A stretch of 63,032 nucleotides of DNA, filler included. It is 16 parts of 16 records of this genome, joined end to end, with 100 filler letters (N's around TTAATTAATTAA, not from the genome) between each part and the next. Parts side by side here need not be neighbours in the genome. Positions count along the whole stretch, not along the records: positions 25,130 to 35,366 come from SRR9188676_2279; 15 more parts are not named here. One strand, 5' to 3'. Positions within the stretch are counted from its first letter, which is position 1; each line of letters begins with the position of its first letter. The notes under the pieces are model-generated. The model was not told where the DNA came from, made no database searches, and saw only the letters and a program-made list of their open reading frames with translations. The position numbers were made by a program, and so were the translations under genes. Positions 1 to 63,032 of the stretch are shown one piece after another.

Positions 1-681
1 ACTATCCCAACAATTAAGGTAGGGCAGAGAATAATATTAAAAACAGGTTGATGAGAAAGACAAAATGCAGGGGTGTATGGTGGTAGGGATGTGTGGTGGT
101 AGGGATGTGTGGTGTATAACGTGCAGCGGTTCCAGTGCCCAGCGCTGACCCTGGGTAGATCCCTACTCTTGTATCGCATCGAACACAGCACACAGAACTT
201 CAAGCGGAGCTAGGAGTAGATTTGACTCGATGAGAATGCCAACCGCAGGATATAGGGTGTATAGTGTATCAAGTGTAAAAGGTCCGGCTCATGCCGTGCC
301 ACCCCACCCCGCTAGTGCAGCTCGTGCATCTGTTCTAGGACTCATACATATATCAGAGAGATACTCACTCTCGAAGGCATACACGGTTCGAGAAGAACTC
401 CTACAGCACAAAAAAAAAGAAGAAAAAAAAAAGATCTCGTGACACTTTGTTGTTGACCACAAAAAAAAGAAAAGAGAATGAAGCAAAGATGGATTGGGTC
501 GAGGGTTAAGAGCCTGTGGTGGGGTGTAGCTCAGGGGAAGGAAAAACACATCGTCGCTGGAGAATGAGTTAAGCAAAGGAATATAGGACGGATGAGAGGG
601 AATAATATAGGGCGTAAGTTATTGCGAGGGTGGTGCACTAACTAAGGGTGGTCCTCGCGAGGGCTCGCTCCACTACTGTAC

Positions 682-2340
682 CTGAGCAGCGCCACTAGGC
701 TTGACAATGAAAGTTTGCTTGCTCGCCCAGGGGTTCGAGTCCGCCCCTGTGCCCGAACCAGGTCCAGACCCACCAGACCCAGATCCATCCTTGTCTTTCT
801 CCCTCTCCTTGTCCTTCTTTGAGGGAGCGAGTGCGGTGGTGTTGGCGGTGGGGTTGGCCAGGCGCTCCTTCAGCACGAGCATGTCGTCCGGGATCACGTA
901 CGTCTCGGGCCAGAACTTGAAGTGCTGAGGGTACAGCCGGCTCAGACGAGATATCATCCGTGCCAGCGGGACCTAAAGTCAGAAAAGAAACAGAAGGACA
1001 AACCAGGAAAAAAAGTGAGAGAAGGAAGAGGAGCTCAATTATGGAAGCAGGCAAGGAAGCAAGAAGGACAGGCATTCCGACGAGGATGAGAATCACGGCT
1101 TGGAGAGTCACAGGGAGATGTACATACAATCGCAGCAAGATCAAATGAATTGGATGCGTATCAGCTGGACCCTCATCCCATCATGGATAATGTCCGATAA
1201 CATAAATAGAATCATGCATCATGCAGGCAACACGGTACCCGGGCATGAAATGAAAGAAGGTGGTGGCTTTATGAGAATGGAGGTGAATATGGTGTGTGGG
1301 TGGATATGTGAATGTGGTTATTACAATGGTTCTGGTAATTTACGAGCTTATTATTTCTATGTGCTACTCCCTGTGGCCGAAGCGCACAGTTGACTTGGAC
1401 GGGCCAAACAGCGCATGTGACGTGTTAGAATATTGTTCTTCATCATTTCTTCTTGGAGAAATGATTCTACATGTGCCGGACGTCTCAAAACCAATCAAGA
1501 GAAGCGTTTTCTTTGAGGAATGAACTTTCTTTTTGTTGTAGTTTGATTCACACACGCATTCTTCCTCGTTATGGAAAACAATAATACTGATGAATACGAT
1601 ATATTTATTTATTCGGGGGAAGCTTACCTTCTTACAAGCCTCAGGCATGCCGGGGAACCTCGACAGGCGCATCCAGGGCTTGAGGGTGGCGAAGCGGCGC
1701 GCATACCCCTCGTTGCGGGAGTGCCAGTACACGTCACACGCACCCCGGGGGGAGTACACGAGGCTATATCTGTCATGCGCGAACATGAATACAGATGAGA
1801 AATCGAACATGAATAGAACACCAAACTGACAGGTCTCCCGGATGGAATTGTAACTTTGTGTGAATACACTTTTACAATTTACAATTTGGGTAATGCAGGG
1901 ACACATCGGGGCGAGTACGCTAAAACCAACACTCGACCCAGGAGTTCGATCCGATGAATATTAGTAATTGCTTTCTTTCTTTGTTCGATTTTTATCTTCT
2001 GCTATTTTTGATTTTGTTTTTCAACCTTCTAGGAAGCAACGAGGTAAATAAGTTTGCCACGCTGGCATGTGATATGCAGATTGCGCGTCAAGGTGCATTT
2101 GCGGGAAACAAGAAACAACGACGATGATGATGATGATGGTATTTGAACTGGATGTATTTTCCTCCCAGCCTACCGAAGCGAAGGAGCGACGAGGCGAAGC
2201 AGGTCCGATGCCACGCTGGCATGTGACATGCAGATGCGGGGCATGGCGGCGTCACCGGCATAGTCTGTATCGGGTGCCGCAGACTCGCCGTATTTGGCTG
2301 GGAGGTCAAGCGGCTGCCGCTCCGATTTGGCTTTGAACTT
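682..2340 (-). CDS. Tubulin-tyrosine ligase-like polyglutamylase (TTLL11-like), partial, multi-exon
   Basis: GT-AG exons ~2340-2174, 1769-1628 and 972-682 join to ...CDVYWH...LSRFPGMPEACKK|VPLARMISRLSRLYPQHFKFWPETYVIPDD...TFIVKPSGAAQ|, the TTL-domain N-terminal motifs. Start codon uncertain; downstream exons not located. Confidence 0.8.
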
Positions 2341-3027
2341 TGGCACTTCCCTACATATTCCGACAGACAGGGTCACCGCAAATCAAAACAGAGTTCGAGC
2401 TATTTTTAGCGGTATCGTTTTTTTGTTTTCAAAAAGGGTGTTAGGCAGGCGCGCAGTAAAATCCCTTTAGCCATGAGAGGAAGGTAGTAAAAAAGGAGCA
2501 TTCTCGATTGCTTCTTGAAATTGCGAGATATCAAGACTTGAACAGAGATTGTGCAACATGACCTCGGAAATACGTTACGCCATAAAACATGAGGAAAAGT
2601 GTATCGTTGCTCGGCTTGTTCAATAAGATGGAAACGATATGATGGAAAGATCAACCAGAGGCCTACAAAATATCCTACTGCATACCGTGTCACAAAACGT
2701 CATTTACACAACGGGGTAGAGAAGAAGAGACTAGATTAACAGGCCAAATAGATCAGTAACGTCTATAGTTGTTTACTGAAACCCTCTTCCCAGCTCGTGA
2801 AACCAGATCATAAATCAAAGGGACAGGGAAGGGGAAAAGTCTAAACTTGAGAGATAAGGACTTTTGTCGTCATCATAATGTTAGTTTCAATTCACATTGT
2901 TTTGGATTTATTTTTACAGCTAATTTACTACATGAACGATGGCTGACGAGGGCGAAGTCAGATGAACCACTGCTGGACGCTCGGATAGACTCGTATGTTC
3001 AGTTTTTCACAAAATCTATGTCCAATT

Positions 3028-4462
3028 CTACAATATTTTTGAAAAATTGTTTTTTTTAAAAAAAAAACTACACAAATAGGGGAGATAGTTGGGAAATATC
3101 TCTCGGAAGGGGGAGATGGGGCTGACGTACGGCTTTCGAGGTCGCGGGGTTTCGCCATCACCTGCGCCATTTGCATTCGAAAATAGGCTAGACCTGACAA
3201 TTCCACCAGCCTGCCATGGGGGTCTGGGTTTCTCATCCCCCCACATCCCAGGCCCCCCCTTGCGCCGATTTGAGCTCGCATTGCTACTGACTGTGGAGTT
3301 GCTGCTGGTTCTAGGCAACTCTTTCTTCGTCTCATGTTCGGGCACTTTCTCGAGCTTATCAATTTTCTCTAGTTTGTCAAATTTCTCGATTTTTTCGAGT
3401 TTCTCCTTCATTCCGGGGTACGGTGGAGGGATCCCAGCTGAGGGGGATGTCTCCAGCTGATCTAAAGCACTCTCACTCTGGGTTGAATGCAGGTTGACGT
3501 TAACATGCAATGGCAGGTTGGAGTTCTGATTGGATGCTATATGATTTGCAGATACTCGTTCAATGTAGCGCATTTGTGGGTCACTTTGCACCCTTCCTCG
3601 CCTGAAGTGATGAGGATGCATTGGAATCATGGAATTTGGGCTCGGATTCCCCACTAAGTTGCCGAGATGTGCTATATCTGTATCTTCAATGGTGACTGGG
3701 CGAATGAACCCTTGGCGCTCACGGCTTTGAGGTCTCTCGTCAGAATCATTCCTTCAAGGGATAGAGATGGAAAACATGTCAAGGTTTGACAGCGAGAATA
3801 ACGAAAGATTGGAAAATCAAATACCTTTCTAACATTCGTAGTTGAGGGCTTATTCGTGAGGTTAAGCTAGACATCGGTGGGGGCTGGGTGGGTAGACCCA
3901 TTGCTGAATTTTTTGTCAAGGGACCTGATGGTTGAAACGGTGGTGGGTGCACTTGAAAAGAAGATGGATAAATAAGAATTTTGGTTGGTGGAGGTTCGAT
4001 GGATTGGGAGGTGTGCTGACGAGAGACATGTCTCTGCAAACCGCCAATAGGGGGTGGTGCAGGGCCTGGCGTGGTGATGATGCCCCCGGAGTTCGATGGT
4101 GGAAAGATAAAAGAGGAGGGACAAGGAGATGGATTGGACAAAAGAGTGAAATTTCCATTTCGTCTTCCCTCAATGCTGAGAGGGATTGCAGAAGTTGTAC
4201 TGTCAAGGACAAGTGATGGTCTGTAAATCGAGTGTTAGACACCAAAAAGCAAAGGTTATAGCTCACGCTTTCGCACAAACTCAAAGACAGCATACCTATT
4301 TCGAGTAGGTTGTTTATTTTTTGCCTCGGCCATCAGTTTGTTCAATGCAGCCTTCTGATCACGAATGGCAACCGTCTTCATTGTTCCCGAAATGCCAAAA
4401 GATGGCGGTTCTGGGTTCCGGTCAGAATAGAGGGGCTTCCCTCTTTGAATTTGTGGCATCAT
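3028..4462 (-). CDS. Hypothetical Pro/Ser-rich low-complexity protein, multi-exon
   Basis: ATG at 4462, donor GTATG near 4295, and further open Pro/Ser-rich segments (3779-4141, 3028-3654). No recognisable domain; exon limits approximate. Confidence 0.45.
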
Positions 4463-4794
4463 TCTAGTAAGGAATGAGAGATTATGTGCACAACTCCATG
4501 GAAAATTTGCTGATTGGGACTCGAGAGGAAATGTGGGTCATTCAGAGGTCCTAAGCTGGTACAAGGTCCAAAGGCGGGCGAGGACAAGGTTAGGGCCAGT
4601 CCTGGTCAGGAGGATGTTCAAATTGTTTTTTCTTGTGGCGCCACTAACCGCTTGATACCCCCCCTTATCGAAAACACAGAGTTTCAACTTCTCTAAACAG
4701 TCAGAATTCATTCAGCCTAGAGTGCTGGTTTTTCGTTGAGAAAGTTTCTTCTTATTTATTTTCCGATAGAAGTCTTATTTCTCCGTAAACCGCA

Positions 4795-6527
4795 ATGTCG
4801 AATACTACTCTTGCGACCGTTTCTAACGACCCCAGCACCTATGACGACAACGGTGGTCTTAGCAGCCAGAACGTCTGCCTTTTGGTATGATTACTCACAT
4901 ATACATGACCTCTTGAAGCATATTATTGAAGCTATTGATTTTACGAACGATTTTTGAGAGCCGATTTTCGAATCTGAATTGCCCATTTCGATTGCATACT
5001 CTTTAGGTGATCGGTATCCTCTTGACCGGTCTTGGTTTCTACTACCTTGCTGTTGTTCACCGATTCCGTGAGCAAAAGAAGGGTGGCTCTGCCAGCAGGT
5101 ATTAACTTTTAAAATAATTCAGTGACAAATAGACATCTGATCATTTTTCAACTCCAGCTCGACCAGCCAAACACTTAAGTTGGTCAACCTTGCTCTCTTC
5201 ATTTTGGGTTTGGCTCTTTGTGGTGTTGGTGCCAAATCCGGTGATGTCGGTGATGGTGAGGCCGAGATTGGCTGGGTCCTCCTTGTCGTTGGCCTCGTCA
5301 TTATCTGTGTGTCTTGTGTCGGTCTTTATGGCGCCCATTTCGATAATGCCGCCTTCCTCTTTGTGGTATGTAGTATATTTTTTTCCCTCGTTTTATTCAG
5401 ATTGGGAGGACTGACTTGTTCTTTCTCTTTTTCCATCCAGTACTTCGGTTTCAGTCTTCTTTCCAGTGGATTTGTCGCTTTCACTGGTGCTTGGGTTATC
5501 ATGAACAGAGGTCAGTTTGTCTTCCTGTTTCCTCTTCTTCTTGATCTTTCTCCCCCTAGTTTTACGAGTCAGAAGTTCTGATTTCTCATCCCAACCGAAT
5601 TTGACTACACAGATGATGTGGAACGCCGTATTCGCGAAAAGTGCGATGAAGAGAATGCGAAATCTGAGACTGGTTGTGAAGACTATTTCTCTGGCAAGTC
5701 TGGCGAGGAAGTTATTGACCTCCTGAACGAGAATGCCGTTCTTCTCGCTGTCATCGCCCTCGTCACTTTCCTTCTGCTTGTATGATCTATTCTTTCAACT
5801 TGTATCCATTACTAATAAGGTATTTCTTTCTTTCTAGCTCACCGCTTTGTTCACCTCTGGCAAGTTGCTTGGGTTCCGTGCCATCATCAACTGGTCCCTT
5901 CGCGCTCTCAACTCCGCTGTCATTGTCTTCGGAGTGGGTTGCTTCATTGGTGGTATCTATGTTGCCAGCAAGCTCAACACTTATGAATGGGTTGCCTACT
6001 TGGTCGCCCTGCTGTGCATCGTTGGTAGCTTCATCGCTTTGGGTGGTGTGGTTGCCCTCCTTAAGGAGAGCCGCCGTCTCCTCCAGATCGTACGTCCAAT
6101 TCCCCAATCAACACTTCTACAATTTTCTCGACCTCAAATAATGCCGTGACCATTTCCTTTCTTCCCGCACAAGGTCCTAGCCTGTATTTTCCTTATGTTT
6201 TCGGAGAGAGTATAAGGAGAATATAGACTTGGACCATATGCAGAAGGAAAGGGCCAATAGTATCGAGGTTATGCGTGAAGCTCAACGTTTTTTTTTTTTA
6301 TATCGTTTTGTCAACAGTACTTCGGCTTCATGATGCTGTGGTCCTGCCTGCTGTTGTCCTTCGGTGTGGTGTCATTCGCCTACCAAGACTACGTCTCTGG
6401 CTGGCTCAGCGACCACAAGGAGGACTATGACACCCTTGCCGAGATGTCCGATGAGGATGCCGAGACCTACTTGAAGGCCCGCCTCCGTGTTGCTGGTCTC
6501 ATCGGCTGCACCCTCTGCGTCTACTGC
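4795..6527 (+). CDS. Multi-pass membrane protein with two tandem tetraspanin-like modules, 3' partial
   Basis: Seven GT-AG exons join in frame from ATG 4795. One N-terminal TM is followed by LKLVNLALFILG...VSCVGLYGA...FLFVYF... and a second module LRALNSAVIVFG...IALGGVVA...LLQIYF..., each with the tetraspanin TM1-3/loop/TM4 pattern. Confidence 0.7.
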
Positions 6528-6821
6528 GTAAGTAGCCTAATATTCAGATTCTATTTGTTTATTCATGCTCCTCTCCACGCATTGTACTATCTTTGTGAGA
6601 TCGAAGAGTGCATTCATGTTGTTCTGGATTTGTGACCCATTTGTGGCTTTACTATACAATGATTTTGGTAATTTGTGACCTTCTCTATTCATATAAGAAA
6701 GTTACGGTCGTTCACTTCTCCAGCCTCTGTCTCAGCCCTCAAGGCATCCTCACCCTCCTAGACTCTTGCCTAAACATATTCTGCCTCATATCCCCCCCCC
6801 CCATTTCTGCAACCGTACCTC

Positions 6822-6921
6822 NNNNNNNNNNNNNNNNNNNNNNNNNNNNNNNNNNNNNNNNNNNNTTAATTAATTAANNNNNNNNNNNNNNNNNNNNNNN
6901 NNNNNNNNNNNNNNNNNNNNN
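6822..6921. other. Artificial contig-joining linker (N44-TTAATTAATTAA-N44), first of 15
   Basis: Identical 100-nt spacer with stops in all six frames. It also occurs at 10983-11082, 13638-13737, 16342-16441, 18551-18650, 21955-22054, 25030-25129, 35367-35466, 39704-39803, 43347-43446, 47281-47380, 49603-49702, 55250-55349, 57584-57683 and 59696-59795. Confidence 0.98.
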
Positions 6922-7046
6922 TTTTCTTTTTCTTTTTCTTATTCTTATTCTGCCCACGACGAGCACTCTCGGTCCTTTCGCTCCACCCTAATCCTTGATA
7001 GAATTAACTCCTATATTTACTTAGAGCTTATTTTATTCCTGTACTC

Positions 7047-7421
7047 ATGCTCCAAGCGTCTGCTCTCTTTGCTTTACAGACACTGATTATCATCAAGTTC
7101 AGCCTGGAGGACTTCTCTCAATACAACCCACCCGAGGGTGCACCGGAGCCCATCCCGTCCGCGAGCGAGGTGTACTGGTCATGGTTCTTCTTTGTGTTCC
7201 TGTTCAACCTCGGAGTTGTTCTTTTGTTCTACTATTCAGACTTCAGGCAGAAGACCGGTGTCACGACAACGGGCAAGTGGTGGCGGAAGCGCTTGCTGAC
7301 GTATGCCATCGAAGCCCTGTTACTTCTCTCTATCATGCCCATTCTCCACCTTGGCATTCGAGACGCAATGAGCACATTCCATGATGATATTCACACAATC
7401 ATCTCTCTAGTGCGGTCGTGA
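7047..7421 (+). CDS. Hypothetical membrane protein (possibly the last exon of a longer gene)
   Basis: 124-aa ORF with about three hydrophobic segments near the contig start; family not recognised. Confidence 0.4.
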   Translation: MLQASALFALQTLIIIKFSLEDFSQYNPPEGAPEPIPSASEVYWSWFFFVFLFNLGVVLLFYYSDFRQKTGVTTTGKWWRKRLLTYAIEALLLLSIMPILHLGIRDAMSTFHDDIHTIISLVRS

Positions 7422-7695
7422 CAATCCGGCTAACAGTTTAGTAATCTCAACCGAATGGGAGGAAGTCCCGAATATACATACCGAACAGTGTAGTCCATCT
7501 TGGGGATTTTGAACATTTATCCTATTCCTATCTACTATAAACACTCATCCTGAGCTTCCCAACCGGACGTAACCGGAAATATTATCAAAACCATAATCGA
7601 TAACCCGAAAACGTTCTTGTTTGCCATCAGCTTTGTGATATCATGGAAGTTCTAACACGCTCAATTAAGAAATGTTAGTATGTTACGTTGTTACA

Positions 7696-7830
7696 CACTG
7701 GGGAAAAGGGACAAGGGGTGCCGTTCCACCCAGTACATAGTAGGTTCCATCCAGTCATCCAGTCCCCTCCAAAATATTCCACTTTTATAGGTCCCAAATT
7801 AGCGATGGAACGGCACCCTTTTCTCCAGTG
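7696..7830. mobile_element. CACTG-terminated MITE (CACTA/EnSpm-like, non-autonomous)
   Basis: Ends CACTGGGGAAAAGGG..GGTGCCGTTCCA and TGGAACGGCACCCTTTTCTCCAGTG are imperfect inverted repeats, flanked by a 3-bp direct repeat ACA (7693-7695 and 7831-7833). Confidence 0.7.
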
Positions 7831-8945
7831 ACATCAGTTACTACCCACATTCTGCAACACATTTCCTGGAAGATACATCAACTGGATCGTCGTTCATCAC
7901 CATGATCATTACCACACTCAGCGCGAACTACACCGAAGTGCCATCCTACATTTAAGACACAAGGGTAGGTGCTGGCCAACTGTTGACCAACCCCCTATCA
8001 CTGTAGTAGGAGATAAATAAATCAATAACACATAACAATAAAAGCTGTCCAGATCTTGTTATAGAGACATGTTTGGACATGTTGGGGATATTGTGACTTG
8101 TGCCATTGTGCTGACCCGCAGTTTGCAGAAATAGGCAACTCGCGAAGAGTCCTGGCAATTGCCCAGCAGAGACAGAGACGGCTGTGGATATGATGGATAG
8201 AGATATATGGACAACAAGAATGACCAACCTCCTCGGCACACGATGATGGTCGATGCTGACCAATAAGGTTTTAAAATTGGGATGGTCGAGAAATTCTCAA
8301 GAAATTTGCATTGTTAATTCGAGAGAAATCAGGGTGGATAGGTAAAACAAGTGGAGTAGTATATCGGAGATGAATCGATGTTGTTCGCCCTGCCTGATGT
8401 GATGGAGAGGAGAAGTTATTAATGTGCGGTAGAATAGAGTATGGAGCGATGGATCAAGGAGGTTCATCCATTTGTGAAGTTTCTCGATGTATGAGAAACT
8501 CTGGGAAGGATCAGATGAATGTTTGTGAGTTTGTTACCATCCGGCAAGAGCGATCAGCGATCAGCTCTCATTTCAGAAATAGGGAGATTGAAATCTTGGT
8601 CATTGGTCATCAATATTTCATTAATCCAGGAACAATTTGTTCATTTCGGCGGCAATTTGAGCCGAAGAGCTCCTGAAATGATCGTCAGGACAAACTTTCC
8701 GTGGATTTCATCCAGATGAAAGGATACTATTGTCGAGAAAAAGTTAGCGCAGGGAGATAAATATAGAATGGAAGCTTTGAATCAAAATGAAAAGGAGAAA
8801 AACAAAGAACAAACACCGGATATGCATCTGAACTTTGAAATTTCAAAAAATTATCCACTGAGGGGGTGAAAATTGATGAATCTCTTGTAGAGTAAAAAGA
8901 AGTATAGGGGGCATACAACTGTATACAATTGATTACTAACCGCAG

Positions 8946-10420
8946 CAGCAGCAACTGCCTCTCTTGCATCGAAAGTGATGCTTTCTATCGATGCAAGGAA
9001 GCAACTCGCTTCCCAAATATCACAATTTAATGACACTCGTATGCTTCGAGAGTTACTTGAATCCCTCGGTATATCTCAATTATTCTCAAGAAGATTGTCA
9101 TTCACAGTCTGACCTGTCACAGATATCCATCCGACTGAAGCTCAACTTTCCCAGTTGCAAAGCAGTCTTCAAAAACTTCCCAACCCAAGGTAATTGCCAC
9201 TATTCCAGTCCAACCCAGATTAACCCTCTGCACCTCAGCGACGAGAATGCATTCACTCATTGGGAGAATAGTCTGAGAGAGTGGCTCAAGGCCCTTCCCG
9301 GTCACTCTGGTATGTCTAATGTTTCACAATCGTTATTGTTGAGTATGTTCTCATCCAATGAACCTAGATGACTTCACGAGCTCACAAGAATCCGAAGAAT
9401 TATCAGGCTATCAGGTCTGGCATCGTTTCCTCTCAGGAATTTCGCTCATCATAACTATAATCATATTTTTATATATTGCGTTTTTCTGGATTGGATACTG
9501 AACCCTGTCTTCTCCTTTCAGAATTCCGGGAACGAAACATCAGACCTGCAAAGATCTTGGTAAGTTCGTTCGTTCGAATCGTTTTTGCTTTTTTCATCTT
9601 GCTTGATCCAATTACTTATACTGATTTTCTTGTGTATAGGAAAAAGCCCCCATTGCCACGATCGAAATCTCGAGCCTCATCATCTGGGAGCGAGAATGAT
9701 AGTGAAGGGGAAGATCGAAAGCGGAGCAGGTCAGCCTCGCGTCACAGCTCGAAGTTGTCCAAATCACTTATTTCTTCTCTTTATTAATATTATTACTATC
9801 ACTTCTTGTAGAGATATGGAAGTCCTGAAAGAGGAGGTCGAATCGAAAACAAATGTGAGTCTCTGTGCTGGATGTGAACAGCCGGATTACTAATGATGAG
9901 ATTTCTTCTTGCGGAACAGGAAATTCACTATTTGAAGTCGAAGAATGAATACTTATTACTTCAGGTATGATCATTCCTTATGCATTTTGCTTCTCTGATC
10001 CCTTTGTGCTGTCGTGTAGCTTCGGGAGTTGAGCGGAGAGCTGGACATTTCGGAAAGCGTACAGTCCGTACGTCACTCTCTCCTGCTTCAATGTCATATA
10101 ATTTCATTGAAATATGATCTCTCGAATTATTGACCTATCATCGATGTCTCATTCTCGATAACATTGGACTATGTCTGTGAAGCAGGAACTTGACCGGCAG
10201 CAGCAGCAGCACGAGCAGGAGCGCATGGCACTCAAGTCTGCAAAGAGGGAGATCGCACGCTTACACGAACTGGTAAATACATAGCAGAAAGTCTCTCTTC
10301 ATTTATTTCAGACTGAATTGATTCAATGAATACAAAGAAGTGAAGTTCTTAGGAAGAGGCCGGCGATGTTCGCGTCGACGGCTGGGTGTGCTTGAGGATC
10401 AGGCAGGGATTCATGTAATT
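8946..10420 (+). CDS. Hypothetical coiled-coil protein, multi-exon
   Basis: Short GT-AG-bounded exons encode RKKPPLPRSKSRASSSGSE..., DMEVLKEEVESK, EQEIHYLKSKNEYLLLQ and QELDRQQQQHEQERMALKSAKREIARLHEL. Termini uncertain. Confidence 0.45.
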
Positions 10421-11396
10421 CGACTATTTCAACCCCCTCCAATCTCGAGACACACATCACGTGAAGAACTGAAGATATGATTGAGCATTGGGCATGGATG
10501 AAACATCTCCAATATTCAGCTCCATCCACGCTTGATGAGCCAAAAAATGCAATATGAAAAAAAAAAAATACCTCAAAATACGATCCAACACTACATCGGA
10601 CGTCTGAGGTGTGGTGTTCGCACTGGGTTGATGAGTCACATGCCGGGTCGATATATAATTGAGAAGACTGAGCTTAGCTTCCTTGACACACGATATTATA
10701 TTAGATTCCATCCCTCGAAAATAAAAAATATCTAATGGAATCATGATGTATCCTTCATGAAATTACATTTCTATATCGCAAGGTGTATTATGTTTTTTCC
10801 TTGCGAGGTCGATTACTGGCTCCACCTTTTTTAGATGTAGATTTTTATAGTTATTTATCTTTATTGTGTTTTCGGTATGGATTCGGGTGATACATCCGTC
10901 CATGCACAACGATGGCACTCTGAGGCTGGCTGTGTGCTCATGGGCTGATGTCCACTTCCATTCTCACAAAGCCACCTTTTTTNNNNNNNNNNNNNNNNNN
11001 NNNNNNNNNNNNNNNNNNNNNNNNNNTTAATTAATTAANNNNNNNNNNNNNNNNNNNNNNNNNNNNNNNNNNNNNNNNNNNNGGGGGGGGGGGGGGGGGG
11101 GGGGAAATGAAACAAGTCCGATCAAAAGATTATCTGAGGGGTCAAAATGAGTTGTTTTGACCTCTTAACCCCCCATTTATTAGATGTTTTTTTTTTAAAA
11201 AAAAAAAAAATGAATATGGAGGACACCAGCCAAAATAAATAAATAAAACTCTCTCCTCTTTCCATAAAACTATTGGCAGATGTGTTGACCTCTCTTTGTT
11301 TTTATGTTTTTACGGGGGTTCATTCCGGTTTGGCTTTTGTCTCAAAATTGCAGTTTTTCACATCCAATTTTTTTTTTTTCGATGATCTCTTTCCAG

Positions 11397-13191
11397 CTTC
11401 TGGATAATCCTGCGGTTCTTTTCGTGGACGAGCCCACGAGCGGGCTCGACTCCACCACAGCACAGGAGGTGTGCGAGATCCTCGCCAACCTGTCTCGCGG
11501 CGGCCGCATTGTCATTTGCACTATCCATCAGCCCTCCTACGAGTGCTTCTCGCTCTTCCAGTCCCTCCTGTTGCTGGGCCGAGGCAAGGTATGCCTGCTG
11601 CAACAGGAGAAATTATGGAGATAATATATGGTTTTAGCTCGGAGCTTTCATCCTGGGGTTCAGAGAAGAACATTGTCATTGTCATCTCCACTATCCATTC
11701 TAATAGCATGATTTTAGTTCGGAGCTTTTTTCATTATGAAGAACGGACATCGTCGGCACACTATCCATCAGCGTGCGTATGAGTACTTCTAGCTGTAGCT
11801 GTTGCAGTCGCTGCTCTTCATGGGGCGAGGAAAGCCATGCTTCAACAGGAAAATCCCGAATGTATCTCACAAGTATCGTCATCAATGAGCAACAAAACTG
11901 GTCAGGTTTTACGGTCTCTAATGTATCCTTTGTCTCTCTGTAGGTTGTTTATTTAGGACCAGTTTCTGAGAGCTTGAACTACTTCGAGGAGATCGGGTAC
12001 CCGTGCCCCAAGTACAGCAACCCCTGTGACCATTTCCTGCGCCTTGTCAACGAGGATGTTGAGAGTAAGCTTCCTTCTCCCTCCGAATCGGCAGTAGCTA
12101 GTAGCTGCAAATATTTTATTTCCCTTAAGTCGTCATTTGTACGAAGAACGAGTCTTGGAGTTTTTGGGTGTTCAATTGAATGTCATTGAAGATAGTGAGC
12201 TTCCGCTCCCTTCTCGAACATAGAAAGTGGCAGAAGTTGACTGAGTCATCTAAAACAAAGATCAGGCTCGCCATCCAGAGAGAGAGCTTTGTTGTTGGAT
12301 AGATATCTCTGCATTTCCTCTCACACATGAGTTGTTCTCTGTCAGACCCCAAGGGCAGCCGCCTCCCAGCACTGTGGCAGGAGAGCAAACAGGGCGTTGT
12401 GCCCCAACATCGCACTTCTCGGTACGCCATCACTGAAAAAGTGGTATAAATTGACTGACAATTCCTCAGAAATCTTACAGTCAGCTTAACGTACTATTCA
12501 CCTTGATCGTCCCCGCTCCATTCACCTTGATACATATTGGTACTCCCTCTGACATATCCATCTGTTCGGTATATCTGGTCCTGGGACCTTCTTTGTCCTG
12601 GATTGTCTGGAAACGTATCATAATTTAGTCATCCATCTCTTGAGTCCTTGTCTTTCCATACGAATAGAGGAAAGGCCTCCCAACTCTTCGCTTTATGTCC
12701 ATCCTTTGACCTCTCTGATGAGATGAGAATCTCCGTCATGTCAGCGGCGGAAAGAATCCTGATCCTCTCCTTCCATCCTGTCTGAGTGTCGATTTATTGA
12801 TTCTCGTGATCCCTCAGAAGACCATGAATATAGACAGTGTGCATATCTCTGGCCAAGGGGGCTGCGATTATCTGTGATCCACCAACTGTTCCCTAGTCGA
12901 AAACCTTCTTTCAAACACGAAAGAAGAGCTGACACCCCCAGGGGAGGGCAAAATACTCTCTCAATAGCATTTCTCATCCCTCTCGCAATTTTTTTTTCTC
13001 TATCTCTCTCTCTCTCACTTTCCATCCCTCGCTTTGATTCACTATATCTATCCCCCCCTCTCTCCTCTCTCCAGGCAAAACTCTCATGCTCTGAACCAGG
13101 AGGCACATGCCGAGGTGGACTATGCCACCACGTTCTTGTACCAGGTCTATGTGCTGATGCAGCGTGCAGCTCTCACAACCCTCAAGGACAA
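11397..13191 (+). CDS. ABC transporter subfamily G (White/ABCG), internal fragment
   Basis: Exons 11397-11588, 11944-12064, 12346-12421 and 13075-13191 encode Walker B/D-loop [14 protein letters not shown]-loop [28 protein letters not shown] and [15 protein letters not shown]. Confidence 0.92.
11671..11854 (+). repeat. Decayed intronic copies of the preceding ABCG exon 3' end
   Basis: 11745-11854 translates as ...[23 protein letters not shown], against exon [24 protein letters not shown] shorter echo lies at 11671-11700. Confidence 0.75.
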
Positions 13192-13599
13192 GTGAGTTTC
13201 ATCATCATATTATGACAGTGCACCCACCATCTAGCAAAAAATCGTCACGAGTGAGAAAAAAAACCTCATCATTTTTTCAACTTCAGATTTCATTACAGGT
13301 ATACCTTGACCCTTATTTTAGCCGAGAGAAAACATCATAGAGGCATATTCTGATCGAACAACAGCTTCGCTTGGCGTTAAGATCATACCTCAAATTTGAT
13401 TTTTATTCCCCTGGACCGATAGCCCTCAAGACTGCCCTCATTCTGAAATCTCTGATGATGGAATTCGAATCGAATTTTTTGGGGGGAAAAAAATGGATTG
13501 TTTTTTCTGATCCACTTCTTAGCAACTTGCACATCACATATGCTCCGGGGCTCATTCTTCCCTCACTGATTCCTATGTCTCTGTGTCTCTGTGATGTAT

Positions 13600-13637
13600 C
13601 TTTGATGTGTGATGTGATGTGATGTGTGATGTGATGT
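13600..13637. repeat. (GTGAT)n microsatellite at contig end
   Basis: Visible tandem GTGAT units. Confidence 0.85.
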
Positions 13638-16520
13638 NNNNNNNNNNNNNNNNNNNNNNNNNNNNNNNNNNNNNNNNNNNNTTAATTAATTAANNNNNNN
13701 NNNNNNNNNNNNNNNNNNNNNNNNNNNNNNNNNNNNNTGGTTTTGTGGGAATGGAAATGTTAAAGATTAAATGAAAAAAAGTAAGCGCGAGAGAGCGAAG
13801 GACAAGTGTGAGGAGAAAATGGAATGTTCATGAATGTGACAGTCCGAAGCACTATCACTACTGACTCCTTCGTGGAAGTCGAAGATGAATCGAGCGAAAA
13901 TTCTGAGATGGAGGGGAATGAATCCAAAATGGTTTGAAAATTGGACTCTGTGATGATGGGCTCAAATGGGGGACTGAGATTTATGGAAATTTATTAGAGA
14001 ACGTACGTGGTATGGTGCTCTCTGAATTGTGCGACATTGGTGACAACACTGCGCACAAAGTCGCGATTGCTCATCGCTTTCTTTTCTTCTTGGACTTTTT
14101 GCTGCAATGTCTGAACGGTCTGTTTTAGGAATGAGAAGAATGAAGGAATGAGATGTTAGCTCATCAGAAGAGAGAAACAAGTGAGGTAGACGAGGGAAAG
14201 ATGGAGAGTGATTTAATAAGTATTCACGACAACACAGGTGGAGACAGGACGCGAGGAGGAGGGATCCACCTTCGAAGGGAGTGAATGCAGCGTCAAATAG
14301 ATGACATATGCAGGGTTTTGATATTTCAATAGTCGGGTCTCATGGCCTCAAGATGTAGGATGGGGTAAGACGTTGCTTTTATGTTATTCACCCCACCGCG
14401 GCTCTATAGTCGGCCCAGGACTGGTTGTGGAAGGCTTTGACCATGACAGAGCATGAATTGCTGGAGTTCAGCTGATACCCACTCATTGAGTCAGACATGT
14501 GAACTTACCACTCGTACCATGGCATGTCACAAAAGTATTTTCCTGTAGGGCGTTCAAATGAAGGCATGTAGTGTTACATCTTGCAAATTGGTGAAGAATG
14601 GGCGCAGCCGCGCAAGGATGGGAGATGAGTGAATGGTATTATTCGAGTGCAATATAAAGGGGGAGGAGTGCACAAACCTTAGCCTTAATATCAACCCTCG
14701 CAGTAGAATGAAAAGAGCGGCGATGTCCAGAGGTCGAAATCAATTTGGCATCCTGAGTACCACAAAGAACAAACACAGCTCCGTCAGTGAAAATTACCGA
14801 AGAAGGAATGAATAGTTGTTTCTGCAGGAGAATGGGAAACAAAAGGAATTTCCGCACGAGGTCACCATAACGATTCATGCATGATGGCTAAAGTTTGGAA
14901 CAACCAGGGTGAAAAGGGGAGATTTCACTCCTGCTGAATCAGATGAGTGAATACTTTCTTGAAGGGAATGTTTGCACAACAACATAGCAACATATATTTC
15001 CCTTAAAATTTCAGTGCGCAGGCCTCCCTTCAGGATAGCATCGACCCATCTGATTCACACTCCAAACTCTGCAGGAAAATTTAGTGACGGAGGTCACCGA
15101 ATTTAGGAAGGCTGAAAAAAAAAATGACATCGGGGAGCACGGTCTGATAGTGCCGCGTATGGTCGCAGGGATTTTCAAACATGGGAATGAAATATTAAGC
15201 GATTCACTTACCAGAATAGCATGTTGCATGTTCTCAATGACTTGTTGCCGGCATTGTCGCTGCACATCTTGCAACTATAGAATCCAGATAAAGAGGAAAG
15301 GGGGAAATGAAAATAGATGAAAAATCAAAAGATGAACGCGAATCTGATCGGAGTCAATTGAAGAGAGAATCGTCAAATCCCGTTCTCATACAATGAATTG
15401 GAACAACACCATTTCTGAATGACACTCACAAGTCGATGGAATGAAAGACAATCTCCAATTCAGTGTATACAAGCAGCTCAAAATACAAATGATGTAGGGG
15501 ATTAGTTTCTATTCTTATGTACCTTGAGCATCTTTTGTTCAATGAGAAGCTGCCGTCGAGTAGAGTCACTAACGGATTTCCAAAACTCTTCTGGCAAGGA
15601 ATCAATCTAGAAAGACGAACGACCATGCATGAGACAGAAGCCAGGGAAAATCGAAGGAATGTAATCATTTGAGCTACTGGTTTTGAAGCTCAGAGAAGAG
15701 AGATCGTTCAAAATTATGATCAGAAGGGGGGAAAAGAGAGAGAAAGTAGGGATTACCCATATTTAGAGCGAGGCGTCATTTTGTGATTTATTCAAACGTC
15801 ATCCCACTTTGATCCTGACGTAGATTGAGGAGAGAATTACTTCTTATATTCTTAGTTTGCAAGGAGTCGGTTTTGATTTTTCGATTAATTCGATTCCTTT
15901 CTCCTACTTGGGAATGTATCTCCTTCTGAGGGTTTTCCTCATGATAATGACTACAACACGAATCATGTTTGCTCGAAAGATTTACCTCTTTGAGACGATA
16001 GTTGATAGATTCTTGAAGTCTTTTGTCGCGTGTCGTTAGCATTGCTTGAACAGAGACAGGCTTTTTCCAACTAATGTCACGAAAAATCGGCCATCAGAAC
16101 AGTGTATGAAAGAAGAAGCATGAGAGGACGGACCTTTCCAGTCTCGCGGGTGGTTTAGCAGAGAGTCCAGGAACAGAAAGTGATGGTTCCGAAGTCGCCT
16201 TTGTCGTTGATATCTGTTTATTTGGACCCTGGATTGCAGCCAAGACTGGAGGAGGGAGAGATGTTGTCTGTCTGGCAAGAGTCTGGAAATGAAAGGAAAC
16301 CCTGAGATTTTTGGGATCAAAGAGTATATAACATTATCCTGNNNNNNNNNNNNNNNNNNNNNNNNNNNNNNNNNNNNNNNNNNNNTTAATTAATTAANNN
16401 NNNNNNNNNNNNNNNNNNNNNNNNNNNNNNNNNNNNNNNNNAGATGGAAGAAATAAAAATAAAAATCTACAGCTGGACTAAAAAAGTTGGAAATAGTAAT
16501 CTATCTATAGTTCATTCGTG

Positions 16521-16590
16521 AGTATGATCAACAGTGGCAGAGATAAGCATGATCAACAGTGGCATAGGTGAGCATGATCAACAGTGGCGT
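16521..16590. repeat. Three tandem ~25-bp repeats at the 5' end of an ARP5 intron
   Basis: AG(C/T)ATGATCAACAGTGGC core three times at ~25-bp period, abutting the donor at 16591-16592. Confidence 0.85.
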
Positions 16591-16592
16591 AC

Positions 16593-17617
16593 GTGTTGGA
16601 CGATCTTGCGCATGCGTGTGCGTGCGGCGGCCGAGTGCCTGTCGCCCAGCTCAGCCCGCAGCTGCCGCCGCCGTTCCATGTTGCTCAACAGCACATCCTA
16701 ACGCAAAAATCACGCGCGGGAGTTAATCTCGTTGTAAACAAGCAAAAGTGAAAGAACGTGATCTAGCTGGCGACGCAGACATGGGGGTAAACTGTCAACA
16801 TCGAAGGTACAGGGAAAGTTTGCTTACTCGTTCGTGATGCAACTCAGCCAGATATCCCTGCAAATATAATTAGAGATGATTAGTCCACGAGAGTGGAAGC
16901 CACAGAACACACACACCTGAAGGTTTTCCTTGATGCGCACGTGCTCTCGTTCCTGCTCTTCAGCGAAGGCCACATCAGCCTGTCACGTCACGCCACGCCA
17001 CGCCACCATACACCACACACACAAGCACTGTAAAAATAACGCTCCGATAGCCCTAGACATACACACAGGATACCTCGAGTTTCCGCCGTTTAGCTGCTCG
17101 GCGTGCCACCACAAGTGCCTTCATTTGCTTTTGTTTCCGTTTGAGCTTGATTTCATCTCTTGATAACTGGCACAAATGGTAGCAGAGTGAGAGACTGCGA
17201 TGAAACAGTGTTAACCGAAGCGAACCTGATCATCCGGGATGACAAGTAGATGGTATCTATCATCATCATCGTTGGAATCATCATCAAAAACCTCAACATC
17301 GACTCTTTCCTGCTTTCGCATTCCCATCATCCTTCGTAAAAAAAAAAAAAAGAATAATTTAATTCAGATCCATACCTTGACGCCTAGTTTCTCCCGAATT
17401 TGATTAAGCTTTCGCCCGACTTCGCTCCTTTTATGATCGAAATCAAGCTCATTCTTGAAACCCACTCGTTCGACAGCCGAATCTGAAGCAGTCAAATAAG
17501 CACACTACAAAAGCTCTAGAAGGGGAAAGTTGTGTTACAGAAATCATTTTCATCATTATTGTCCTCATAGCGTAGGGCATTTAGTTCATCCAGCATAGCC
17601 CACTCGGCTTCAAGTGA
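16593..17617 (-). CDS. ARP5: Actin-related protein 5 (INO80 subunit), central insertion region, partial
   Basis: Spliced exons give ...DFYSAVERVGFKNELDF...RYHLLVIPDDQ|LSRDEIKLKRKQKQMKA...GYLAELHHER...MERRRQLRAELGDRHSAAARTRMRKIVQ. This matches the Arp5 motifs LLD-PD-QL-EEQ-KEKRKQ and DRKS-ASQ-RM. Confidence 0.75.
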
Positions 17618-19167
17618 CTGTACACAGAGAATAGAGCAGTATCAGATAACATTGACCCTTACATCTCGCGGCAAAACCATTGAAAAGATTGAGATTGCAG
17701 AAGACTGCCACAGAGAATACATGGAGTCCTGACAGGACGCCCTACAGTGCACTGAGAGGAAAGCACAAATAGAAATGGACCTCTCGTCCCCTCTATTTTT
17801 ATTATTTTTGCTAACTATAGGTAGACCTATTCTATGATTCACACTCACATTCTTGCTCATTTGTGGAAATTGATGATGATATGATCTATCTTATTTTGAC
17901 TCGAAACATTGGTGTTTATATTTTTTGGAAAGAAAAAGATCTGGGGAAGTCAAAGGAAAAAGATTTCGCGAGATGACTTAATTTTCGACTACTTTTCGCC
18001 CTCATGTGATCTACGATCAAAAGCATTTTGGGACAGCCGTATGCTCGCCTAGATGCTGGGTGAGACTCACACAGATCCTTACAATGTTTGCCTCTTTTGG
18101 TAAAGAAAATGGTGATTTTTAAGGCTGGAGGCTCCGGAAGGTGTTTTGAGCCGAAAAAGATTCGCCGCCCCTAAAGACACCCCAAAGAAGTCTCCAGCCT
18201 CTAATATTTCTTTTTGGAAGCTCTCTTAACATGAATTAACGGGAATTTCTGGACCACAAACCGTGATCTCAGCCAAATCAAAGCCGATTCAGTAAATATA
18301 CAACCTGCCGGTAGACCTTTGTCTTGGAGCTCATCGCACTTTGACTGAGTCTGACACATGGAGATAGTTTGTTCCGAAATTTCGAAAAAATCTCTTTTTC
18401 TCGGTGTTTTCCCACCAGGAATGACATTGATATAGCCTGGCTGTCACTGAATGCAGCGCCGTCATCATAGGGTGGATTCCCGCACCAGTTGAATTTTAGT
18501 CTGCCAATATTTTTCGCCGAGCGAAAGTGCCTCTTCAGGAATGCAGTTTCNNNNNNNNNNNNNNNNNNNNNNNNNNNNNNNNNNNNNNNNNNNNTTAATT
18601 AATTAANNNNNNNNNNNNNNNNNNNNNNNNNNNNNNNNNNNNNNNNNNNNAAATAAATAAATAAATAAGCTCATAATGAAATCAATAAATAAGGTCAGAA
18701 TATCCGATCTTAACAGAACGACCCAAGCGGAGGGGAGAAAAATGAATGTGTAGATTCACGAAAAAAAAGCAGCTAACTGGAAACAACGGAGCGAGAACTG
18801 GTTTCGCGATCTGATTTGCACAATGAATTTTGCGATGCTTTGGCAAATTTCATGCAAACCATTTGGTGCTCATTCATAACCGCTTATGGATTGGATCAAT
18901 AATCTCATTTGCAGTTACCGGGAATAATAGTGGGCGATCACCGATTCACCAATTTTTCAGCTGTTCTCTCCTCAAAAATCATCGGAACTGCGCAGATTCT
19001 AAACGAACTGAACTCAATCTCACATCAGGCCGCCACCAGGACAATACCTTCAACTTTCTCTTACATGTAGTAGAGTAACTTCCTGTGTATCTGAACCAAG
19101 CTGTGAATTACGCATGTCCAAGATAGTTATTTTGGCCAGGTGAGATAAGGAAAGAGGGAATGACATA

Positions 19168-20632
19168 CCCTCCTTGGAGATAACATCCCACTCGGGAGAG
19201 GGGAAGTCGAACTTGCCGGCCATGATGGTGTCGAACAGGGTGGGGGTATTCTCGTCGAAGAAGGGGGGGTAACCGCACAGCATGATGTAGAAGATCACAC
19301 CGGCACTCCAGATGTCGCATGACGTGCCGTAGCCGCGCCCGAGAAGCACTTCGGGGGCTGCAAGAAGACAATGAAAGAAGATGAAGAAGATTAGGAATGG
19401 CTAATATCGATGAAAATAGTGAAAATAGTGAGAACATAACTCTCAGGAGAAAAAGACGACAATGATTGAAAGCATACTCTCACAATGAGTGAGTTTTTGA
19501 TATACCGAAGAATTGAGAAAGGTTCTGACGTATAATCAAATCCAAGATGTGATGTAATGGCCTAATCCATCTTTGTGAGGGATGTGTACAGGCAAATTTT
19601 CCTTGAAAATTCACGAGAGACTAAAAAAAGAAGAAGTGAGATATATAGTGAGTGGATGTTTTTGCAAGATTTATTTTAGAACTGAGACAAAACATTGACA
19701 TACCGACGTATTCGGGAGTACCGCATGAGGTGTACATGACCTTGGTCTCCTCATTCCAGAGCTTGGAGAAACCGAAATCAGCAACCTTGATGGTGGCGTT
19801 TTCGCTTCGGTCAGAAAGAAGGAGGTTCTCAGGCTGAATTGTACGATTTAAAAAACAGCAAACAAATAGGAAGGGAGAGAGAAAGGCGGTCAATGAATGA
19901 AAAGAGTTAACGTTTGGTCATAAACGGATGAGTGCGATAGGACGAGAGGAGTTAAATTGAATCAAGGAATTCAATACCTTCAAGTCACGGTGAACGATGT
20001 TGTTTCTGTGGAGCAGATCGAGAGCCTTGAGGATGGTGAACATCATCTCGGCAGCCTTGCGCTCGGAATAGGAACCCTTCTCCACGATACGCTCGAGCAA
20101 CTCACCACCGCTCACGTACTCCAAAACCAAGTAAAGCTTCTTGGGGGTGTCGAACACCTCCTCAAGGTGGATGATGTTCTTGACAGCGGGCTCCTTCTCG
20201 ATGTCCATGTTGCTAACCTTCTTCAAAACCTCACACTCAGCCTCCAACATGACCTGAAAAAAAATGATGAAAATATAGAGAAATTGATTGTAAGCAGCTT
20301 GATATGAATTGGAGCTTAGAAACGAAATTGGATTGAGAGGAAATAGTTAACAGGATGCAAAGCTATTTGAGAGGTCAGAAGTGAATATCACAAAAGAAAA
20401 AATAGCCTTAGAGAATGCAGATATATGGCAATAACGTCTTGTCTGAGCAAATACATACTTGATCCTCCTCTTCGAGCTTGTTCTTGGAGATGCACTTGAT
20501 GGCGAACTCCTTGCCATCACCCTTACGGACGGCATAATCTACACGGGCAAAGTTACCCTGACCGAGCTGACGGCCGATTTCATACTTCTTCTTGACCTCA
20601 GAGGAGTCGGATTTGCCGAAGAACCACTTCAT
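19168..20632 (-). CDS. CaMK1-like Ser/Thr protein kinase, 3' partial
   Basis: Exons 20632-20459, 20253-19978, 19834-19703 and 19357-19168 encode GQGNFARV, FAIKCI, HRDLK|PENLL, VADFG, SCGTPEYV|APE and DIWSAGVIFYIMLCGYPPF. Confidence 0.95.
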
Positions 20633-20815
20633 TTTTCTTGAGTTGAGTGTGACTAACTTACAGCAACGATGTTTATGCTCAACTCCGTAGGGAGGGTGGG
20701 AAGAGGAAGAGATCTGAAAACAAAAGCAAAAGATTCTTGGCGTGACGCATGCACTAGCTGATGTGATTATCAGGAGAAAAAACAATTCAGGAGCAAGTAA
20801 ATCCACGGAGTCGAG

Positions 20816-21617
20816 ATGAAGGAATCGGATGTGAAATCAGCGTACTTTAAGGGTCATAAGATTGTAGAGTTGACTGGACATAAGAAGAAAGTATGTATTT
20901 GGTATCCTCTCTTCCACTTCGGCGGCTAAATTTAGACTTTAATAGGTCCATTCTGTTGCTTGGAACTGCGATGGTCGAAAACTAGCCTCCGGAAGTCTCG
21001 ACCAGACTTTGCGGATATGGAGTTTTGATTCTCCTGATCGTGTGGTATGTATCACGCCGATATGCTTCCCCACTTTTCCCCCTTGTTTGGACTCATTTCC
21101 TCTCTTTTCTAGGGCAAGGATGTTTATGAGTTGACTGGTCACACAAGTAGTGTGGATCAGGTGGTTTGGCACCCGACCCATCCTGATCTTGTTGCTACTG
21201 CTGGTACTGATAAGACTGTCAGAATTTGGGACTCAAGAGGTTCAACTCTTTTCTTCTTCTCATCCCAAAAGCAGCCAGCTGATCATCCCTTCTGGAATAG
21301 ATCGAAAGGCGGTGCAAACCGTGTCGACAACTGGAGAAAATATTAATATTGCATGGAGTCCAGATGGTTCGTGTATCGCAGTGGGAGACAAGGTTTGACT
21401 TCATCGCACCACTTCACAATGCTCAATTCTCATGTTCTTTTTTGTCCAGGAGGATGTTCTTCATCTGATTGATGCCAACACTTACAAAATCAAAAAGCGA
21501 CTTTCCTTTGAGTTTGAAGTAAATGAGATGCAGTGGGATAAGGCGGGAAAACTATTCTTTTTAACAACTGGACTGGGTACTATCGAAATTCTGAGTGTCG
21601 CACAAGATTACAAGCAG
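20816..21617 (+). CDS. THOC3: THO complex subunit 3 (TEX1), WD40 protein, 3' partial
   Basis: Five exons from ATG 20816 encode ELTGHKKK|VHSVAWNCDGRKLASGSLD, GHTSSVDQVVWHPTHPD, GENINIAWSPDG..IAVGDK|ED and EVNEMQW...FFLTTGLGTIEIL. Confidence 0.9.
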
Positions 21618-22054
21618 GTTCGTCTCACATCCCAGCCACATACAGCAACCTTCGAACTATCCACGCTTCATATCGATATTTATTTGCGCGAACTCGCTGA
21701 ACTAGCTTAATTTCAGATTCTACTCCCTTAAATTCAGAGACAAAACTCAAATACAAGGTGTCCAAATTCTCCCAACATCTCCGAATCAAATAAGAAGACT
21801 TTGGGGCTTGGGCCCGCTGCATGTTGAGGGGATTCACGTATTCGAAGAGGAGAGTCACTAATGGTGAAGGTGAATGTAGATCAAATGTAGCTTGGAATCC
21901 CCCAAGCTTTTAGAGGCACGGGGTCCCTCTCTCCGCAGACTCCCCAAACTCCCANNNNNNNNNNNNNNNNNNNNNNNNNNNNNNNNNNNNNNNNNNNNTT
22001 AATTAATTAANNNNNNNNNNNNNNNNNNNNNNNNNNNNNNNNNNNNNNNNNNNN

Positions 22055-24522
22055 GGACGCAAATCCAGTGCCCGTTCTGTGATCTATCAACTTCTGTTGC
22101 TTCCACCATGATGAGACATCTTCATCAAACTCATACATTGAAGACTCCTATCAACCCATATGACGGAGCAGCATGCGAGACCACCTCCCCATTGGATGCA
22201 ACCTTTTCTGCTATACATCTGAAGAGACACATTTCTCGAACCCATTCATTGAAGACTTCCTACAAACCAGACCAACAAGCAGCAGCCAAGAATTTCTCCT
22301 CTCTTGAGCCCAAGCAGGTCCCCACACTATCAAACCAAGCACACATTCCCTGTCCCTACTGCGATACCCATTGCTCGAGCCGTTATAATCTCTCCACACA
22401 CATTTTACGAAAACACACCCACTCTTTTCCTCAATCCCCTTCCATTTCCTCTCCAGACTACGACGACGACAACCCCCGTCCTTCTCGTCTCCCTAGTCCT
22501 ACACAACACGAGCATATCTTCAGCCACACTCCCACTCAAGCGAACCCTCCATCTCGCCAATTTATTCCATGCCTGTATTGTTCCTGGCAGGGTTTTAACT
22601 TCAAGACCCTGCGAGCCCATTTGAACAAGCTCCATTCAACTGAAAAACTCATCGAAATTCGGCCCCCGTCAACCTCCCCTCAATGCAAAATATTATGCCC
22701 ATATTGTGACCGCAGCATTTTACCGTATAACCTTCACAGGCATATTCGGAAAAGTCATACCAGATCTGCCCCAAACCACCTCTCTCCATCCACCTCCCCA
22801 CCTTCTCTGCTCCCACACAAAATATCATGCCCTTATTGTGACCACATCAGCAGCCTGGACCACCATCTTTTCAGACACATTCGTCGAATACATGAGATAC
22901 GACTCCCAAACCCCCTCTCCCCATCCGCCTACCCACCTTTTTCTCCGCTCATCATTGAGATCGAAAGCAAGCACAACCAGAGCCTCACCAATCCAAAATC
23001 CCCTCGTGTCCCCCCAGCTCCCTCTGTTCGCCCATCAAACAAAGCATTATGCCCTTATTGTGACCTCTGCACCTACCCGAATAATCTCTTCAGACATGTT
23101 CAGAAGATACATGCCCTAACAACCCCGAACCCCAAGCCAAAAACCCCTCATGTTCCCGCTGCCCCTCGTGTTCCATACAAAACATTATGTCCCTTCTGTG
23201 ACCACATCTGCCGCTCGGAAATACTTCGCAGACATATTCAGAGAACGCATTACAGACCTGTGCGAGTACAATGCATCTTCTGCAATCATACAAACAGTCG
23301 TGTTGAACATATGTTGAAGCATATCCGGAGCCGCCATGCATTGAATTATTCGGAAAAGAAGCAACGTGCTTCAACTATCTCCCCGCCTGATATTATATAT
23401 ATTCGTAGACCACGCCGCACCCCATCATTACAGCCCAAATCCTTCTCCGATGGATCGGTCCCCAATTGCCCCATCTCTTGTCCATACTGTAAGTATCACA
23501 CAACTCGAGACGGCCAGCTACTCCTACATATTCAATCCAGGCACAACCAGGCTCGCACTATTTCTCGACAGTTGGCGACCCCTAGTGGTCCCCCGCAAGT
23601 GCAGTGTCCCTATTGCGACCTTTTCGGCGTAGAACAGCGCATTCTCAGACATATTCGAAAAACCCACACCCTCTCTGCCTCCAGTTCAATAGTAGAGCTG
23701 GTACACCGACCATGCGCTTTCTGCGACTATGGCAATTCCCAACCTGGGCATCTGATGAGGCATATACGCCTTAAGCATGCATTCACGACACCCAACATTC
23801 TACCTGGGACTACCTCATCAACACGTGCACGATCCCTCACGAAGCTCATCTATGGACAATGGCCTAAGCTGCCATCGGGGCCGATCTTCTCGTGCCCTTA
23901 TTGCAAACATCATGCTACTCAACATACGCAGCTCCGTATTCATATCCATCACCAGCACAGCCATTACTCTCCTGCACCGAAAGCGCCTCGTGATCATACT
24001 CCGTCTAAAACCCAATGCCCATATTGCCACTATATCGGCCCCCAGGATACTGTTCGAAAACACGTCAGAACAATTCACAATGTACTTCATAGTCAGCGAC
24101 CAGAAATCCAATGTCCATATTGTGCATTTGTCACATATTACTCTTACCTGTTGAAGCATCATGTGCGTCAAAGACATGCCAACATATCATCTTATATATG
24201 TCCCGTGTGTAATGTCAACCTTCGCACAAAAACCCGTTATAGCCTGCACATGAGATACATTCACCCTGATCTCTCGAAAAATGCACCATACCGACGTTCA
24301 TTGGAGCCTCATGGTTTCCATGATGATGATGATTCACTTGTAGATATGGATTTGGACCCTGACCTTGCTGATAGCGATACAGATTCATATTTTATGTCCC
24401 AAGAGCACAAATCCGCATCCTCATCTAAGCATGACGGTTCCAACGGATTCTGTTATAGCCATATGGATGCCACTCAGTTTTTGTGGGGTACATATTTTAG
24501 GTTCCCTTCCACTCCACAGTAG
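22055..24522 (+). CDS. Multi-C2H2 zinc-finger protein (15 intact fingers plus 1 degenerate), 5' partial, no visible intron
   Basis: Open from the contig start to TAG. Repeated C-x2-C-x11/12-H-x4-H units (mostly CPYC) with Pro/Ser-rich linkers and an acidic tail. Confidence 0.9.
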
Positions 24523-25129
24523 TAACCCATGCTAAACAAGCGGGTATGATATAATAAATAAATCGAACTATTCTCAACTCTTTCAGTCTATCATAGAGTC
24601 TGACACTACCACCGCATCATCATACGTCCATCCGAGGACCTTTTGACAACGGTTCAGATCGAAAACGACTTTCTTTTCCATAGAGTGGGGCCTAGTTATT
24701 GGTTGAGTCAAAAACACTCAAAAAATTTGCTTGGGGAATGATTGAATGATTGCCAAAAAAAAATCTAGAAAATTTCGAGATTTCCAGGGTGGTCCCTCAA
24801 GCTTCCACTAGCCAATCTTTCCCTTTACAACACTACAACTTACTGAGTGTGATTTACTCCATCAACAGAATTTGAAGATCAACAACTCAACAGTCATAAA
24901 ATTTGCCAATAGGAACACCAGGAACTCCTCACCGGGCGACTGTATCAGCTCACACTGGGCTGCTATCTCCTTCCTCGCGCATTGTCGCGCATAGAGTGGA
25001 GTTCGGGCTTTTTTGATTGATGTGACCTANNNNNNNNNNNNNNNNNNNNNNNNNNNNNNNNNNNNNNNNNNNNTTAATTAATTAANNNNNNNNNNNNNNN
25101 NNNNNNNNNNNNNNNNNNNNNNNNNNNNN

Positions 25130-28100
25130 CTCTTTGACCCTATCGCTGCCATCGGTGTCGGTAGAATTATAGGGTGTCAGGGCGAGAGCTACGCGGATAT
25201 CTTCTGTGGTAGTGGTAGTGGGGTAGGCTGAGAATTTCGCAGAGTCCGCACTTGCATAGAGGGAGAGCCCCAGAGAGACAGAGGTACTGGCCTTGCTGCT
25301 TTTGCCGTTATTTTCTTGCGTGTAGGATACCATGATCAGCGTGAAATCGACATCGCATTGTTGTGGTGGGGTCGCGCTAACTTGGCGATTTGCGGTCCCA
25401 AAGCCAAAGTCTAGACTCTCGGCGGACAGAGTCGCTCCATAGAGGCCATGGGACTGCACAGTAAGGGTAGTATCATTCTGGTACGAGGGGAGAGAATACT
25501 TGACTTTTCCAAGGAGCAAAGCAGACATACTGGACTTCATCACGAGCTTGGAGATGGTCTCAGAGCCATCTGTATCCGCATTCGGCTGCAATGTGAAGTT
25601 CAGTGCAGAAATGGTATCTTCGGTAGCTTCGACATTTTCTACATCTTGGAAGAAGCAGCCGTCGCTTTGGGCATTCAGAGCTACAGTGAGCGTGGTATTG
25701 TCACTGAGTGTCCAGTCGAGGCCATTGGCCTCCATGGAGAGCAGTGAGAGAGTGAGCACAAAGTCCACATCGCACTGGCCCATAGGGGTGCCTGACCCCA
25801 GAGAGGTGCGCATCTTGGACGTAAATCCCGTGCCAGATGCGAGAAGCGTAAAGATGCTCTCAGTCGGATCCGTAGTAGAGTTGTTATTAGTATTATCAGT
25901 ACCAGAAGAACCGCTTCCGGAGCCTGTGCCTGTGTCAGTACCATCATCATCATTATCATTGCTATCAGTAGTGTTGGTGGTAGTGGCACTTGTGTCGATA
26001 ATGCCAATAAATGCATAGGATGTTTCCCACACAGACGTAGGCGACACACTAACCAGTCCATCAGAGGGCTGGATCACAATTTGCCGAAGTGTATCAGAGC
26101 TATCAGAGTCTGTGGCAGCTAAGGGGGTGAACACAAAGGCAAAACTGAGATCCTCGGTGCATGTGGTTTGCGCAACCGTGATCAGGACAGGTTCATCACA
26201 TGCACCCTGCACCCCCACACCAACAGACTGTGATGTGCTGTACATGGCGTCCAGGCCGTTGAATTCTACAGAAATCGACCACACCGACAGAGTAAAGTCC
26301 ACATCGCAGTTGAAATTCGGCGACACAGAGAAGCTAGAAATGGAGCTTGATGCTGTGAATCCCGTGCCTACCGCACTGAGAGTGTAGATTTGAGAGAGTA
26401 GTGTGGACCGAGTGAATGATATCGATGACATGCGGATCTGACCAGAACCATAGAACCCGTTGATGCCACTTCTTATCACAAGCTTTTGCGTTTGCTGAGA
26501 AAGATCTGTGTCCGAAAAGAAGGTGCCCATAAGCGGGGTAATCAGCAACCTGACACGGATATCCTCTGTGGTGTTGTAGAATGGGTACACTTCGATTTCG
26601 GGGGCGTCGGCACAGGCACTGAGTGACACACCAACGGTCTGGCTGGTTGAGTATGCAGAGGAGTTCCCGTTTGCCTCCATGCCAATGACAAATGTGGTGA
26701 GCGTGAAGTCTTTATCGCATTGATGTGCTGCAGAGATGGACACTCCCTGGATTCTCGCATACGACGCAAAGCCAGTGCCCGGCGTGGCAGAGGTATTGAA
26801 CGCAGTGGTGAGGGCAAAAGCGGGTTCTGACAGGTACAGTTCCACGAGACGGTCGGAGCTATCAGTATCTTCATTCACCATGGGGGTAATGACCAAGAAC
26901 ACTTGGATATCCTCTGTCACTGCTGTGGAGTTTGCTGCGTCTAAATCAGGGCTATCACAGCGCGCAGTGAGGGAGATACCCAGGCTAGAGGAGGCTGCGA
27001 TGCTGTTTTTGCCATTCTGTTCTGTGGAGATCAAGTTCAGCGTGAGTGTGAAGTCAACATCGCACTGCACGGCGGGCGTGACGCTGGCACCAGGCACGCG
27101 CCGCGTTGGCGTGAAGCCGCTTTCGGCCACAGTGACTGTGTACACTCCTACTTGCGATAGAGAAACCGTCGAGACAATGCCCGAGAAGCTGAGGTATCCT
27201 GCTGCGCTGGCACACACCACAGAGAGCTTGCCCAGAATCTCTGAAAAGTCCGTATCAAGGCCAAGTGCAGGTGTGAATCTCATGGACACTTCACGGTCCT
27301 CGACTACACTTGTGGAAATTGCAGCGTTCTGGAACACGGGAGAGTCTGATTTTGCAGCGAGTAAGATGCCGTACTGCACCGGATCACTAGCACGCTGGTC
27401 CTTGCCGTTGGCCTCTGTGCTGATGGTGCGCAGGTTCATCGTGAAGTCCAGGTCACATTGCACAGCAGGAGACAGCATGAGGGTGGTGATGCCCACCCCC
27501 CAGGAGAAGCCCGAGCCCCACGCTGTAACAGTGTAAAACGGTGCCACAGTCGAGTCAAACGTGTAGAGCAGGTGCATGAAAGTCACGCGCGGCATCACAT
27601 CACCATACGCATGCAAATCCTGGAATGATAGCTTGGTGCATTGCTCAGAGCGGTCCGTATCCGCGAGCAAACTTGGAGTCATATACAGCGATATTTTCAC
27701 ATCCTCCAGAGTACTCGAGGAGCTTGCGGCAATCAGCTTCGGGACATCACCCTGCGCACTGAGGTACATGCGGATAGAGACAGAGGTGCTGCTGCTAGTG
27801 TGCCGTCCATTCAGCTCGGAGGCGACAACTTTCGCATGCCAAGTGAAGTCCAAGTCGCATTGCACAGCAGGCGAAATGCTGAGATTCGAGAGTAGCGCAC
27901 TAGGCGTGAAGCCAGAGGAGGTGCCCAACGCGCTAAGGGTGTACTTTGTGCCACTATACGATGAAACAGTGAACCTGGGCGCAGAAAAAGTCACGGCTCC
28001 TAACTCAGACAGCAAATATACTTGCAGCTTATACACCGAGTCTGAGGCGTCCGTGTCCACCCCCGCCCTGGGGGTAATGCGGTACGCTGTGGCAGTGTCC

Positions 28101-31100
28101 TCCCCTGTCTTGGCAGATGCTAGGCTCTGGAGAGAAGGCTGGTCCGAGATGGCACAGAGCGTGACTTGGTAGGACACAGTAGAGGATAATGCCGTTTTCC
28201 GGCCATTCGTTTCCATGGACCTCATGCGCACGGTGAGTTCAAAGTCAAAATCGCACTGCACGGGTGCAGAGAGAGAGTGGCTTGCGATGACCTTGCTGGA
28301 GGCAAAGCCCGTGCCAGCGAGGGTCAGAGTGTACCAGCGTGTCGCAATCGCAGACGTCGAGTACGCGATCGACGCGAAGCTGAGATAGTCAATTAAAGTC
28401 CCGTTAGTATCGCTTGAGTAGATCAAGGCCCGGAGCCGGTCTGAACCATCCGTATCTACCCCGAAAGTGGGTGACAGGAAGATGGATACTCGGCGGTCTT
28501 CAGTGGCAGAGAATATAGTCGTAGTAGCAGTACTAGTAGTAGGAGTGATAATTCTAGCAGCATCAGACACGGCATGCAGAATAACCCCGATCCAGGAAGT
28601 GGTGCTCGGGAATACATCTCGGTTGTTGTACTCCACAGCGAACGCGCGCGTGGTGATGGTGAAGTCGTTATCGCACTGCACCACGGCGCTCACGCTCAGG
28701 CTGCCCAGCTTCTTCCCCGAGGAAAACCCGATGGGAAGGGCGGTGGCAGTGTAGACCGTCGCGGCCTTCACTTGGTAAGACAACTCGCTGGAGAATGCCA
28801 TGGAGAATGTCATGAAGGGGAAGTTGTCGATGAGTCCCCGGACCATAAACCGATTCAGCCGCTCAGAGATATCAGTATCGTATCCAAAGGCCGGGGTAAT
28901 ATGTAAAGAAAATGAGGAATCCTCAGAACTAGCAGTGGAGAATACTGCGGATATCTTGGGCAAATCTGCATCTGCCTGGACCACGAATGCCACAGAAGAG
29001 CTAGAGCCCACAACAGGGTCCCTGCGGTTCTCATCAATGGCAACTAGGGCGACACTCAGTGTGAAGTCCAGATCACACTGTGTCACAGGCGATGCACTCA
29101 CGGCGCGAATTCTGGTTTTCAGCCCAAATCCTGTGCCGTGACAGGTCACGGTGTACATCAGATTCTGCTTCACGAAGCTCAGGCCTGGGAAGTAGTTGGT
29201 GTTGATGCTCAGGCTGAAGTCCCTGGATTGGCTGGAGACCAAAATCCGGCGAATCAGCTCAGATCCATCTGTATCGTGCATATAGAAGGGCGTGGCTGTG
29301 AGGCTGACACTCATATCTTCGGTGCTGAAAGTGGCGAGAGTAGCCAGCACTGAGACATCAGCCACTGCGGATACTGCAACTGCCAATGGCTCAACAGCCG
29401 ATGCTCTTGCATCTTTACCGTTCTCCTCTACAGACAGGATTCGCATACTTAGCGAGAAATCTGTATCGCACTGCGTCACGGGGCTCCAGCTGAAGGATGG
29501 CACAATTTCACCCGAGGCAAAGCCGCTCCCGGTGATCGAAACCGTGTACACTGCGCCGTCATTCTGCGATGTGGTAGACCTCAGAGCTGAGAAAAACATT
29601 CCCGAGAGAAGCTGCGGGTATGCACTAGCAAAGGACAGCTTGCGCAGCGCATCAGAAGCATCGGTATCGTCCAACAACAGGGGGGTAATCGACACGGTGA
29701 TTTTGCGATCCTCGAGCGCAGAGGTTGTAGAGTAGTACGAGTAGGGGATATCAGCACATGCAGGGATGAGCACGGCAACAGACACAGAGCTGGAGGCGCG
29801 CTCGGCTTTCCCATTCACCTCCTGCGTGATCACGCGTGTGAGTAGTGAAAAGTCGATATCGCATTGCAGGGCAGGCGTGAGGCATAGCCCTTGCATAGGC
29901 GTGTGGGATGCAAACCCGCTGCCGGATGAAGAGCATGTGTAGGATGTATTCGACGCACTTCCGAGCATCGTGATGGGCCGATAGACCACATAGGGGATAA
30001 TGGGCTGAGTGCTATCGGAGAATGACACCTTAGTAATCCGCTCAGAGACATCTGTATCGTACCCAAAGGCAAGCACCACACTCATGGACACTGAAATGTC
30101 CTCTGTGGTTAGAAATACTGCCGGTGCCACGTGAGGCTCATCAATCAGTGCTGAAATGGCTACCCCCAGGGACAGCGAAGTAGATTTGCGCGTGTCTTTC
30201 ATGTTTTCTTCGACTGTGATCACCCGTGATGAGAGCGTGAAATCCACATCGCAGTTTGCCATGGGGCTCATGCTCAAATCCTGGATCAGAATGTCGGACG
30301 CGAACCCAGAGCCGAGAGAAGTGATGGTGAAAAGATTGGAGCCATGTCCCGGGTAGGACTCGAGATGAGTAAACGAAAGCGCCGCAGCAATGGCGCCATT
30401 ACTCGCAATATACATGATTTTGCGCAGTCGGTCTGAGGCGTCCGTGTCGAGCCCAAACTTCGGTGTGTGGTACAGTTTTGCAGAGAAGTCCTCTGTGGTA
30501 GCCAGAGTGACTAGCTTCTGCGCAAAGAACGGTGTATCCGAGCACGCAGAGAGAGGCACAGCCATGGAGAGGGTGGTGCTTTCTTCGACATCGCGGTTAT
30601 TCCGCTCGGAGACGAAGATGGAAGCCGTCAGCACAAAGTCAATGTCGCACTGGTTCGACGCACTCACAAAGAAGTTGGATAGCCGCGCACTGGGTGAGAA
30701 CCCCGTGGTGGTTGAGGACATGGTGTACAAGGTGCCTGATTTCCCCGTCTCGGTGCTGACGGAGTAGTGCAATGCAGAAATGGACCGGACGGAGATTTTG
30801 AAGAGCTGCTCGGAGAGATCCGAGTCTGGGCTTCGAAAGGGCGTGACAAAGAAGGGTACGATAGTGTCCTCGGATGCAGAGGTCATGGAGTCCATCTGCA
30901 AGAATGCTGCATCGGATACACTCGAAATCATCACTGCGATGGATAGGGTTGTGCTTGACCGAATGGACTTGTTGTTTTCCTCGACGACAAACAAGGACAA
31001 TGTGAGCGAAAAGTCCACATCGCACTGCCAGGACGCGCTAGTGCTGAAGTAGGGCACCAGTTCTGAGGACGCGAAGCCTGTGCCTTGCGCTGTGAGCGTG

Positions 31101-34100
31101 AAGAACGAGCCTTGAACCGTGCTGCTGCACTCAGAGAGCGAAGTGAACCGAATGTGCGAAATCACGGGCGAGAAGAGGCTCACTTTGCGCAGCGGATCGG
31201 ACAGATCAGTGTCCAGTCCAAACGCGGGAGTCATGCGTAGCACTACTCGAATATCCTCGGAAGTATTCGACGACGACATGGCACTAATATCTGGCATATC
31301 GGCACTGGATATGATCTGAATGCCCAAGGATTGCGACGTGCTGGAGATCTGGTCATGTGAATTGCCTTCCACGCTGAACACATTCGCCGATAAAGTGAAG
31401 TCCACATCACACTGGAAGGCAGCACTCATGCTGAAGGAGGAAACTTTTGCCCGCCAAGAAAAGCCAGTCCCAGGCATGGTAACAGTATAGGCAGAACCAA
31501 GTAATAAAGACACTGAGGAGGAGGGCACATGAGAAATCACATTCCCAAGCATCACGTGTGTGAGGCGCAGCTTCAAAAGCGCATCCGAAAGATCCGTGTC
31601 CGCCCCCGATAACGGCGTGATATCCAATCGGAACTGAATGTCCTCTGTGCTGAGTGTGGAGGAGAGAGCTTGGATCGAGGGCTCGTCGGCTCGCGCATGG
31701 ACATTGAATGCAATGCTAGTTGTGGCACTGAATGCCTTGTTGACATTGTTGCGCTCAAAGTACAGGCCCTGGAACGTGAAGGTGAAGTCCACATCGCACT
31801 GCACCGCAGGGCTGATGTAGAAGTTTTGCTGCCCGACAAAGGGCGCAAAGCCACTCCCAAACACTGTCAATGTGTACCGTGGGCTTGTAAGCTTGGAGAT
31901 GGACAGTGAGGGTGCAGAAAATGTCACCTTGTTGGAGATATCGCGCACAGAAATGGACGGTGACCGCTCGGAAAGATCGGTGTCCACGAGGAGCGTTGGA
32001 GTCCACACTAAGGAGATTTTGCTATCTTCTGTGGCCGCGGTTAACGCAGGGACCAAAAACACACTCGGGTCGCAAACTGCAGTGATTTTCACCCCTGCAG
32101 TGTGCGAAGGCGACTTGAAATCATCCTTGCCATTGGCCTCGACGCTGATGAATGTCGCAGTGAATGTGTAGTCCACATCGCACTGCACCGCAGAGCTCAC
32201 ACTCACTGCTGATATGAGTTTTCCAGAGGTAAATCCTGTCTGGACGGGTCCTGTGATGGTGTAGAAATCAGAATCGAGCGCGAGAGTTGCACTGACAAAG
32301 CTGAACGTTCTCTTGTTGATGTTGGATGTCTGAAAGAGCACTTTGATGATCTGGTCAGAATTGTCCGTGTCTGTGGTTTGGAAGGGAGTTAGCTTGATAC
32401 TGTGAATGATATCCTCAGTGGTCGAGTACGAGTTTGTGATCGAAATGAATGGCTTGTCAGTCACGGCTTGGATGGAGAATCCCACAGTAATTCCACTCGA
32501 ATGCATATCGAGCCCGTTGGCTTCCACAGAGGAAAAGAAAATGGACAGGGTGAAGTCGAGGTCACATTGCACGAGCGGACTCACAGACAGAGAGGCGAAG
32601 AGAGCAGAATTCGCAAAGCCAGTGCCATGAGAAGTGACAGTGAACACACCAGACGCAACCGAGCTAGCCAGACCAGAATTCGAAGGGACGTGGAAGCTCA
32701 AGGATGTGATGTGAGAGTGCCGGGTAAACATAGTCCGCAGGTCCTCAGAACGATCTGAGTCGATAGTGTGGGGAGTTACCATTAGGGGCGCAAAAAGATC
32801 CTCCGTGGAACTGGTGCTCGAGATGGACGTGATGACTGGGAAGTCGGCATACGCCTGCCAGACAATGCCGATGGACAGAGAGGTAGAGATGGTCTTTGCA
32901 CGCCCGTTTTCCTCAGCGCCTGTGAGCTGCACACTGAGCGAGAAGTCCACGTCACACTGTGCAGAATGTGACACGCTTAGCGCGAGAATCTGCGAGGATG
33001 CGAAACCCGTGCCCAGCGCCGTGAGCGTCATGAGCGAGGAAGCAATGGAGGACGATGTTAGCGGGATCGCAGCAAAGGTCACGAGCATGGGTGTGGTTGT
33101 GGTCACGAGTTTGCGCAGTCTGTCAGAGGCATCTGTGTCGATGCCAAAGACCGGTGTCGCGCGAATTTGGAATTTCATGTCCTCTGTGGCCGTCGAAAAG
33201 GTGAGCTGAATCGACGGCTCCTCTCCCACAGCCGAGATGAGGATCTTGACGGTTGCGGAGGTGCTGATCTCAGGATCGCGCGTGTTCTCCTCGACACTGA
33301 CAGAGTACACTTTCAAGCTGAAGTCCAGGTCGCACTGCACACTGGGTGTGATGCTGAGCAGCTTAATGCGGGCATTGGTGCCGAATCCCGTGCCTCGCGC
33401 AGACAGGGTGTAGATAGTAGTCGCAATGCTGGAGGTGGAGTACGTCAGCGGCTTGAACGTCGAGAACTCTGGCACATTGATGACTGCGATACTGCGCAGC
33501 CACTCTGAGCGGTCTGTGTCCGCCCCGCGCGTAGGGGTGATTAATAACATGGCTTGGAAGTCCTCTGTGGTGCTAGTGGTGGCAAAGCAGCGTACAGTGG
33601 GTGTCTGTGCCACGCCCGTGATCATGACGGGTACTTTGGTGGCTGTGGCGCTTCGGGCGTCCTTGCCGTTCTGCTCGGAGCCGAAGAGTCGCATGGTGAG
33701 TGTGAAGTCGACATCGCACTGCGGCCACGGGGACACAGAGAAATCCTTGAGTCTCGCCAAGGGCTGGAAGCCAGTGCCACCCGCAGTGATGGTGAATGTG
33801 GTGCTCACACGGAGCACAGAGGACCCAATGGTGGAAAAGGTAACGGAGGTTATTACTTTAGACACCATAGATAAGATACCGAATCGCTCGCTCTGGTCCG
33901 TATCGACAGATCCAGGAGTTAGCAGCAGTAGGGTTTTTCTGGATTCGGTGGTCAGCGTGACAGGGAAGCCAATACTAGGGGTGTCCATGGCCGTCGTGAC
34001 CTGAATGGCTATGCTTTTTGTGGTGCTCACTGAGGATGATGAGTATTGATTGTTCTCGCCGGATATGCACTTGATGCTGAATGTGAAGTCCAAGTCACAC

Positions 34101-35139
34101 TGCGCGACCGGACTCAAACTGAAAGTGGAAAATTTGGCAGCAGTTGCGAAGCCAGTGCCGCTGGCTATGAGCGTGAAGGTAGTCGAGGCAGCTGCAGATG
34201 CCATGGCAGAAATGGACGGGAAGCGCACCCCCTGGGGGATGTTCGTCAGCACGGCTTTGACAAGAACCTCAGACCCATCCGTGTCCAGGCTATCGGTGCG
34301 AGTCGGGGTGGCTGTGAGCATCACTTTCACATCCTCTGTGACCACAGTGCTGGTGCCTGTGGCAAGCGTGGGCTGGCTCGAGAGTCCAATCACAGCAATA
34401 CGCATTGTGGTAGAGCCCGATGCTTCATTCCCATTATTCTGCTCCACAGAGTACAGAGTTGCTGTGAGGGTCATGTCCACATCGCAATTCACTGCAGGCG
34501 ACAGTGAAAAGGAAGTGAATTTCCTCAAGGGGGTGAACCCTGTGGACGATGCTGAGGTCACGGTGAATAGTGACGCTGTCTGCGCATAGGTGCCCCCAGA
34601 GTTGAACATGAAAGTCACACGGGAAAGTACCCCTCCAGCAGGGGTATCGTGGACTTTCAGCTTGTGCAGAAATTCTGAAGAGTCTGTGTCTGTGAGGGCG
34701 GGAGTTGCAATGATGGCTATTTTCATGTTTTCGGTGGTGGTCATGACGCTTGTAGAGAGAGTAGGGCTATCAGTGACTGATGTGAGGGATACCCCGAGGC
34801 TCTGTGTGGTGGACGCAGACTGATCGGACTTGAGAATCACGAAGCTGAGTGTAAAGTCCACATCGCAGTTCACAGTTGCAGAAACGCTAAGTCCAGAAGT
34901 GAGCAGCTTGTGGGTGAATCCCGATCCCGTGTGGGTTAGGGTGTAGAGGGTGGCGGCTAGCGTGGACACTGTGCTCGAGAGCGCTGAGAATGACACGTGT
35001 GAAGACGGCAGCTGCTTTGCAACAAGCTTGTGCAGCGTTTCGGAGGTGTCGGTTTGTGCCAGTGCCGGTGTGAGCCGAAGCGATACGCGGTGATCCTCGG
35101 ATGTGCTGGTTGGTGAGATCACGGACAGCTGGGGGGACT
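25130..35139 (-). CDS. Giant Ser/Thr-rich repeat protein with at least 25 tandem ~128-aa Ig/cadherin-like repeats; one >10-kb exon, partial at both ends
   Basis: Uninterrupted ORF with 25 copies of (Q/N)CDxD(F/Y/M) about 385 nt apart. Unit consensus AxxDxP...TED...TP...DTDxSE...YTxTxxGTGF...SPxxQCDxDFT...ExN. A pyrimidine tract and CAG acceptor at 35140-35142 mark the exon start. Confidence 0.9.
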
Positions 35140-36061
35140 CTGTGAATAGAAAAGAGGGGGGGAAGATGAAGGCAATTAGAATAGCAGAAGAAGTAGAAGA
35201 ATGGGATAGATTCGGAGAGATAGAACAAGATGAGAGAGGTAGCGAAAAAAAGAAAGAAATAGGGGGGGAGTTGTGAATCACGAACGCGAAGTAGAATAGC
35301 CGGAAAGAGTCACATCATCATCATCATTTATTTATATCCACAACTAACGAAAGTACGCGTGGATAANNNNNNNNNNNNNNNNNNNNNNNNNNNNNNNNNN
35401 NNNNNNNNNNTTAATTAATTAANNNNNNNNNNNNNNNNNNNNNNNNNNNNNNNNNNNNNNNNNNNNTCGAATTTTTCAGAGTCAAAATAAATCACGATAA
35501 AATAACTGACGTCCTTCGGATAGTCCTCGGTGCCGCGACCTTGGGCTCTCCTCGGAAACCTGACACTCATTTTAAAGTACGAAAGCTAGTACAGGAACAC
35601 AGGGTGTCAATCGAAAGATAAGGTCGTTGCTTTTTTTATATCCAACTTTAGCCCTATCATCCTCTCAAGAGAAACATTCGAGATTTAATATCGCTTTCCT
35701 CTGTCTACACTACACCCCTCAAGAGAAACACCTCATTTCGAATATCTAGGACCCGACCTGACTCGAGGGTGCCCAAGAACCTGCAGTCTCACTTTCATCG
35801 TATTTCAACGTTCGCTAAAAGCAGGTTAGGGACGCGACGGTTAAACCCAGTTTCACCCTTTTAGCGAAAGGAGGATTACGTGAGGGTCGGTTTGATTTAC
35901 GGTATGAATGGGTCAAACCGACCTTAATCGATATTCTCATTAGGCTGAAAGGGGTGTGAGCGGTTAGGAAATCACAGGCTCTCTCAGAGCTCGGCGGGGA
36001 GCTCATCTGCGTCCGATAGCCAGCTGTGATGGGTGGAAGCAGAGGTAGGAAGAAAGCTTAC

Positions 36062-37213
36062 GAAACAATTCATGGTACGGGAGTAATAGGGCAGAATAGC
36101 AAGGATGTGCAGCAGCAGTATAGCACAGAGTGCACAGAAGATGAAAGCCTTCCAGCGGGAATGGCCGTTGAGGAAAGCATGCAAGAACACGCCGATTGTC
36201 CTGACTAATGTGTAGTAGAAGGCAGCTCGCCCCGTGGAGCATGCCGTCGGCACTGACGCGATAGGGTTCTTCTCGAAGTCACTACAACACATGTTACCAA
36301 AACACTGCCAGCTCAGCACCCACGCCTAGAGGCACACACGTCCACACGAAGCCAAGAGTTGTGGGAATACTTACGCAACGGACATAACGAGACAAAGGGG
36401 GATGAAAAGACTCAGTGCGATGATTGACAGGGCTTGCATGACCATGATCTTTGGTTCGTCTCCGTGCGATTCGTCGTCCTCGAAGTAATCATAGCTTGTG
36501 ACTTGATGACTCAGTGGCATAGTCAAAATCTCACAGAAAGGAATGAAACCGATTGTGACGAAACCTTTCACTGCAACCCGCAAGATTTTCATGGGCCAAA
36601 CGTGCTCGTACGAATTCGTCTGGTCAAATAAATCAGAGGTATGAGCGAATCTGAAGAGGAAGTTGAGAGTGTAATAAACCTGAAACTGGCGAATGACATA
36701 GAGGGCATTGCCTATTGAACCGAACACGAGGATGACTACAATCCAGTGGATGATGTACAACGCCTCGAAGTTGTGACGCGGGAAGTAGAAATTGATGTAT
36801 TGTGCTGCCTTATCGAGCCAGACAACTTGATCTTCGGGCCAACCAACACTTGTGTTGACTACAAGCTGTAGCATCTCTGCACATGGATGAATCAGAAGGA
36901 AGACAGATCTGATTTATTTACGGATGCATACGGATGAAGTCTGCGAAGACGAGAAAAAGATTGCAGACGTTATTTTGGAGAGATGCTTTCTCGCTTTCTG
37001 TCATGACATGCATGACAGCGAAGACTGCAGTCTCGATCCGCGCCTACACCATGTTGCATCGTTAGCGAAGTGATTCAGACAAAGGAATGAGTATGACAAC
37101 AACCCTCCCCACAAACAAAAAAAAAAAAACACGAGGAGGGAGCAGTGATATTCAGAGGGAGATGAGCTTTGTACCTTGAGCGAATTGCTTGACCCTGGAT
37201 CCGAATAACCCAT
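36062..37213 (-). CDS. TmcB/TmcC (tiny macrocysts)-like membrane protein, N-terminal part, 3' partial
   Basis: Exons from ATG 37213 give IETAVFAVMHVM...FLVFADFIQML...VWPMKILRVAVKGFVTIGFIPFCEIL...ACSTGRAAFYY...LPYYSRTMNCF, the TM pattern of TmcB-like proteins. Confidence 0.7.
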
Positions 37214-37367
37214 GTTGTTCAATATTCGGGTCTTTCGAATGAAAAATTAGGGGGTTTTCATCAATGAGCTATGTGACCAACGCAAGCATTTATTCAGTGC
37301 TGCTCGGGCCTGATTCCCGCTTTTCTGAGCGGCCCTAACTTCCCCCGTTCGGCGTGTCCATTCCAAA

Positions 37368-38504
37368 ATGGCTAGTAGCATTTCTGTTGATGCACTTCTG
37401 AGCTTTGCTCCAATGTAGTTCTTGCTTTCGTTGCATGAAATTCAACCGCTCACTCTTTCTTGATAGTTCTGATGAGGTTCGCTATCATCTCAAGCAAACT
37501 TATGCTTGTCTGTCGCTGATGATGGTCTCTGCTGCTATGGGTACATATTTCTATATGTTGGTATGGCGCTTCCTCTTCCGATACACTATTTTTACAAGAG
37601 CTGATCTGCACCGTTGTTTTTCCTACTCTATTCAAAACCACGTCCAATTTTTAACAAGATGTTAATGCGCTTCTGACTGTGCGTCCTTGTTTCAACTCGT
37701 GCAGACTCATGTTGCACCGATAGCTCTCTCGCTTGCATGCCTCGGATGTTTAATGTGGTCAATGAATTTATCTGTGTATCAGTCACCACAGCAAAAGTTG
37801 CTTGCAACCCTTGCTTTTGCTTTCTTCAAAGGCGCCTCAATTGGGTCTCTTGTTGAGTTTGCTATGTTCATTGACCCTATGTAATTTATTTTCTTCTGTT
37901 TCAATACATCATGTACTCACAATGATGTAGGATTGTCCTCAATGCTCTGCTGGGTACTATGGTTGTGTTCCTCTGCTTCTCTGGGAGCGCTCTCTTTGCC
38001 AAGGTATCCCTTCACCTCGCATCCCTTCTGGCTCATCGATTCTTTGAACTTTCTGTTGTAGCGTCGATCATATTTGTTCCTCGGTGGTATCCTGGCAAGC
38101 GGCATCTCGCTGCTTGTGATGCTCTCCCTTTTCAATATTTTCTTTAGGTCTGTTCAACCATCTTTCGAATCGTTTGGATCGACTCATCATGTTTGGTTGT
38201 TTGTACAGGCTTCCAGGTGTATCATTCCTTCAGATTTATGGAGGTCTTTTGATCTTCAGTGGATATGTCATCGTTGATACTCAACTCATTATCGAGAAAG
38301 CATCTCATGGCAAAGCCGATTATGTCTCGCATGCCGTTGAGCTTTTCATTGGTCAGAATTCTATCGAACTATTTCTCTCTCTTCGTGAAATTGACTTCTT
38401 TTATTTCTTTGTCGTTAGATCTTGTTGCGATCCTCGTGCGAGTCTTGATTATATTGATGGATCGGGAGAAGAAGAGAAAGCAAAACTCCAACAGCAGGCG
38501 CTAA
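37368..38504 (+). CDS. BI-1: Bax inhibitor-1 (TMBIM6 family), complete, multi-exon
   Basis: MASSISVDALL...VRYHLKQTYACL...FAFFKGASIG...VFLCFSGSALFAK|RRSYLFLGGIL...IFSGYVIVDTQLIIEKA..G..DYVSHAVELFI|DLV...RVLIILM, a basic tail, then TAA. Confidence 0.93.
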
Positions 38505-38774
38505 ACAGCACTATAGAGCGAGGTTTCAAGCTGCTGATGAGCAACAACTGACAACAACTGTCAAATAGTTTAATGCCGTTTGATGCCGTAAATATAAATC
38601 CCCTTCAGAAAAGCACCGTGGTACATGGAAAGTCGGAAGTTTTGTTCCAAGAGTTTCAAGTTTTCAGCCAGCACCAGCCAGCACGAGTTAATAAATGAAC
38701 CGACGAAGCCACTTCTCTTGTTCTCACGCAAAAAGAAATGAGAACTGTAAAAAATTGTTCATTTTCACATTTTA

Positions 38775-39322
38775 TTAGAAACTCGGGGCGAGCGTGTGAA
38801 GACCTTCAGAGATTCGGTCCAGATATCGCTCGATTCCTGAAGAAAAAGAAAGATCAGTTCAGTGAGATCCGAAGGAGCAATTTGTATCGGTGATCATTTA
38901 CCTTCGTGTTCGTGGGAGCGTTGAAGAACTTCGTCGAGACCTTGGGAGGCTTGGAGCGGCCTCAGAACTTGGAGGAGCCGTAGTCGAGCATGAGGTAGTG
39001 GATAATCACCATCTGATAGACCAACGAACGAATTTTCAGAACTCTTGTCACTATTCGGATGATCTCCAAGAAATGGAGCGAGATTACACGTCGCTCGAAC
39101 CGAGATGAAGCTCATGCTTACCAATTGAAATCAGACATTCCAGACGACCATCCTTTGAAATTGCCTTGAATGAGCTTGTGTCATCAATGCAATCCAAGTT
39201 ATATCTGAAAATATTGAGAATGAGACAAATCAAATCCGAATAACGAACGGCTCGAGATCATACCTTGACAGGCTATCTGATTCAAGAAGCAATTGGTGTC
39301 GAAGCCGGATGCGCTCGTTCAA
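38775..39322 (-). CDS. C-terminal exons of a protein resembling the KNL1/Spc105 RWD domain
   Basis: Four exons join in frame: LNERIRLRHQLLLESDSLSRYNLDCIDDTSSFKAISKDGRLECLISIDGDYPLPH...ERYLDRISEGLHTLAPSF*. The LLxExxxLxR..YNLxxID...YP pattern recalls the KNL1 C-terminal RWD; by-eye only. Confidence 0.45.
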
Positions 39323-39439
39323 CTGCGAGCACAACAGATAAAAACTAGAATTGTAAGGTCAAAATCTCCTCACTACCTCACTTTCAAAGGTTTCAGATAA
39401 GTAAGCCTTATGCAAAAAATTCACCCGAGGACGAAGGGA

Positions 39440-39617
39440 CTCCGTTCGCGACCAAGTTCCGCGACAGACACATCGTTAATGCGCGGACCCCATGCCTTTG
39501 TAGCTGGTTTTCGCGGACACAGTAACCCCCTCCCCATGGGTGCACGCGCACTAATGTCCGGAGTTCGCGCACTAGTATATGGGATGTCTCCGTCGTGGAA
39601 CTTGGCCGCGGACGGAG
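39440..39617. mobile_element. MITE-like element with ~26-bp imperfect terminal inverted repeats
   Basis: CTCCGTTCGCGACCAAGTTCCGCGAC (39440-39465) matches the reverse complement of 39592-39617 (CTCCGTCCGCGGCCAAGTTCCACGAC) at 23/26. Internal CGCG(G/C)AC motifs; no clear TSD. Confidence 0.6.
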
Positions 39618-42600
39618 GAAGACTTTCGTATGTCGAGGATCGCAACAGATCTGTTTAGGAGTTTGTGAGGACAGAGGTCTTGCACAAGCGTTCGAGAGCT
39701 TCGNNNNNNNNNNNNNNNNNNNNNNNNNNNNNNNNNNNNNNNNNNNNTTAATTAATTAANNNNNNNNNNNNNNNNNNNNNNNNNNNNNNNNNNNNNNNNN
39801 NNNTCCACCTAAAAATGAAAGTGATGCAAATAAGCAGATCTCTATATTGTACGATAAGTTCGCGTTGCAAGAGGAAGATAATGATCTTGGAATTACCATC
39901 GTCTGATGGAACTTCATCGTGGTAAGCATCATCCTCGATCACAGCCACACAGGCCCGCCGCCAAAGGGTATGCCGCTACGCTAGATACTCAGGAAAAATA
40001 CTCTAGAGAGGTGATTATAAGTGTTACCTGTTGCAAGACGCTGTTTCTCATTCCATATACAATTATAGCAGCTACCACGTGGATGAGCGCCAGGGCTTAA
40101 ATTTAGCCAGAGCGTCGTAGTATGATTCTTGCTAGGACTTTGATAGAATAAAGCTCGGATTCTTCATGGCTAAATCCAAATGTAATGATGCTGTTGTAGA
40201 CAATACAAGTTGTCAAACAAGATGTGCAGTATTCAGAAGATGTGTGCACATTAGTTTCAGTTTTCAGCCTTTTCATTAAACCTTGGACAACACCGGATTT
40301 CCATGATGTGAAATGCCCACGGTTTCTGGAGACTTTTTTGATTTGTCACTTCATTTGACTGGTGGAAATGGGAACCTTCTCAAAATGTGAGTCTGGAATA
40401 TTCACTGTACACAGACAACAAAGAGCTTGTGGATATTAGATTTGATTTAGCTTGTGAATAACTGAAGAAATACCAGCGATCAGAGGCGCCATTTTCATTT
40501 CCAGGAGAAATGTTTCAGGGTTGAAAATTTTGTGAAAGCGATTTGATACGTGAGTCTCCAATTGTCACCAATCTCATCCAATGTCTTAATTTTGCCTCTT
40601 TCCCCCAGTGTCGTACGCATTTGTGAGGAGTTATTTACCTTGGGGATCTGCTACCTTTTGCGATTCTTGTATTGGAACGGTCTGAAGAAGGGAGCTTTTG
40701 AGGAACTGCTCGCGTGGTATAGGATCACAGACTCGGATTCAGAGAGTGGTGGAGGTCTAGGTCGTCACATCTGAGTCGCATAGAGAGGAGGTTTTGAGGG
40801 AAGATCCTTTCGAGAGAGGAGAGAGTGTCGAGTGAGCCAATATGTTTCGTTTTTTGCATGTAGCAGCACAGAATCCGTCTCTCAAGTCGCGTTTTGTGTC
40901 TGCATCGCTTCCGTCCCTGCCGGACCTACCACCTCGTTGAAGTTGTGACAGATGTCAAAGCGGGAGGTGAGACAGTCCTCTTCCGAGTGGATTGAAAAGG
41001 GGAATAGAGGGGCGGTGGGAGTGCCCATCGGTACTGCAGGCGGCAGGTTCTCAGATCTCACGTATCTATCACATTCCTCTCATTGTATCTAATAGGAGAT
41101 GTGAGGAACCGGGGTGGCTCGTGCTGGGACCAATTCCTGGTATTCGGCCACATGAATAGTGGATTTTGGTTTTGAAAGAACGTGGAGGGGTTGTTCTTCG
41201 GCACCACTCGTCGGTACTCAGATCGATCTGATGCGAGAATTTAGGACTTAGATTCGGAGAAGCTTCGGAAAATCCATGGCAAAAAATGCACAAAAGGCTG
41301 TTTCGAATGAAAGGAAGATGAATTTGCGGCTAATGTTCTGCCTTCCCGTGGTTATCAAAGCCAACAAAAAATGTGCCGGACACGACATATTCCTCAAGCA
41401 ACTTCAACGAATTTTCATCAAACCGCCGAAACCGTGATTGAGGACAAGGATATGACGAGATGACGATTTGGACACATGCAACAACTTTCTCTTGAAAGAA
41501 CCCCGTCGCCTCGCTCGCTTGATTACTATTTACAAATTATTCCTCAGATGACTGATCGTAATTTTAAGAGGTACTTATCCGGATTGGTCGTCCACTGTTT
41601 GAACATATCTCCCCTCTCCAGGGATGTACTACAATATAAAACCCATCTGAATCCTAGAGGACGTCTTACTAGTCTTTCCTTTGAGCGCTCGGATGATTCT
41701 ACTTCATTGTTTCTGAGTTAATTTGAGGACTCTCCTGCGCAGCATTCTTGAAGTAGAACCTCCCTAAACCAGTCATAATTACATAGTCATCACTGTTGTG
41801 TAGAAAAAGGAGAAAGTCCAAAGAAAAGGAAGAAATAACACACAGAAATGGGTAAATAGAGAGATTTTTGAACTGAAAACATTCTTGAGTCTTAAACTCT
41901 TTTCGATTCGCATATGAACCGCCTTTGCTCACATCCCAAATTGCGATGTAGCGGGAGGTAATTAATTCAGATAGTACCTTCAGCATTTCGGCACGGAATT
42001 GCTCTCTCGGCCTCACCCCTCATCTTGTGTTTCTTCGTACTCTTTAGCCTGTGGGGTACTTTTTGACTGGAGTATTGTTAGACGAGAACATCTCGCTCTC
42101 CTCCATGTAATACGAGGAGAAAACATCACAGGAGACAAAAGCACTAGCGCGGGGATGGGATGCCTGTGTGTACGAGAAACTTCCCATCCAAGAGATCTGC
42201 ACCAATGTTATCACCTTAAATTTTGATAATAAGGGGAGGCTTGCAGTGGGCTTCCCCCTAGCAGATTCTTCCCTCTGAAATCGGAATAGATCGCTGAAGA
42301 CGGGGGGGGTCCCCAACATCCGAAAAGGCCTACAATCCACACACAGAGCCTTTTGTACTTAGCGAGGCACCTGGTTTCCTGGGATATCTGTGCTGATACC
42401 TGTCCCCACATTTCATCATGACACTTTCCTTTCTTTGACACAAATGCTGCATTCATTTCTGGGGAGTATTTGATCGTAGCTATAGGGCTTGGACCTCCGG
42501 AAATCTCGGTCCAAAACTCCGATGCAACTGGTGTGGCTGTAGAGTGCCTGTGCTGATGGTTGGCGGAGCTGGGATGGACCGAAAGTATCAGGAGGTTGAC

Positions 42601-43757
42601 TGAAAGACCTTTCTGAGAAACTGCGGGAGGATTTTCAGAAAGATATCCTCGGGCAGAAGGCTCAGTAACAGTTCCCGCAGGAAGTCCCAGCAAATGTTCG
42701 GACAGCGGCAAACTGGGGCAAAGACGGTCAAACCAGAGGCATTTGAATGATTGGGCGGCGTATAGAAATATAGTATTTACTCATATGACCATCTTCATCT
42801 GATAGTTGAAGATCCACACGTGTGAATCCCTAAAAATCGAAAATCAGAAATTGATCTGACATTTTTTACTGTGTGAGCTCATTTCCCGCCTCATTTTTCC
42901 CGCCTGTAATGAATCACCTGAATATCCGAACGAGCTTAAGGCAAGCTACACAGAATGATTCAAACCCAACATTCTGATTTTTCAGATCAGAAAGACATTT
43001 TTTACTGTGCTTTGATGGAATTAAAACGAGGGTAAAAAAAATCAATTCGACCAGAGAACTTCCCCCCCCCCCGCCCTCCCCCAAGGTCTGCTTTTTGACA
43101 GGGATCGACCCATATGAATCGAACCCGCACACCGAATGCGGTTTTGTCGGATCGATGTGGGGTATGATAAATGGACTAAATGAGCTGCTAGAGACTCAGA
43201 CCAAAAAGTGAAGCCCTAAAAATCATAAATAAGAACCATTCCAGTAAAAGCCAAGGAAGTTCGAAGAGAAGTCAGTCATTTTGATATGAAAATATCCAGA
43301 GCGGAAATCAATACTAGAAGTCCCCTTCACGGATGAACTGATGAGCNNNNNNNNNNNNNNNNNNNNNNNNNNNNNNNNNNNNNNNNNNNNTTAATTAATT
43401 AANNNNNNNNNNNNNNNNNNNNNNNNNNNNNNNNNNNNNNNNNNNNTATAGTATCTACTAATAAACACTATTTGTTGTGATGGGGGGTGTAAACAAGTCA
43501 CAAGTCATTCCTTGAAATGTGAGACGTTCAAGGTAGCATAAGGCAGCCTGATGAATTAGAATATTCCGTTTTTTCTGTACTATTTGCCTCTGGTATCAAT
43601 CAAAAATCGGAACAAAAATTGAATCACACGAAATCCAAAAGTCCAGAAAGTCCGTGTTCACGAGTGTTTATTACTTGTCATTAAGAAGGAGAAAATCAAA
43701 ATTACGACGCATTCGGACACCACACCACACCTCAAGAGAGAACAACAGAACATCGAC

Positions 43758-45914
43758 TTAGAGGTTGAACTCCTTCTCGACAGCGGGCTGGAGCTTCTGG
43801 AACAGCTTGCGCTGGCGGTCAGTGGCGATCTTGACAGTCTCGAGCCATTCCGCAACGTCCTCGTGGCCCTCCGTCTTGGCTGCCTTGATCCCTGATGCAC
43901 ACACACATATATATATTATAAACAAAATAAGCCTCTAATTACCCAAATCATTGCATCATCCATTGCAAAACTATCCCACATATTATAGATACATCAGCAC
44001 CATCACAAATAAAGCTCGCTCCTCTTACCCCGTAAATTACCTAAATTATTGCATTTCTTCATCGTCAGAATAAGAAGCTAATAAAGGGATCGAATTCCCC
44101 AAATGGTTCAAGATTTTGAGTTGGTATCTTGAGCAGAAATCATTGTAAACAAATCCAGCAAAGCCACAGATGGATATAAAACAGCATAAAAATCATTCTT
44201 CGATTGACTATCGACGGCAGAAAAAGGGGTGGTAGTTTTGTGTAAATATAATAATGCCCAGCACATATCGCAGACCGCTGTCGATATAGACAGGAAGAGC
44301 GAGAAGAGAACTTCGGAAAATATATTCAATTACCAGAAGTGTAAGTGTGAATAAGTTCTATTTACATCCAAATATACCAGCGACAATCAGATCTCGCGAA
44401 ATGTCGAATCCCCGAGCTTCCTACCAAAATTTATTCGGAACCTTCCGAAACCACGAGATCTAAAAGACTCTAGAGAACCTGAAATGTCATGGTTTTCTGA
44501 CAAAAATGGAACAAAAGGGGTCCCAAATTCACATTTTAGTAGTTGCCCGAACCCTTACGCACACCGCGTCCTTCGAGAGTTTGATGCGAGAGTACATGCC
44601 CAGAAATATTACGAATGAAAGTAAGTCTAGGAAATTAGGCTTGACCAAGAACGCAAGAACATGACCTCCGAAAGTTGACCCAATCTCCCCACACAGAAAA
44701 GAGTTGAGGGAAATAAAACTTGTATGGATTCCCTACAACGATCAGGCATGTGCAAGAGAGTGCGGATAGAATGGACGTACATTCGGGGTACAGGGTGTCG
44801 ATCTGAAAAAGGGCACGTATCATCCACATCAACGGATCATCGCAGAGACACACGTGGTAGAATCCGAGCGGAAAAACGGAGTTAGGAGCAAGTATGAAAG
44901 AGAGAGTGAGAAAAGAAAGGAAGAATGAGTAGGCGAGAAAGGTATTCAGCGATCTGAGCGCATGGGATCCGAGATTGACACGCATCCCGTCATTCTTACA
45001 GAAAAGAAACAAATATGGGATATAAAATCGAACTCTTCGATCTCCCTCGATGATTGAATGAAGTGGGAGATGAATGTAGAAACATAATCCGATAGATCGC
45101 GATATCATACATAGGGGGTGGTACATGTGTCTGAATTTTAGAGTATAGATATTTCTCCAATGCAAGAAAAAAATGGGTGAAAGAGTGGAATCGCTACCTC
45201 GAAGTTCAGAGAGGCGATTGTAGACTTGACATTATCAGCAGTATGGCCCATATCTTCATTGGAAGCGGGATCACCAACCTCCTCCAAGAACTCAAGGTGG
45301 CCGTGAGCGACAGTGCTCTCAGCTATAAAAGAATTCATCGATGAGAGCCACATATGTGTGATTGATCTGGCGGATGATCGGTGCATTTCAAAGAGAAATA
45401 GCTTCTACGAGGAAGCGCGATGACGAACACCGGCTGTTGACAAGTGATTCACGAGGAACCAGTTGTGCATGCATCGCCTAGCGATTTGGATAAAGACGAG
45501 AACGAACCTTCAGCAGCACTGCGGTAAAGCTGAGCGAGCTCAAGAAGACCATCAGCCTCGGCACGCTGAGCGAAGAAGATGTAGCGAGATCGAGACTGTA
45601 GAGATATAAGATGACGTAAGTTTTCAGATCCACAAGCTCGCTCTCGATTTTAACAGCTCATGTACCATGCACTTGGCAGAGAAGGCGGTACGCAGGTTCT
45701 CGTGAGTTGTGCTGCCAGCCAACTGGGGGTAATCACCCTCCTCCTCAGTCGAGTAGTATCGAGCAAAAGTCTGGTCGGAGATCAACGCGCGGCATCAGGC
45801 AAATGAACAGGACTCATCAAAGAGAGAGATAAAATCGAATACCTGGATGGCACCGCGAGTGCGGCGGGGAATGGTCGCGATAGCACGCTGGGAAATCACG
45901 CGAAGCATACTCAT
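43758..45914 (-). CDS. Short-chain rubrerythrin-like (ferritin-like) protein with predicted mitochondrial presequence and degenerate di-iron site; complete, 6 exons
   Basis: Exons 45914-45843, 45770-45666, 45595-45508, 45322-45198, 44802-44781 and 43891-43758 join in frame: MSMLRVISQR...FARYYSTEEE...GSTTHENLRTAFSAKCMSRSRYIFFAQRAEADG...AHGHLEFLEEVGDPAS...TADNVKSTIASLNFEIDTLYPEWIKAAKTEGHEDVAEWLETVKIATDRQRKLF...*. Confidence 0.85.
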
Positions 45915-46120
45915 TCTATCTCTTCCTCTCGTTCTCTGACCCCCAAGTTTTCAGATCTACAGATTTACACTCTTACCCCCCCTATCAAGAAAGTTGTTTG
46001 AATTTTTTGAATTTTGTAACCGTTACACAACAAATCATTTCCCATTTTCCTTTCCTTTTCCTTTCTTCTCGAGGATAGTACAGCTAGAATTAGATAAAGT
46101 AGGCTTTTTTTAGATAGACA

Positions 46121-47163
46121 ATGGCTTTTTCAAAGACTTGTGCCATTGACAATGTGCTAGAGAAGCTTCAGAAGCTGACTGACGAACAGATCGCTGACTG
46201 TGATCGCGAGTTTTCACTCCATCTCGACTGGTTACGTGAAACGATTCAGTTTAGCACAAAGTCAAGCTTTAAGAGGTAACCTATCGCATATTTGGATTCT
46301 CGAATGATTTCAATTGATTGCTGATGTTTGGTGTTGATGATTATCAGGGGTGCTGGGCTTGTTTGCCCTCCATCTACAAGAAAAATCAAAAAGTCTCGAA
46401 CCGCTCTCGAAACATCTTCCTTAGATTTGCAAAGTAATGACCAACCAGGTATCAGCACGACTCTTGATTTCTCGCTATCTCCCGTGCGCCAAGGTTGGTC
46501 ATCACATCTTCACCAACGACAACAGCTGACCTGTCCCTGTCGAAACTAGATGTTCCAAACTTTTCGACACAAGAAGACACACAAAATAATCTTCTTGCTA
46601 ATGCAAGCCAGTCGGTACCTGTGATGGAGTCGGATTCTCACCAACCTGTGGATGTCGAAATGATCGAGGTAAGCAGACTTTTTTCGAAGCCTTGCGACCT
46701 AAGAATTATTCATAAAAGATCCACATATCATATACCTCTCTTTTCTCGTTTTTTCTGCCTTCTCTCTCTCCATTCTCTTCGTAAAAAGCACCCGTATGAG
46801 ATCACATCACATCTCAATTTTCTTCTTTTCTTTTCTTGCCTTGTTTTTTCAACTCTTAGCCTGAATCAACTCCGATGATGGTGGAGCCAATTCTAGAAGT
46901 GTCAACTCCAGAGGTCACAGCACCTGTCCCTCAGGTACCTGAGCCTGTTGAGGTTCAACAGGAACAGCCACTGCCACAGAAGCCAGCACCCAAGAAGAAA
47001 GCCGTGGAGAAGAATAAGAAGCTTGACATTGATGCCAACATCGACCGCCTAATTGGGCTGAGGTGGGACGGCAGATGGAAGGAGTATTTGGTCAAGTGGA
47101 AGGACAATGTCGATTTGGATGACTATCCTCCTGAGACTTGGCTCAAGGCGCGAGAAATCCATG
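46121..47163 (+). CDS. Protein with INCENP-like N-terminus and a chromodomain, 3' partial
   Basis: Four exons from ATG 46121: ...FSLHLDWLRETIQ...GLVCPPSTRKIKKSR (INCENP_N-like), a P/E/S-rich linker, then IDRLIGLRWDGRWKEYLVKWKD...PETWLKAREI (chromodomain). The chromodomain call is firmer than the INCENP call. Confidence 0.65.
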
Positions 47164-47963
47164 GTATGTATACTTGGATCCTCCGACTACTAGCATTAGT
47201 CCTTTATACTTATATTTATATTTCATGCCTCTTTTAAGATCGATATATTATATCCATTCTGAGCTTATTTATATATATATNNNNNNNNNNNNNNNNNNNN
47301 NNNNNNNNNNNNNNNNNNNNNNNNTTAATTAATTAANNNNNNNNNNNNNNNNNNNNNNNNNNNNNNNNNNNNNNNNNNNNGATATCCGCCCGATAAACCT
47401 GTAGACCAATGTTGAGTAGATGGGTACTTTTTTTTGCTGCTTGAGGAAGTTTGATAGTGAAGCACGCCAAAAGTAGAATATGTTTTCTCAAGATAGAATT
47501 CAAGAGAAGAGTCATTCTCAAGCTGAACTAGTTGAAGAGAAAGGTCGTGAGTATCAGCAAAAACATGATAAAGTTAGCGAGAGCTCGCAGCGAGAGGATC
47601 GCGAAACCAGTCAGAATATTACGTGAAAGGTCAATGTAGATATCCACTCTGAGTTTTTTAGTCTTGAATCGTGAACTTATTGAGATTCGCAAGAGTACAG
47701 GGATCAATGTTGTGTGTGAAATTCAGATGTGGCAGTTACAAGCACCAAAATAGCTTGGGTTCTGTTATGAAACCCTGTGATGTAAGGCTCGCAGCATCAG
47801 TAACTTCGAGGAATTCCACCATTCTTCCTGGACTGATCATATTTGAGTCAAGAACACAAAAAAAAAAAAATTGTAGTACGTATACGTTTATACCCTCCCT
47901 TTTCATCAACTTCTTTGGTGAAGAAAGTGGGCATATAGCCCCTAAACGAGATTACGCAGTTCA

Positions 47964-49127
47964 ATGCGCTTGTTTGTCCTCGGCCTTTGTATTCGATTAG
48001 TGCTTGTTCTTTATGCTGAATGGCACGACTCTAATCATTTACTAAAGTATACTGATGTAGACTACTTTGTCTTTTCGTAAGAAGCGCTCATCTTCCACTA
48101 AATAGTCAGAAACATCTCATCCATTTCCCCTGCTAGCGATGCTGCGCGCTTTGTTCATGAAGGCCATGACAGAGGACCGTATGCGCGATCAACATATAGA
48201 TATACACCCCTCCTAGCTTTTCTTTTAGTCCCGAATGCCTGGATCCCTGCCTTTGGCAAGCTTATGTTTGTGCTTGCTGATCTACTCTGTGGAAAAGTCA
48301 TAGAGCGTATACTCTATTTAAATAGTGAGATTTTCATCTTTATTATAAAACAGTTTATTAATTTCTTATCGATTCCAGGTCGGCTTCGAGATTCCTCCAT
48401 AATCAGGTTCTGCGTGATGCTTTGGATTTTCAACCCCATCACCATCAATGTCTCCACCCGTGGAAACGCTGAAGCTCTAATATCGCTGGTTAGTATATCA
48501 TCTTGCATGTTTATCTAATTTCTTGAGAAACATCTTGCTGATATTTTGCTTTTGGGTCTGTCCAGATGGTGTTGAGTACAATCTATTTCGCGTATGCCAG
48601 GAATCCGGTATGAACGAACTACATCGCCCTCTCATCGAAGTTACTACTCTACTTTGAAACACCACCTTCTAGCTCTCATAATTTCTTGCTAGGATCTGGG
48701 CGTAAAATGAGATCTGAATCATAGAACACTTTTTCCGACTGTTTGTGAAATCAGAAGGAACGAATCTTTTGGTACCCAGCCGCTGAGAGATTTCGATTAT
48801 TCACCTGCGATGTTGGTGATCAGGACACCATGATGATCTTCGAGGCCTTAGACAAGTGGAGAAAATGAGCTCAGAATCGTTGTTCGACGAATGACAATTC
48901 TGCAATGAGTTGAGTGGAATAATGTTATATGGAATTGATAAATCTCTCGACTGTGTATTTCCATTCCGATAGTTGTGCCGTATCATTTAACTGATCCGAG
49001 CGCTCGATTTTCAACTCTCCCCTCCTGTTGCCTCATTTTTTCAGGTGTTCTGTGGGATGATGTCTGGCCTATCGATACACTTCAAACTGTATCCGTTCAT
49101 CTATCTACCCTCGCTCTGGATTTTCTG
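47964..49127 (+). CDS. PIGM: GPI mannosyltransferase 1, 3' partial
   Basis: KYTDVDYFVFS|DAARFV...PYARSTYRYTPLLA...FGKLMF...WIFNP...VSTRGNAE...GLSIHFKLYPFIY. Confidence 0.93.
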
Positions 49128-50410
49128 GTATGATAACCCCCACCCACTTTCAGTGCGATTATATTTTTTTTTCTCCTGTTTTTGACCCGAAAAAGCTGCT
49201 GCATTAGTCGACTTTTGGGATTCGAGACCAAGCCCGAAATCTTGCATAAGTATTTGAGAGCGAAGCCGGAGAATGTGGTGCAAAATCAAGGGCAAGGCCA
49301 AGAACCCGATTCCGACGGATTGAAAAATGAAGTGGTGTCAGGAAGATGGTGTTATCCATGCGGGAAAAACAATTTAAATCATATATACACGAAGCCAGCT
49401 GTGAATATGCTCGGCAGGGCTCATATTCATCTGAACTATTGGTATTGGAATGTATATCAAATACGGGTATTCATTTTTCATAGATTCAACAGTTTTTGTG
49501 AAAGAAGTATGAGGATCGTCAACTTATTTATTCAGTCACATCACTCTCTCCCCGGGTGACCCGAACTCTCGAACTCTCACTATCACCCTCACTATCACCC
49601 TCNNNNNNNNNNNNNNNNNNNNNNNNNNNNNNNNNNNNNNNNNNNNTTAATTAATTAANNNNNNNNNNNNNNNNNNNNNNNNNNNNNNNNNNNNNNNNNN
49701 NNGATGTGCCACGCAGATTCATCACGAGACCAGTCACATGACGAATTAGGAGCCGGAGAGGCCATCGCCGGCGGGGGATTTGTAGCTGTCTGGACTAACT
49801 GTCTCGTCCTTATGATGATGAGTGTCCACTTTCTCAATGACCACATCAAAACAAGCTTCAGGGGAACTATAGCCTTTGAAGGTCAGTCTGACGAGAGATT
49901 ATAAAAGGCTCGTCTCATAATCACGAGGGCTGGGAGGCAGGTCGAGTGCTAGGTCGGCTGGGATCGAGAAGATGCGAACAAGTCGCAGCACGCGGCCGCA
50001 CTCAATCATGAACAAACAAGAACAAAAACAAATAACCACCTAATTTCTTCTGTTAATAATTACAACGAGACTATAACAAAAGACGAAAGTGCCAAGAGGT
50101 TTATTCCTCGGCCCAAAAAGTATCGGGCAAACCCCGCCACCGCAGGCTCAATATAACTCCCGTGCACGTGATTAATCCTACAGCAATCACATCACTCATC
50201 ACGAATTCCATACACCTACAATCGTTCCATATCCTTCTTGTACATCGTTGTCCATACATTTCTCACTTTTTTCGTCTGCCACTGCCTTCGTGAAGAATCG
50301 CCATTGTTGGAGGTGAAATGAGCATAGGTGTCTCAACATCAAGGAGGTGGAAAGCAGGTGCGAACTCTGCTTAGTGTAGTAGCCCTGATTCGGTGGAACA
50401 GGGAACCCTT

Positions 50411-51089
50411 TCATTCTTTCATTGGACAGGCTTTAACAGTGTGACCCATACGACCGCATCGGTAGCAGCGCCCAGAAAACCCGATCCTACTCGCGGATGC
50501 AGAAAGTGGGCTAGCAGGAACCTGCTCGGACTTAGCCACATCCAGCAAGCTAGCAATCAACGTGTTCTCCTCCTCCAATGAACCCAAGGATTTTGCCAGC
50601 TTGATGAGAGATGAGTTTCTTACATTTATCGCGTCCGCTATAGTTTTTCGAGCGATCGGCATCGCTTCGGAAGCGATCTGCCCCGGCCTCTTCGATGTCA
50701 TAGATGTTTTCCAACAGCGAGTCCAAAAGACCCTTGATTAATCGTACGAGTTCGCGATGGGCTCTTGGCATCTGAAGACATGTTCATAGAGTTGATCATC
50801 TTTTCAATAAATCTGGCTGATGTGTTGCTCGCCCAATTGCACTCGACAATTGCTGTTGGTCGCTGCTGGATTTGAGAACTGGGTCGGTTGAGGTTGAGGA
50901 GCCTGCTCGCTGGATTTTAGTTGCAGCTGCTGGGGATCTGGTTGTTGGGATACCTACTGTGGTGGAGGCTGCTGCAGAGGAGGCTGCTGCGGCGGAAAAA
51001 AGCAAACGGCGCCGGAGGCTGAATAGCCGGTGGATTGGTAATGCCTCTTCCCCCGGTACGACGTCAAATTCAATGGTAGGCTCTGTCAC
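50411..51089 (-). mobile_element. Frame-disrupted gag-like remnant with CCHC zinc knuckle (possibly DIRS-like)
   Basis: Three successive ORF pieces end in GRCYRCGRMGHTVKACP (CX2CX4HX4C), preceded by helical RNSSLIKLAKS. No introns needed; no RT, integrase or tyrosine recombinase recognised. Confidence 0.4.
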
Positions 51090-53428
51090 AATGATTGTGA
51101 GAGATGCGGTTCGTGTGAAATGACTCTGATACCGAAATTAATGGAGTGAAATAAAGAACCCTCGCAGAAAATTCTCAGTTTGTTGGTTGTATTATTTGAT
51201 TTGACATTCAGGGCACTATCCTTCCGTTCTCACGAAAACAACCTCACTCGCTTGTTGTAGCGCTCAACTTTTTTGGTTCCAGAAGAATCTTTGTTCCTAG
51301 CTGACCTGACAGGCACGTTCGCTATGAACCTCGTTTCCTCTTGTCGTTTCCCCGATGACGAGGCTTTGACTGGTCTTGTATGTTTTCTTTTACAGGATTT
51401 AGCACAGGGGATGCACATTCGAGACAGATCAGAAATAGCACAATGTGACATAAGCAAATAGATTCAATGAAAAAAATGGCAATCTGCCTCGCTGAAAGAT
51501 CGACGGAAGGTTTGTTCGACTATTGGCGTGAGTGGTGTGAGGAGGAAGAGTAAGGAGAATGTGCTTTGATAATTTATAAACATGACTGATATACTCAGAA
51601 AAGAGCTTTCGCACTCATCACATGGCGGTCCAAGAAAGAGCGACTGAGTTAGGAGAAAACACAAATCGCTGGTATTGGTCTCCAATTCTCCCAACTACGG
51701 TCGGGAAGAATATTCAGCTCTTCATAGGGAAGGATTGCCTTTTTTTCTGAACAGAAAGAGATCCCCAGGTAATCATCAGATCTCCTGGAGGATTAATGAT
51801 AGCTCAGAGCGATCGAACTAGTTTTAAGATAAGTTGTCGATAAGATCTCGACAAAAGATGACTAGTGGCAGCTTTTTCCCTGGAGATTGATGATAAGCCA
51901 CAGTGGAGTACATGCGAGAAAAACTATGAAAATTTTCAGTAAACAAACTCATAAATTACCAAGGATTCCAGCGCAATGAAGCAACGGGGAAAAGGGTCAG
52001 GGAAGATGAAATGGGAGTGGGCGAATAAATTGCTGTGTCTTGATGTTACATATTTTGTTGAAAATCAAGAAAACTATATGGAGAGAAAACAAGGATCTTG
52101 TTAAGAACGACACATTTAGCCTGGAACCTAATTTTCGGGGCCAACTTTTAACTTTCCGCTTCTCTTCGAAGTATTTTCTCAGTGAACTCCCAAGTATAGG
52201 TAACTCTTTCTTGTTCTTTGAACGCAACTCTGCTGTATTCTTCTTCATCGTGTGGTGATCTGGCAGTTCTAGGATCGAAAGATGAATAAAAGACATCAGG
52301 AGGGTTGGGGTGATTAATGAATATCTTTCGGCATATGCTCAACCTAGTCACCAGATTGATGATGATGCAGAAGAAGACTCACCGCAATGTATTGTGAAAG
52401 AGCCAGGTACTCATACCAAGCGGGTTACATTGAGTCATGGCCGGGCTGATGATCTGACTGGATGATGGCCGTGATACCAACAATGATGACAAAAACAAGA
52501 TGATCAAAGCACAAAGGACTATATACGATGCCTTCTAGGCGGCCCGTAGCGTTCCCATGCATCCAGAGACACCATATCATGGTGGCATTGTGCGCAGTCC
52601 ATGACTCTACCATTGATTTCGGCATGTTCTGGCTTGCGGTGTACGTCCCTGCACGAGTACACGTAGTCATGCTGCACAGAAGACAGCCAGGGGTCAAGGT
52701 CTAGCGTCACGGGGATGTCATGACCCTCACGAGAAGATGATGAGGATGATGCAGTCGCCTGCTGATTGGGTGCATTAGTGGCTGCCTCGTTGGGGTTTCC
52801 GCGGAGTACTGCGCACATCCCGCCCTCTATAGACCTGCAGAGAAGAGGCAAATACACGAGAGAAAATCCAGCATATAAGCAGCGATCACGGTGAGATTTT
52901 GGATCATATAATACGAGAGTTGAGGGCTTTTTCGAATGCTGTCTTATTCACACTATTATGTGCAAATATGAAAGGCCTGAAAGCAGACGAATATATTCAC
53001 AGAATCACATCGTAGCTGATATCATTCTTGATGGAAACATAGAGCTCATAAACGCATGAATAATCAGAACATATGGATATATTTCAGAGGGTAGTCTAGT
53101 TTTTATCGATACGACGAAGATTGCAGCTAGGATAGACCGAAGGGGAAGGGAAGAGTGAGATAAGTCGTGGAAATGAGCTGGATGAGTGGATCGAATAATG
53201 ATGATTACGGTGATTTGCAAAGCACCGGAATTCGCGCTGGCACAATGCTCTATTCAGATTCAGAACCGTATTTTGTTCTCGTGGAAATGAACAATGAGAA
53301 TGGCATAAGTGAAGGCAAGTTGACAAAGGCGAAGGGACATCAAATTTGGCACAACGTAGCGGAGCGATGCGAGATCACAGACCCGTATTATATCATTCTA
53401 GAATAAAGAATATAAAGGTCACTGGCTC

Positions 53429-54184
53429 TTACCATCCACACTGGCGGCACGTGAGAAGGGGATTCTCGAAATCGTCCATCTCCAGATCGTCAAAGTCTTC
53501 GAGATAAATTGGAAAGCGTTTCAAAACTCGATGCCGATGTGGTGTGTGTCTATGTACAATATTACCCCATTGGAGCATGGTGGCCATAGATGGCAATTGA
53601 TGCACCATCTGATGACCACAACATGTCACTATCGCCTTCCCGCACCCCTTAGGACACCTCAGGCAATGCTGATGTTGCTCCCGTATCAACAGTCCATTTG
53701 TATCATAATATCCAGAAAGAGTCCCACTGACCAATAAAGCACCACAGTTCGAAGTAGGCACAGGTAAAGCGACCTGATCCATCGCATTCCAAGTATATGT
53801 TCGACCATCATGTGATTCCTGGAAGATAACTTGCATTTTGGAGGGCCGATAGCCTGAGCAACGGAATCCGGTTAATTTCCGGTTGCAGTGCCGACACCAT
53901 AGCACAGTTGTTCGCAAATCAAGAAGCAGGTAGATCGCTTTCCATGACAGAGGGATCGGCAGCGGGTCATTCACTTGATCCCACATTCGTAATGCACAGT
54001 CTTTGGATACTCGCTCCGTCAGTGATATATTCCCATCGAAACAGCCAGGGTCATGGAAGAATCGGCAGGTTGCATCGACCGCGAAAAGATCCCGAACAGA
54101 TAAGTGGGAGAGGACAAAACAGAGAACGTCATGTGGCAAATCAAGAAGTACTATTTTTTGTGTCGAAGAGCTAAAGCTGTGCAT
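53429..54184 (-). CDS. F-box protein with a Cys-rich, Yippee-like C-terminal domain
   Basis: F-box LLDLPHDVLCFVLSHLSVRDLFAVDATCRFFH, then WCRHC...FQESHDGRTYTWNAMDQV...HCLRCPKGC. A GTAAG just before the stop may mean a further exon. Confidence 0.75.
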   Translation of the reverse strand: MHSFSSSTQKIVLLDLPHDVLCFVLSHLSVRDLFAVDATCRFFHDPGCFDGNISLTERVSKDCALRMWDQVNDPLPIPLSWKAIYLLLDLRTTVLWCRHCNRKLTGFRCSGYRPSKMQVIFQESHDGRTYTWNAMDQVALPVPTSNCGALLVSGTLSGYYDTNGLLIREQHQHCLRCPKGCGKAIVTCCGHQMVHQLPSMATMLQWGNIVHRHTPHRHRVLKRFPIYLEDFDDLEMDDFENPLLTCRQCGW

Positions 54185-55417
54185 GTGATTTTGAAATGAG
54201 ACAGCCAAAGAAGAAAGAATTCAGGAGGAAGTCTAATCAGGGGACGGGCAAATTTCCAAACTTTGACAGGGGGACGTCCCCTCCAGGGGTACGTCAGGGG
54301 TACGTAACCCCTGTCCCCTCCCTCTGCAGGAGTTTCTCCTGCCCTATGCGTGAGTTTCTTGACATGAAAAGATGCTCTTCTGATACAGTGGTAACAAAGT
54401 TCACCATCATGTGAAAATTGATTGCGGTCGATTTTTTCCTTCTTTCTGCGATCTCCGTTGCTCATGATCATCTCATAATAAGTTTATCCACCCGTTGTTT
54501 CAACTCTTGTTTCACAATATTCCGACGATTTTGGCGTCTATGGCTACATCCTCTGCGTCTTTATGGCTTATTCTGATTCTTACGTTGACTTTGTCATTCT
54601 CTCTGTGGTTTATGTATCTAACAATATGCTCGCAGCAAAGCCAAACTCTCCCCCTTATTGAAGTCAATGAGTTGGTTTGAATTATGACTCTATGTGGACT
54701 GTATATTTTGATCACTGAGGTCTGAGGTGAGGAGATACTCGGAACGCTGAACCAGACTGCAGAATCACTTCTATTCTTTATTGGATGTTCTTGATATCGT
54801 CCCGCAGGCTCGGCTCAGCTCTCATCACCTTATGCTGGGCATCAAGCATCGGCACCACCAGCGCCGCCGAGCGATCTCCGTGGAGAAGGAGTCAGTTACA
54901 AGGGGCACCACCGATGAAATACCGACACAGAGTTTCTCCTGTGCGGAGCCCTGAAACAGTTATTATCCGGGCTGTAATGCGAAGTGATCGTAGCCTAGAC
55001 CAGAGGTCGCTTTACTCGATTCCACGTGCTGTGCAATCCGAATTTTTTGGTGTAGTATGGACGGTCATTGTGCTTATGAGGGCACATCATGTCTTGAAGA
55101 TCCGATGTCTGTGTATGTGTGTGTCTATGAGTGAGTGTGTGCCATTGTTGTCGCTCGTTTCTCTCTGTAAGTGCACCATCTCCTTCCTCATCATTCTCAC
55201 AACACAGTGTTATCATCACAACCAAGGGACAACAACTTTCTTCCACTCANNNNNNNNNNNNNNNNNNNNNNNNNNNNNNNNNNNNNNNNNNNNTTAATTA
55301 ATTAANNNNNNNNNNNNNNNNNNNNNNNNNNNNNNNNNNNNNNNNNNNNTCGCAATTGATTATGCAATGATTTTGGTCATTCTAGCTTATTTTATTTATC
55401 TCTGTATGTGTGCTCAG

Positions 55418-57202
55418 CTGAGTGGTGGCTCGCTGTGACGCATGACTTCTGCCGTGCTGTGCGCAACAAGGAGCTGGACAAGGTTGTGGACAGCCTGCGG
55501 CGTGCGGCGTCGCGCGTGGAGGAGTCCGAGCGGGCGCTGAAGCGGGGCAAGGGCCGAGGCTGGTGGACCGAGGGCGCGGGCCGCTCCAAGTGGATCGAGC
55601 ACACCGACCCTGCCCGCCTCGCCCGCAAGGTTGCACTCGTCGCGCCCACGGACCTCACCGTCACGCTCATCGCCGTGTCCACGCTCACGCTCATCGCCCG
55701 CTACGCCAAGGACCTGGCCAAGTCCGCACACGCCTCCCATGCAGCAGCTTCACACACACATGCACACCCGCATCGCGCATCCATCTCCGGCACTACATCC
55801 ACATCCACATCCACATCCACAGTGTCTGGGACATCTGTGGGGACGCGCGGCAGCGTGAGCAGTGGTGTGCCCGCCGCGTTGCCTGTTGCCCCGGTGCTAG
55901 CTAACTCGTCCTCTGCCCCGCCCTCCGTCGCGCCCATCCCACACACCATCGCACGCTCATCAATCACTGCCTCTTCCATCCTTCCTCAGTACGTCTCATG
56001 CCCCCCCTTACCCCCCTTACCCCTCTTCCTCTCCCCTCAGCCCAGCCCCCCCACCAGGACCTACAGGCTCCCATGCATGCTCTGAAAATTTTGTCGTTTT
56101 GCGTGTCCCCTGTCGCTGTTGTATGTTTTGCGATAGAAAACTCACTGGAATGTATTCTGTGTGTGCAGGCATGGGGGTGACCAGACGAATCTCGAGGGCA
56201 TCTGCGCGGTGCTGGCGACGCTTGAGGAGTGGCGTGAGGAGCTGTGGCACACGTGGCTGAGGCACTGCGCCCGTGCCGCCGCGCTCGCCGACGCCGCCAA
56301 GTCAGCCGCCACGCCCTGCGCCTCGCCAACGTCATGCCCGGCCGCCGCCGCCACTCCTACTGCGCCCGCGACAGCAGCAAGCACAGGCTCGTCGCGCCCG
56401 CCGTCGCGCACGTCCCCGCTTGCACAGTCCCCTGACCTCCGCAAGCTGCCGCGCACGGACTCAAGCTCATCCTTGTCAGCTCAGACAACCCCTCCGAACG
56501 GATTCGAAAACGGATTCCTTCATAAAACAGGTGCGGGGATAGGGGCAGGTGCAGAAGCCGACGACATGCCGGGGCTTAGCAATGCAATGGACACCGTGGC
56601 TGGCCAGAAAATACCCCGGATATTATGTGACACATTCACACCTGGCCAGCCGTCGCGGCATGGCACAGCCACAGCCACAGGGTATGGGTCAGGACCGGGG
56701 GCGACAGTTCCGGACCTCAAGGACCTGGGTCTAGAGCAGCATGAACTGCTAGAGCTCGCCAGCGCATCATCCGGGGGCATAGTGGGCACGCATCTTGGGT
56801 GGGTCGGGTCGCACCCCACGTGGGACATCCCGGGGGGTGCCGAGCTGCTGCAGACGTTCTTCGAGGCGTGTCGCCGCGGTCCCGCCGTGCTGCACATCCC
56901 CACAGTGTACCGCGCACTCAAGGCAGACCTCAAGCGCTTCAGGCTGTGGAACACCCACCTGCCCTGGGAGCGCGACTGGGACAAAGACGCTCGCGACAGG
57001 GCGCGTGATGACAGGAGGGGGGGTAAGAATGGCGTCAAGCTTGCCCCGCTGGACGGGGAGGGCGATGGCACAGGCGCTACCCAGGCTGCCGGTCCGAAAT
57101 CTGACCTGCCAAAACTAGGCGCTTGCTATGATGTGACATCCGACGTGTACTATGCCCCGAACGATCTCATTCGGTCGTTCTGCATGCTGCCCTGCGAGCA
57201 GA
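55418..57202 (+). CDS. Hypothetical protein, two long GC-rich exons, partial
   Basis: AG/GT-bounded exons 55418-55988 and 56169-57202 join in frame; helical blocks separated by S/T/A/P-rich linkers; family not recognised. Confidence 0.65.
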
Positions 57203-57229
57203 GTGCGTCACCACACTGCATCTCCACAC

Positions 57230-57310
57230 TACCCTCAATCACTACACTGCTCTCTATCACTACCCTCAATCACCACACTCCCATCAATCATCACACTACC
57301 CTCAATCTCC
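57230..57310. repeat. Degenerate intronic CACTACCCTCAATCA-like tandem repeat
   Basis: Several imperfect copies directly after the donor at 57203. Confidence 0.6.
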
Positions 57311-57683
57311 CCACTGCCCGAAATATCTCTGCCATTCTCAACACCCCCTCTTCTATCCTCATTAATTCTGTATCCACCCTTGTTTTTCTCTGTGGTTGAT
57401 CTGTGTCAGCCCCACTGCTCTAAATATCCTCGCTAGTCTCAACACCCTCTCTTCTTTGCCATTTCACGATTCACTCTGGTTTTTCATCTTCATTCATTCT
57501 GTATCCACGCTTTTCCCCCGCCTTTTGTCCATTAACGAAAAGCCATAGGGGATGTCGCCAGCTTTTTTAGTTGCCTCCCCCAANNNNNNNNNNNNNNNNN
57601 NNNNNNNNNNNNNNNNNNNNNNNNNNNTTAATTAATTAANNNNNNNNNNNNNNNNNNNNNNNNNNNNNNNNNNNNNNNNNNNN

Positions 57684-59695
57684 GTTGGAGAGAGTCACAG
57701 TGTAGACATCACCACCATAAATACGGTTGACGCCAGAGAGGTCGATAGCCTGGATGGTGTACGAGGCCATGTTGCCAGCAATGAGGTTGGTGGGTCGCAC
57801 CACGGTGGTCAAGGTGGTGTCAGTCTGACCGAGCAGCTTGAGGCTGAAGGTATCGGTGGACTGAGCAGACAAGCTGTTAGAGCTCTCCGTGGAGTTGAGC
57901 TTGGCAACGAGAGTGTACAGCTGTTCGACGTCGTGGCGGATCTGGATACCAGTGCTGATATCGCTGGAGTTGAAGCGCCATTGGTCAAGAGCGATCTTGT
58001 TACCGACGTTGAACACAGCGGCAGTGGGGACGTTGGACAAGAACAGAGTCAGGTACTCGGAACCATCAGTATCAGTGAGGGCAAGAGAAGTGGTGGTCAA
58101 AGTGGTGTAGGCACGGGCAGAGCCAGTGATGAGAGCAGGGTAGTCCAGGGTAGGAGCATCGGGAGAGGCATCGATCTGCATGGCAATAGTGTTCTGCGAG
58201 GAGGCGGTAGAGCCCAAGTTCGTTTCCAGGGCAGTGATCTGGGCAGTGAAAGTGAAGTCAGTGTCGCAGTTCACAGGCGGCTGGAAGGTGATACTGTTCC
58301 TCACGTCAGTGACGAACACATTGGTGGTGGTGCGGTTCAGGTAGTAGTCCGTGGTGGCAGTCAACGTGTTGGTCTTGACCAGAGTGACATCCGAAGAGGT
58401 CAAAGTGGCGGTGGCAGGCACGCTCAACAACATCAAGCGAAGCTGCTCAGAGGCATCAGTATCGACGAGCATGGGAGTGACATGGAAAGTGGCAGCGATA
58501 TCTTCGGTGCTGCTGCCAGAGCGGACAACAGAGGAAGGAGTATCGGCAATGGCCTGGACAACGACACGAGTGCTTCGAGTGGTGGACACAACAGGCACAT
58601 CTTCACCAGAGAGCTCCACAGAGCGAACAGTGGAGGTCAGCACAAAGTCAACATCACAGTTGAAGGCAGGCAAGATGGCGAAAGTAGTGAACACGGCGTC
58701 CGGAGTGAAGCCCTGAGCGGTAGAGGAGGTGACGGTGTACAGAGTACCAACGCGAGCAGAAGCGGTGCTGGTCATACCCAAGAAGGAAGATCCCGTAGGC
58801 ACGTTGCGGACAACAAGAGTACGCAAAGCCTCGGAGAGATCCGTGTCGGCATTGTAGCGAGGAGTCACGCTCATGTACACGGCAGTATCCTCAGAGGTGG
58901 TAGCGGTGGTGCGGACAGCGTACGTGGGCTGGTCGGTGTCCGCACGCAGGGTGATGCTAGCGGAGCGAGAGGTGCTGCTGATGGTGTCCAGGTTGTTGCG
59001 TTCCACAGAGATGATGGTGAACGACATGGTGAAGTCCACATCGCATTGAGTGGTTGGGAGCACAGAGAACTGGGTGATGACGCTGGCGGAGGCGAAGCCG
59101 CTGGTGGCGGAAGAGGTCAGAGTGAACACGCCCAACACATTGTCGAAGGCCTGAGTGGTGGCAGTAGAAGTGCTGGAGAAGGTCACAGGCAGAGGCACGT
59201 TCGTGATAGTCAAGGCACGCAGAGTCTCAGACAAGTCAGAGTCAGTGGTGGCGAAGGAAGGAGTCACAAACAGGCGCACGCTGATGTCCTCAGTGACAGC
59301 CAGGGTGGTGCGGACAGAGAGGAGAGGAGCGTCGGCACGGGCAGTGATCGACACACCAGTGGTCTGAGAGGTGCTGACAGCAAAGTCGCCGCGGTTGGCT
59401 TCGATGCTCTTGAGCACGAAGGACACGGTGAAGTCCACATCGCAGTTGATAGAGGGCAGCACAGACATGGCAATAGCGGTGTCGCGGGCAAAGGCCTGAA
59501 CGGCAGCGGAGGTCAGAGTGAAGCGAGTGCCAGAGAGCGCGGAAGTGGTCAAGGAAAGACCAGACCAGGTCACACCAGTGGGAGTGAAGGCACGCACAGA
59601 GCGCAGGCGCTCAGAGTTATCGGTATCGATGGCAACAGCGGGAGTCACGGGCACGGCAACCTTGAGGTCTTCGGTGGTCAGAGTGGCCACGGTGC
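57684..59695 (-). CDS. Second giant-repeat protein fragment: four CDxDF repeats, one divergent repeat, then the start of a filamin-like Ig domain
   Basis: The whole contig is one ORF with the same TED/DTDxSE/CDxDF unit as 25130-35139, ending LIAGNMASYTIQAIDLSGVNRIYGGDVYTVTLS (filamin-repeat pattern). Confidence 0.88.
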
Positions 59696-59795
59696 NNNNN
59701 NNNNNNNNNNNNNNNNNNNNNNNNNNNNNNNNNNNNNNNTTAATTAATTAANNNNNNNNNNNNNNNNNNNNNNNNNNNNNNNNNNNNNNNNNNNN

Positions 59796-59819
59796 GAGAG
59801 AGAGAGAGAGAGAGAGAGA
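59796..59819. repeat. (GA)n microsatellite at contig start
   Basis: Visible dinucleotide run. Confidence 0.9.
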
Positions 59820-60066
59820 AATTATACGAGGAGAAAGAATAAAGTGATCATTTCAAGGATAATGAAAAAGCAAGTTTTTTGGAGAAAAAAAAATGGGCTT
59901 AGATGTAGGATGAGTATATGGCAATGCGGACAGTAGTGATTCTGAATCATGGTCCGTGAGAGAAAAAGTTGTGCTGATTCCAAATCTTATCACAGCACCA
60001 AATTAACAGAGAAATATGAAAGTAGAAAAAAAGGAAAGAGGATAGAGATGGTCTTTTAGAACTTAC

Positions 60067-60783
60067 GCATGAGAGTCATAAGGTCCGAATCGCTCGCCCA
60101 TGGCACGGATGTAGAAAATTTTATCGCTAAAAGGAAGCGGTTGAAGGATAACGAACCCGACCTGACAGATGGTTGTAACATATCAGAATAAAGCAACGTA
60201 GTAGTAGTTTTATAAGGAGATGAAGCAATTAAAAAGACAAACCTCCAATAAAAAAGAATCCCAAGTCTGCCAGAGCATGGAGGTATAGTTTTTGGCCTCC
60301 TGCGTCTTTAAAAACAATTCATGCTTTTTCCTGAACAGATTCCGATTCGTCAGTCTCTATTAACAGGTAGAATAACGTTATTGCTACCTATGAATCATGC
60401 CAATTGTGATGATGGTTGCGATTGTGGTTGCTGTGATAATGCCATCGAGTCCTCTGGTCAGTGGCGTGCCTTCAAGATCGTTCCGTTGTCTGAGAGGTTC
60501 ATGCAAACATTACGTCAATACTTATATATTGTATATATATAGTCAAATATACCGAAGCTGAACGGCGATCAAGGTCAAAAGAAGACCGATTGTCGCAAAG
60601 ATGGCAGCGATAAGATTTAGTCTGGAAATGTATTGTTGTTGCTTCTTCCTAAAAAACAACGCAGTATCAGCAAGGTTTCATTAAAGAAATGTGAAATACT
60701 CACTTTCGATCAAGAACTTTCGATTCAGCATCTGTGTAATAGCTTTTCGAGATCTTACTCGCCACATCACTGATCTTAGGCAT
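60067..60783 (-). CDS. SK/KCNN-like Ca2+-activated K+ channel, S1-S3 region, 3' partial
   Basis: Six exons from ATG 60783 join in frame: RLNLIAAIFATIGLLLTLIAVQLR...LDGIITATTIATIITIGMIHRKKHELF...FLLE|VGFVILQPLPF, matching SK S1-S3 (LE....IHPxP). Pore not in view. Confidence 0.6.
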
Positions 60784-60989
60784 TCCAAGCTTATCAGAAC
60801 ATTACAAAAGTAGCAGATGCCAAATATATAGATTATAGTGAAATTAAATGCAAAAAGTCCAGTGGAAGATGAGAATTTCGACGAGTTTCGCTACCTACTA
60901 AATATAGCAACTGAACTGGCAGGTTTATTGTCGGGGGCTGTCATTGCCACAAGTCGTAATCTCTCACATCAATCAGAATCGCTTCAGAG

Positions 60990-62796
60990 ATGACAGAAGA
61001 GAAGCCTGTTCTTGATAAATCCTTGTTTGATTCGACGAAACGAGTCGTTTGCCTTCGTGTATCTATCCCTAAGATTGGGGTTCTAATCAAAAAGATCCAA
61101 AAGTTGGCATATATCTCACACAATTTCTCATTGGATCTGCTAATCGCCGGATTTTCTTCAGACATCTGCTTCATCATCCTCGAGTCAAGAATGTGCAGCT
61201 TGATACAGAGAATCCTGATGCGTCATATAAGTTTTTACTGCTTTCGGACAAGATTACTGATCTTGGTATTCTAACGATTGTAAATCATCTACAAAGTGGT
61301 TCTCATTTCCTCTTTTAATAGAATTGACTGAATTACCGGCCGAATTACGACCAGCTGTAACTGAAGCTGAAGCGGTCCCTGAGTTTTATGCTGTGAAAAT
61401 GACATATAATGACTACGGTGCAGGTGTCGCTGTCACAATTTCCCATTTTTCGATCTTTTGCTGATCAAACCTTCTGATTTTAGACGAAGTTCTGAGAAAG
61501 ATCCTTCCTGAAGATGTCGAAATCCCCTCAGCATTCGAAACTATTGGCCATATTGCGCATTTGAATCTGCGCGACAACCATGAGAAATATAAGCCGATCA
61601 TCGCCCAAGTCTTGCTCGATGTATGTCCTCTCCAGGAAACAAAAACCAGGAAAACTTTATTGTCTTACGATGTGTTTGATTTTAGAAAAATCCTTCCTTG
61701 AGAACAATCGTGAATAAGGTGGCCACCATCTCAAATCAATTCCGTGTTTTCCCAATGGAAATTTTGGCGGGAGATGAGTCACTTCATACCGAAGTGGTGA
61801 GTTTTTCGCTTTTTTCTCTCTTTTCTATCTAGAAATCCCTCCTTTTTCCAGCCTCGTCGTTCAAATGAAGGTGCCTTTTAAGCATATCACATCGCTCATG
61901 TCACGTCATAATTGACCATCACAGAAACAATCAGGCTGCCGCTTCGAGCTGGACTATGGCGAAGTATACTGGAACTCTCGCCTGGAGCACGAACATCTTC
62001 GATTAGTGGGACTCTTCAAGCCTGGTGAAGTTATTTGTATGTCTTTTCCTTTTTGTTTCTATATATGTCAGCGAGAAATATCTCAGCAGATGGAGGGATA
62101 CGGACACTCACTCGGATGCTCTCCTGGACTCCTCACAACAATCTCGCCCATCCTAACATGTGTGTGAATTGTAATAAAATCTCTCTGATTTTCGTTGAGT
62201 ATCAGTGTCCGGGTCTCAGCTTTGAAACCTCAACGCCAAAAATTTCATGCTTTCTGATTGCTACGAGGAGAACATACATTTTTTTTCCTTCTCGGTGGAC
62301 AAATTGAAAAAATTGAACCCAGTCGATTTCCCCCCAAGAGATCCACTACGAATTAGAGATCGGCGATTCGCGTGGAATTCATCATTTCAATGTTCGCGGC
62401 GAGAAATCCGAGAATTTTTTTTTCAAAACCAGTTTTCCTGTCTGATTGATGTTTATGAGAGTCAAACTGCAGGCAATCGCGATGACACTTTGGAATCTTC
62501 TCACTAAACCTGGTTCATATCTAACACATGCTTTCCAAGCCAATTTACAAGGACGAGTGACATTTCTTTCATGGGTCAAGAAAAGCCCTGATTTTTCCTT
62601 TCTTTTCTCTGCTTTCATTTCTATTCCTACGTGATCCAACTTCTCTACGTCCCGTGTAACACACCATTCAGGCGATATGATGTGTGGAGTCGGGCCGTTT
62701 GCAATGCCAGCTGGCAAGAAAAAGTGCAATGTATATGCCAATGATCTGAACCCGTGTTGCTTCAAGTATATCCAACGCAATATTAAGCTCAATCAG
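60990..62796 (+). CDS. TRM5: tRNA (guanine37-N1)-methyltransferase, 3' partial
   Basis: [16 protein letters not shown]...[17 protein letters not shown]...[11 protein letters not shown]...[11 protein letters not shown]...[14 protein letters not shown]...VYANDLNP. Confidence 0.95.
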
Positions 62797-63032
62797 GTCT
62801 GTCTCTTGTCTGTACATGTACTTGTATATATATATATTTTGTACTTGTGTGTATGGGTGGGAAGGAAATGATAGTGAGAGACTAGTCGCTCCAATATGAA
62901 GCTCACTCAGGTTGCATGTGTGTGCAGGTGTAGAGGAAGGAAGAGTGAGACTGTTGTGATAATAGTCTATCCAACGCAATATCATTCTCAATTATATGTA
63001 TCTAAAGGTCTCACTTCATGTGTGTATATGTC

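Follow-up and report, generated by a model that had tools for sequence, protein, structure and literature searches.

The repeat-bearing contig described here most likely carries part of a nuclear gene from the predatory protist Rhodelphis, probably R. limneticus. The nearest relatives of its repeats outside Rhodelphis are the stalk domains of giant bacterial adhesins, so that its protein probably belongs to a long fibre on the cell surface, built on a module of bacterial derivation. Taken as a whole, the account in which a Rhodelphis gene holds a once-acquired bacterial module and encodes an extracellular shaft with predicted Ca2+-stiffened junctions is, in our judgment, reasonably probable.

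The window, meaning the whole 63,032-nucleotide stretch that was analysed, consists of 16 unlinked contigs of 2-10 kb with N44-TTAATTAATTAA-N44 linkers between them. The array occupies one entire contig (25130-35366, 10,237 nt), cut at both ends and bounded by artificial joints (N44 + TTAATTAATTAA + N44) at 25030-25129, on the 3' flank of the exon, and at 35367-35466, on the other flank. Since the contigs are unlinked and concatenated, adjacent genes carry no context for the array; the remark in the first-pass annotation that most exons in the window are shorter than 300 nt is void as context, because those exons sit on other contigs. On the minus strand, an uninterrupted open frame starts at 35281 and runs to 25130, where the contig ends. 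Within it, ORF calling and translation give a single open exon with an incomplete 3' end (25130-35139, minus strand), which yields 3336 residues from the proposed acceptor onward (3336 codons, zero stops). The claim of one open exon of more than 10 kb accordingly stands, with the length as a lower bound, since the exon continues past the contig end.

The exon would begin behind a putative 3' splice-site AG (CAG|AG, 35140-35141, minus strand), read from sequence only, which directly follows a 60-nt polypyrimidine tract of 85% C+T (35142-35201, minus strand). A second AG (35138-35139, minus strand) offers an alternative NAGNAG-type boundary, and the exon starts at 35139 or 35137 depending on which AG serves as the putative acceptor. 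The remaining 227 nt (35140-35366, minus strand), interpreted as an intron's 3' end, have a GC content of 0.41, while that of the contig overall is 0.53. Upstream of the acceptor the contig has no in-frame ATG, the in-frame translation from 35281 to the acceptor is without repeat-like sequence, and the first Met falls in repeat unit 2, while unit 1 is a well-formed repeat beginning at the AG. Tract and CAG resemble acceptors that were located by means of transcript P0153 in a kinase gene on another contig (18651-21954). The spliceosomal-type acceptor reported at first pass is present as a sequence element, and the exon would be an internal one in a gene that is spliced and expressed.

The exon contains 25 complete and one truncated Ig-like repeats of about 128 aa, in agreement with the original count of at least 25 diverged repeats. 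Following the unit cuts, all on the minus strand, units 1 to 6 lie at 34766-35131, 34370-34765, 33980-34369, 33599-33979, 33218-33598 and 32837-33217; units 7 to 12 at 32450-32836, 32063-32449, 31679-32062, 31292-31678, 30905-31291 and 30527-30904; units 13 to 18 at 30137-30526, 29747-30136, 29354-29746, 28958-29353, 28535-28957 and 28136-28534; and units 19 to 23 at 27740-28135, 27335-27739, 26948-27334, 26600-26947 and 26189-26599. Repeat 24 (25655-26188) reaches 178 aa through a low-complexity Thr/Asn/Asp/Gly-rich insertion of about 45 aa inside the domain; it is followed by unit 25 (25238-25654) and by truncated repeat 26 (25130-25237, ...TTTTTEDIRVALALTPYNSTDTDGSDRVKE), which is cut at the contig end where the artificial linker begins. 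Mean column identity across the 25 units (alignment A1) is 32%, and units are 27-44% identical to a reference unit. Tandem Repeats Finder returned only seven trivial rows on the DNA and left the array undetected; units too diverged for that program are not the product of an assembly duplication.

Conservation is concentrated in short motifs. Residues E12, D29, S31, T65, F73, C90, D91 and D93 are invariant in the 25 units, and D13, T21, P22, D27, G72, F94, E104 and N106 are kept in at least 90% of them. The acidic motifs singled out at first pass largely hold up: the TED-like motif is found in 25/25 units, the DTDxS[E/D/Q]-like motif in 24/25 and ExN in 23/25, while AxxDxP is the weakest, its D.P being seen in 13/25 units as cut, with unit cuts splitting the motif in some. 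Overlooked at that stage were the strongest motif of all, QCDVDF (25/25 units), as well as GTGF (18/25) and TP. The proposed string PP.NF.G.F.L.V is absent from the array protein; the bacterial relatives inspected have TPPxNSDxDFTLTV at that place. Searched as CD.D[FYM], the cysteine motif occurs 25 times at a spacing of 115-178 residues, mostly 125-134. The protein is rich in Ser and Thr (27.7%) and acidic (316 D+E versus 190 K+R). A stop-free 10-kb frame and motif conservation in each unit argue, at the level of sequence, for purifying selection.

Several lines of evidence connect these units with bacterial adhesins, as the first-pass annotation had proposed. A profile of the 25 units found 466 proteins at E<=1e-3, of which 239 pass E<=1e-10 and 73 pass E<=1e-30; among the best 150 of the 466, the non-Rhodelphis matches inspected are giant bacterial or metagenomic proteins with identical motif order. 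Carriers of the bacterial repeat include Alphaproteobacteria, Planctomycetota, Halobacteriovorax, Ca. Magnetoglobus and others, and the named Halobacteriovorax protein P0012 reaches a whole-protein E down to 6e-96. Aligned with hhalign, the array and bacterial repeat profiles match over 113 columns (probability 99.4%, E 3.3e-21). Species genomes of GTDB hold at least 585 confirmed stretches of the bacterial repeat; the best 80 are mostly from Alphaproteobacteria, with Planctomycetota, Gamma- and Betaproteobacteria also present. This repeat is thus widespread in species-representative genomes without having a curated family model of its own. Domain scans of eight bacterial carriers gave RTX nonapeptide repeats in 2/8 and at least one of Cadherin_4, Cadherin_5 and Big_9 in 6/8, and a regular expression found three or more RTX-like motifs in 38/124 carriers lacking the Cys form (best 150 of 466 hits). 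The sole solved relative found by sequence is 9CSE: positions 17-113 of the A2 profile align with residues 213-310 of chain 9cse_A at E 1.2e-8, a span that covers I.A.LTD.DGSE. This structure holds the Ig-like split extender and RTX-like domain of Aeromonas hydrophila AhLap (PMC12077191), and split extenders have the extender fold in common (bioRxiv 10.1101/2025.09.30.679566).

Structure prediction gives a compatible picture. An AF2 model of repeat unit 10 built with a deeper alignment is an all-beta sandwich of 12 strands (pLDDT 93.5, pTM 0.84). In a structure search 9cse_A aligned over 107 residues, reaching into both halves of the split domain, with Z 9.8 and an rmsd of 2.9 A; the best matches were cohesins (Z 10.2-11.0, 121-123 residues); Foldseek with the predicted unit likewise placed a cohesin on top (E 6e-4). 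Loops at the strand ends of the model hold E12, D13, D27, D29, S31, D91, D93, E104, N106 and D127. From the position of the motifs in the strand order, the conserved acidic residues are predicted Ca2+ sites: TED, CDxDF and the D.P linker would lie at one end of each domain and DTDxSE plus ExN at the opposite end, such that acidic motifs at every junction would bind Ca2+ and make the chain stiffer, in the manner of cadherins and RTX-adhesin extenders. For 9CSE, the passages of PMC12077191 on Ca2+ locate it "especially" in the RTX solenoid and do not expressly assign it to the split domain.

Known repeat families account for little of this signal. A Pfam/NCBIfam scan of the whole array protein gave no meaningful family, and no Cadherin_4/5, Big_9 or tandem-95 match at E<=1; a well-known eukaryotic repeat family, the finding that was to count against the original interpretation, was sought with Pfam and none appeared. 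Weak matches to tandem-95 (22), Big_9 (9), Cadherin_5 (7) and Cadherin_4 (5), all below the curated cut-offs, occur among the 82 members of alignment A2, the best being tandem-95 at E 3.8e-6, and no unit of the array attains a curated score; repeat unit 10 itself (A2 member 1) matches none of the four. The T1SS-143 repeat TIGR03660 matches 2/82 members (best E 0.0051), neither of which is the unit shown, and PF00028 Cadherin is without a match in the array protein and reaches E 0.016 in 1/82 members. Neighbours in ESM-Atlas are clusters with cadherin-like/Big_9/tandem-95 families at scores of 0.90-0.93, which is weak evidence.

Membership in Rhodelphis is indicated by several observations on the assembly and its transcripts. 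Another contig of the assembly bears a kinase exon that matches EukProt transcript P0153 at 100% identity and R. marinus m.23028 at 93%; the TRINITY-style name of P0153 follows the pattern of R. limneticus entries. Among the best 150 of 466 hits, all 25 CDxDF-bearing proteins are R. marinus or R. limneticus transcripts. The array repeats show the features of this subfamily, with TED...TP...DTDxSE...GTGF...QCDxDF...ExNG motifs in 18-25 of 25 units and grouping with Rhodelphis. In a FastTree of 177 repeats, one branch with an SH-like support of 95 divides 73 eukaryotic from 104 bacterial rows, and all 29 repeats from the window fall on the Rhodelphis-only side; the tree is unrooted, has 134 columns, and takes its bacterial rows from a eukaryote-derived profile. 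The phylogeny recommended at first pass thus separates the two groups by a single branch, in keeping with one origin of the Rhodelphis repeats, and together with an acceptor like transcript-verified ones it upholds the eukaryotic origin claimed there. The window also carries a paralogous fragment on the contig at 57684-59695. Codon usage (RSCU) of the array correlates at r 0.66 with that contig and at r 0.17-0.25 with the ZnF and kinase ORFs, values that speak neither for nor against the assignment. Identity to database proteins peaks at 38% over 561 residues (P0010) and 48% over 108 (P0142). No transcript of the gene itself was found among word-sharing proteins, the best shorter match being 34% identical, and the Rhodelphis assignment therefore stands on clade and assembly membership.

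Paralogues provide hints about the rest of the protein. According to Pfam and a crude hydropathy scan of P0003, P0016, P0050 and P0010, P0016 combines repeats (3-871) with EGF_CA (990-1028), a hydrophobic segment (1053) and a kinase (1449-1716); P0050 has a signal-like N-terminus, EGF in 12 stretches, repeats at 864-1245 and a hydrophobic segment at 2280; and P0003 has a signal-like N-terminus, eight repeats, filamin and GEX2-type Ig domains, a TRP-like domain and five hydrophobic segments. In R. marinus paralogues the repeats thus follow a signal-like N-terminus and precede a membrane segment, an arrangement also seen in P0010, and the extracellular location suggested earlier is the one their sequences predict.

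Other origins for the contig need to be weighed against this reading. Bacterial contamination, with part of an ordinary RTX/T1SS adhesin gene carried over into the eukaryotic assembly, would fit a contig GC of 0.53 when most others of the window are near 0.43, a repeat family abundant in bacteria, and a contig without a link to any eukaryotic gene; rhodelphid cultures do hold bacteria, including Aeromonas sobria (PMC12495952). We regard it as highly improbable, given the placement of 29/29 repeats within the Rhodelphis-only side of the tree, the occurrence of CDxDF in 25/25 units but in 0/124 non-Rhodelphis proteins (best 150 of 466), and a frame without a start codon that opens in mid-array right after pyrimidine tract and AG, behind 227 nt of AT-rich sequence. 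Likewise, the RTX motif is absent from the 3336 residues, and the Ser/Thr-rich composition fits Rhodelphis transcripts, not the bacterial consensus. Genes of kinetoplastids have a pyrimidine tract and AG in front of them, and the tract seen here could be a trans-splicing site if contig and CDxDF family came from another cultured eukaryote such as a kinetoplastid prey. Rhodelphids have indeed been fed eukaryotic prey such as Parabodo caudatus (PMC12495952), and an identical Rhodelphis transcript was not found. Such a source is nonetheless very improbable: no ATG follows the AG and unit 1 is complete from there, the CDxDF family appears in R. marinus and R. limneticus datasets alike, none of the 35 proteins looked up is named for another eukaryote, and the acceptor resembles ones verified by a transcript 93% identical to R. 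marinus. An unexpressed relic, either a pseudogene fragment or a misassembled repeat, could be suspected where the transcript was not found and the contig is cut at both ends, yet it is very improbable for a stop-free frame with motifs kept in every unit, and 27-44% identity to the reference unit argues against collapse or duplication in assembly.

The history and the job of the module leave more room for alternatives. The transfer from bacterium to eukaryote is suggested by distribution. Without any such transfer, an ancient vertical Ig/cadherin-like domain could have been lost or have diverged elsewhere, or the domain could have passed from eukaryotes to bacteria; the unrooted tree with a single branch between groups, the weak matches of alignment members to a broad cadherin-like/Big_9/tandem-95 superfamily, and inspection that covered the best 150 of 466 hits all leave space for this. 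It is an unlikely history when at least 585 bacterial stretches come from several phyla and the proteins looked up add a single eukaryotic genus, when the array protein matches neither eukaryotic cadherin nor another Pfam family, and when motif order and length are common specifically to the bacterial repeat. A better case, though still a doubtful one, can be made for a job within Rhodelphis other than that of an adhesive rod: the array might serve a receptor kinase or a TRP-like channel as its sensing ectodomain or its tether, or be a component of a structural coat or of flagellar hairs. Among paralogues, P0016 has the repeats fused to a kinase and P0003 to a TRP-like multi-pass domain; rhodelphids have mastigonemes, and the apical region with which they fasten onto prey has been proposed as a receptor (PMC12495952). 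Against this, bacteria use the module in adhesin stalks (PMC12077191), and a fragment with neither end does not tell these roles apart.

On the preferred reading, the rhodelphid lineage would have acquired the module once from a bacterium, where it served as stalk or extender in giant surface proteins, RTX/T1SS adhesins in many cases; multiplication and diversification would have followed, and then fusion with EGF, filamin-type Ig, protein kinase and TRP-like membrane domains. The array has at least 26 tandem Ig-like (cohesin-like) beta-sandwich domains, encoded in a single, probably internal, exon longer than 10 kb. It would make up the extracellular shaft of a surface protein anchored in the membrane: a long rod, acidic, rich in Ser and Thr and probably glycosylated, which may keep a distal or proximal functional part off the membrane, where that part could serve adhesion or recognise prey or substrate. 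This amounts less to an undescribed system, as it was first presented, than to a domain family within giant surface proteins. It is possible, more tentatively, that a once-captured adhesin stalk module became the chief component of a family of free fibres such as this one, receptor kinases and tethers fused to TRP-like channels for touching, recognising and holding prey; if this is true, part of a eukaryotic prey-recognition apparatus was made from a bacterial adhesion part.

Rhodelphids are the phagotrophic, predatory sister group of red algae, and they inform us about the feeding mode of the ancestor of plants and algae; to our knowledge, almost nothing is known of their cell-surface molecules. 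Rhodelphis appears to have a large, diversified family of giant surface proteins on a domain otherwise known from bacterial adhesins, which in paralogues is already joined to a eukaryotic kinase, EGF repeats and a TRP-like domain. The CDxDF proteins are concrete candidates for the attachment or recognition step before phagocytosis. They would also make a clean case for the domestication of a transferred bacterial extracellular module, with introns, domain shuffling, a Ser-to-Cys change and Ser/Thr enrichment as its features.

Comparison with known systems begins within the genus. The EukProt Rhodelphis giants P0005 (7451 aa), P0006 (6213 aa), P0013 (7655 aa), P0003 (4959 aa), P0010 and P0008 have CDxDF in common with the array protein at 31-38% identity over hundreds to thousands of residues, and their repeats are interspersed with those of the array in the tree, although none is the same gene; we found no literature description of these proteins, which are uncharacterised transcripts. 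Classical cadherins are tandem beta-sandwich domains with acidic motifs at domain ends and Ca2+ between domains; the array is alike in its tandem sandwiches, end-placed acidic motifs and D.P-type linker, by analogy of working. The Big_9/cadherin-like/tandem-95 families (PF17803, PF17892, PF17963; NF012211) give weak but consistent matches to single repeats, and the array unit is some 30 residues longer than the 95-residue repeat of tandem-95. Cohesins of cellulosomes and Clostridium perfringens glycoside hydrolases (2W1N, 2VO8, 2O4E) offer the best structural likeness, but at 7-8% identity and without sequence signal this is likeness of fold alone, and a shared fold does not imply a shared function. 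The bacterial repeat of about 110-130 aa (AVADAP...EDT.I.L.I...L.DTDGSE...TPP.NSD.DFTLTV...TE..NG) agrees with the array in motif order, length and predicted fold at 18-28% identity; its carriers add RTX, Cadherin_4/5 and Big_9 domains, whereas Rhodelphis carriers add EGF, filamin, kinase and TRP-like ones. A type 1 secretion system is not expected in a eukaryote, and the available 3336 residues, whose ends including the C-terminus lie beyond the contig, contain no RTX beta-roll, retention module or T1SS signal (HemolysinCabind and G[GAS].G[NDS]D, 0 matches). Compared with RTX adhesins and the split extender of AhLap (9CSE), the array domain is unsplit and without an inserted ligand-binding domain, is Ser/Thr-rich, carries CDxDF with Cys in the position of the Ser of the bacterial consensus SDxDF, and is encoded in a eukaryote behind a putative intron instead of in a bacterium; its 26 tandem units and their homology to 9CSE nonetheless place it beside the tandem Ig-like extenders of RTX adhesins, for in either case beta-sandwich modules in tandem make up the stalk of a giant surface protein.

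On the minus strand of the target contig, which is one entire contig of the assembly (25130-35366; 10,237 nt, GC 0.53), a single open frame runs from 35281 as far as the contig end, and the protein translated from directly past the proposed splice acceptor (P0002) has 3336 residues. The motif CD.D[FYM] occurs 25 times in this protein at a spacing of 115-178 residues (mostly 125-134), and a 26th repeat unit is cut by the contig end; the first-pass annotation's count of at least 25 diverged units of about 128 residues thus holds, within one open frame. When the 25 full units are cut at the D.P linker and aligned, mean column identity is 32%, with E12, D29, S31, T65, F73, C90, D91 and D93 invariant and D13, T21, P22, D27, G72, F94, E104 and N106 conserved in at least 90% of units. 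Among the motifs reported at first reading, TED (25/25 units), DTDxSE (24/25) and ExN (23/25) are well kept and AxxDxP less so; that list lacked QCDVDF, which is the strongest motif and occurs in all 25 units. Tandem Repeats Finder detected no array in the DNA, which argues that the array is old and diverged rather than an artefact of assembly. Ser and Thr make up 27.7% of P0002, which is acidic (316 D+E vs 190 K+R), and the sole large insertion within the array is a low-complexity stretch of about 45 residues (Thr/Asn/Asp/Gly/Ser) between the middle strands of repeat 24 (25655-26188, minus strand). Searched whole, P0002 matched no NCBIfam family and nothing meaningful in Pfam (PapG_C and LisH_2, at E 0.28).

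The 63,032-nt window consists of 16 contigs of 2.0-10.2 kb each and is not one piece of a chromosome. Every joint between contigs is 100 nt long, made of 44 N, TTAATTAATTAA and another 44 N; these artificial joints lie at 6822-6921, 10983-11082, 13638-13737, 16342-16441, 18551-18650, 21955-22054, 25030-25129, 35367-35466, 39704-39803, 43347-43446, 47281-47380, 49603-49702, 55250-55349, 57584-57683 and 59696-59795. Readings of gene order or neighbourhood across them are therefore void, the flanking genes are not true neighbours of the target contig, and the remark that most exons in the window are under 300 nt, which drew on unlinked contigs, is irrelevant to the target.

At the 5' end of the repeat array, no in-frame ATG was found in the target frame, and the in-frame translation 5' of unit 1 is not repeat-like. 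A 60-nt tract of 85% pyrimidine leads into CAG|AG, directly after which unit 1 begins; the exon boundary would fall at 35139, or at 35137 if the second AG is used, in an inter-domain linker, and the 227 nt upstream of it have a GC content of 0.41. Two acceptors of similar look, each a T/C-rich tract followed by CAG or a similar AG, are present in the kinase gene on contig 18651-21954, where transcript P0153, mapped to the contig, locates them. Judged from sequence, splicing at the putative acceptor of the target exon is likely. No transcript of the target gene was found among the shorter proteins searched, which returned only P0007 (34% identity), or in a search of near-length proteins, which returned only P0003 and P0004.

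The organism of origin can be approached through contig 18651-21954, on which the P0153 mapping outlines an intron-bearing CaMK-like protein kinase gene on the minus strand (exons near 20632-20450, 20256-19705 and 19358-19158). A 92-residue kinase exon is 100% identical to P0153, a EukProt transcript whose name has the format of Rhodelphis limneticus entries, and 93% identical to R. marinus m.23028, with the next best matches at 63% or less; these identities place the assembly in Rhodelphis, with R. limneticus the most likely species. The target contig itself is assigned through its repeat family. The Cys-bearing CDxDF form of the repeat occurs in 25 of the best 150 repeat-profile matches (466 in all), and each of the 25 proved on look-up to be a transcript of R. 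marinus or R. limneticus, so that carrying this form would place the target in Rhodelphis as well. None of these 25 transcripts is the same gene as the target; the best identities to P0002 are those of P0010 (38% over 561 residues) and P0005 (33% over 3076). Codon usage and GC3 of the target contig, compared with ORFs of the other contigs, were noisy, with small samples. A paralogous fragment fills contig 57684-59695 (2012 nt, GC 0.57), with one open frame of 670 codons on the minus strand; its repeats, four full and one degenerate, are of the CDxDF family. It is 32-34% identical to the target, and its last ~150 residues are unmatched by the repeat profile. We conclude that the target feature is genuine and belongs to a eukaryote, as part of an expansion specific to Rhodelphis.

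Elsewhere in the window, an intronless C2H2-type zinc-finger ORF of 804 aa (22108-24522, plus strand; zf-Di19 at E 2.7e-25, and zf-C2H2_2) occupies most of a 2975-nt contig, and an Ala/Ser/Thr/Pro-rich ORF of 412-420 aa (56161-57399, plus strand; no Pfam match) lies on contig 55350-57583, of GC 0.605. Pieces of eukaryotic genes are found on unlinked contigs at 53429-54208 (minus strand) and at 11289-11624, 38120-38551, 48102-48518 and 46860-47237 (plus strand). One of these five is an F-box ORF by Pfam; by eye, translations of the gene pieces on unlinked contigs also include what we take to be ABC-transporter, Bax-inhibitor-like, PIG-M-like and chromodomain-like exons.

Profile matches lacking the cysteine show the consensus AVADAP...EDT.I.L.I...L.DTDGSE...TPP.NSD.DFTLTV...TE..NG, exemplified by P0004 (Ca. 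Magnetoglobus) and by the consensus of the bacterial repeat alignment; a named bacterial match is P0012, an 'Ig-like domain-containing protein' of Halobacteriovorax (E 6e-96). The bacterial repeat is without a curated family model of its own. Among eight non-Cys proteins scanned, the repeat region matched no family model at threshold, at least one of Cadherin_4, Cadherin_5 and Big_9 (tandem-95) appeared elsewhere in six, and RTX nonapeptide repeats appeared in two; by a simple regular expression, three or more RTX-like motifs occur in 38 of the 124 non-Cys proteins among the best 150 of 466 matches. Species-representative bacterial genomes hold at least 585 confirmed repeat stretches, of which the best 80 are mostly from Alphaproteobacteria (Azospirillum, Rhodospirillales, Micavibrio, Microvirga) and also come from Planctomycetota, Gamma- and Betaproteobacteria and one Parachlamydia MAG. 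Many carriers of the bacterial form among the matches listed are Azospirillum, Rhodospirillales and Phycisphaerales, and the carriers listed include the predators Micavibrio and Halobacteriovorax along with the Parachlamydia MAG.

Profile-profile comparison of window units with bacterial repeats gave a probability of 99.4% (E 3.3e-21, 113 columns), the bacterial set having been picked with the eukaryotic profile and so biased toward a match; the whole-library E-values of the repeat-profile search are independent of that selection. A mixed alignment (A2) was assembled from 24 window units, 19 stretches from 19 Rhodelphis-type proteins (18 assigned by look-up, P0049 by appearance) and 39 non-Cys stretches taken as bacterial. 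Searched individually, its 82 rows gave weak matches only (tandem-95 22, Big_9 9, Cadherin_5 7, Cadherin_4 5, T1SS-143 2), and the neighbouring clusters in the ESM Atlas, which are bacterial and of tandem-95/Big_9/Cadherin_4/5-type families, are weak evidence.

A FastTree phylogeny covered 177 repeats: 25 and 4 from two window contigs, 44 from Rhodelphis proteins (at most three per protein, P0049 being counted as Rhodelphis by appearance alone) and one from each of 104 bacterial proteins. Repeats short of HMM positions 10-124, extra repeats per protein and unit rows with X were excluded. One branch, with SH-like support of 95, divides the 73 eukaryotic rows from the 104 bacterial rows, and window repeats and transcript repeats are intermixed; the first-pass annotation's description of the protein as eukaryotic agrees with the position of the window units on the eukaryotic side of this branch. 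The tree, which is unrooted and short (134 columns), supports a single transfer between bacteria and eukaryotes and is silent on its direction. Because several bacterial phyla but one eukaryotic genus are represented among the inspected proteins, we infer that the transfer would have run from bacteria to a rhodelphid. A literature search on RTX adhesins, horizontal gene transfer and protists returned nothing relevant by title or abstract.

The target is a fragment with neither end, so its role is read from paralogues, whose hydrophobic segments were located with a crude 19-residue hydropathy window. Three of them are R. marinus transcripts. P0016 has a receptor-kinase layout: its repeats (3-871) are followed by EGF_CA (990-1028), a single hydrophobic segment at 1053 and a kinase domain spanning 1449-1716. 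P0050 begins with a signal-like sequence and carries EGF in 12 stretches, with its repeats at 864-1245 and its hydrophobic segment at 2280. P0003, which also begins signal-like, combines eight repeats with filamin and GEX2-type Ig domains and ends in a TRP-like multi-pass region. In R. limneticus P0010 the repeats directly follow a signal anchor. These predicted layouts place the module outside the cell in Rhodelphis. An adhesion or recognition role is plausible for the target protein, as a putative function. In R. marinus P0016, the repeat seems to serve as ectodomain to a kinase of receptor type. Among the Rhodelphis papers listed, titles and abstracts gave no account of the target protein or of Rhodelphis surface proteins.

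An AF2 model of one unit built with the 25 window units only reached a pLDDT of 45.9 and was discarded in favour of modeling with A2, by which unit 10 is predicted to be all-beta with 12 strands (pLDDT 93.5, pTM 0.84). The conserved acidic residues of this model are found in loops where strands end. The strand order assigns E12/D13, D91/D93 and D127 of the linker to the C-terminal pole, and D27/D29/S31 with E104/N106 to the N-terminal one. Where units are arrayed in tandem, the acidic residues of both poles would meet at every domain junction, where they would bind Ca2+ and stiffen the chain, as in cadherins and RTX extenders.

With the profile of the window units alone, no PDB sequence matched below E 0.2. 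The A2 profile found one match by sequence among solved structures, chain 9cse_A of the Aeromonas hydrophila RTX adhesin AhLap (E 1.2e-8; profile positions 17-113 to chain residues 213-310), and this match, like the profile-profile result, bears out the earlier proposal that the repeat is of bacterial-adhesin type. In structural ranking by VIA-align, 9cse_A is 4th of 48,161 chains, with 107 residues aligned at Z 9.8 and rmsd 2.9 A, the alignment spanning 4174-4458 and both halves of the split domain; three cohesin modules rank above it at Z 10.2-11.0. Foldseek against the PDB gave generic cohesin/Ig matches with cohesins at the top (E 6e-4) and 9CSE not among the matches listed.

What had been put forward as the best candidate for an undescribed system is a variant of an already known kind of module, expanded specifically in Rhodelphis, and not a new system. 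From the sequence and structure matches to 9CSE and the cohesins, the modeled unit is an unsplit relative of the RTX-adhesin extender domain, with a predicted cohesin-like beta-sandwich. The likeness to cohesin modules lies in this fold, for which they give the best structural Z. In the Ig-like domain of 9CSE, the first strand stands before and the remainder after an inserted RTX-like domain (PMC12077191), and a preprint (10.1101/2025.09.30.679566) gives split extenders the Ig-like extender fold. The AhLap domain is thus split by its insertion, whereas the Rhodelphis unit is unsplit.

Follow-up and report, generated by a model that had tools for sequence, protein, structure and literature searches.

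Among the closest described systems to the locus reported here are the bacterial RTX adhesins, such as AhLap of Aeromonas hydrophila (PDB 9CSE) and region II of the Marinomonas protein MpIBP, which are built with Ig-like extender or split domains. The stalks of RTX adhesins are reported to be stiffened by Ca2+ bound at the linkers (PMC7493085). Giant bacterial adhesins are also tiled by a unit of about 110 aa carrying a DTDGSE motif, which has no name of its own and part of which is covered in Pfam by Cadherin_4, Big_9 and Cadherin_5. Among eukaryotes, GEX2 of plants and FUS1 of Chlamydomonas are reported to be membrane proteins of gamete adhesion that carry filamin-like Ig arrays outside the cell.

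We will examine one contig from a stretch of 63,032 nucleotides, termed here the window, in which 16 parts of one genome are joined end to end. We propose that this contig would encode the distal end of an array in which Ig-like "extender" units follow one another in tandem, as part of a giant eukaryotic surface protein. The array would end in a shorter, Cys-free unit of bacterial type and then in a Thr-rich linker of about 10 residues, after which a filamin-type Ig repeat would most likely start with its first strands, at the point where the contig breaks. If the full-length relatives are a guide, a long filamin/GEX2-type Ig array with a membrane anchor would follow in the complete protein. 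Since these relatives suggest such a downstream array and anchor, the units can be pictured as a stalk projecting outward, and the protein would have a putative role in adhesion or cell-surface recognition.

The contig, its repeat units and its relatives

The contig lies at positions 57684-59695 of the window (2012 bp) and carries on its minus strand a single ORF that is cut at both contig edges and runs from one to the other without a stop across 670 codons. The translated fragment (P0001; window 57685-59693, minus strand) has 669 aa. On either side stands an artificial 100-nt spacer without strand, at 57584-57683 and, with the identical design, at 59696-59795 (44 N, TTAATTAATTAA, 44 N), and these spacers join unrelated contigs. 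The assembly breaks inside giant repeat genes, and the adjoining contigs of the window have no physical linkage. Intron-split kinase and TRM5/TYW2 genes are found on other contigs of the window. A plus-strand gene was considered and rejected, as the antisense frame of 703 aa is open because the sense frame uses no TTA, CTA or TCA codons.

The motif C[DN]xD[FYM] occurs four times in P0001 (aa 84, 217, 346 and 476, hence 133, 129 and 130 residues apart) and the motif [DS]xDxS[EDQ] five times (aa 23, 151, 283, 411 and 541). All four cysteines of the fragment sit within CDxDF motifs, and the Cys column is filled in 4 of the 5 units. The four CDxDF units, of about 130 aa each, belong to a eukaryote-type family characterised by a length of 125-135 aa, DxDxSE and [C/S/T]DxDF. 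We scored them with a eukaryote-unit profile built solely from the 23 complete units of another contig of the window (25130-35137) and obtained 64-105 bits (E 3.5e-21 to 7e-34), which puts the repeat far above chance. Unit 1, Cys-bearing and of the eukaryote-type, predicted Ig-like kind (aa 1-126; 59316-59693, minus strand), reaches 101.2 bits and carries DTDNSE at aa 23 and CDVDF at aa 84. Unit 2 (aa 127-258; 58920-59315, minus strand) reaches 104.9 bits, with DSDLSE at aa 151 and CDVDF at aa 217, and unit 3 (aa 259-386; 58536-58919, minus strand) 103.8 bits, with DTDLSE at aa 283 and CDVDF at aa 346. Unit 4 (aa 387-516; 58146-58535, minus strand), with DTDASE at aa 411 and CDTDF at aa 476, receives 63.9 bits from the eukaryote-unit profile and 53.0 from a bacterial-unit profile. 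By its sequence it is thus of an intermediate type, which retains the Cys yet is the most bacterial-like among units 1 to 4.

The bacterial-unit profile was built from 92 units of 11 bacterial proteins, a twelfth protein having yielded no extractable unit, and it matches all five units of P0001 (E 4e-9 to 6.5e-17). Judged by these matches, the units of P0001 are homologous to the units of about 110 aa that tile giant bacterial adhesins. A transcript protein of Rhodelphis marinus is a homologue (E 3e-154), bacterial giant proteins match at E 1e-95 and weaker, and a full HMMER scan gave 624 proteins at E<=1e-3. The clusters of the ESM Atlas nearest to unit 3 are bacterial hypothetical proteins (score 0.95). 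Searches with Pfam and NCBIfam gave noise only, with nothing significant for P0001, its tail or its units, and noise only for the 3336-aa translation of the piece at 25130-35137. The eukaryotic unit escapes every Pfam and NCBIfam model and is named in none of the papers that we found, so such genes are now annotated as nothing; a profile of this unit would improve the annotation of protist genomes.

The fold was approached by modelling. AlphaFold2, run on units 4 and 5 with a 43-row alignment, returned all-beta sandwiches (pLDDT 82.6, pTM 0.70). Unit 4 is modelled as a 9-strand beta-sandwich, with pLDDT block means mostly of 77-93 and a lowest value of 66, and the block means of unit 5 are 77-96. 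A one-unit model, computed from an alignment of 29 paralogous units, was set aside (pLDDT 50.9). The two-unit model finds tandem Ig, cadherin and adhesin matches with Foldseek and Ig-like sandwiches at Z 9-11 with VIA-align. In particular, 9cse_A, an Ig-like split domain of an Aeromonas RTX adhesin, aligns over 113 residues (Z 9.7, rmsd 3.0) with an identity of 20%, the highest in the VIA-align list. When the unit profile was compared with the PDB by sequence, the matches were all insignificant. The units are thus predicted, from these models, to be Ig-like beta-sandwiches.

Relatives show what may surround such an array. At least two CDxDF motifs are present in 12 of the 165 other proteins retrieved, and the Cys-bearing unit was seen in a small number of eukaryote-type proteins, among them those of Rhodelphis marinus. 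In the three relatives longer than 4900 aa (P0054, P0020 and P0019), filamin repeats are found downstream of the unit array in every case, with Pfam Filamin matches at E 2.3e-44, 2.2e-36 and 5.8e-24 and with 23, 11 and 14 filamin-type repeats per protein, respectively. All three also match Ig_GEX2_N (PF23616), and hydrophobic segments of membrane-like character occur in P0054 and P0020. A scan of 8 eukaryote-type relatives that are shorter or truncated found no filamin. Other combinations exist: P0074 has a protein kinase besides its units, EGF repeats and a hydrophobic segment, P0054 carries a TRP-like multi-pass region beside its units, and P0015 has a single hydrophobic segment in addition to units and EGF repeats. 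The array and the filamin repeats of the relatives are separated by EGF or other domains, in which respect the contig at 57684-59695 differs. The original prediction of a family of chimeric giant proteins is supported by the filamin repeats of the three largest relatives. Against genome contigs, unit 5 with the tail found no relative, and P0008 matched its own Elioraea locus (L001) and, beyond that, just one Frigidibacter locus (L002), weakly. Against metagenome contigs, neither P0001 nor the five-unit alignment found a relative. Taken as a whole, the contig is probably a piece of a giant eukaryotic protein with a tandem array of Ig-like repeats.

The end of the array

The terminal unit 5 (aa 517 to about 628; 57810-58145, minus strand) is Cys-free, measures about 110 aa, some 20 aa less than units 1 to 4, and has the layout DYPAL...TDTDGSEYLTLFLSNVP...W...STESSN. 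The bacterial-unit profile gives it 44.9 bits, with a single gap of one residue in an alignment that includes TDTDGSE and the conserved Trp, and the eukaryote-unit profile 7.6 bits, which places it outside the eukaryote-type CDxDF units. BLASTP aligns it with units of the bacterial protein P0007 at E 1e-7. The four CDxDF units followed by a shorter Cys-free unit, as read from the letters alone, were therefore confirmed by motif spacing and profile scores, and so was the claim that the last unit, which is homologous to the others, differs from them and is bacterial-like.

Its origin is a different matter. The suggestion that the terminal unit may keep the ancestral module does not follow from the trees, in which the alternative placements are indistinguishable: in fast runs with 50 units, the tree with unit 5 among the eukaryotic units has p-AU 0.227 and the one with it among the bacterial units p-AU 0.275. 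A quick tree of 132 units had placed it inside the bacterial units (SH-aLRT 95), and this was dropped as evidence because a constrained search, in which the eukaryotic units were kept together, gave a better tree. The terminal unit may also have begun as an ordinary unit of eukaryote type, which at the edge of the array degenerated and lost its insert and its Cys, its likeness to the shorter bacterial units then being due to convergence or long-branch effects, and we give this a substantial probability, if one somewhat short of even. No branch in the tree is as long as that of unit 5 (1.42; the median is 0.53), the tests do not reject a tree that keeps the eukaryotic units together (p-AU 0.917, besides the value of the 50-unit run), and in the relatives Ser or Thr stands in place of the Cys in many units inside the array (18 of 31 in P0019, for instance). 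Decay, however, does not readily account for the almost gap-free match to the bacterial units, nor for the fact that the last units of P0020, P0074 and P0054 are also short and Cys-free. These last units group near the base of the eukaryotic units and differ in score (eukaryote-unit minus bacterial-unit) by -29, -8 and +7 bits, respectively, so that they lean to the bacterial side or only weakly to the eukaryotic one. Of the 7 arrays whose end is visible, 5 close with a unit that lacks Cys.

A more far-reaching scenario, which we put forward tentatively and hold to be rather doubtful, is that a bacterial extender module entered an early protist lineage, gained an insert and a Cys, was amplified to arrays of up to 32 units and was fused to filamin/GEX2-type Ig, EGF and membrane or signalling domains, giving rise to a class of giant eukaryotic surface receptors not yet described, in most of whose arrays the short, bacterial-like, membrane-proximal unit would be the founder copy that survives. 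If so, each array would record its own origin. The terminal bacterial-like unit thus offers a handle on how these arrays arose, by transfer and expansion or with decay at the edge.

Downstream of unit 5, a Thr-rich linker (aa 629 to about 638) precedes what would be the opening strands of an Ig repeat of filamin type (57687-57809 with the linker, minus strand), cut by the contig end. The segment AGNMASYTIQAIDLSGVNRIYGGDVYTV is found at aa 639-666 (window 57696-57779, minus strand). We consider it quite likely, from sequence comparison, that the last 41 residues of P0001 are the start of such a repeat. When the last 55 aa were compared with the PDB by phmmer, all 8 matches were to the Dictyostelium gelation factor (best E 1.1e-5). 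This E 1e-5 amounts to effectively one observation, because three homologous repeats share one chain, and the single-repeat chains give E of about 1. Two control windows of 55 aa beside the tail gave no match and one unrelated match, and the whole of P0001 gave 12 matches, all insignificant, from which the gelation factor was absent. The first strands of the 55-aa tail resemble the solved filamin rod repeats in register. Among Filamin/ABP280 (PF00630) rod repeats, those of the gelation factor (ABP-120; PDB 1wlh, 1qfh, 1ksr) are the closest, and in several of them the strand region xxFTIxAxDxxGVxRxxGGDxFxV pairs without gaps with the 27 residues MASYTIQAIDLSGVNRIYGGDVYTVTL of P0001. Filamin is an actin cross-linker, whereas the setting here would be extracellular, and no actin-binding domain was seen.

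It is unlikely, in our estimation, that the last 41 residues are instead a linker followed by another beta-rich domain, Ig-like or adhesin, with a motif likeness that is coincidental, but several results point that way. Pfam Filamin (PF00630) matches neither P0001 nor its last 161 or 55 aa, even at E<=10; since at most about 41 of the 93 profile positions lie on the contig, the gathering score of 26.9 bits is out of reach for this tail. A profile of our own, made from 49 filamin repeats of P0019, P0020 and P0054, gives the tail 4.8 bits over profile positions 6-34, in the expected register. This score is equalled by 87 of 2000 shuffles (empirical p about 0.04), by 8 of 116 other windows of the same piece and by 28 of 659 windows of the piece at 25130-35137. 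In the ESM Atlas, Filamin (PF00630) accounts for the named families among the top clusters shown, but the best score of 0.84 falls below the tool's own trust level and serves as a lead only. Residues 625-669 found no homologue at E<=10 among 5.8 billion proteins, and AlphaFold2 gives the tail region a pLDDT of 47-63 and no strands, where a whole filamin repeat would show seven over about 90-100 aa. Against a coincidence stand the PDB matches, which are to filamin-rod chains only and in the right strand register, as the controls are not, and the filamin arrays that the giant relatives carry downstream of their units. Moreover, the best match of the tail among the 165 proteins (P0054, 3828-3872) opens a filamin-type repeat (3829-3921) just ahead of a Pfam Ig_GEX2_N match (3841-3914), and the tail scores only 1.5 and -0.8 bits on the two unit profiles, which means that it is not another unit. 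For the original prediction of a filamin-like domain after the array, the direct support from the first strands is weak though specific, and that from the context in relatives is stronger. The profile search gave the result that the prediction itself had formally named as its refutation, with only about a third of the domain present.

A second piece in the window

The related piece at 25130-35137 (minus strand) lies on another contig and consists of one exon of 3336 aa with 25 CDxDF motifs. Upstream of this 10-kb exon is an in-frame stretch that reads unlike coding sequence. A six-frame scan of the window with three home-made profiles found no third piece of the unit family and no filamin piece.

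The two pieces differ in composition. As had been noticed from the letters, the contig at 57684-59695 is the more Thr-rich (18.1% Thr in P0001 against 12.3%), and its bias for C/T-ending codons is stronger (78.2%, against 57.4-61.6% in every one of 27 windows of equal length from the other piece). Codons ending in A make up 1.9% here and 14.7% there, and Nc is 38.0 against 48.5-54.7 in the windows of the larger piece. From this codon bias, we consider it likely that the two are separate genes and paralogues, and the suggestion of a paralogue gains from the contrast in composition as well.

It is improbable that the two are one gene, with the larger piece upstream and an assembly gap in between, even if the order would fit: the larger piece is cut at its 3' end within a unit, the contig at 57684-59695 begins at a unit boundary and contains the array end, and the window holds no third piece of the family. 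Besides the differences in A-ending codons and Nc, the C/T-ending bias shows no drift toward the 3' end of the larger piece, and the identity between units of the one piece and units of the other is only 25-43%, with no pairing in the tree. That the contig is a contaminant foreign to the genome of the window, bacterial or from another eukaryote, is very improbable: it is an unplaced 2-kb contig with 57% GC, against 40-47% in the other contigs, and an extreme codon bias, but the Cys-bearing unit type is confined to proteins with eukaryotic domain sets and is also found in the 10-kb exon on another contig of the window, and the bias is within the range of the assembly, because the kinase exons of the window span 3.5-9.5% of A-ending codons and a GC3 of 62-81%.

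Comparison with known surface proteins

The combination of a unit array with filamin repeats is apparently undescribed. Literature searches for the motif strings DTDGSE, TDTDGSE, DxDGSE and QCDVDF found none of them, and those for giant protist proteins with bacterial Ig-like or filamin repeats, or for their horizontal transfer, found nothing relevant.

The ectodomains of classical cadherins and protocadherins are likewise made of tandem beta-sandwiches with acidic motifs at the domain junctions, and the matches from Foldseek and VIA-align include cadherin-23 and protocadherin-15. However, the TM-scores reach at most 0.38, the Z of about 8 is tied with many unrelated Ig-like folds, and the motifs differ, cadherins being marked by linkers of the DXNDNAPXF type. 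Profiles of the cadherin family in Pfam do not match P0001. P0001 does not qualify as a cadherin, and the likeness is one of fold only.

The likeness to the bacterial adhesins goes further. The bacterial DTDGSE units resemble those of P0001 in direct sequence homology, in their tandem arrays of tens of copies, in a predicted beta-sandwich and in acidic motifs near the unit boundaries. By analogy with RTX adhesins, DxDxSE, [C/S/T]DxDF and DxP may bind Ca2+ at the unit junctions and stiffen the stalk, a proposal for and against which the grounds seem to us evenly balanced. The units of P0001 are about 20 aa longer than the bacterial ones and usually have a Cys before DxDF, where bacteria often have a Ser, and the adhesin-unit families Cadherin_4, Big_9 and Cadherin_5 of Pfam do not match P0001. 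The host is also a eukaryote. RTX adhesins bear a retention domain at the N terminus and, at the C terminus, RTX nonapeptides and a type 1 secretion signal; neither nonapeptides nor such a signal were seen here, and HemolysinCabind matches neither P0001 nor the 3336-aa piece nor the eukaryote-type relatives scanned. In contrast to those of RTX adhesins, the arrays of the relatives are fused to EGF, filamin-type Ig, hydrophobic segments and a kinase or TRP-like region. The fragment would work like an extender array and is not an RTX adhesin; the gene ends lie off the contig.

The other side of the comparison is with GEX2 and FUS1, to which P0054, P0020 and P0019 are tied by their matches to Ig_GEX2_N (PF23616) besides Filamin. 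We know of no bacterial-type unit array in GEX2 or FUS1. If our reading is right, a domain type of bacterial adhesin stalks would also build the outer part of giant eukaryotic surface proteins, where it would be joined to filamin/GEX2-type Ig arrays of the kind that other eukaryotes employ for cell-cell adhesion, and which in GEX2 and FUS1 are reported to serve this adhesion outside the cell.

A repeat fragment filling one contig

The fragment considered here is exactly one contig (57684-59695, 2012 bp, 57.1% GC), whose minus strand is open from edge to edge, and its 669-aa translation (57685-59693, minus strand), termed P0001, was used for the analysis. The window of 63,032 bases is made of 16 contigs of 2.0-10.2 kb each and is not one chromosome stretch. 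As these contigs are unplaced and joined by artificial spacers, which are identical and 100 nt long (44 N, TTAATTAATTAA and 44 N, for example at 6822-6921, 25030-25129, 57584-57683 and 59696-59795), neighbourhood and gene order across the joints carry no meaning. At the starting edge of the contig after the fragment lies a (GA)n/(CT)n microsatellite (59796-59830), which suggests that the assembly breaks at simple repeats.

On the other contigs, Pfam reveals eukaryotic genes split into separate open frames. In particular, a protein kinase domain is divided among three frames (19053-20836, minus strand; Pfam positions 1-42, 49-133 and 164-239), which implies introns, and TRM5/TYW2 (61465-62167) as well as Bax-inhibitor, F-box and tetraspanin fragments can be found. 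Genes broken in this manner mean that the assembly is that of a eukaryote with introns. An uninterrupted C2H2/Di19-type zinc-finger frame of 821 aa is also present (22057-24519, plus strand; CPYCD…HIRxxH repeats; zf-Di19 E 1.1e-27). Contig 55350-57583 has 60.5% GC, versus 40-47% for most others, and contains several overlapping open frames, as expected at this GC content; a 420-aa open frame within it (56137-57396, plus strand) matched no Pfam family.

P0001 does contain the four CDxDF units and the shorter, Cys-free fifth unit of the original prediction. The motif C[DN]xD[FYM] occurs at aa 84, 217, 346 and 476, with a spacing of 129-133, and [DS]xDxS[EDQ] at aa 23, 151, 283, 411 and 541; the only four cysteines are all in the CDxDF motifs. 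Units 1-4 score 101, 105, 104 and 64 bits on a eukaryote-unit profile, whose 23 source units come solely from the large repeat piece of another contig (25130-35137, minus strand). Unit 5 extends from aa 517 to about 628 and is around 20 residues shorter than units 1-4.

Repeat units with giant bacterial relatives

No family was recognised in the units of the fragment by Pfam and NCBIfam. Scanning 1.84 billion representatives in full with HMMER gave 624 proteins at E<=1e-3. The best match among the longer proteins is a transcript protein of Rhodelphis marinus (E 3e-154, 33% identity), which has the same QCDVDF and DTDxSE pattern, and the next ones are giant bacterial proteins (E 1e-95 and weaker) in which Pfam detects Cadherin_4, Big_9 and Cadherin_5, with RTX repeats in some. 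At least two CDxDF motifs are found in 12 of the 165 other proteins compared, and the CDxDF-bearing relatives that were scanned have eukaryotic domain sets; P0041, for instance, carries EGF. One unit type is joined to very different C-terminal halves: P0054 (4959 aa) has 23 filamin-type repeats and a TRP-like multi-pass region, P0074 (2120 aa) has EGF_CA, a hydrophobic segment and a protein kinase, and P0015, from Rhodelphis (2487 aa), has an EGF repeat array, three units and a single hydrophobic segment.

The bacterial unit is about 110 aa long (consensus ...EDTAIALNISAALADTDGSETLSVTISGVPAGATLSAG...GTWTLT...SGDFTLTVTA...) and tiles whole proteins, such as P0004, where 24 bacterial-type copies span 148 to 2774. 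A profile made of 92 such units, which come from 11 bacterial proteins, matches each of the fragment's five units (E 4e-9 to 6.5e-17). In the ESM Atlas, unit 3 adjoins clusters of bacterial hypothetical proteins (score 0.95), and a minority of the clusters near it carry Big_9, Cadherin_4 or Cadherin_5. The cysteine column is Cys in 23 of 23 units of the large piece, 4 of 5 in the fragment, 13 of 31 in the relative P0019 and 0 of 30 in bacteria; the remaining P0019 units have Ser or Thr there, and bacterial units often Ser. By this distribution, the Cys is a preference of the lineage, at a site that tolerates Ser or Thr, and not a disulphide partner.

In one unit of the large piece (25649-26182, minus strand), about 45 aa of low-complexity sequence (rich in Thr, Asn, Asp, Gly and Ser; …TTNTTDSNDNDDDGTDTGTGSGSGSSGTDNTNNNSTTD…) are inserted, the sole such case among 29 units. 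The in-frame stretch upstream of this 10-kb exon (35138-35314, minus strand) reads as non-coding and is pyrimidine-rich (…FFFSLPLSSCSISPNLSHSS…); an intron probably precedes the exon, whose start would be close to 35137, so that the gene's N-terminus lies elsewhere.

A single unit modelled with 29 paralogous rows gave an unusable model (pLDDT 50.9). Units 4 and 5 modelled together with the tail that follows them, using 43 rows that included 18 two-unit windows of Elioraea locus L001, reached a pLDDT of 82.6 and a pTM of 0.70. Both units are predicted to be all-beta sandwiches (pLDDT block means mostly 77-96, lowest 66), and the tail has no secondary structure in the model (pLDDT 47-63). Foldseek returned tandem Ig, FN3, cadherin and bacterial-adhesin matches with low TM-scores (<=0.38), and VIA-align against 48,161 chains returned many Ig-like sandwiches at Z 8-11, among them YcnI (11.1), cohesins (9-10) and cadherins (about 8), as well as pilins and macroglobulin domains. 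The VIA-align match of highest sequence identity is 9cse_A (20%, Z 9.7, rmsd 3.0, 113 aligned), which PMC12077191 shows to be the Ig-like split domain of the Aeromonas hydrophila RTX adhesin. The predicted fold class is clear, with no single solved family standing out.

The terminal unit is also the closest to the bacterial pattern, as had been claimed. The bacterial-unit profile gives it 44.9 bits, in a nearly gap-free alignment covering TDTDGSE and the Trp, versus 7.6 bits from the eukaryote-unit profile, where units 1-4 reach 64-105. With a eukaryote-minus-bacterial score of -36 bits, it leans furthest towards the bacterial type among the 102 eukaryotic units compared, followed by the last units of P0020 (-29), P0074 (-8) and P0054 (+7), which are likewise short and Cys-free, and then by unit 4 (+11). 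Five of the seven arrays with a visible end finish without Cys (the fragment, P0020, P0054, P0074 and P0015), and P0019 and P0041 keep it in their last unit. A quick tree of 132 units put unit 5 inside the bacterial ones (SH-aLRT 95); since a search constrained to hold all eukaryotic units together gave a tree 80 log-likelihood units better, this free search had been poor. In a 50-unit subset, the free tree (lnL -11877.0) and those grouping unit 5 with eukaryotes (-11898.5, p-AU 0.227) or with bacteria (-11897.2, p-AU 0.275) were all accepted. Judged by its sequence, unit 5 is thus related to the other units and bacterial-like; it may be the ancestral relic first proposed or a decayed edge copy, and the phylogeny settles neither.

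A filamin-like tail

The filamin-signature-like string that had been pointed out after unit 5 is present at aa 639-666 (AGNMASYTIQAIDLSGVNRIYGGDVYTV), and we consider it likely that this tail is the start of a filamin repeat. In the proposed HMM check, Pfam Filamin had no match on the whole fragment, its last 161 aa or its last 55 aa. On a home-built profile of 49 filamin repeats from P0019, P0020 and P0054, the 45-aa tail aligns in the expected register (positions 6-34, vAGeeveFtvslrDsyGN vs IAGNMASYTIQAIDLSGV) at 4.8 bits, a score that 87 of 2000 shuffles also attain, as do 8 of 116 further windows from the fragment and 28 of 659 from the large piece. The tail matched neither the eukaryote- nor the bacterial-unit profile (1.5 and -0.8 bits), and aa 625-669 had no match among 5.8 billion proteins.

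A PDB search with the whole of P0001 did not return gelation factor. With the tail alone, 8 of 8 matches are Dictyostelium gelation factor, and they pair without gaps with the FTIxAxDxxGVxRxxGGDxFxV strands in several of its rod repeats. A multi-repeat chain gives the best E, 1.1e-5, versus about 1 for chains holding one repeat; this is effectively a single observation. Two neighbouring 55-aa windows gave no such match, and one unrelated match at E 1.5. For aa 622-669, those of the top ESM Atlas clusters shown that carry a family name are Filamin ones (0.84 and 0.76), a lead only.

The strongest support for the filamin reading is the protein context. Pfam Filamin repeats lie downstream of the unit array in each of the three relatives that exceed 4900 aa, namely P0054 (E 2.3e-44), P0020 (residues 2151-2950, E 2.2e-36) and P0019 (residues 5751-6750, E 5.8e-24), where an iterative search counts 23, 11 and 14 filamin-type repeats, respectively; Filamin was found in 0 of the 8 shorter or truncated eukaryote-type relatives scanned. 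In P0020, the last unit is followed by EGF repeats and then directly by the first filamin repeat. The best match of the tail among 165 proteins is P0054 3828-3872, where a filamin-type repeat begins (3829-3921), just before Pfam Ig_GEX2_N (3841-3914).

Paralogy and a possible surface role

The greater Thr content and C/T-ending codon bias attributed to the fragment hold against the large piece (Thr 18.1 vs 12.3%; C/T-ending codons 78.2% vs 57.4-61.6% across all 27 equal-length windows), and so do differences in A-ending codons (1.9 vs 14.7%) and Nc (38.0 vs 48.5-54.7). A single gene running from the large piece through a gap into the fragment is topologically possible, but these codon and amino-acid differences are abrupt, with no drift along the 10-kb piece, which makes one gene less likely than two. 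On this composition and codon evidence, the fragment likely belongs to a separate gene, the paralogue originally predicted, and this gene is probably the more highly expressed of the two. That the contig is a contaminant is unlikely, since the kinase exons of 19053-20836 (A-ending codons 3.5-9.5%, GC3 62-81%) place its bias at the extreme of the assembly's range, not beyond it. A plus-strand frame of 703 aa (57636-59747), open across the whole contig, is not a gene: TTA, CTA and TCA, whose complements are stops, are wholly absent from the sense frame, so that the codon bias explains it.

Homology and predicted fold suggest that the tandem units would form a rod of Ig-like sandwiches. Full-length relatives have the unit array at their N-terminus, with EGF and/or filamin-type Ig arrays after it, and P0020, P0054, P0074 and P0015 have hydrophobic segments near the C-terminus; with this arrangement, the rod should project outward from the cell surface. 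In RTX adhesins, linker-bound Ca2+ is reported to stiffen such rods (PMC7493085). By analogy, the invariant or near-invariant acidic positions DxDxSE, [C/S/T]DxDF and DxP would be candidate Ca2+ sites.

The adhesin-type Ig unit and the filamin repeat are each of a known kind. What appears undescribed is their joining in giant proteins of eukaryotes, along with a eukaryotic unit escaping every curated profile, no publication on either having been found in the literature searched, which is a thin basis. The filamin-type arrays of the relatives can be likened to the filamin-like ectodomains of GEX2/FUS1, and, together with the bacterial relatives, this likeness suggests a role in adhesion or surface recognition.
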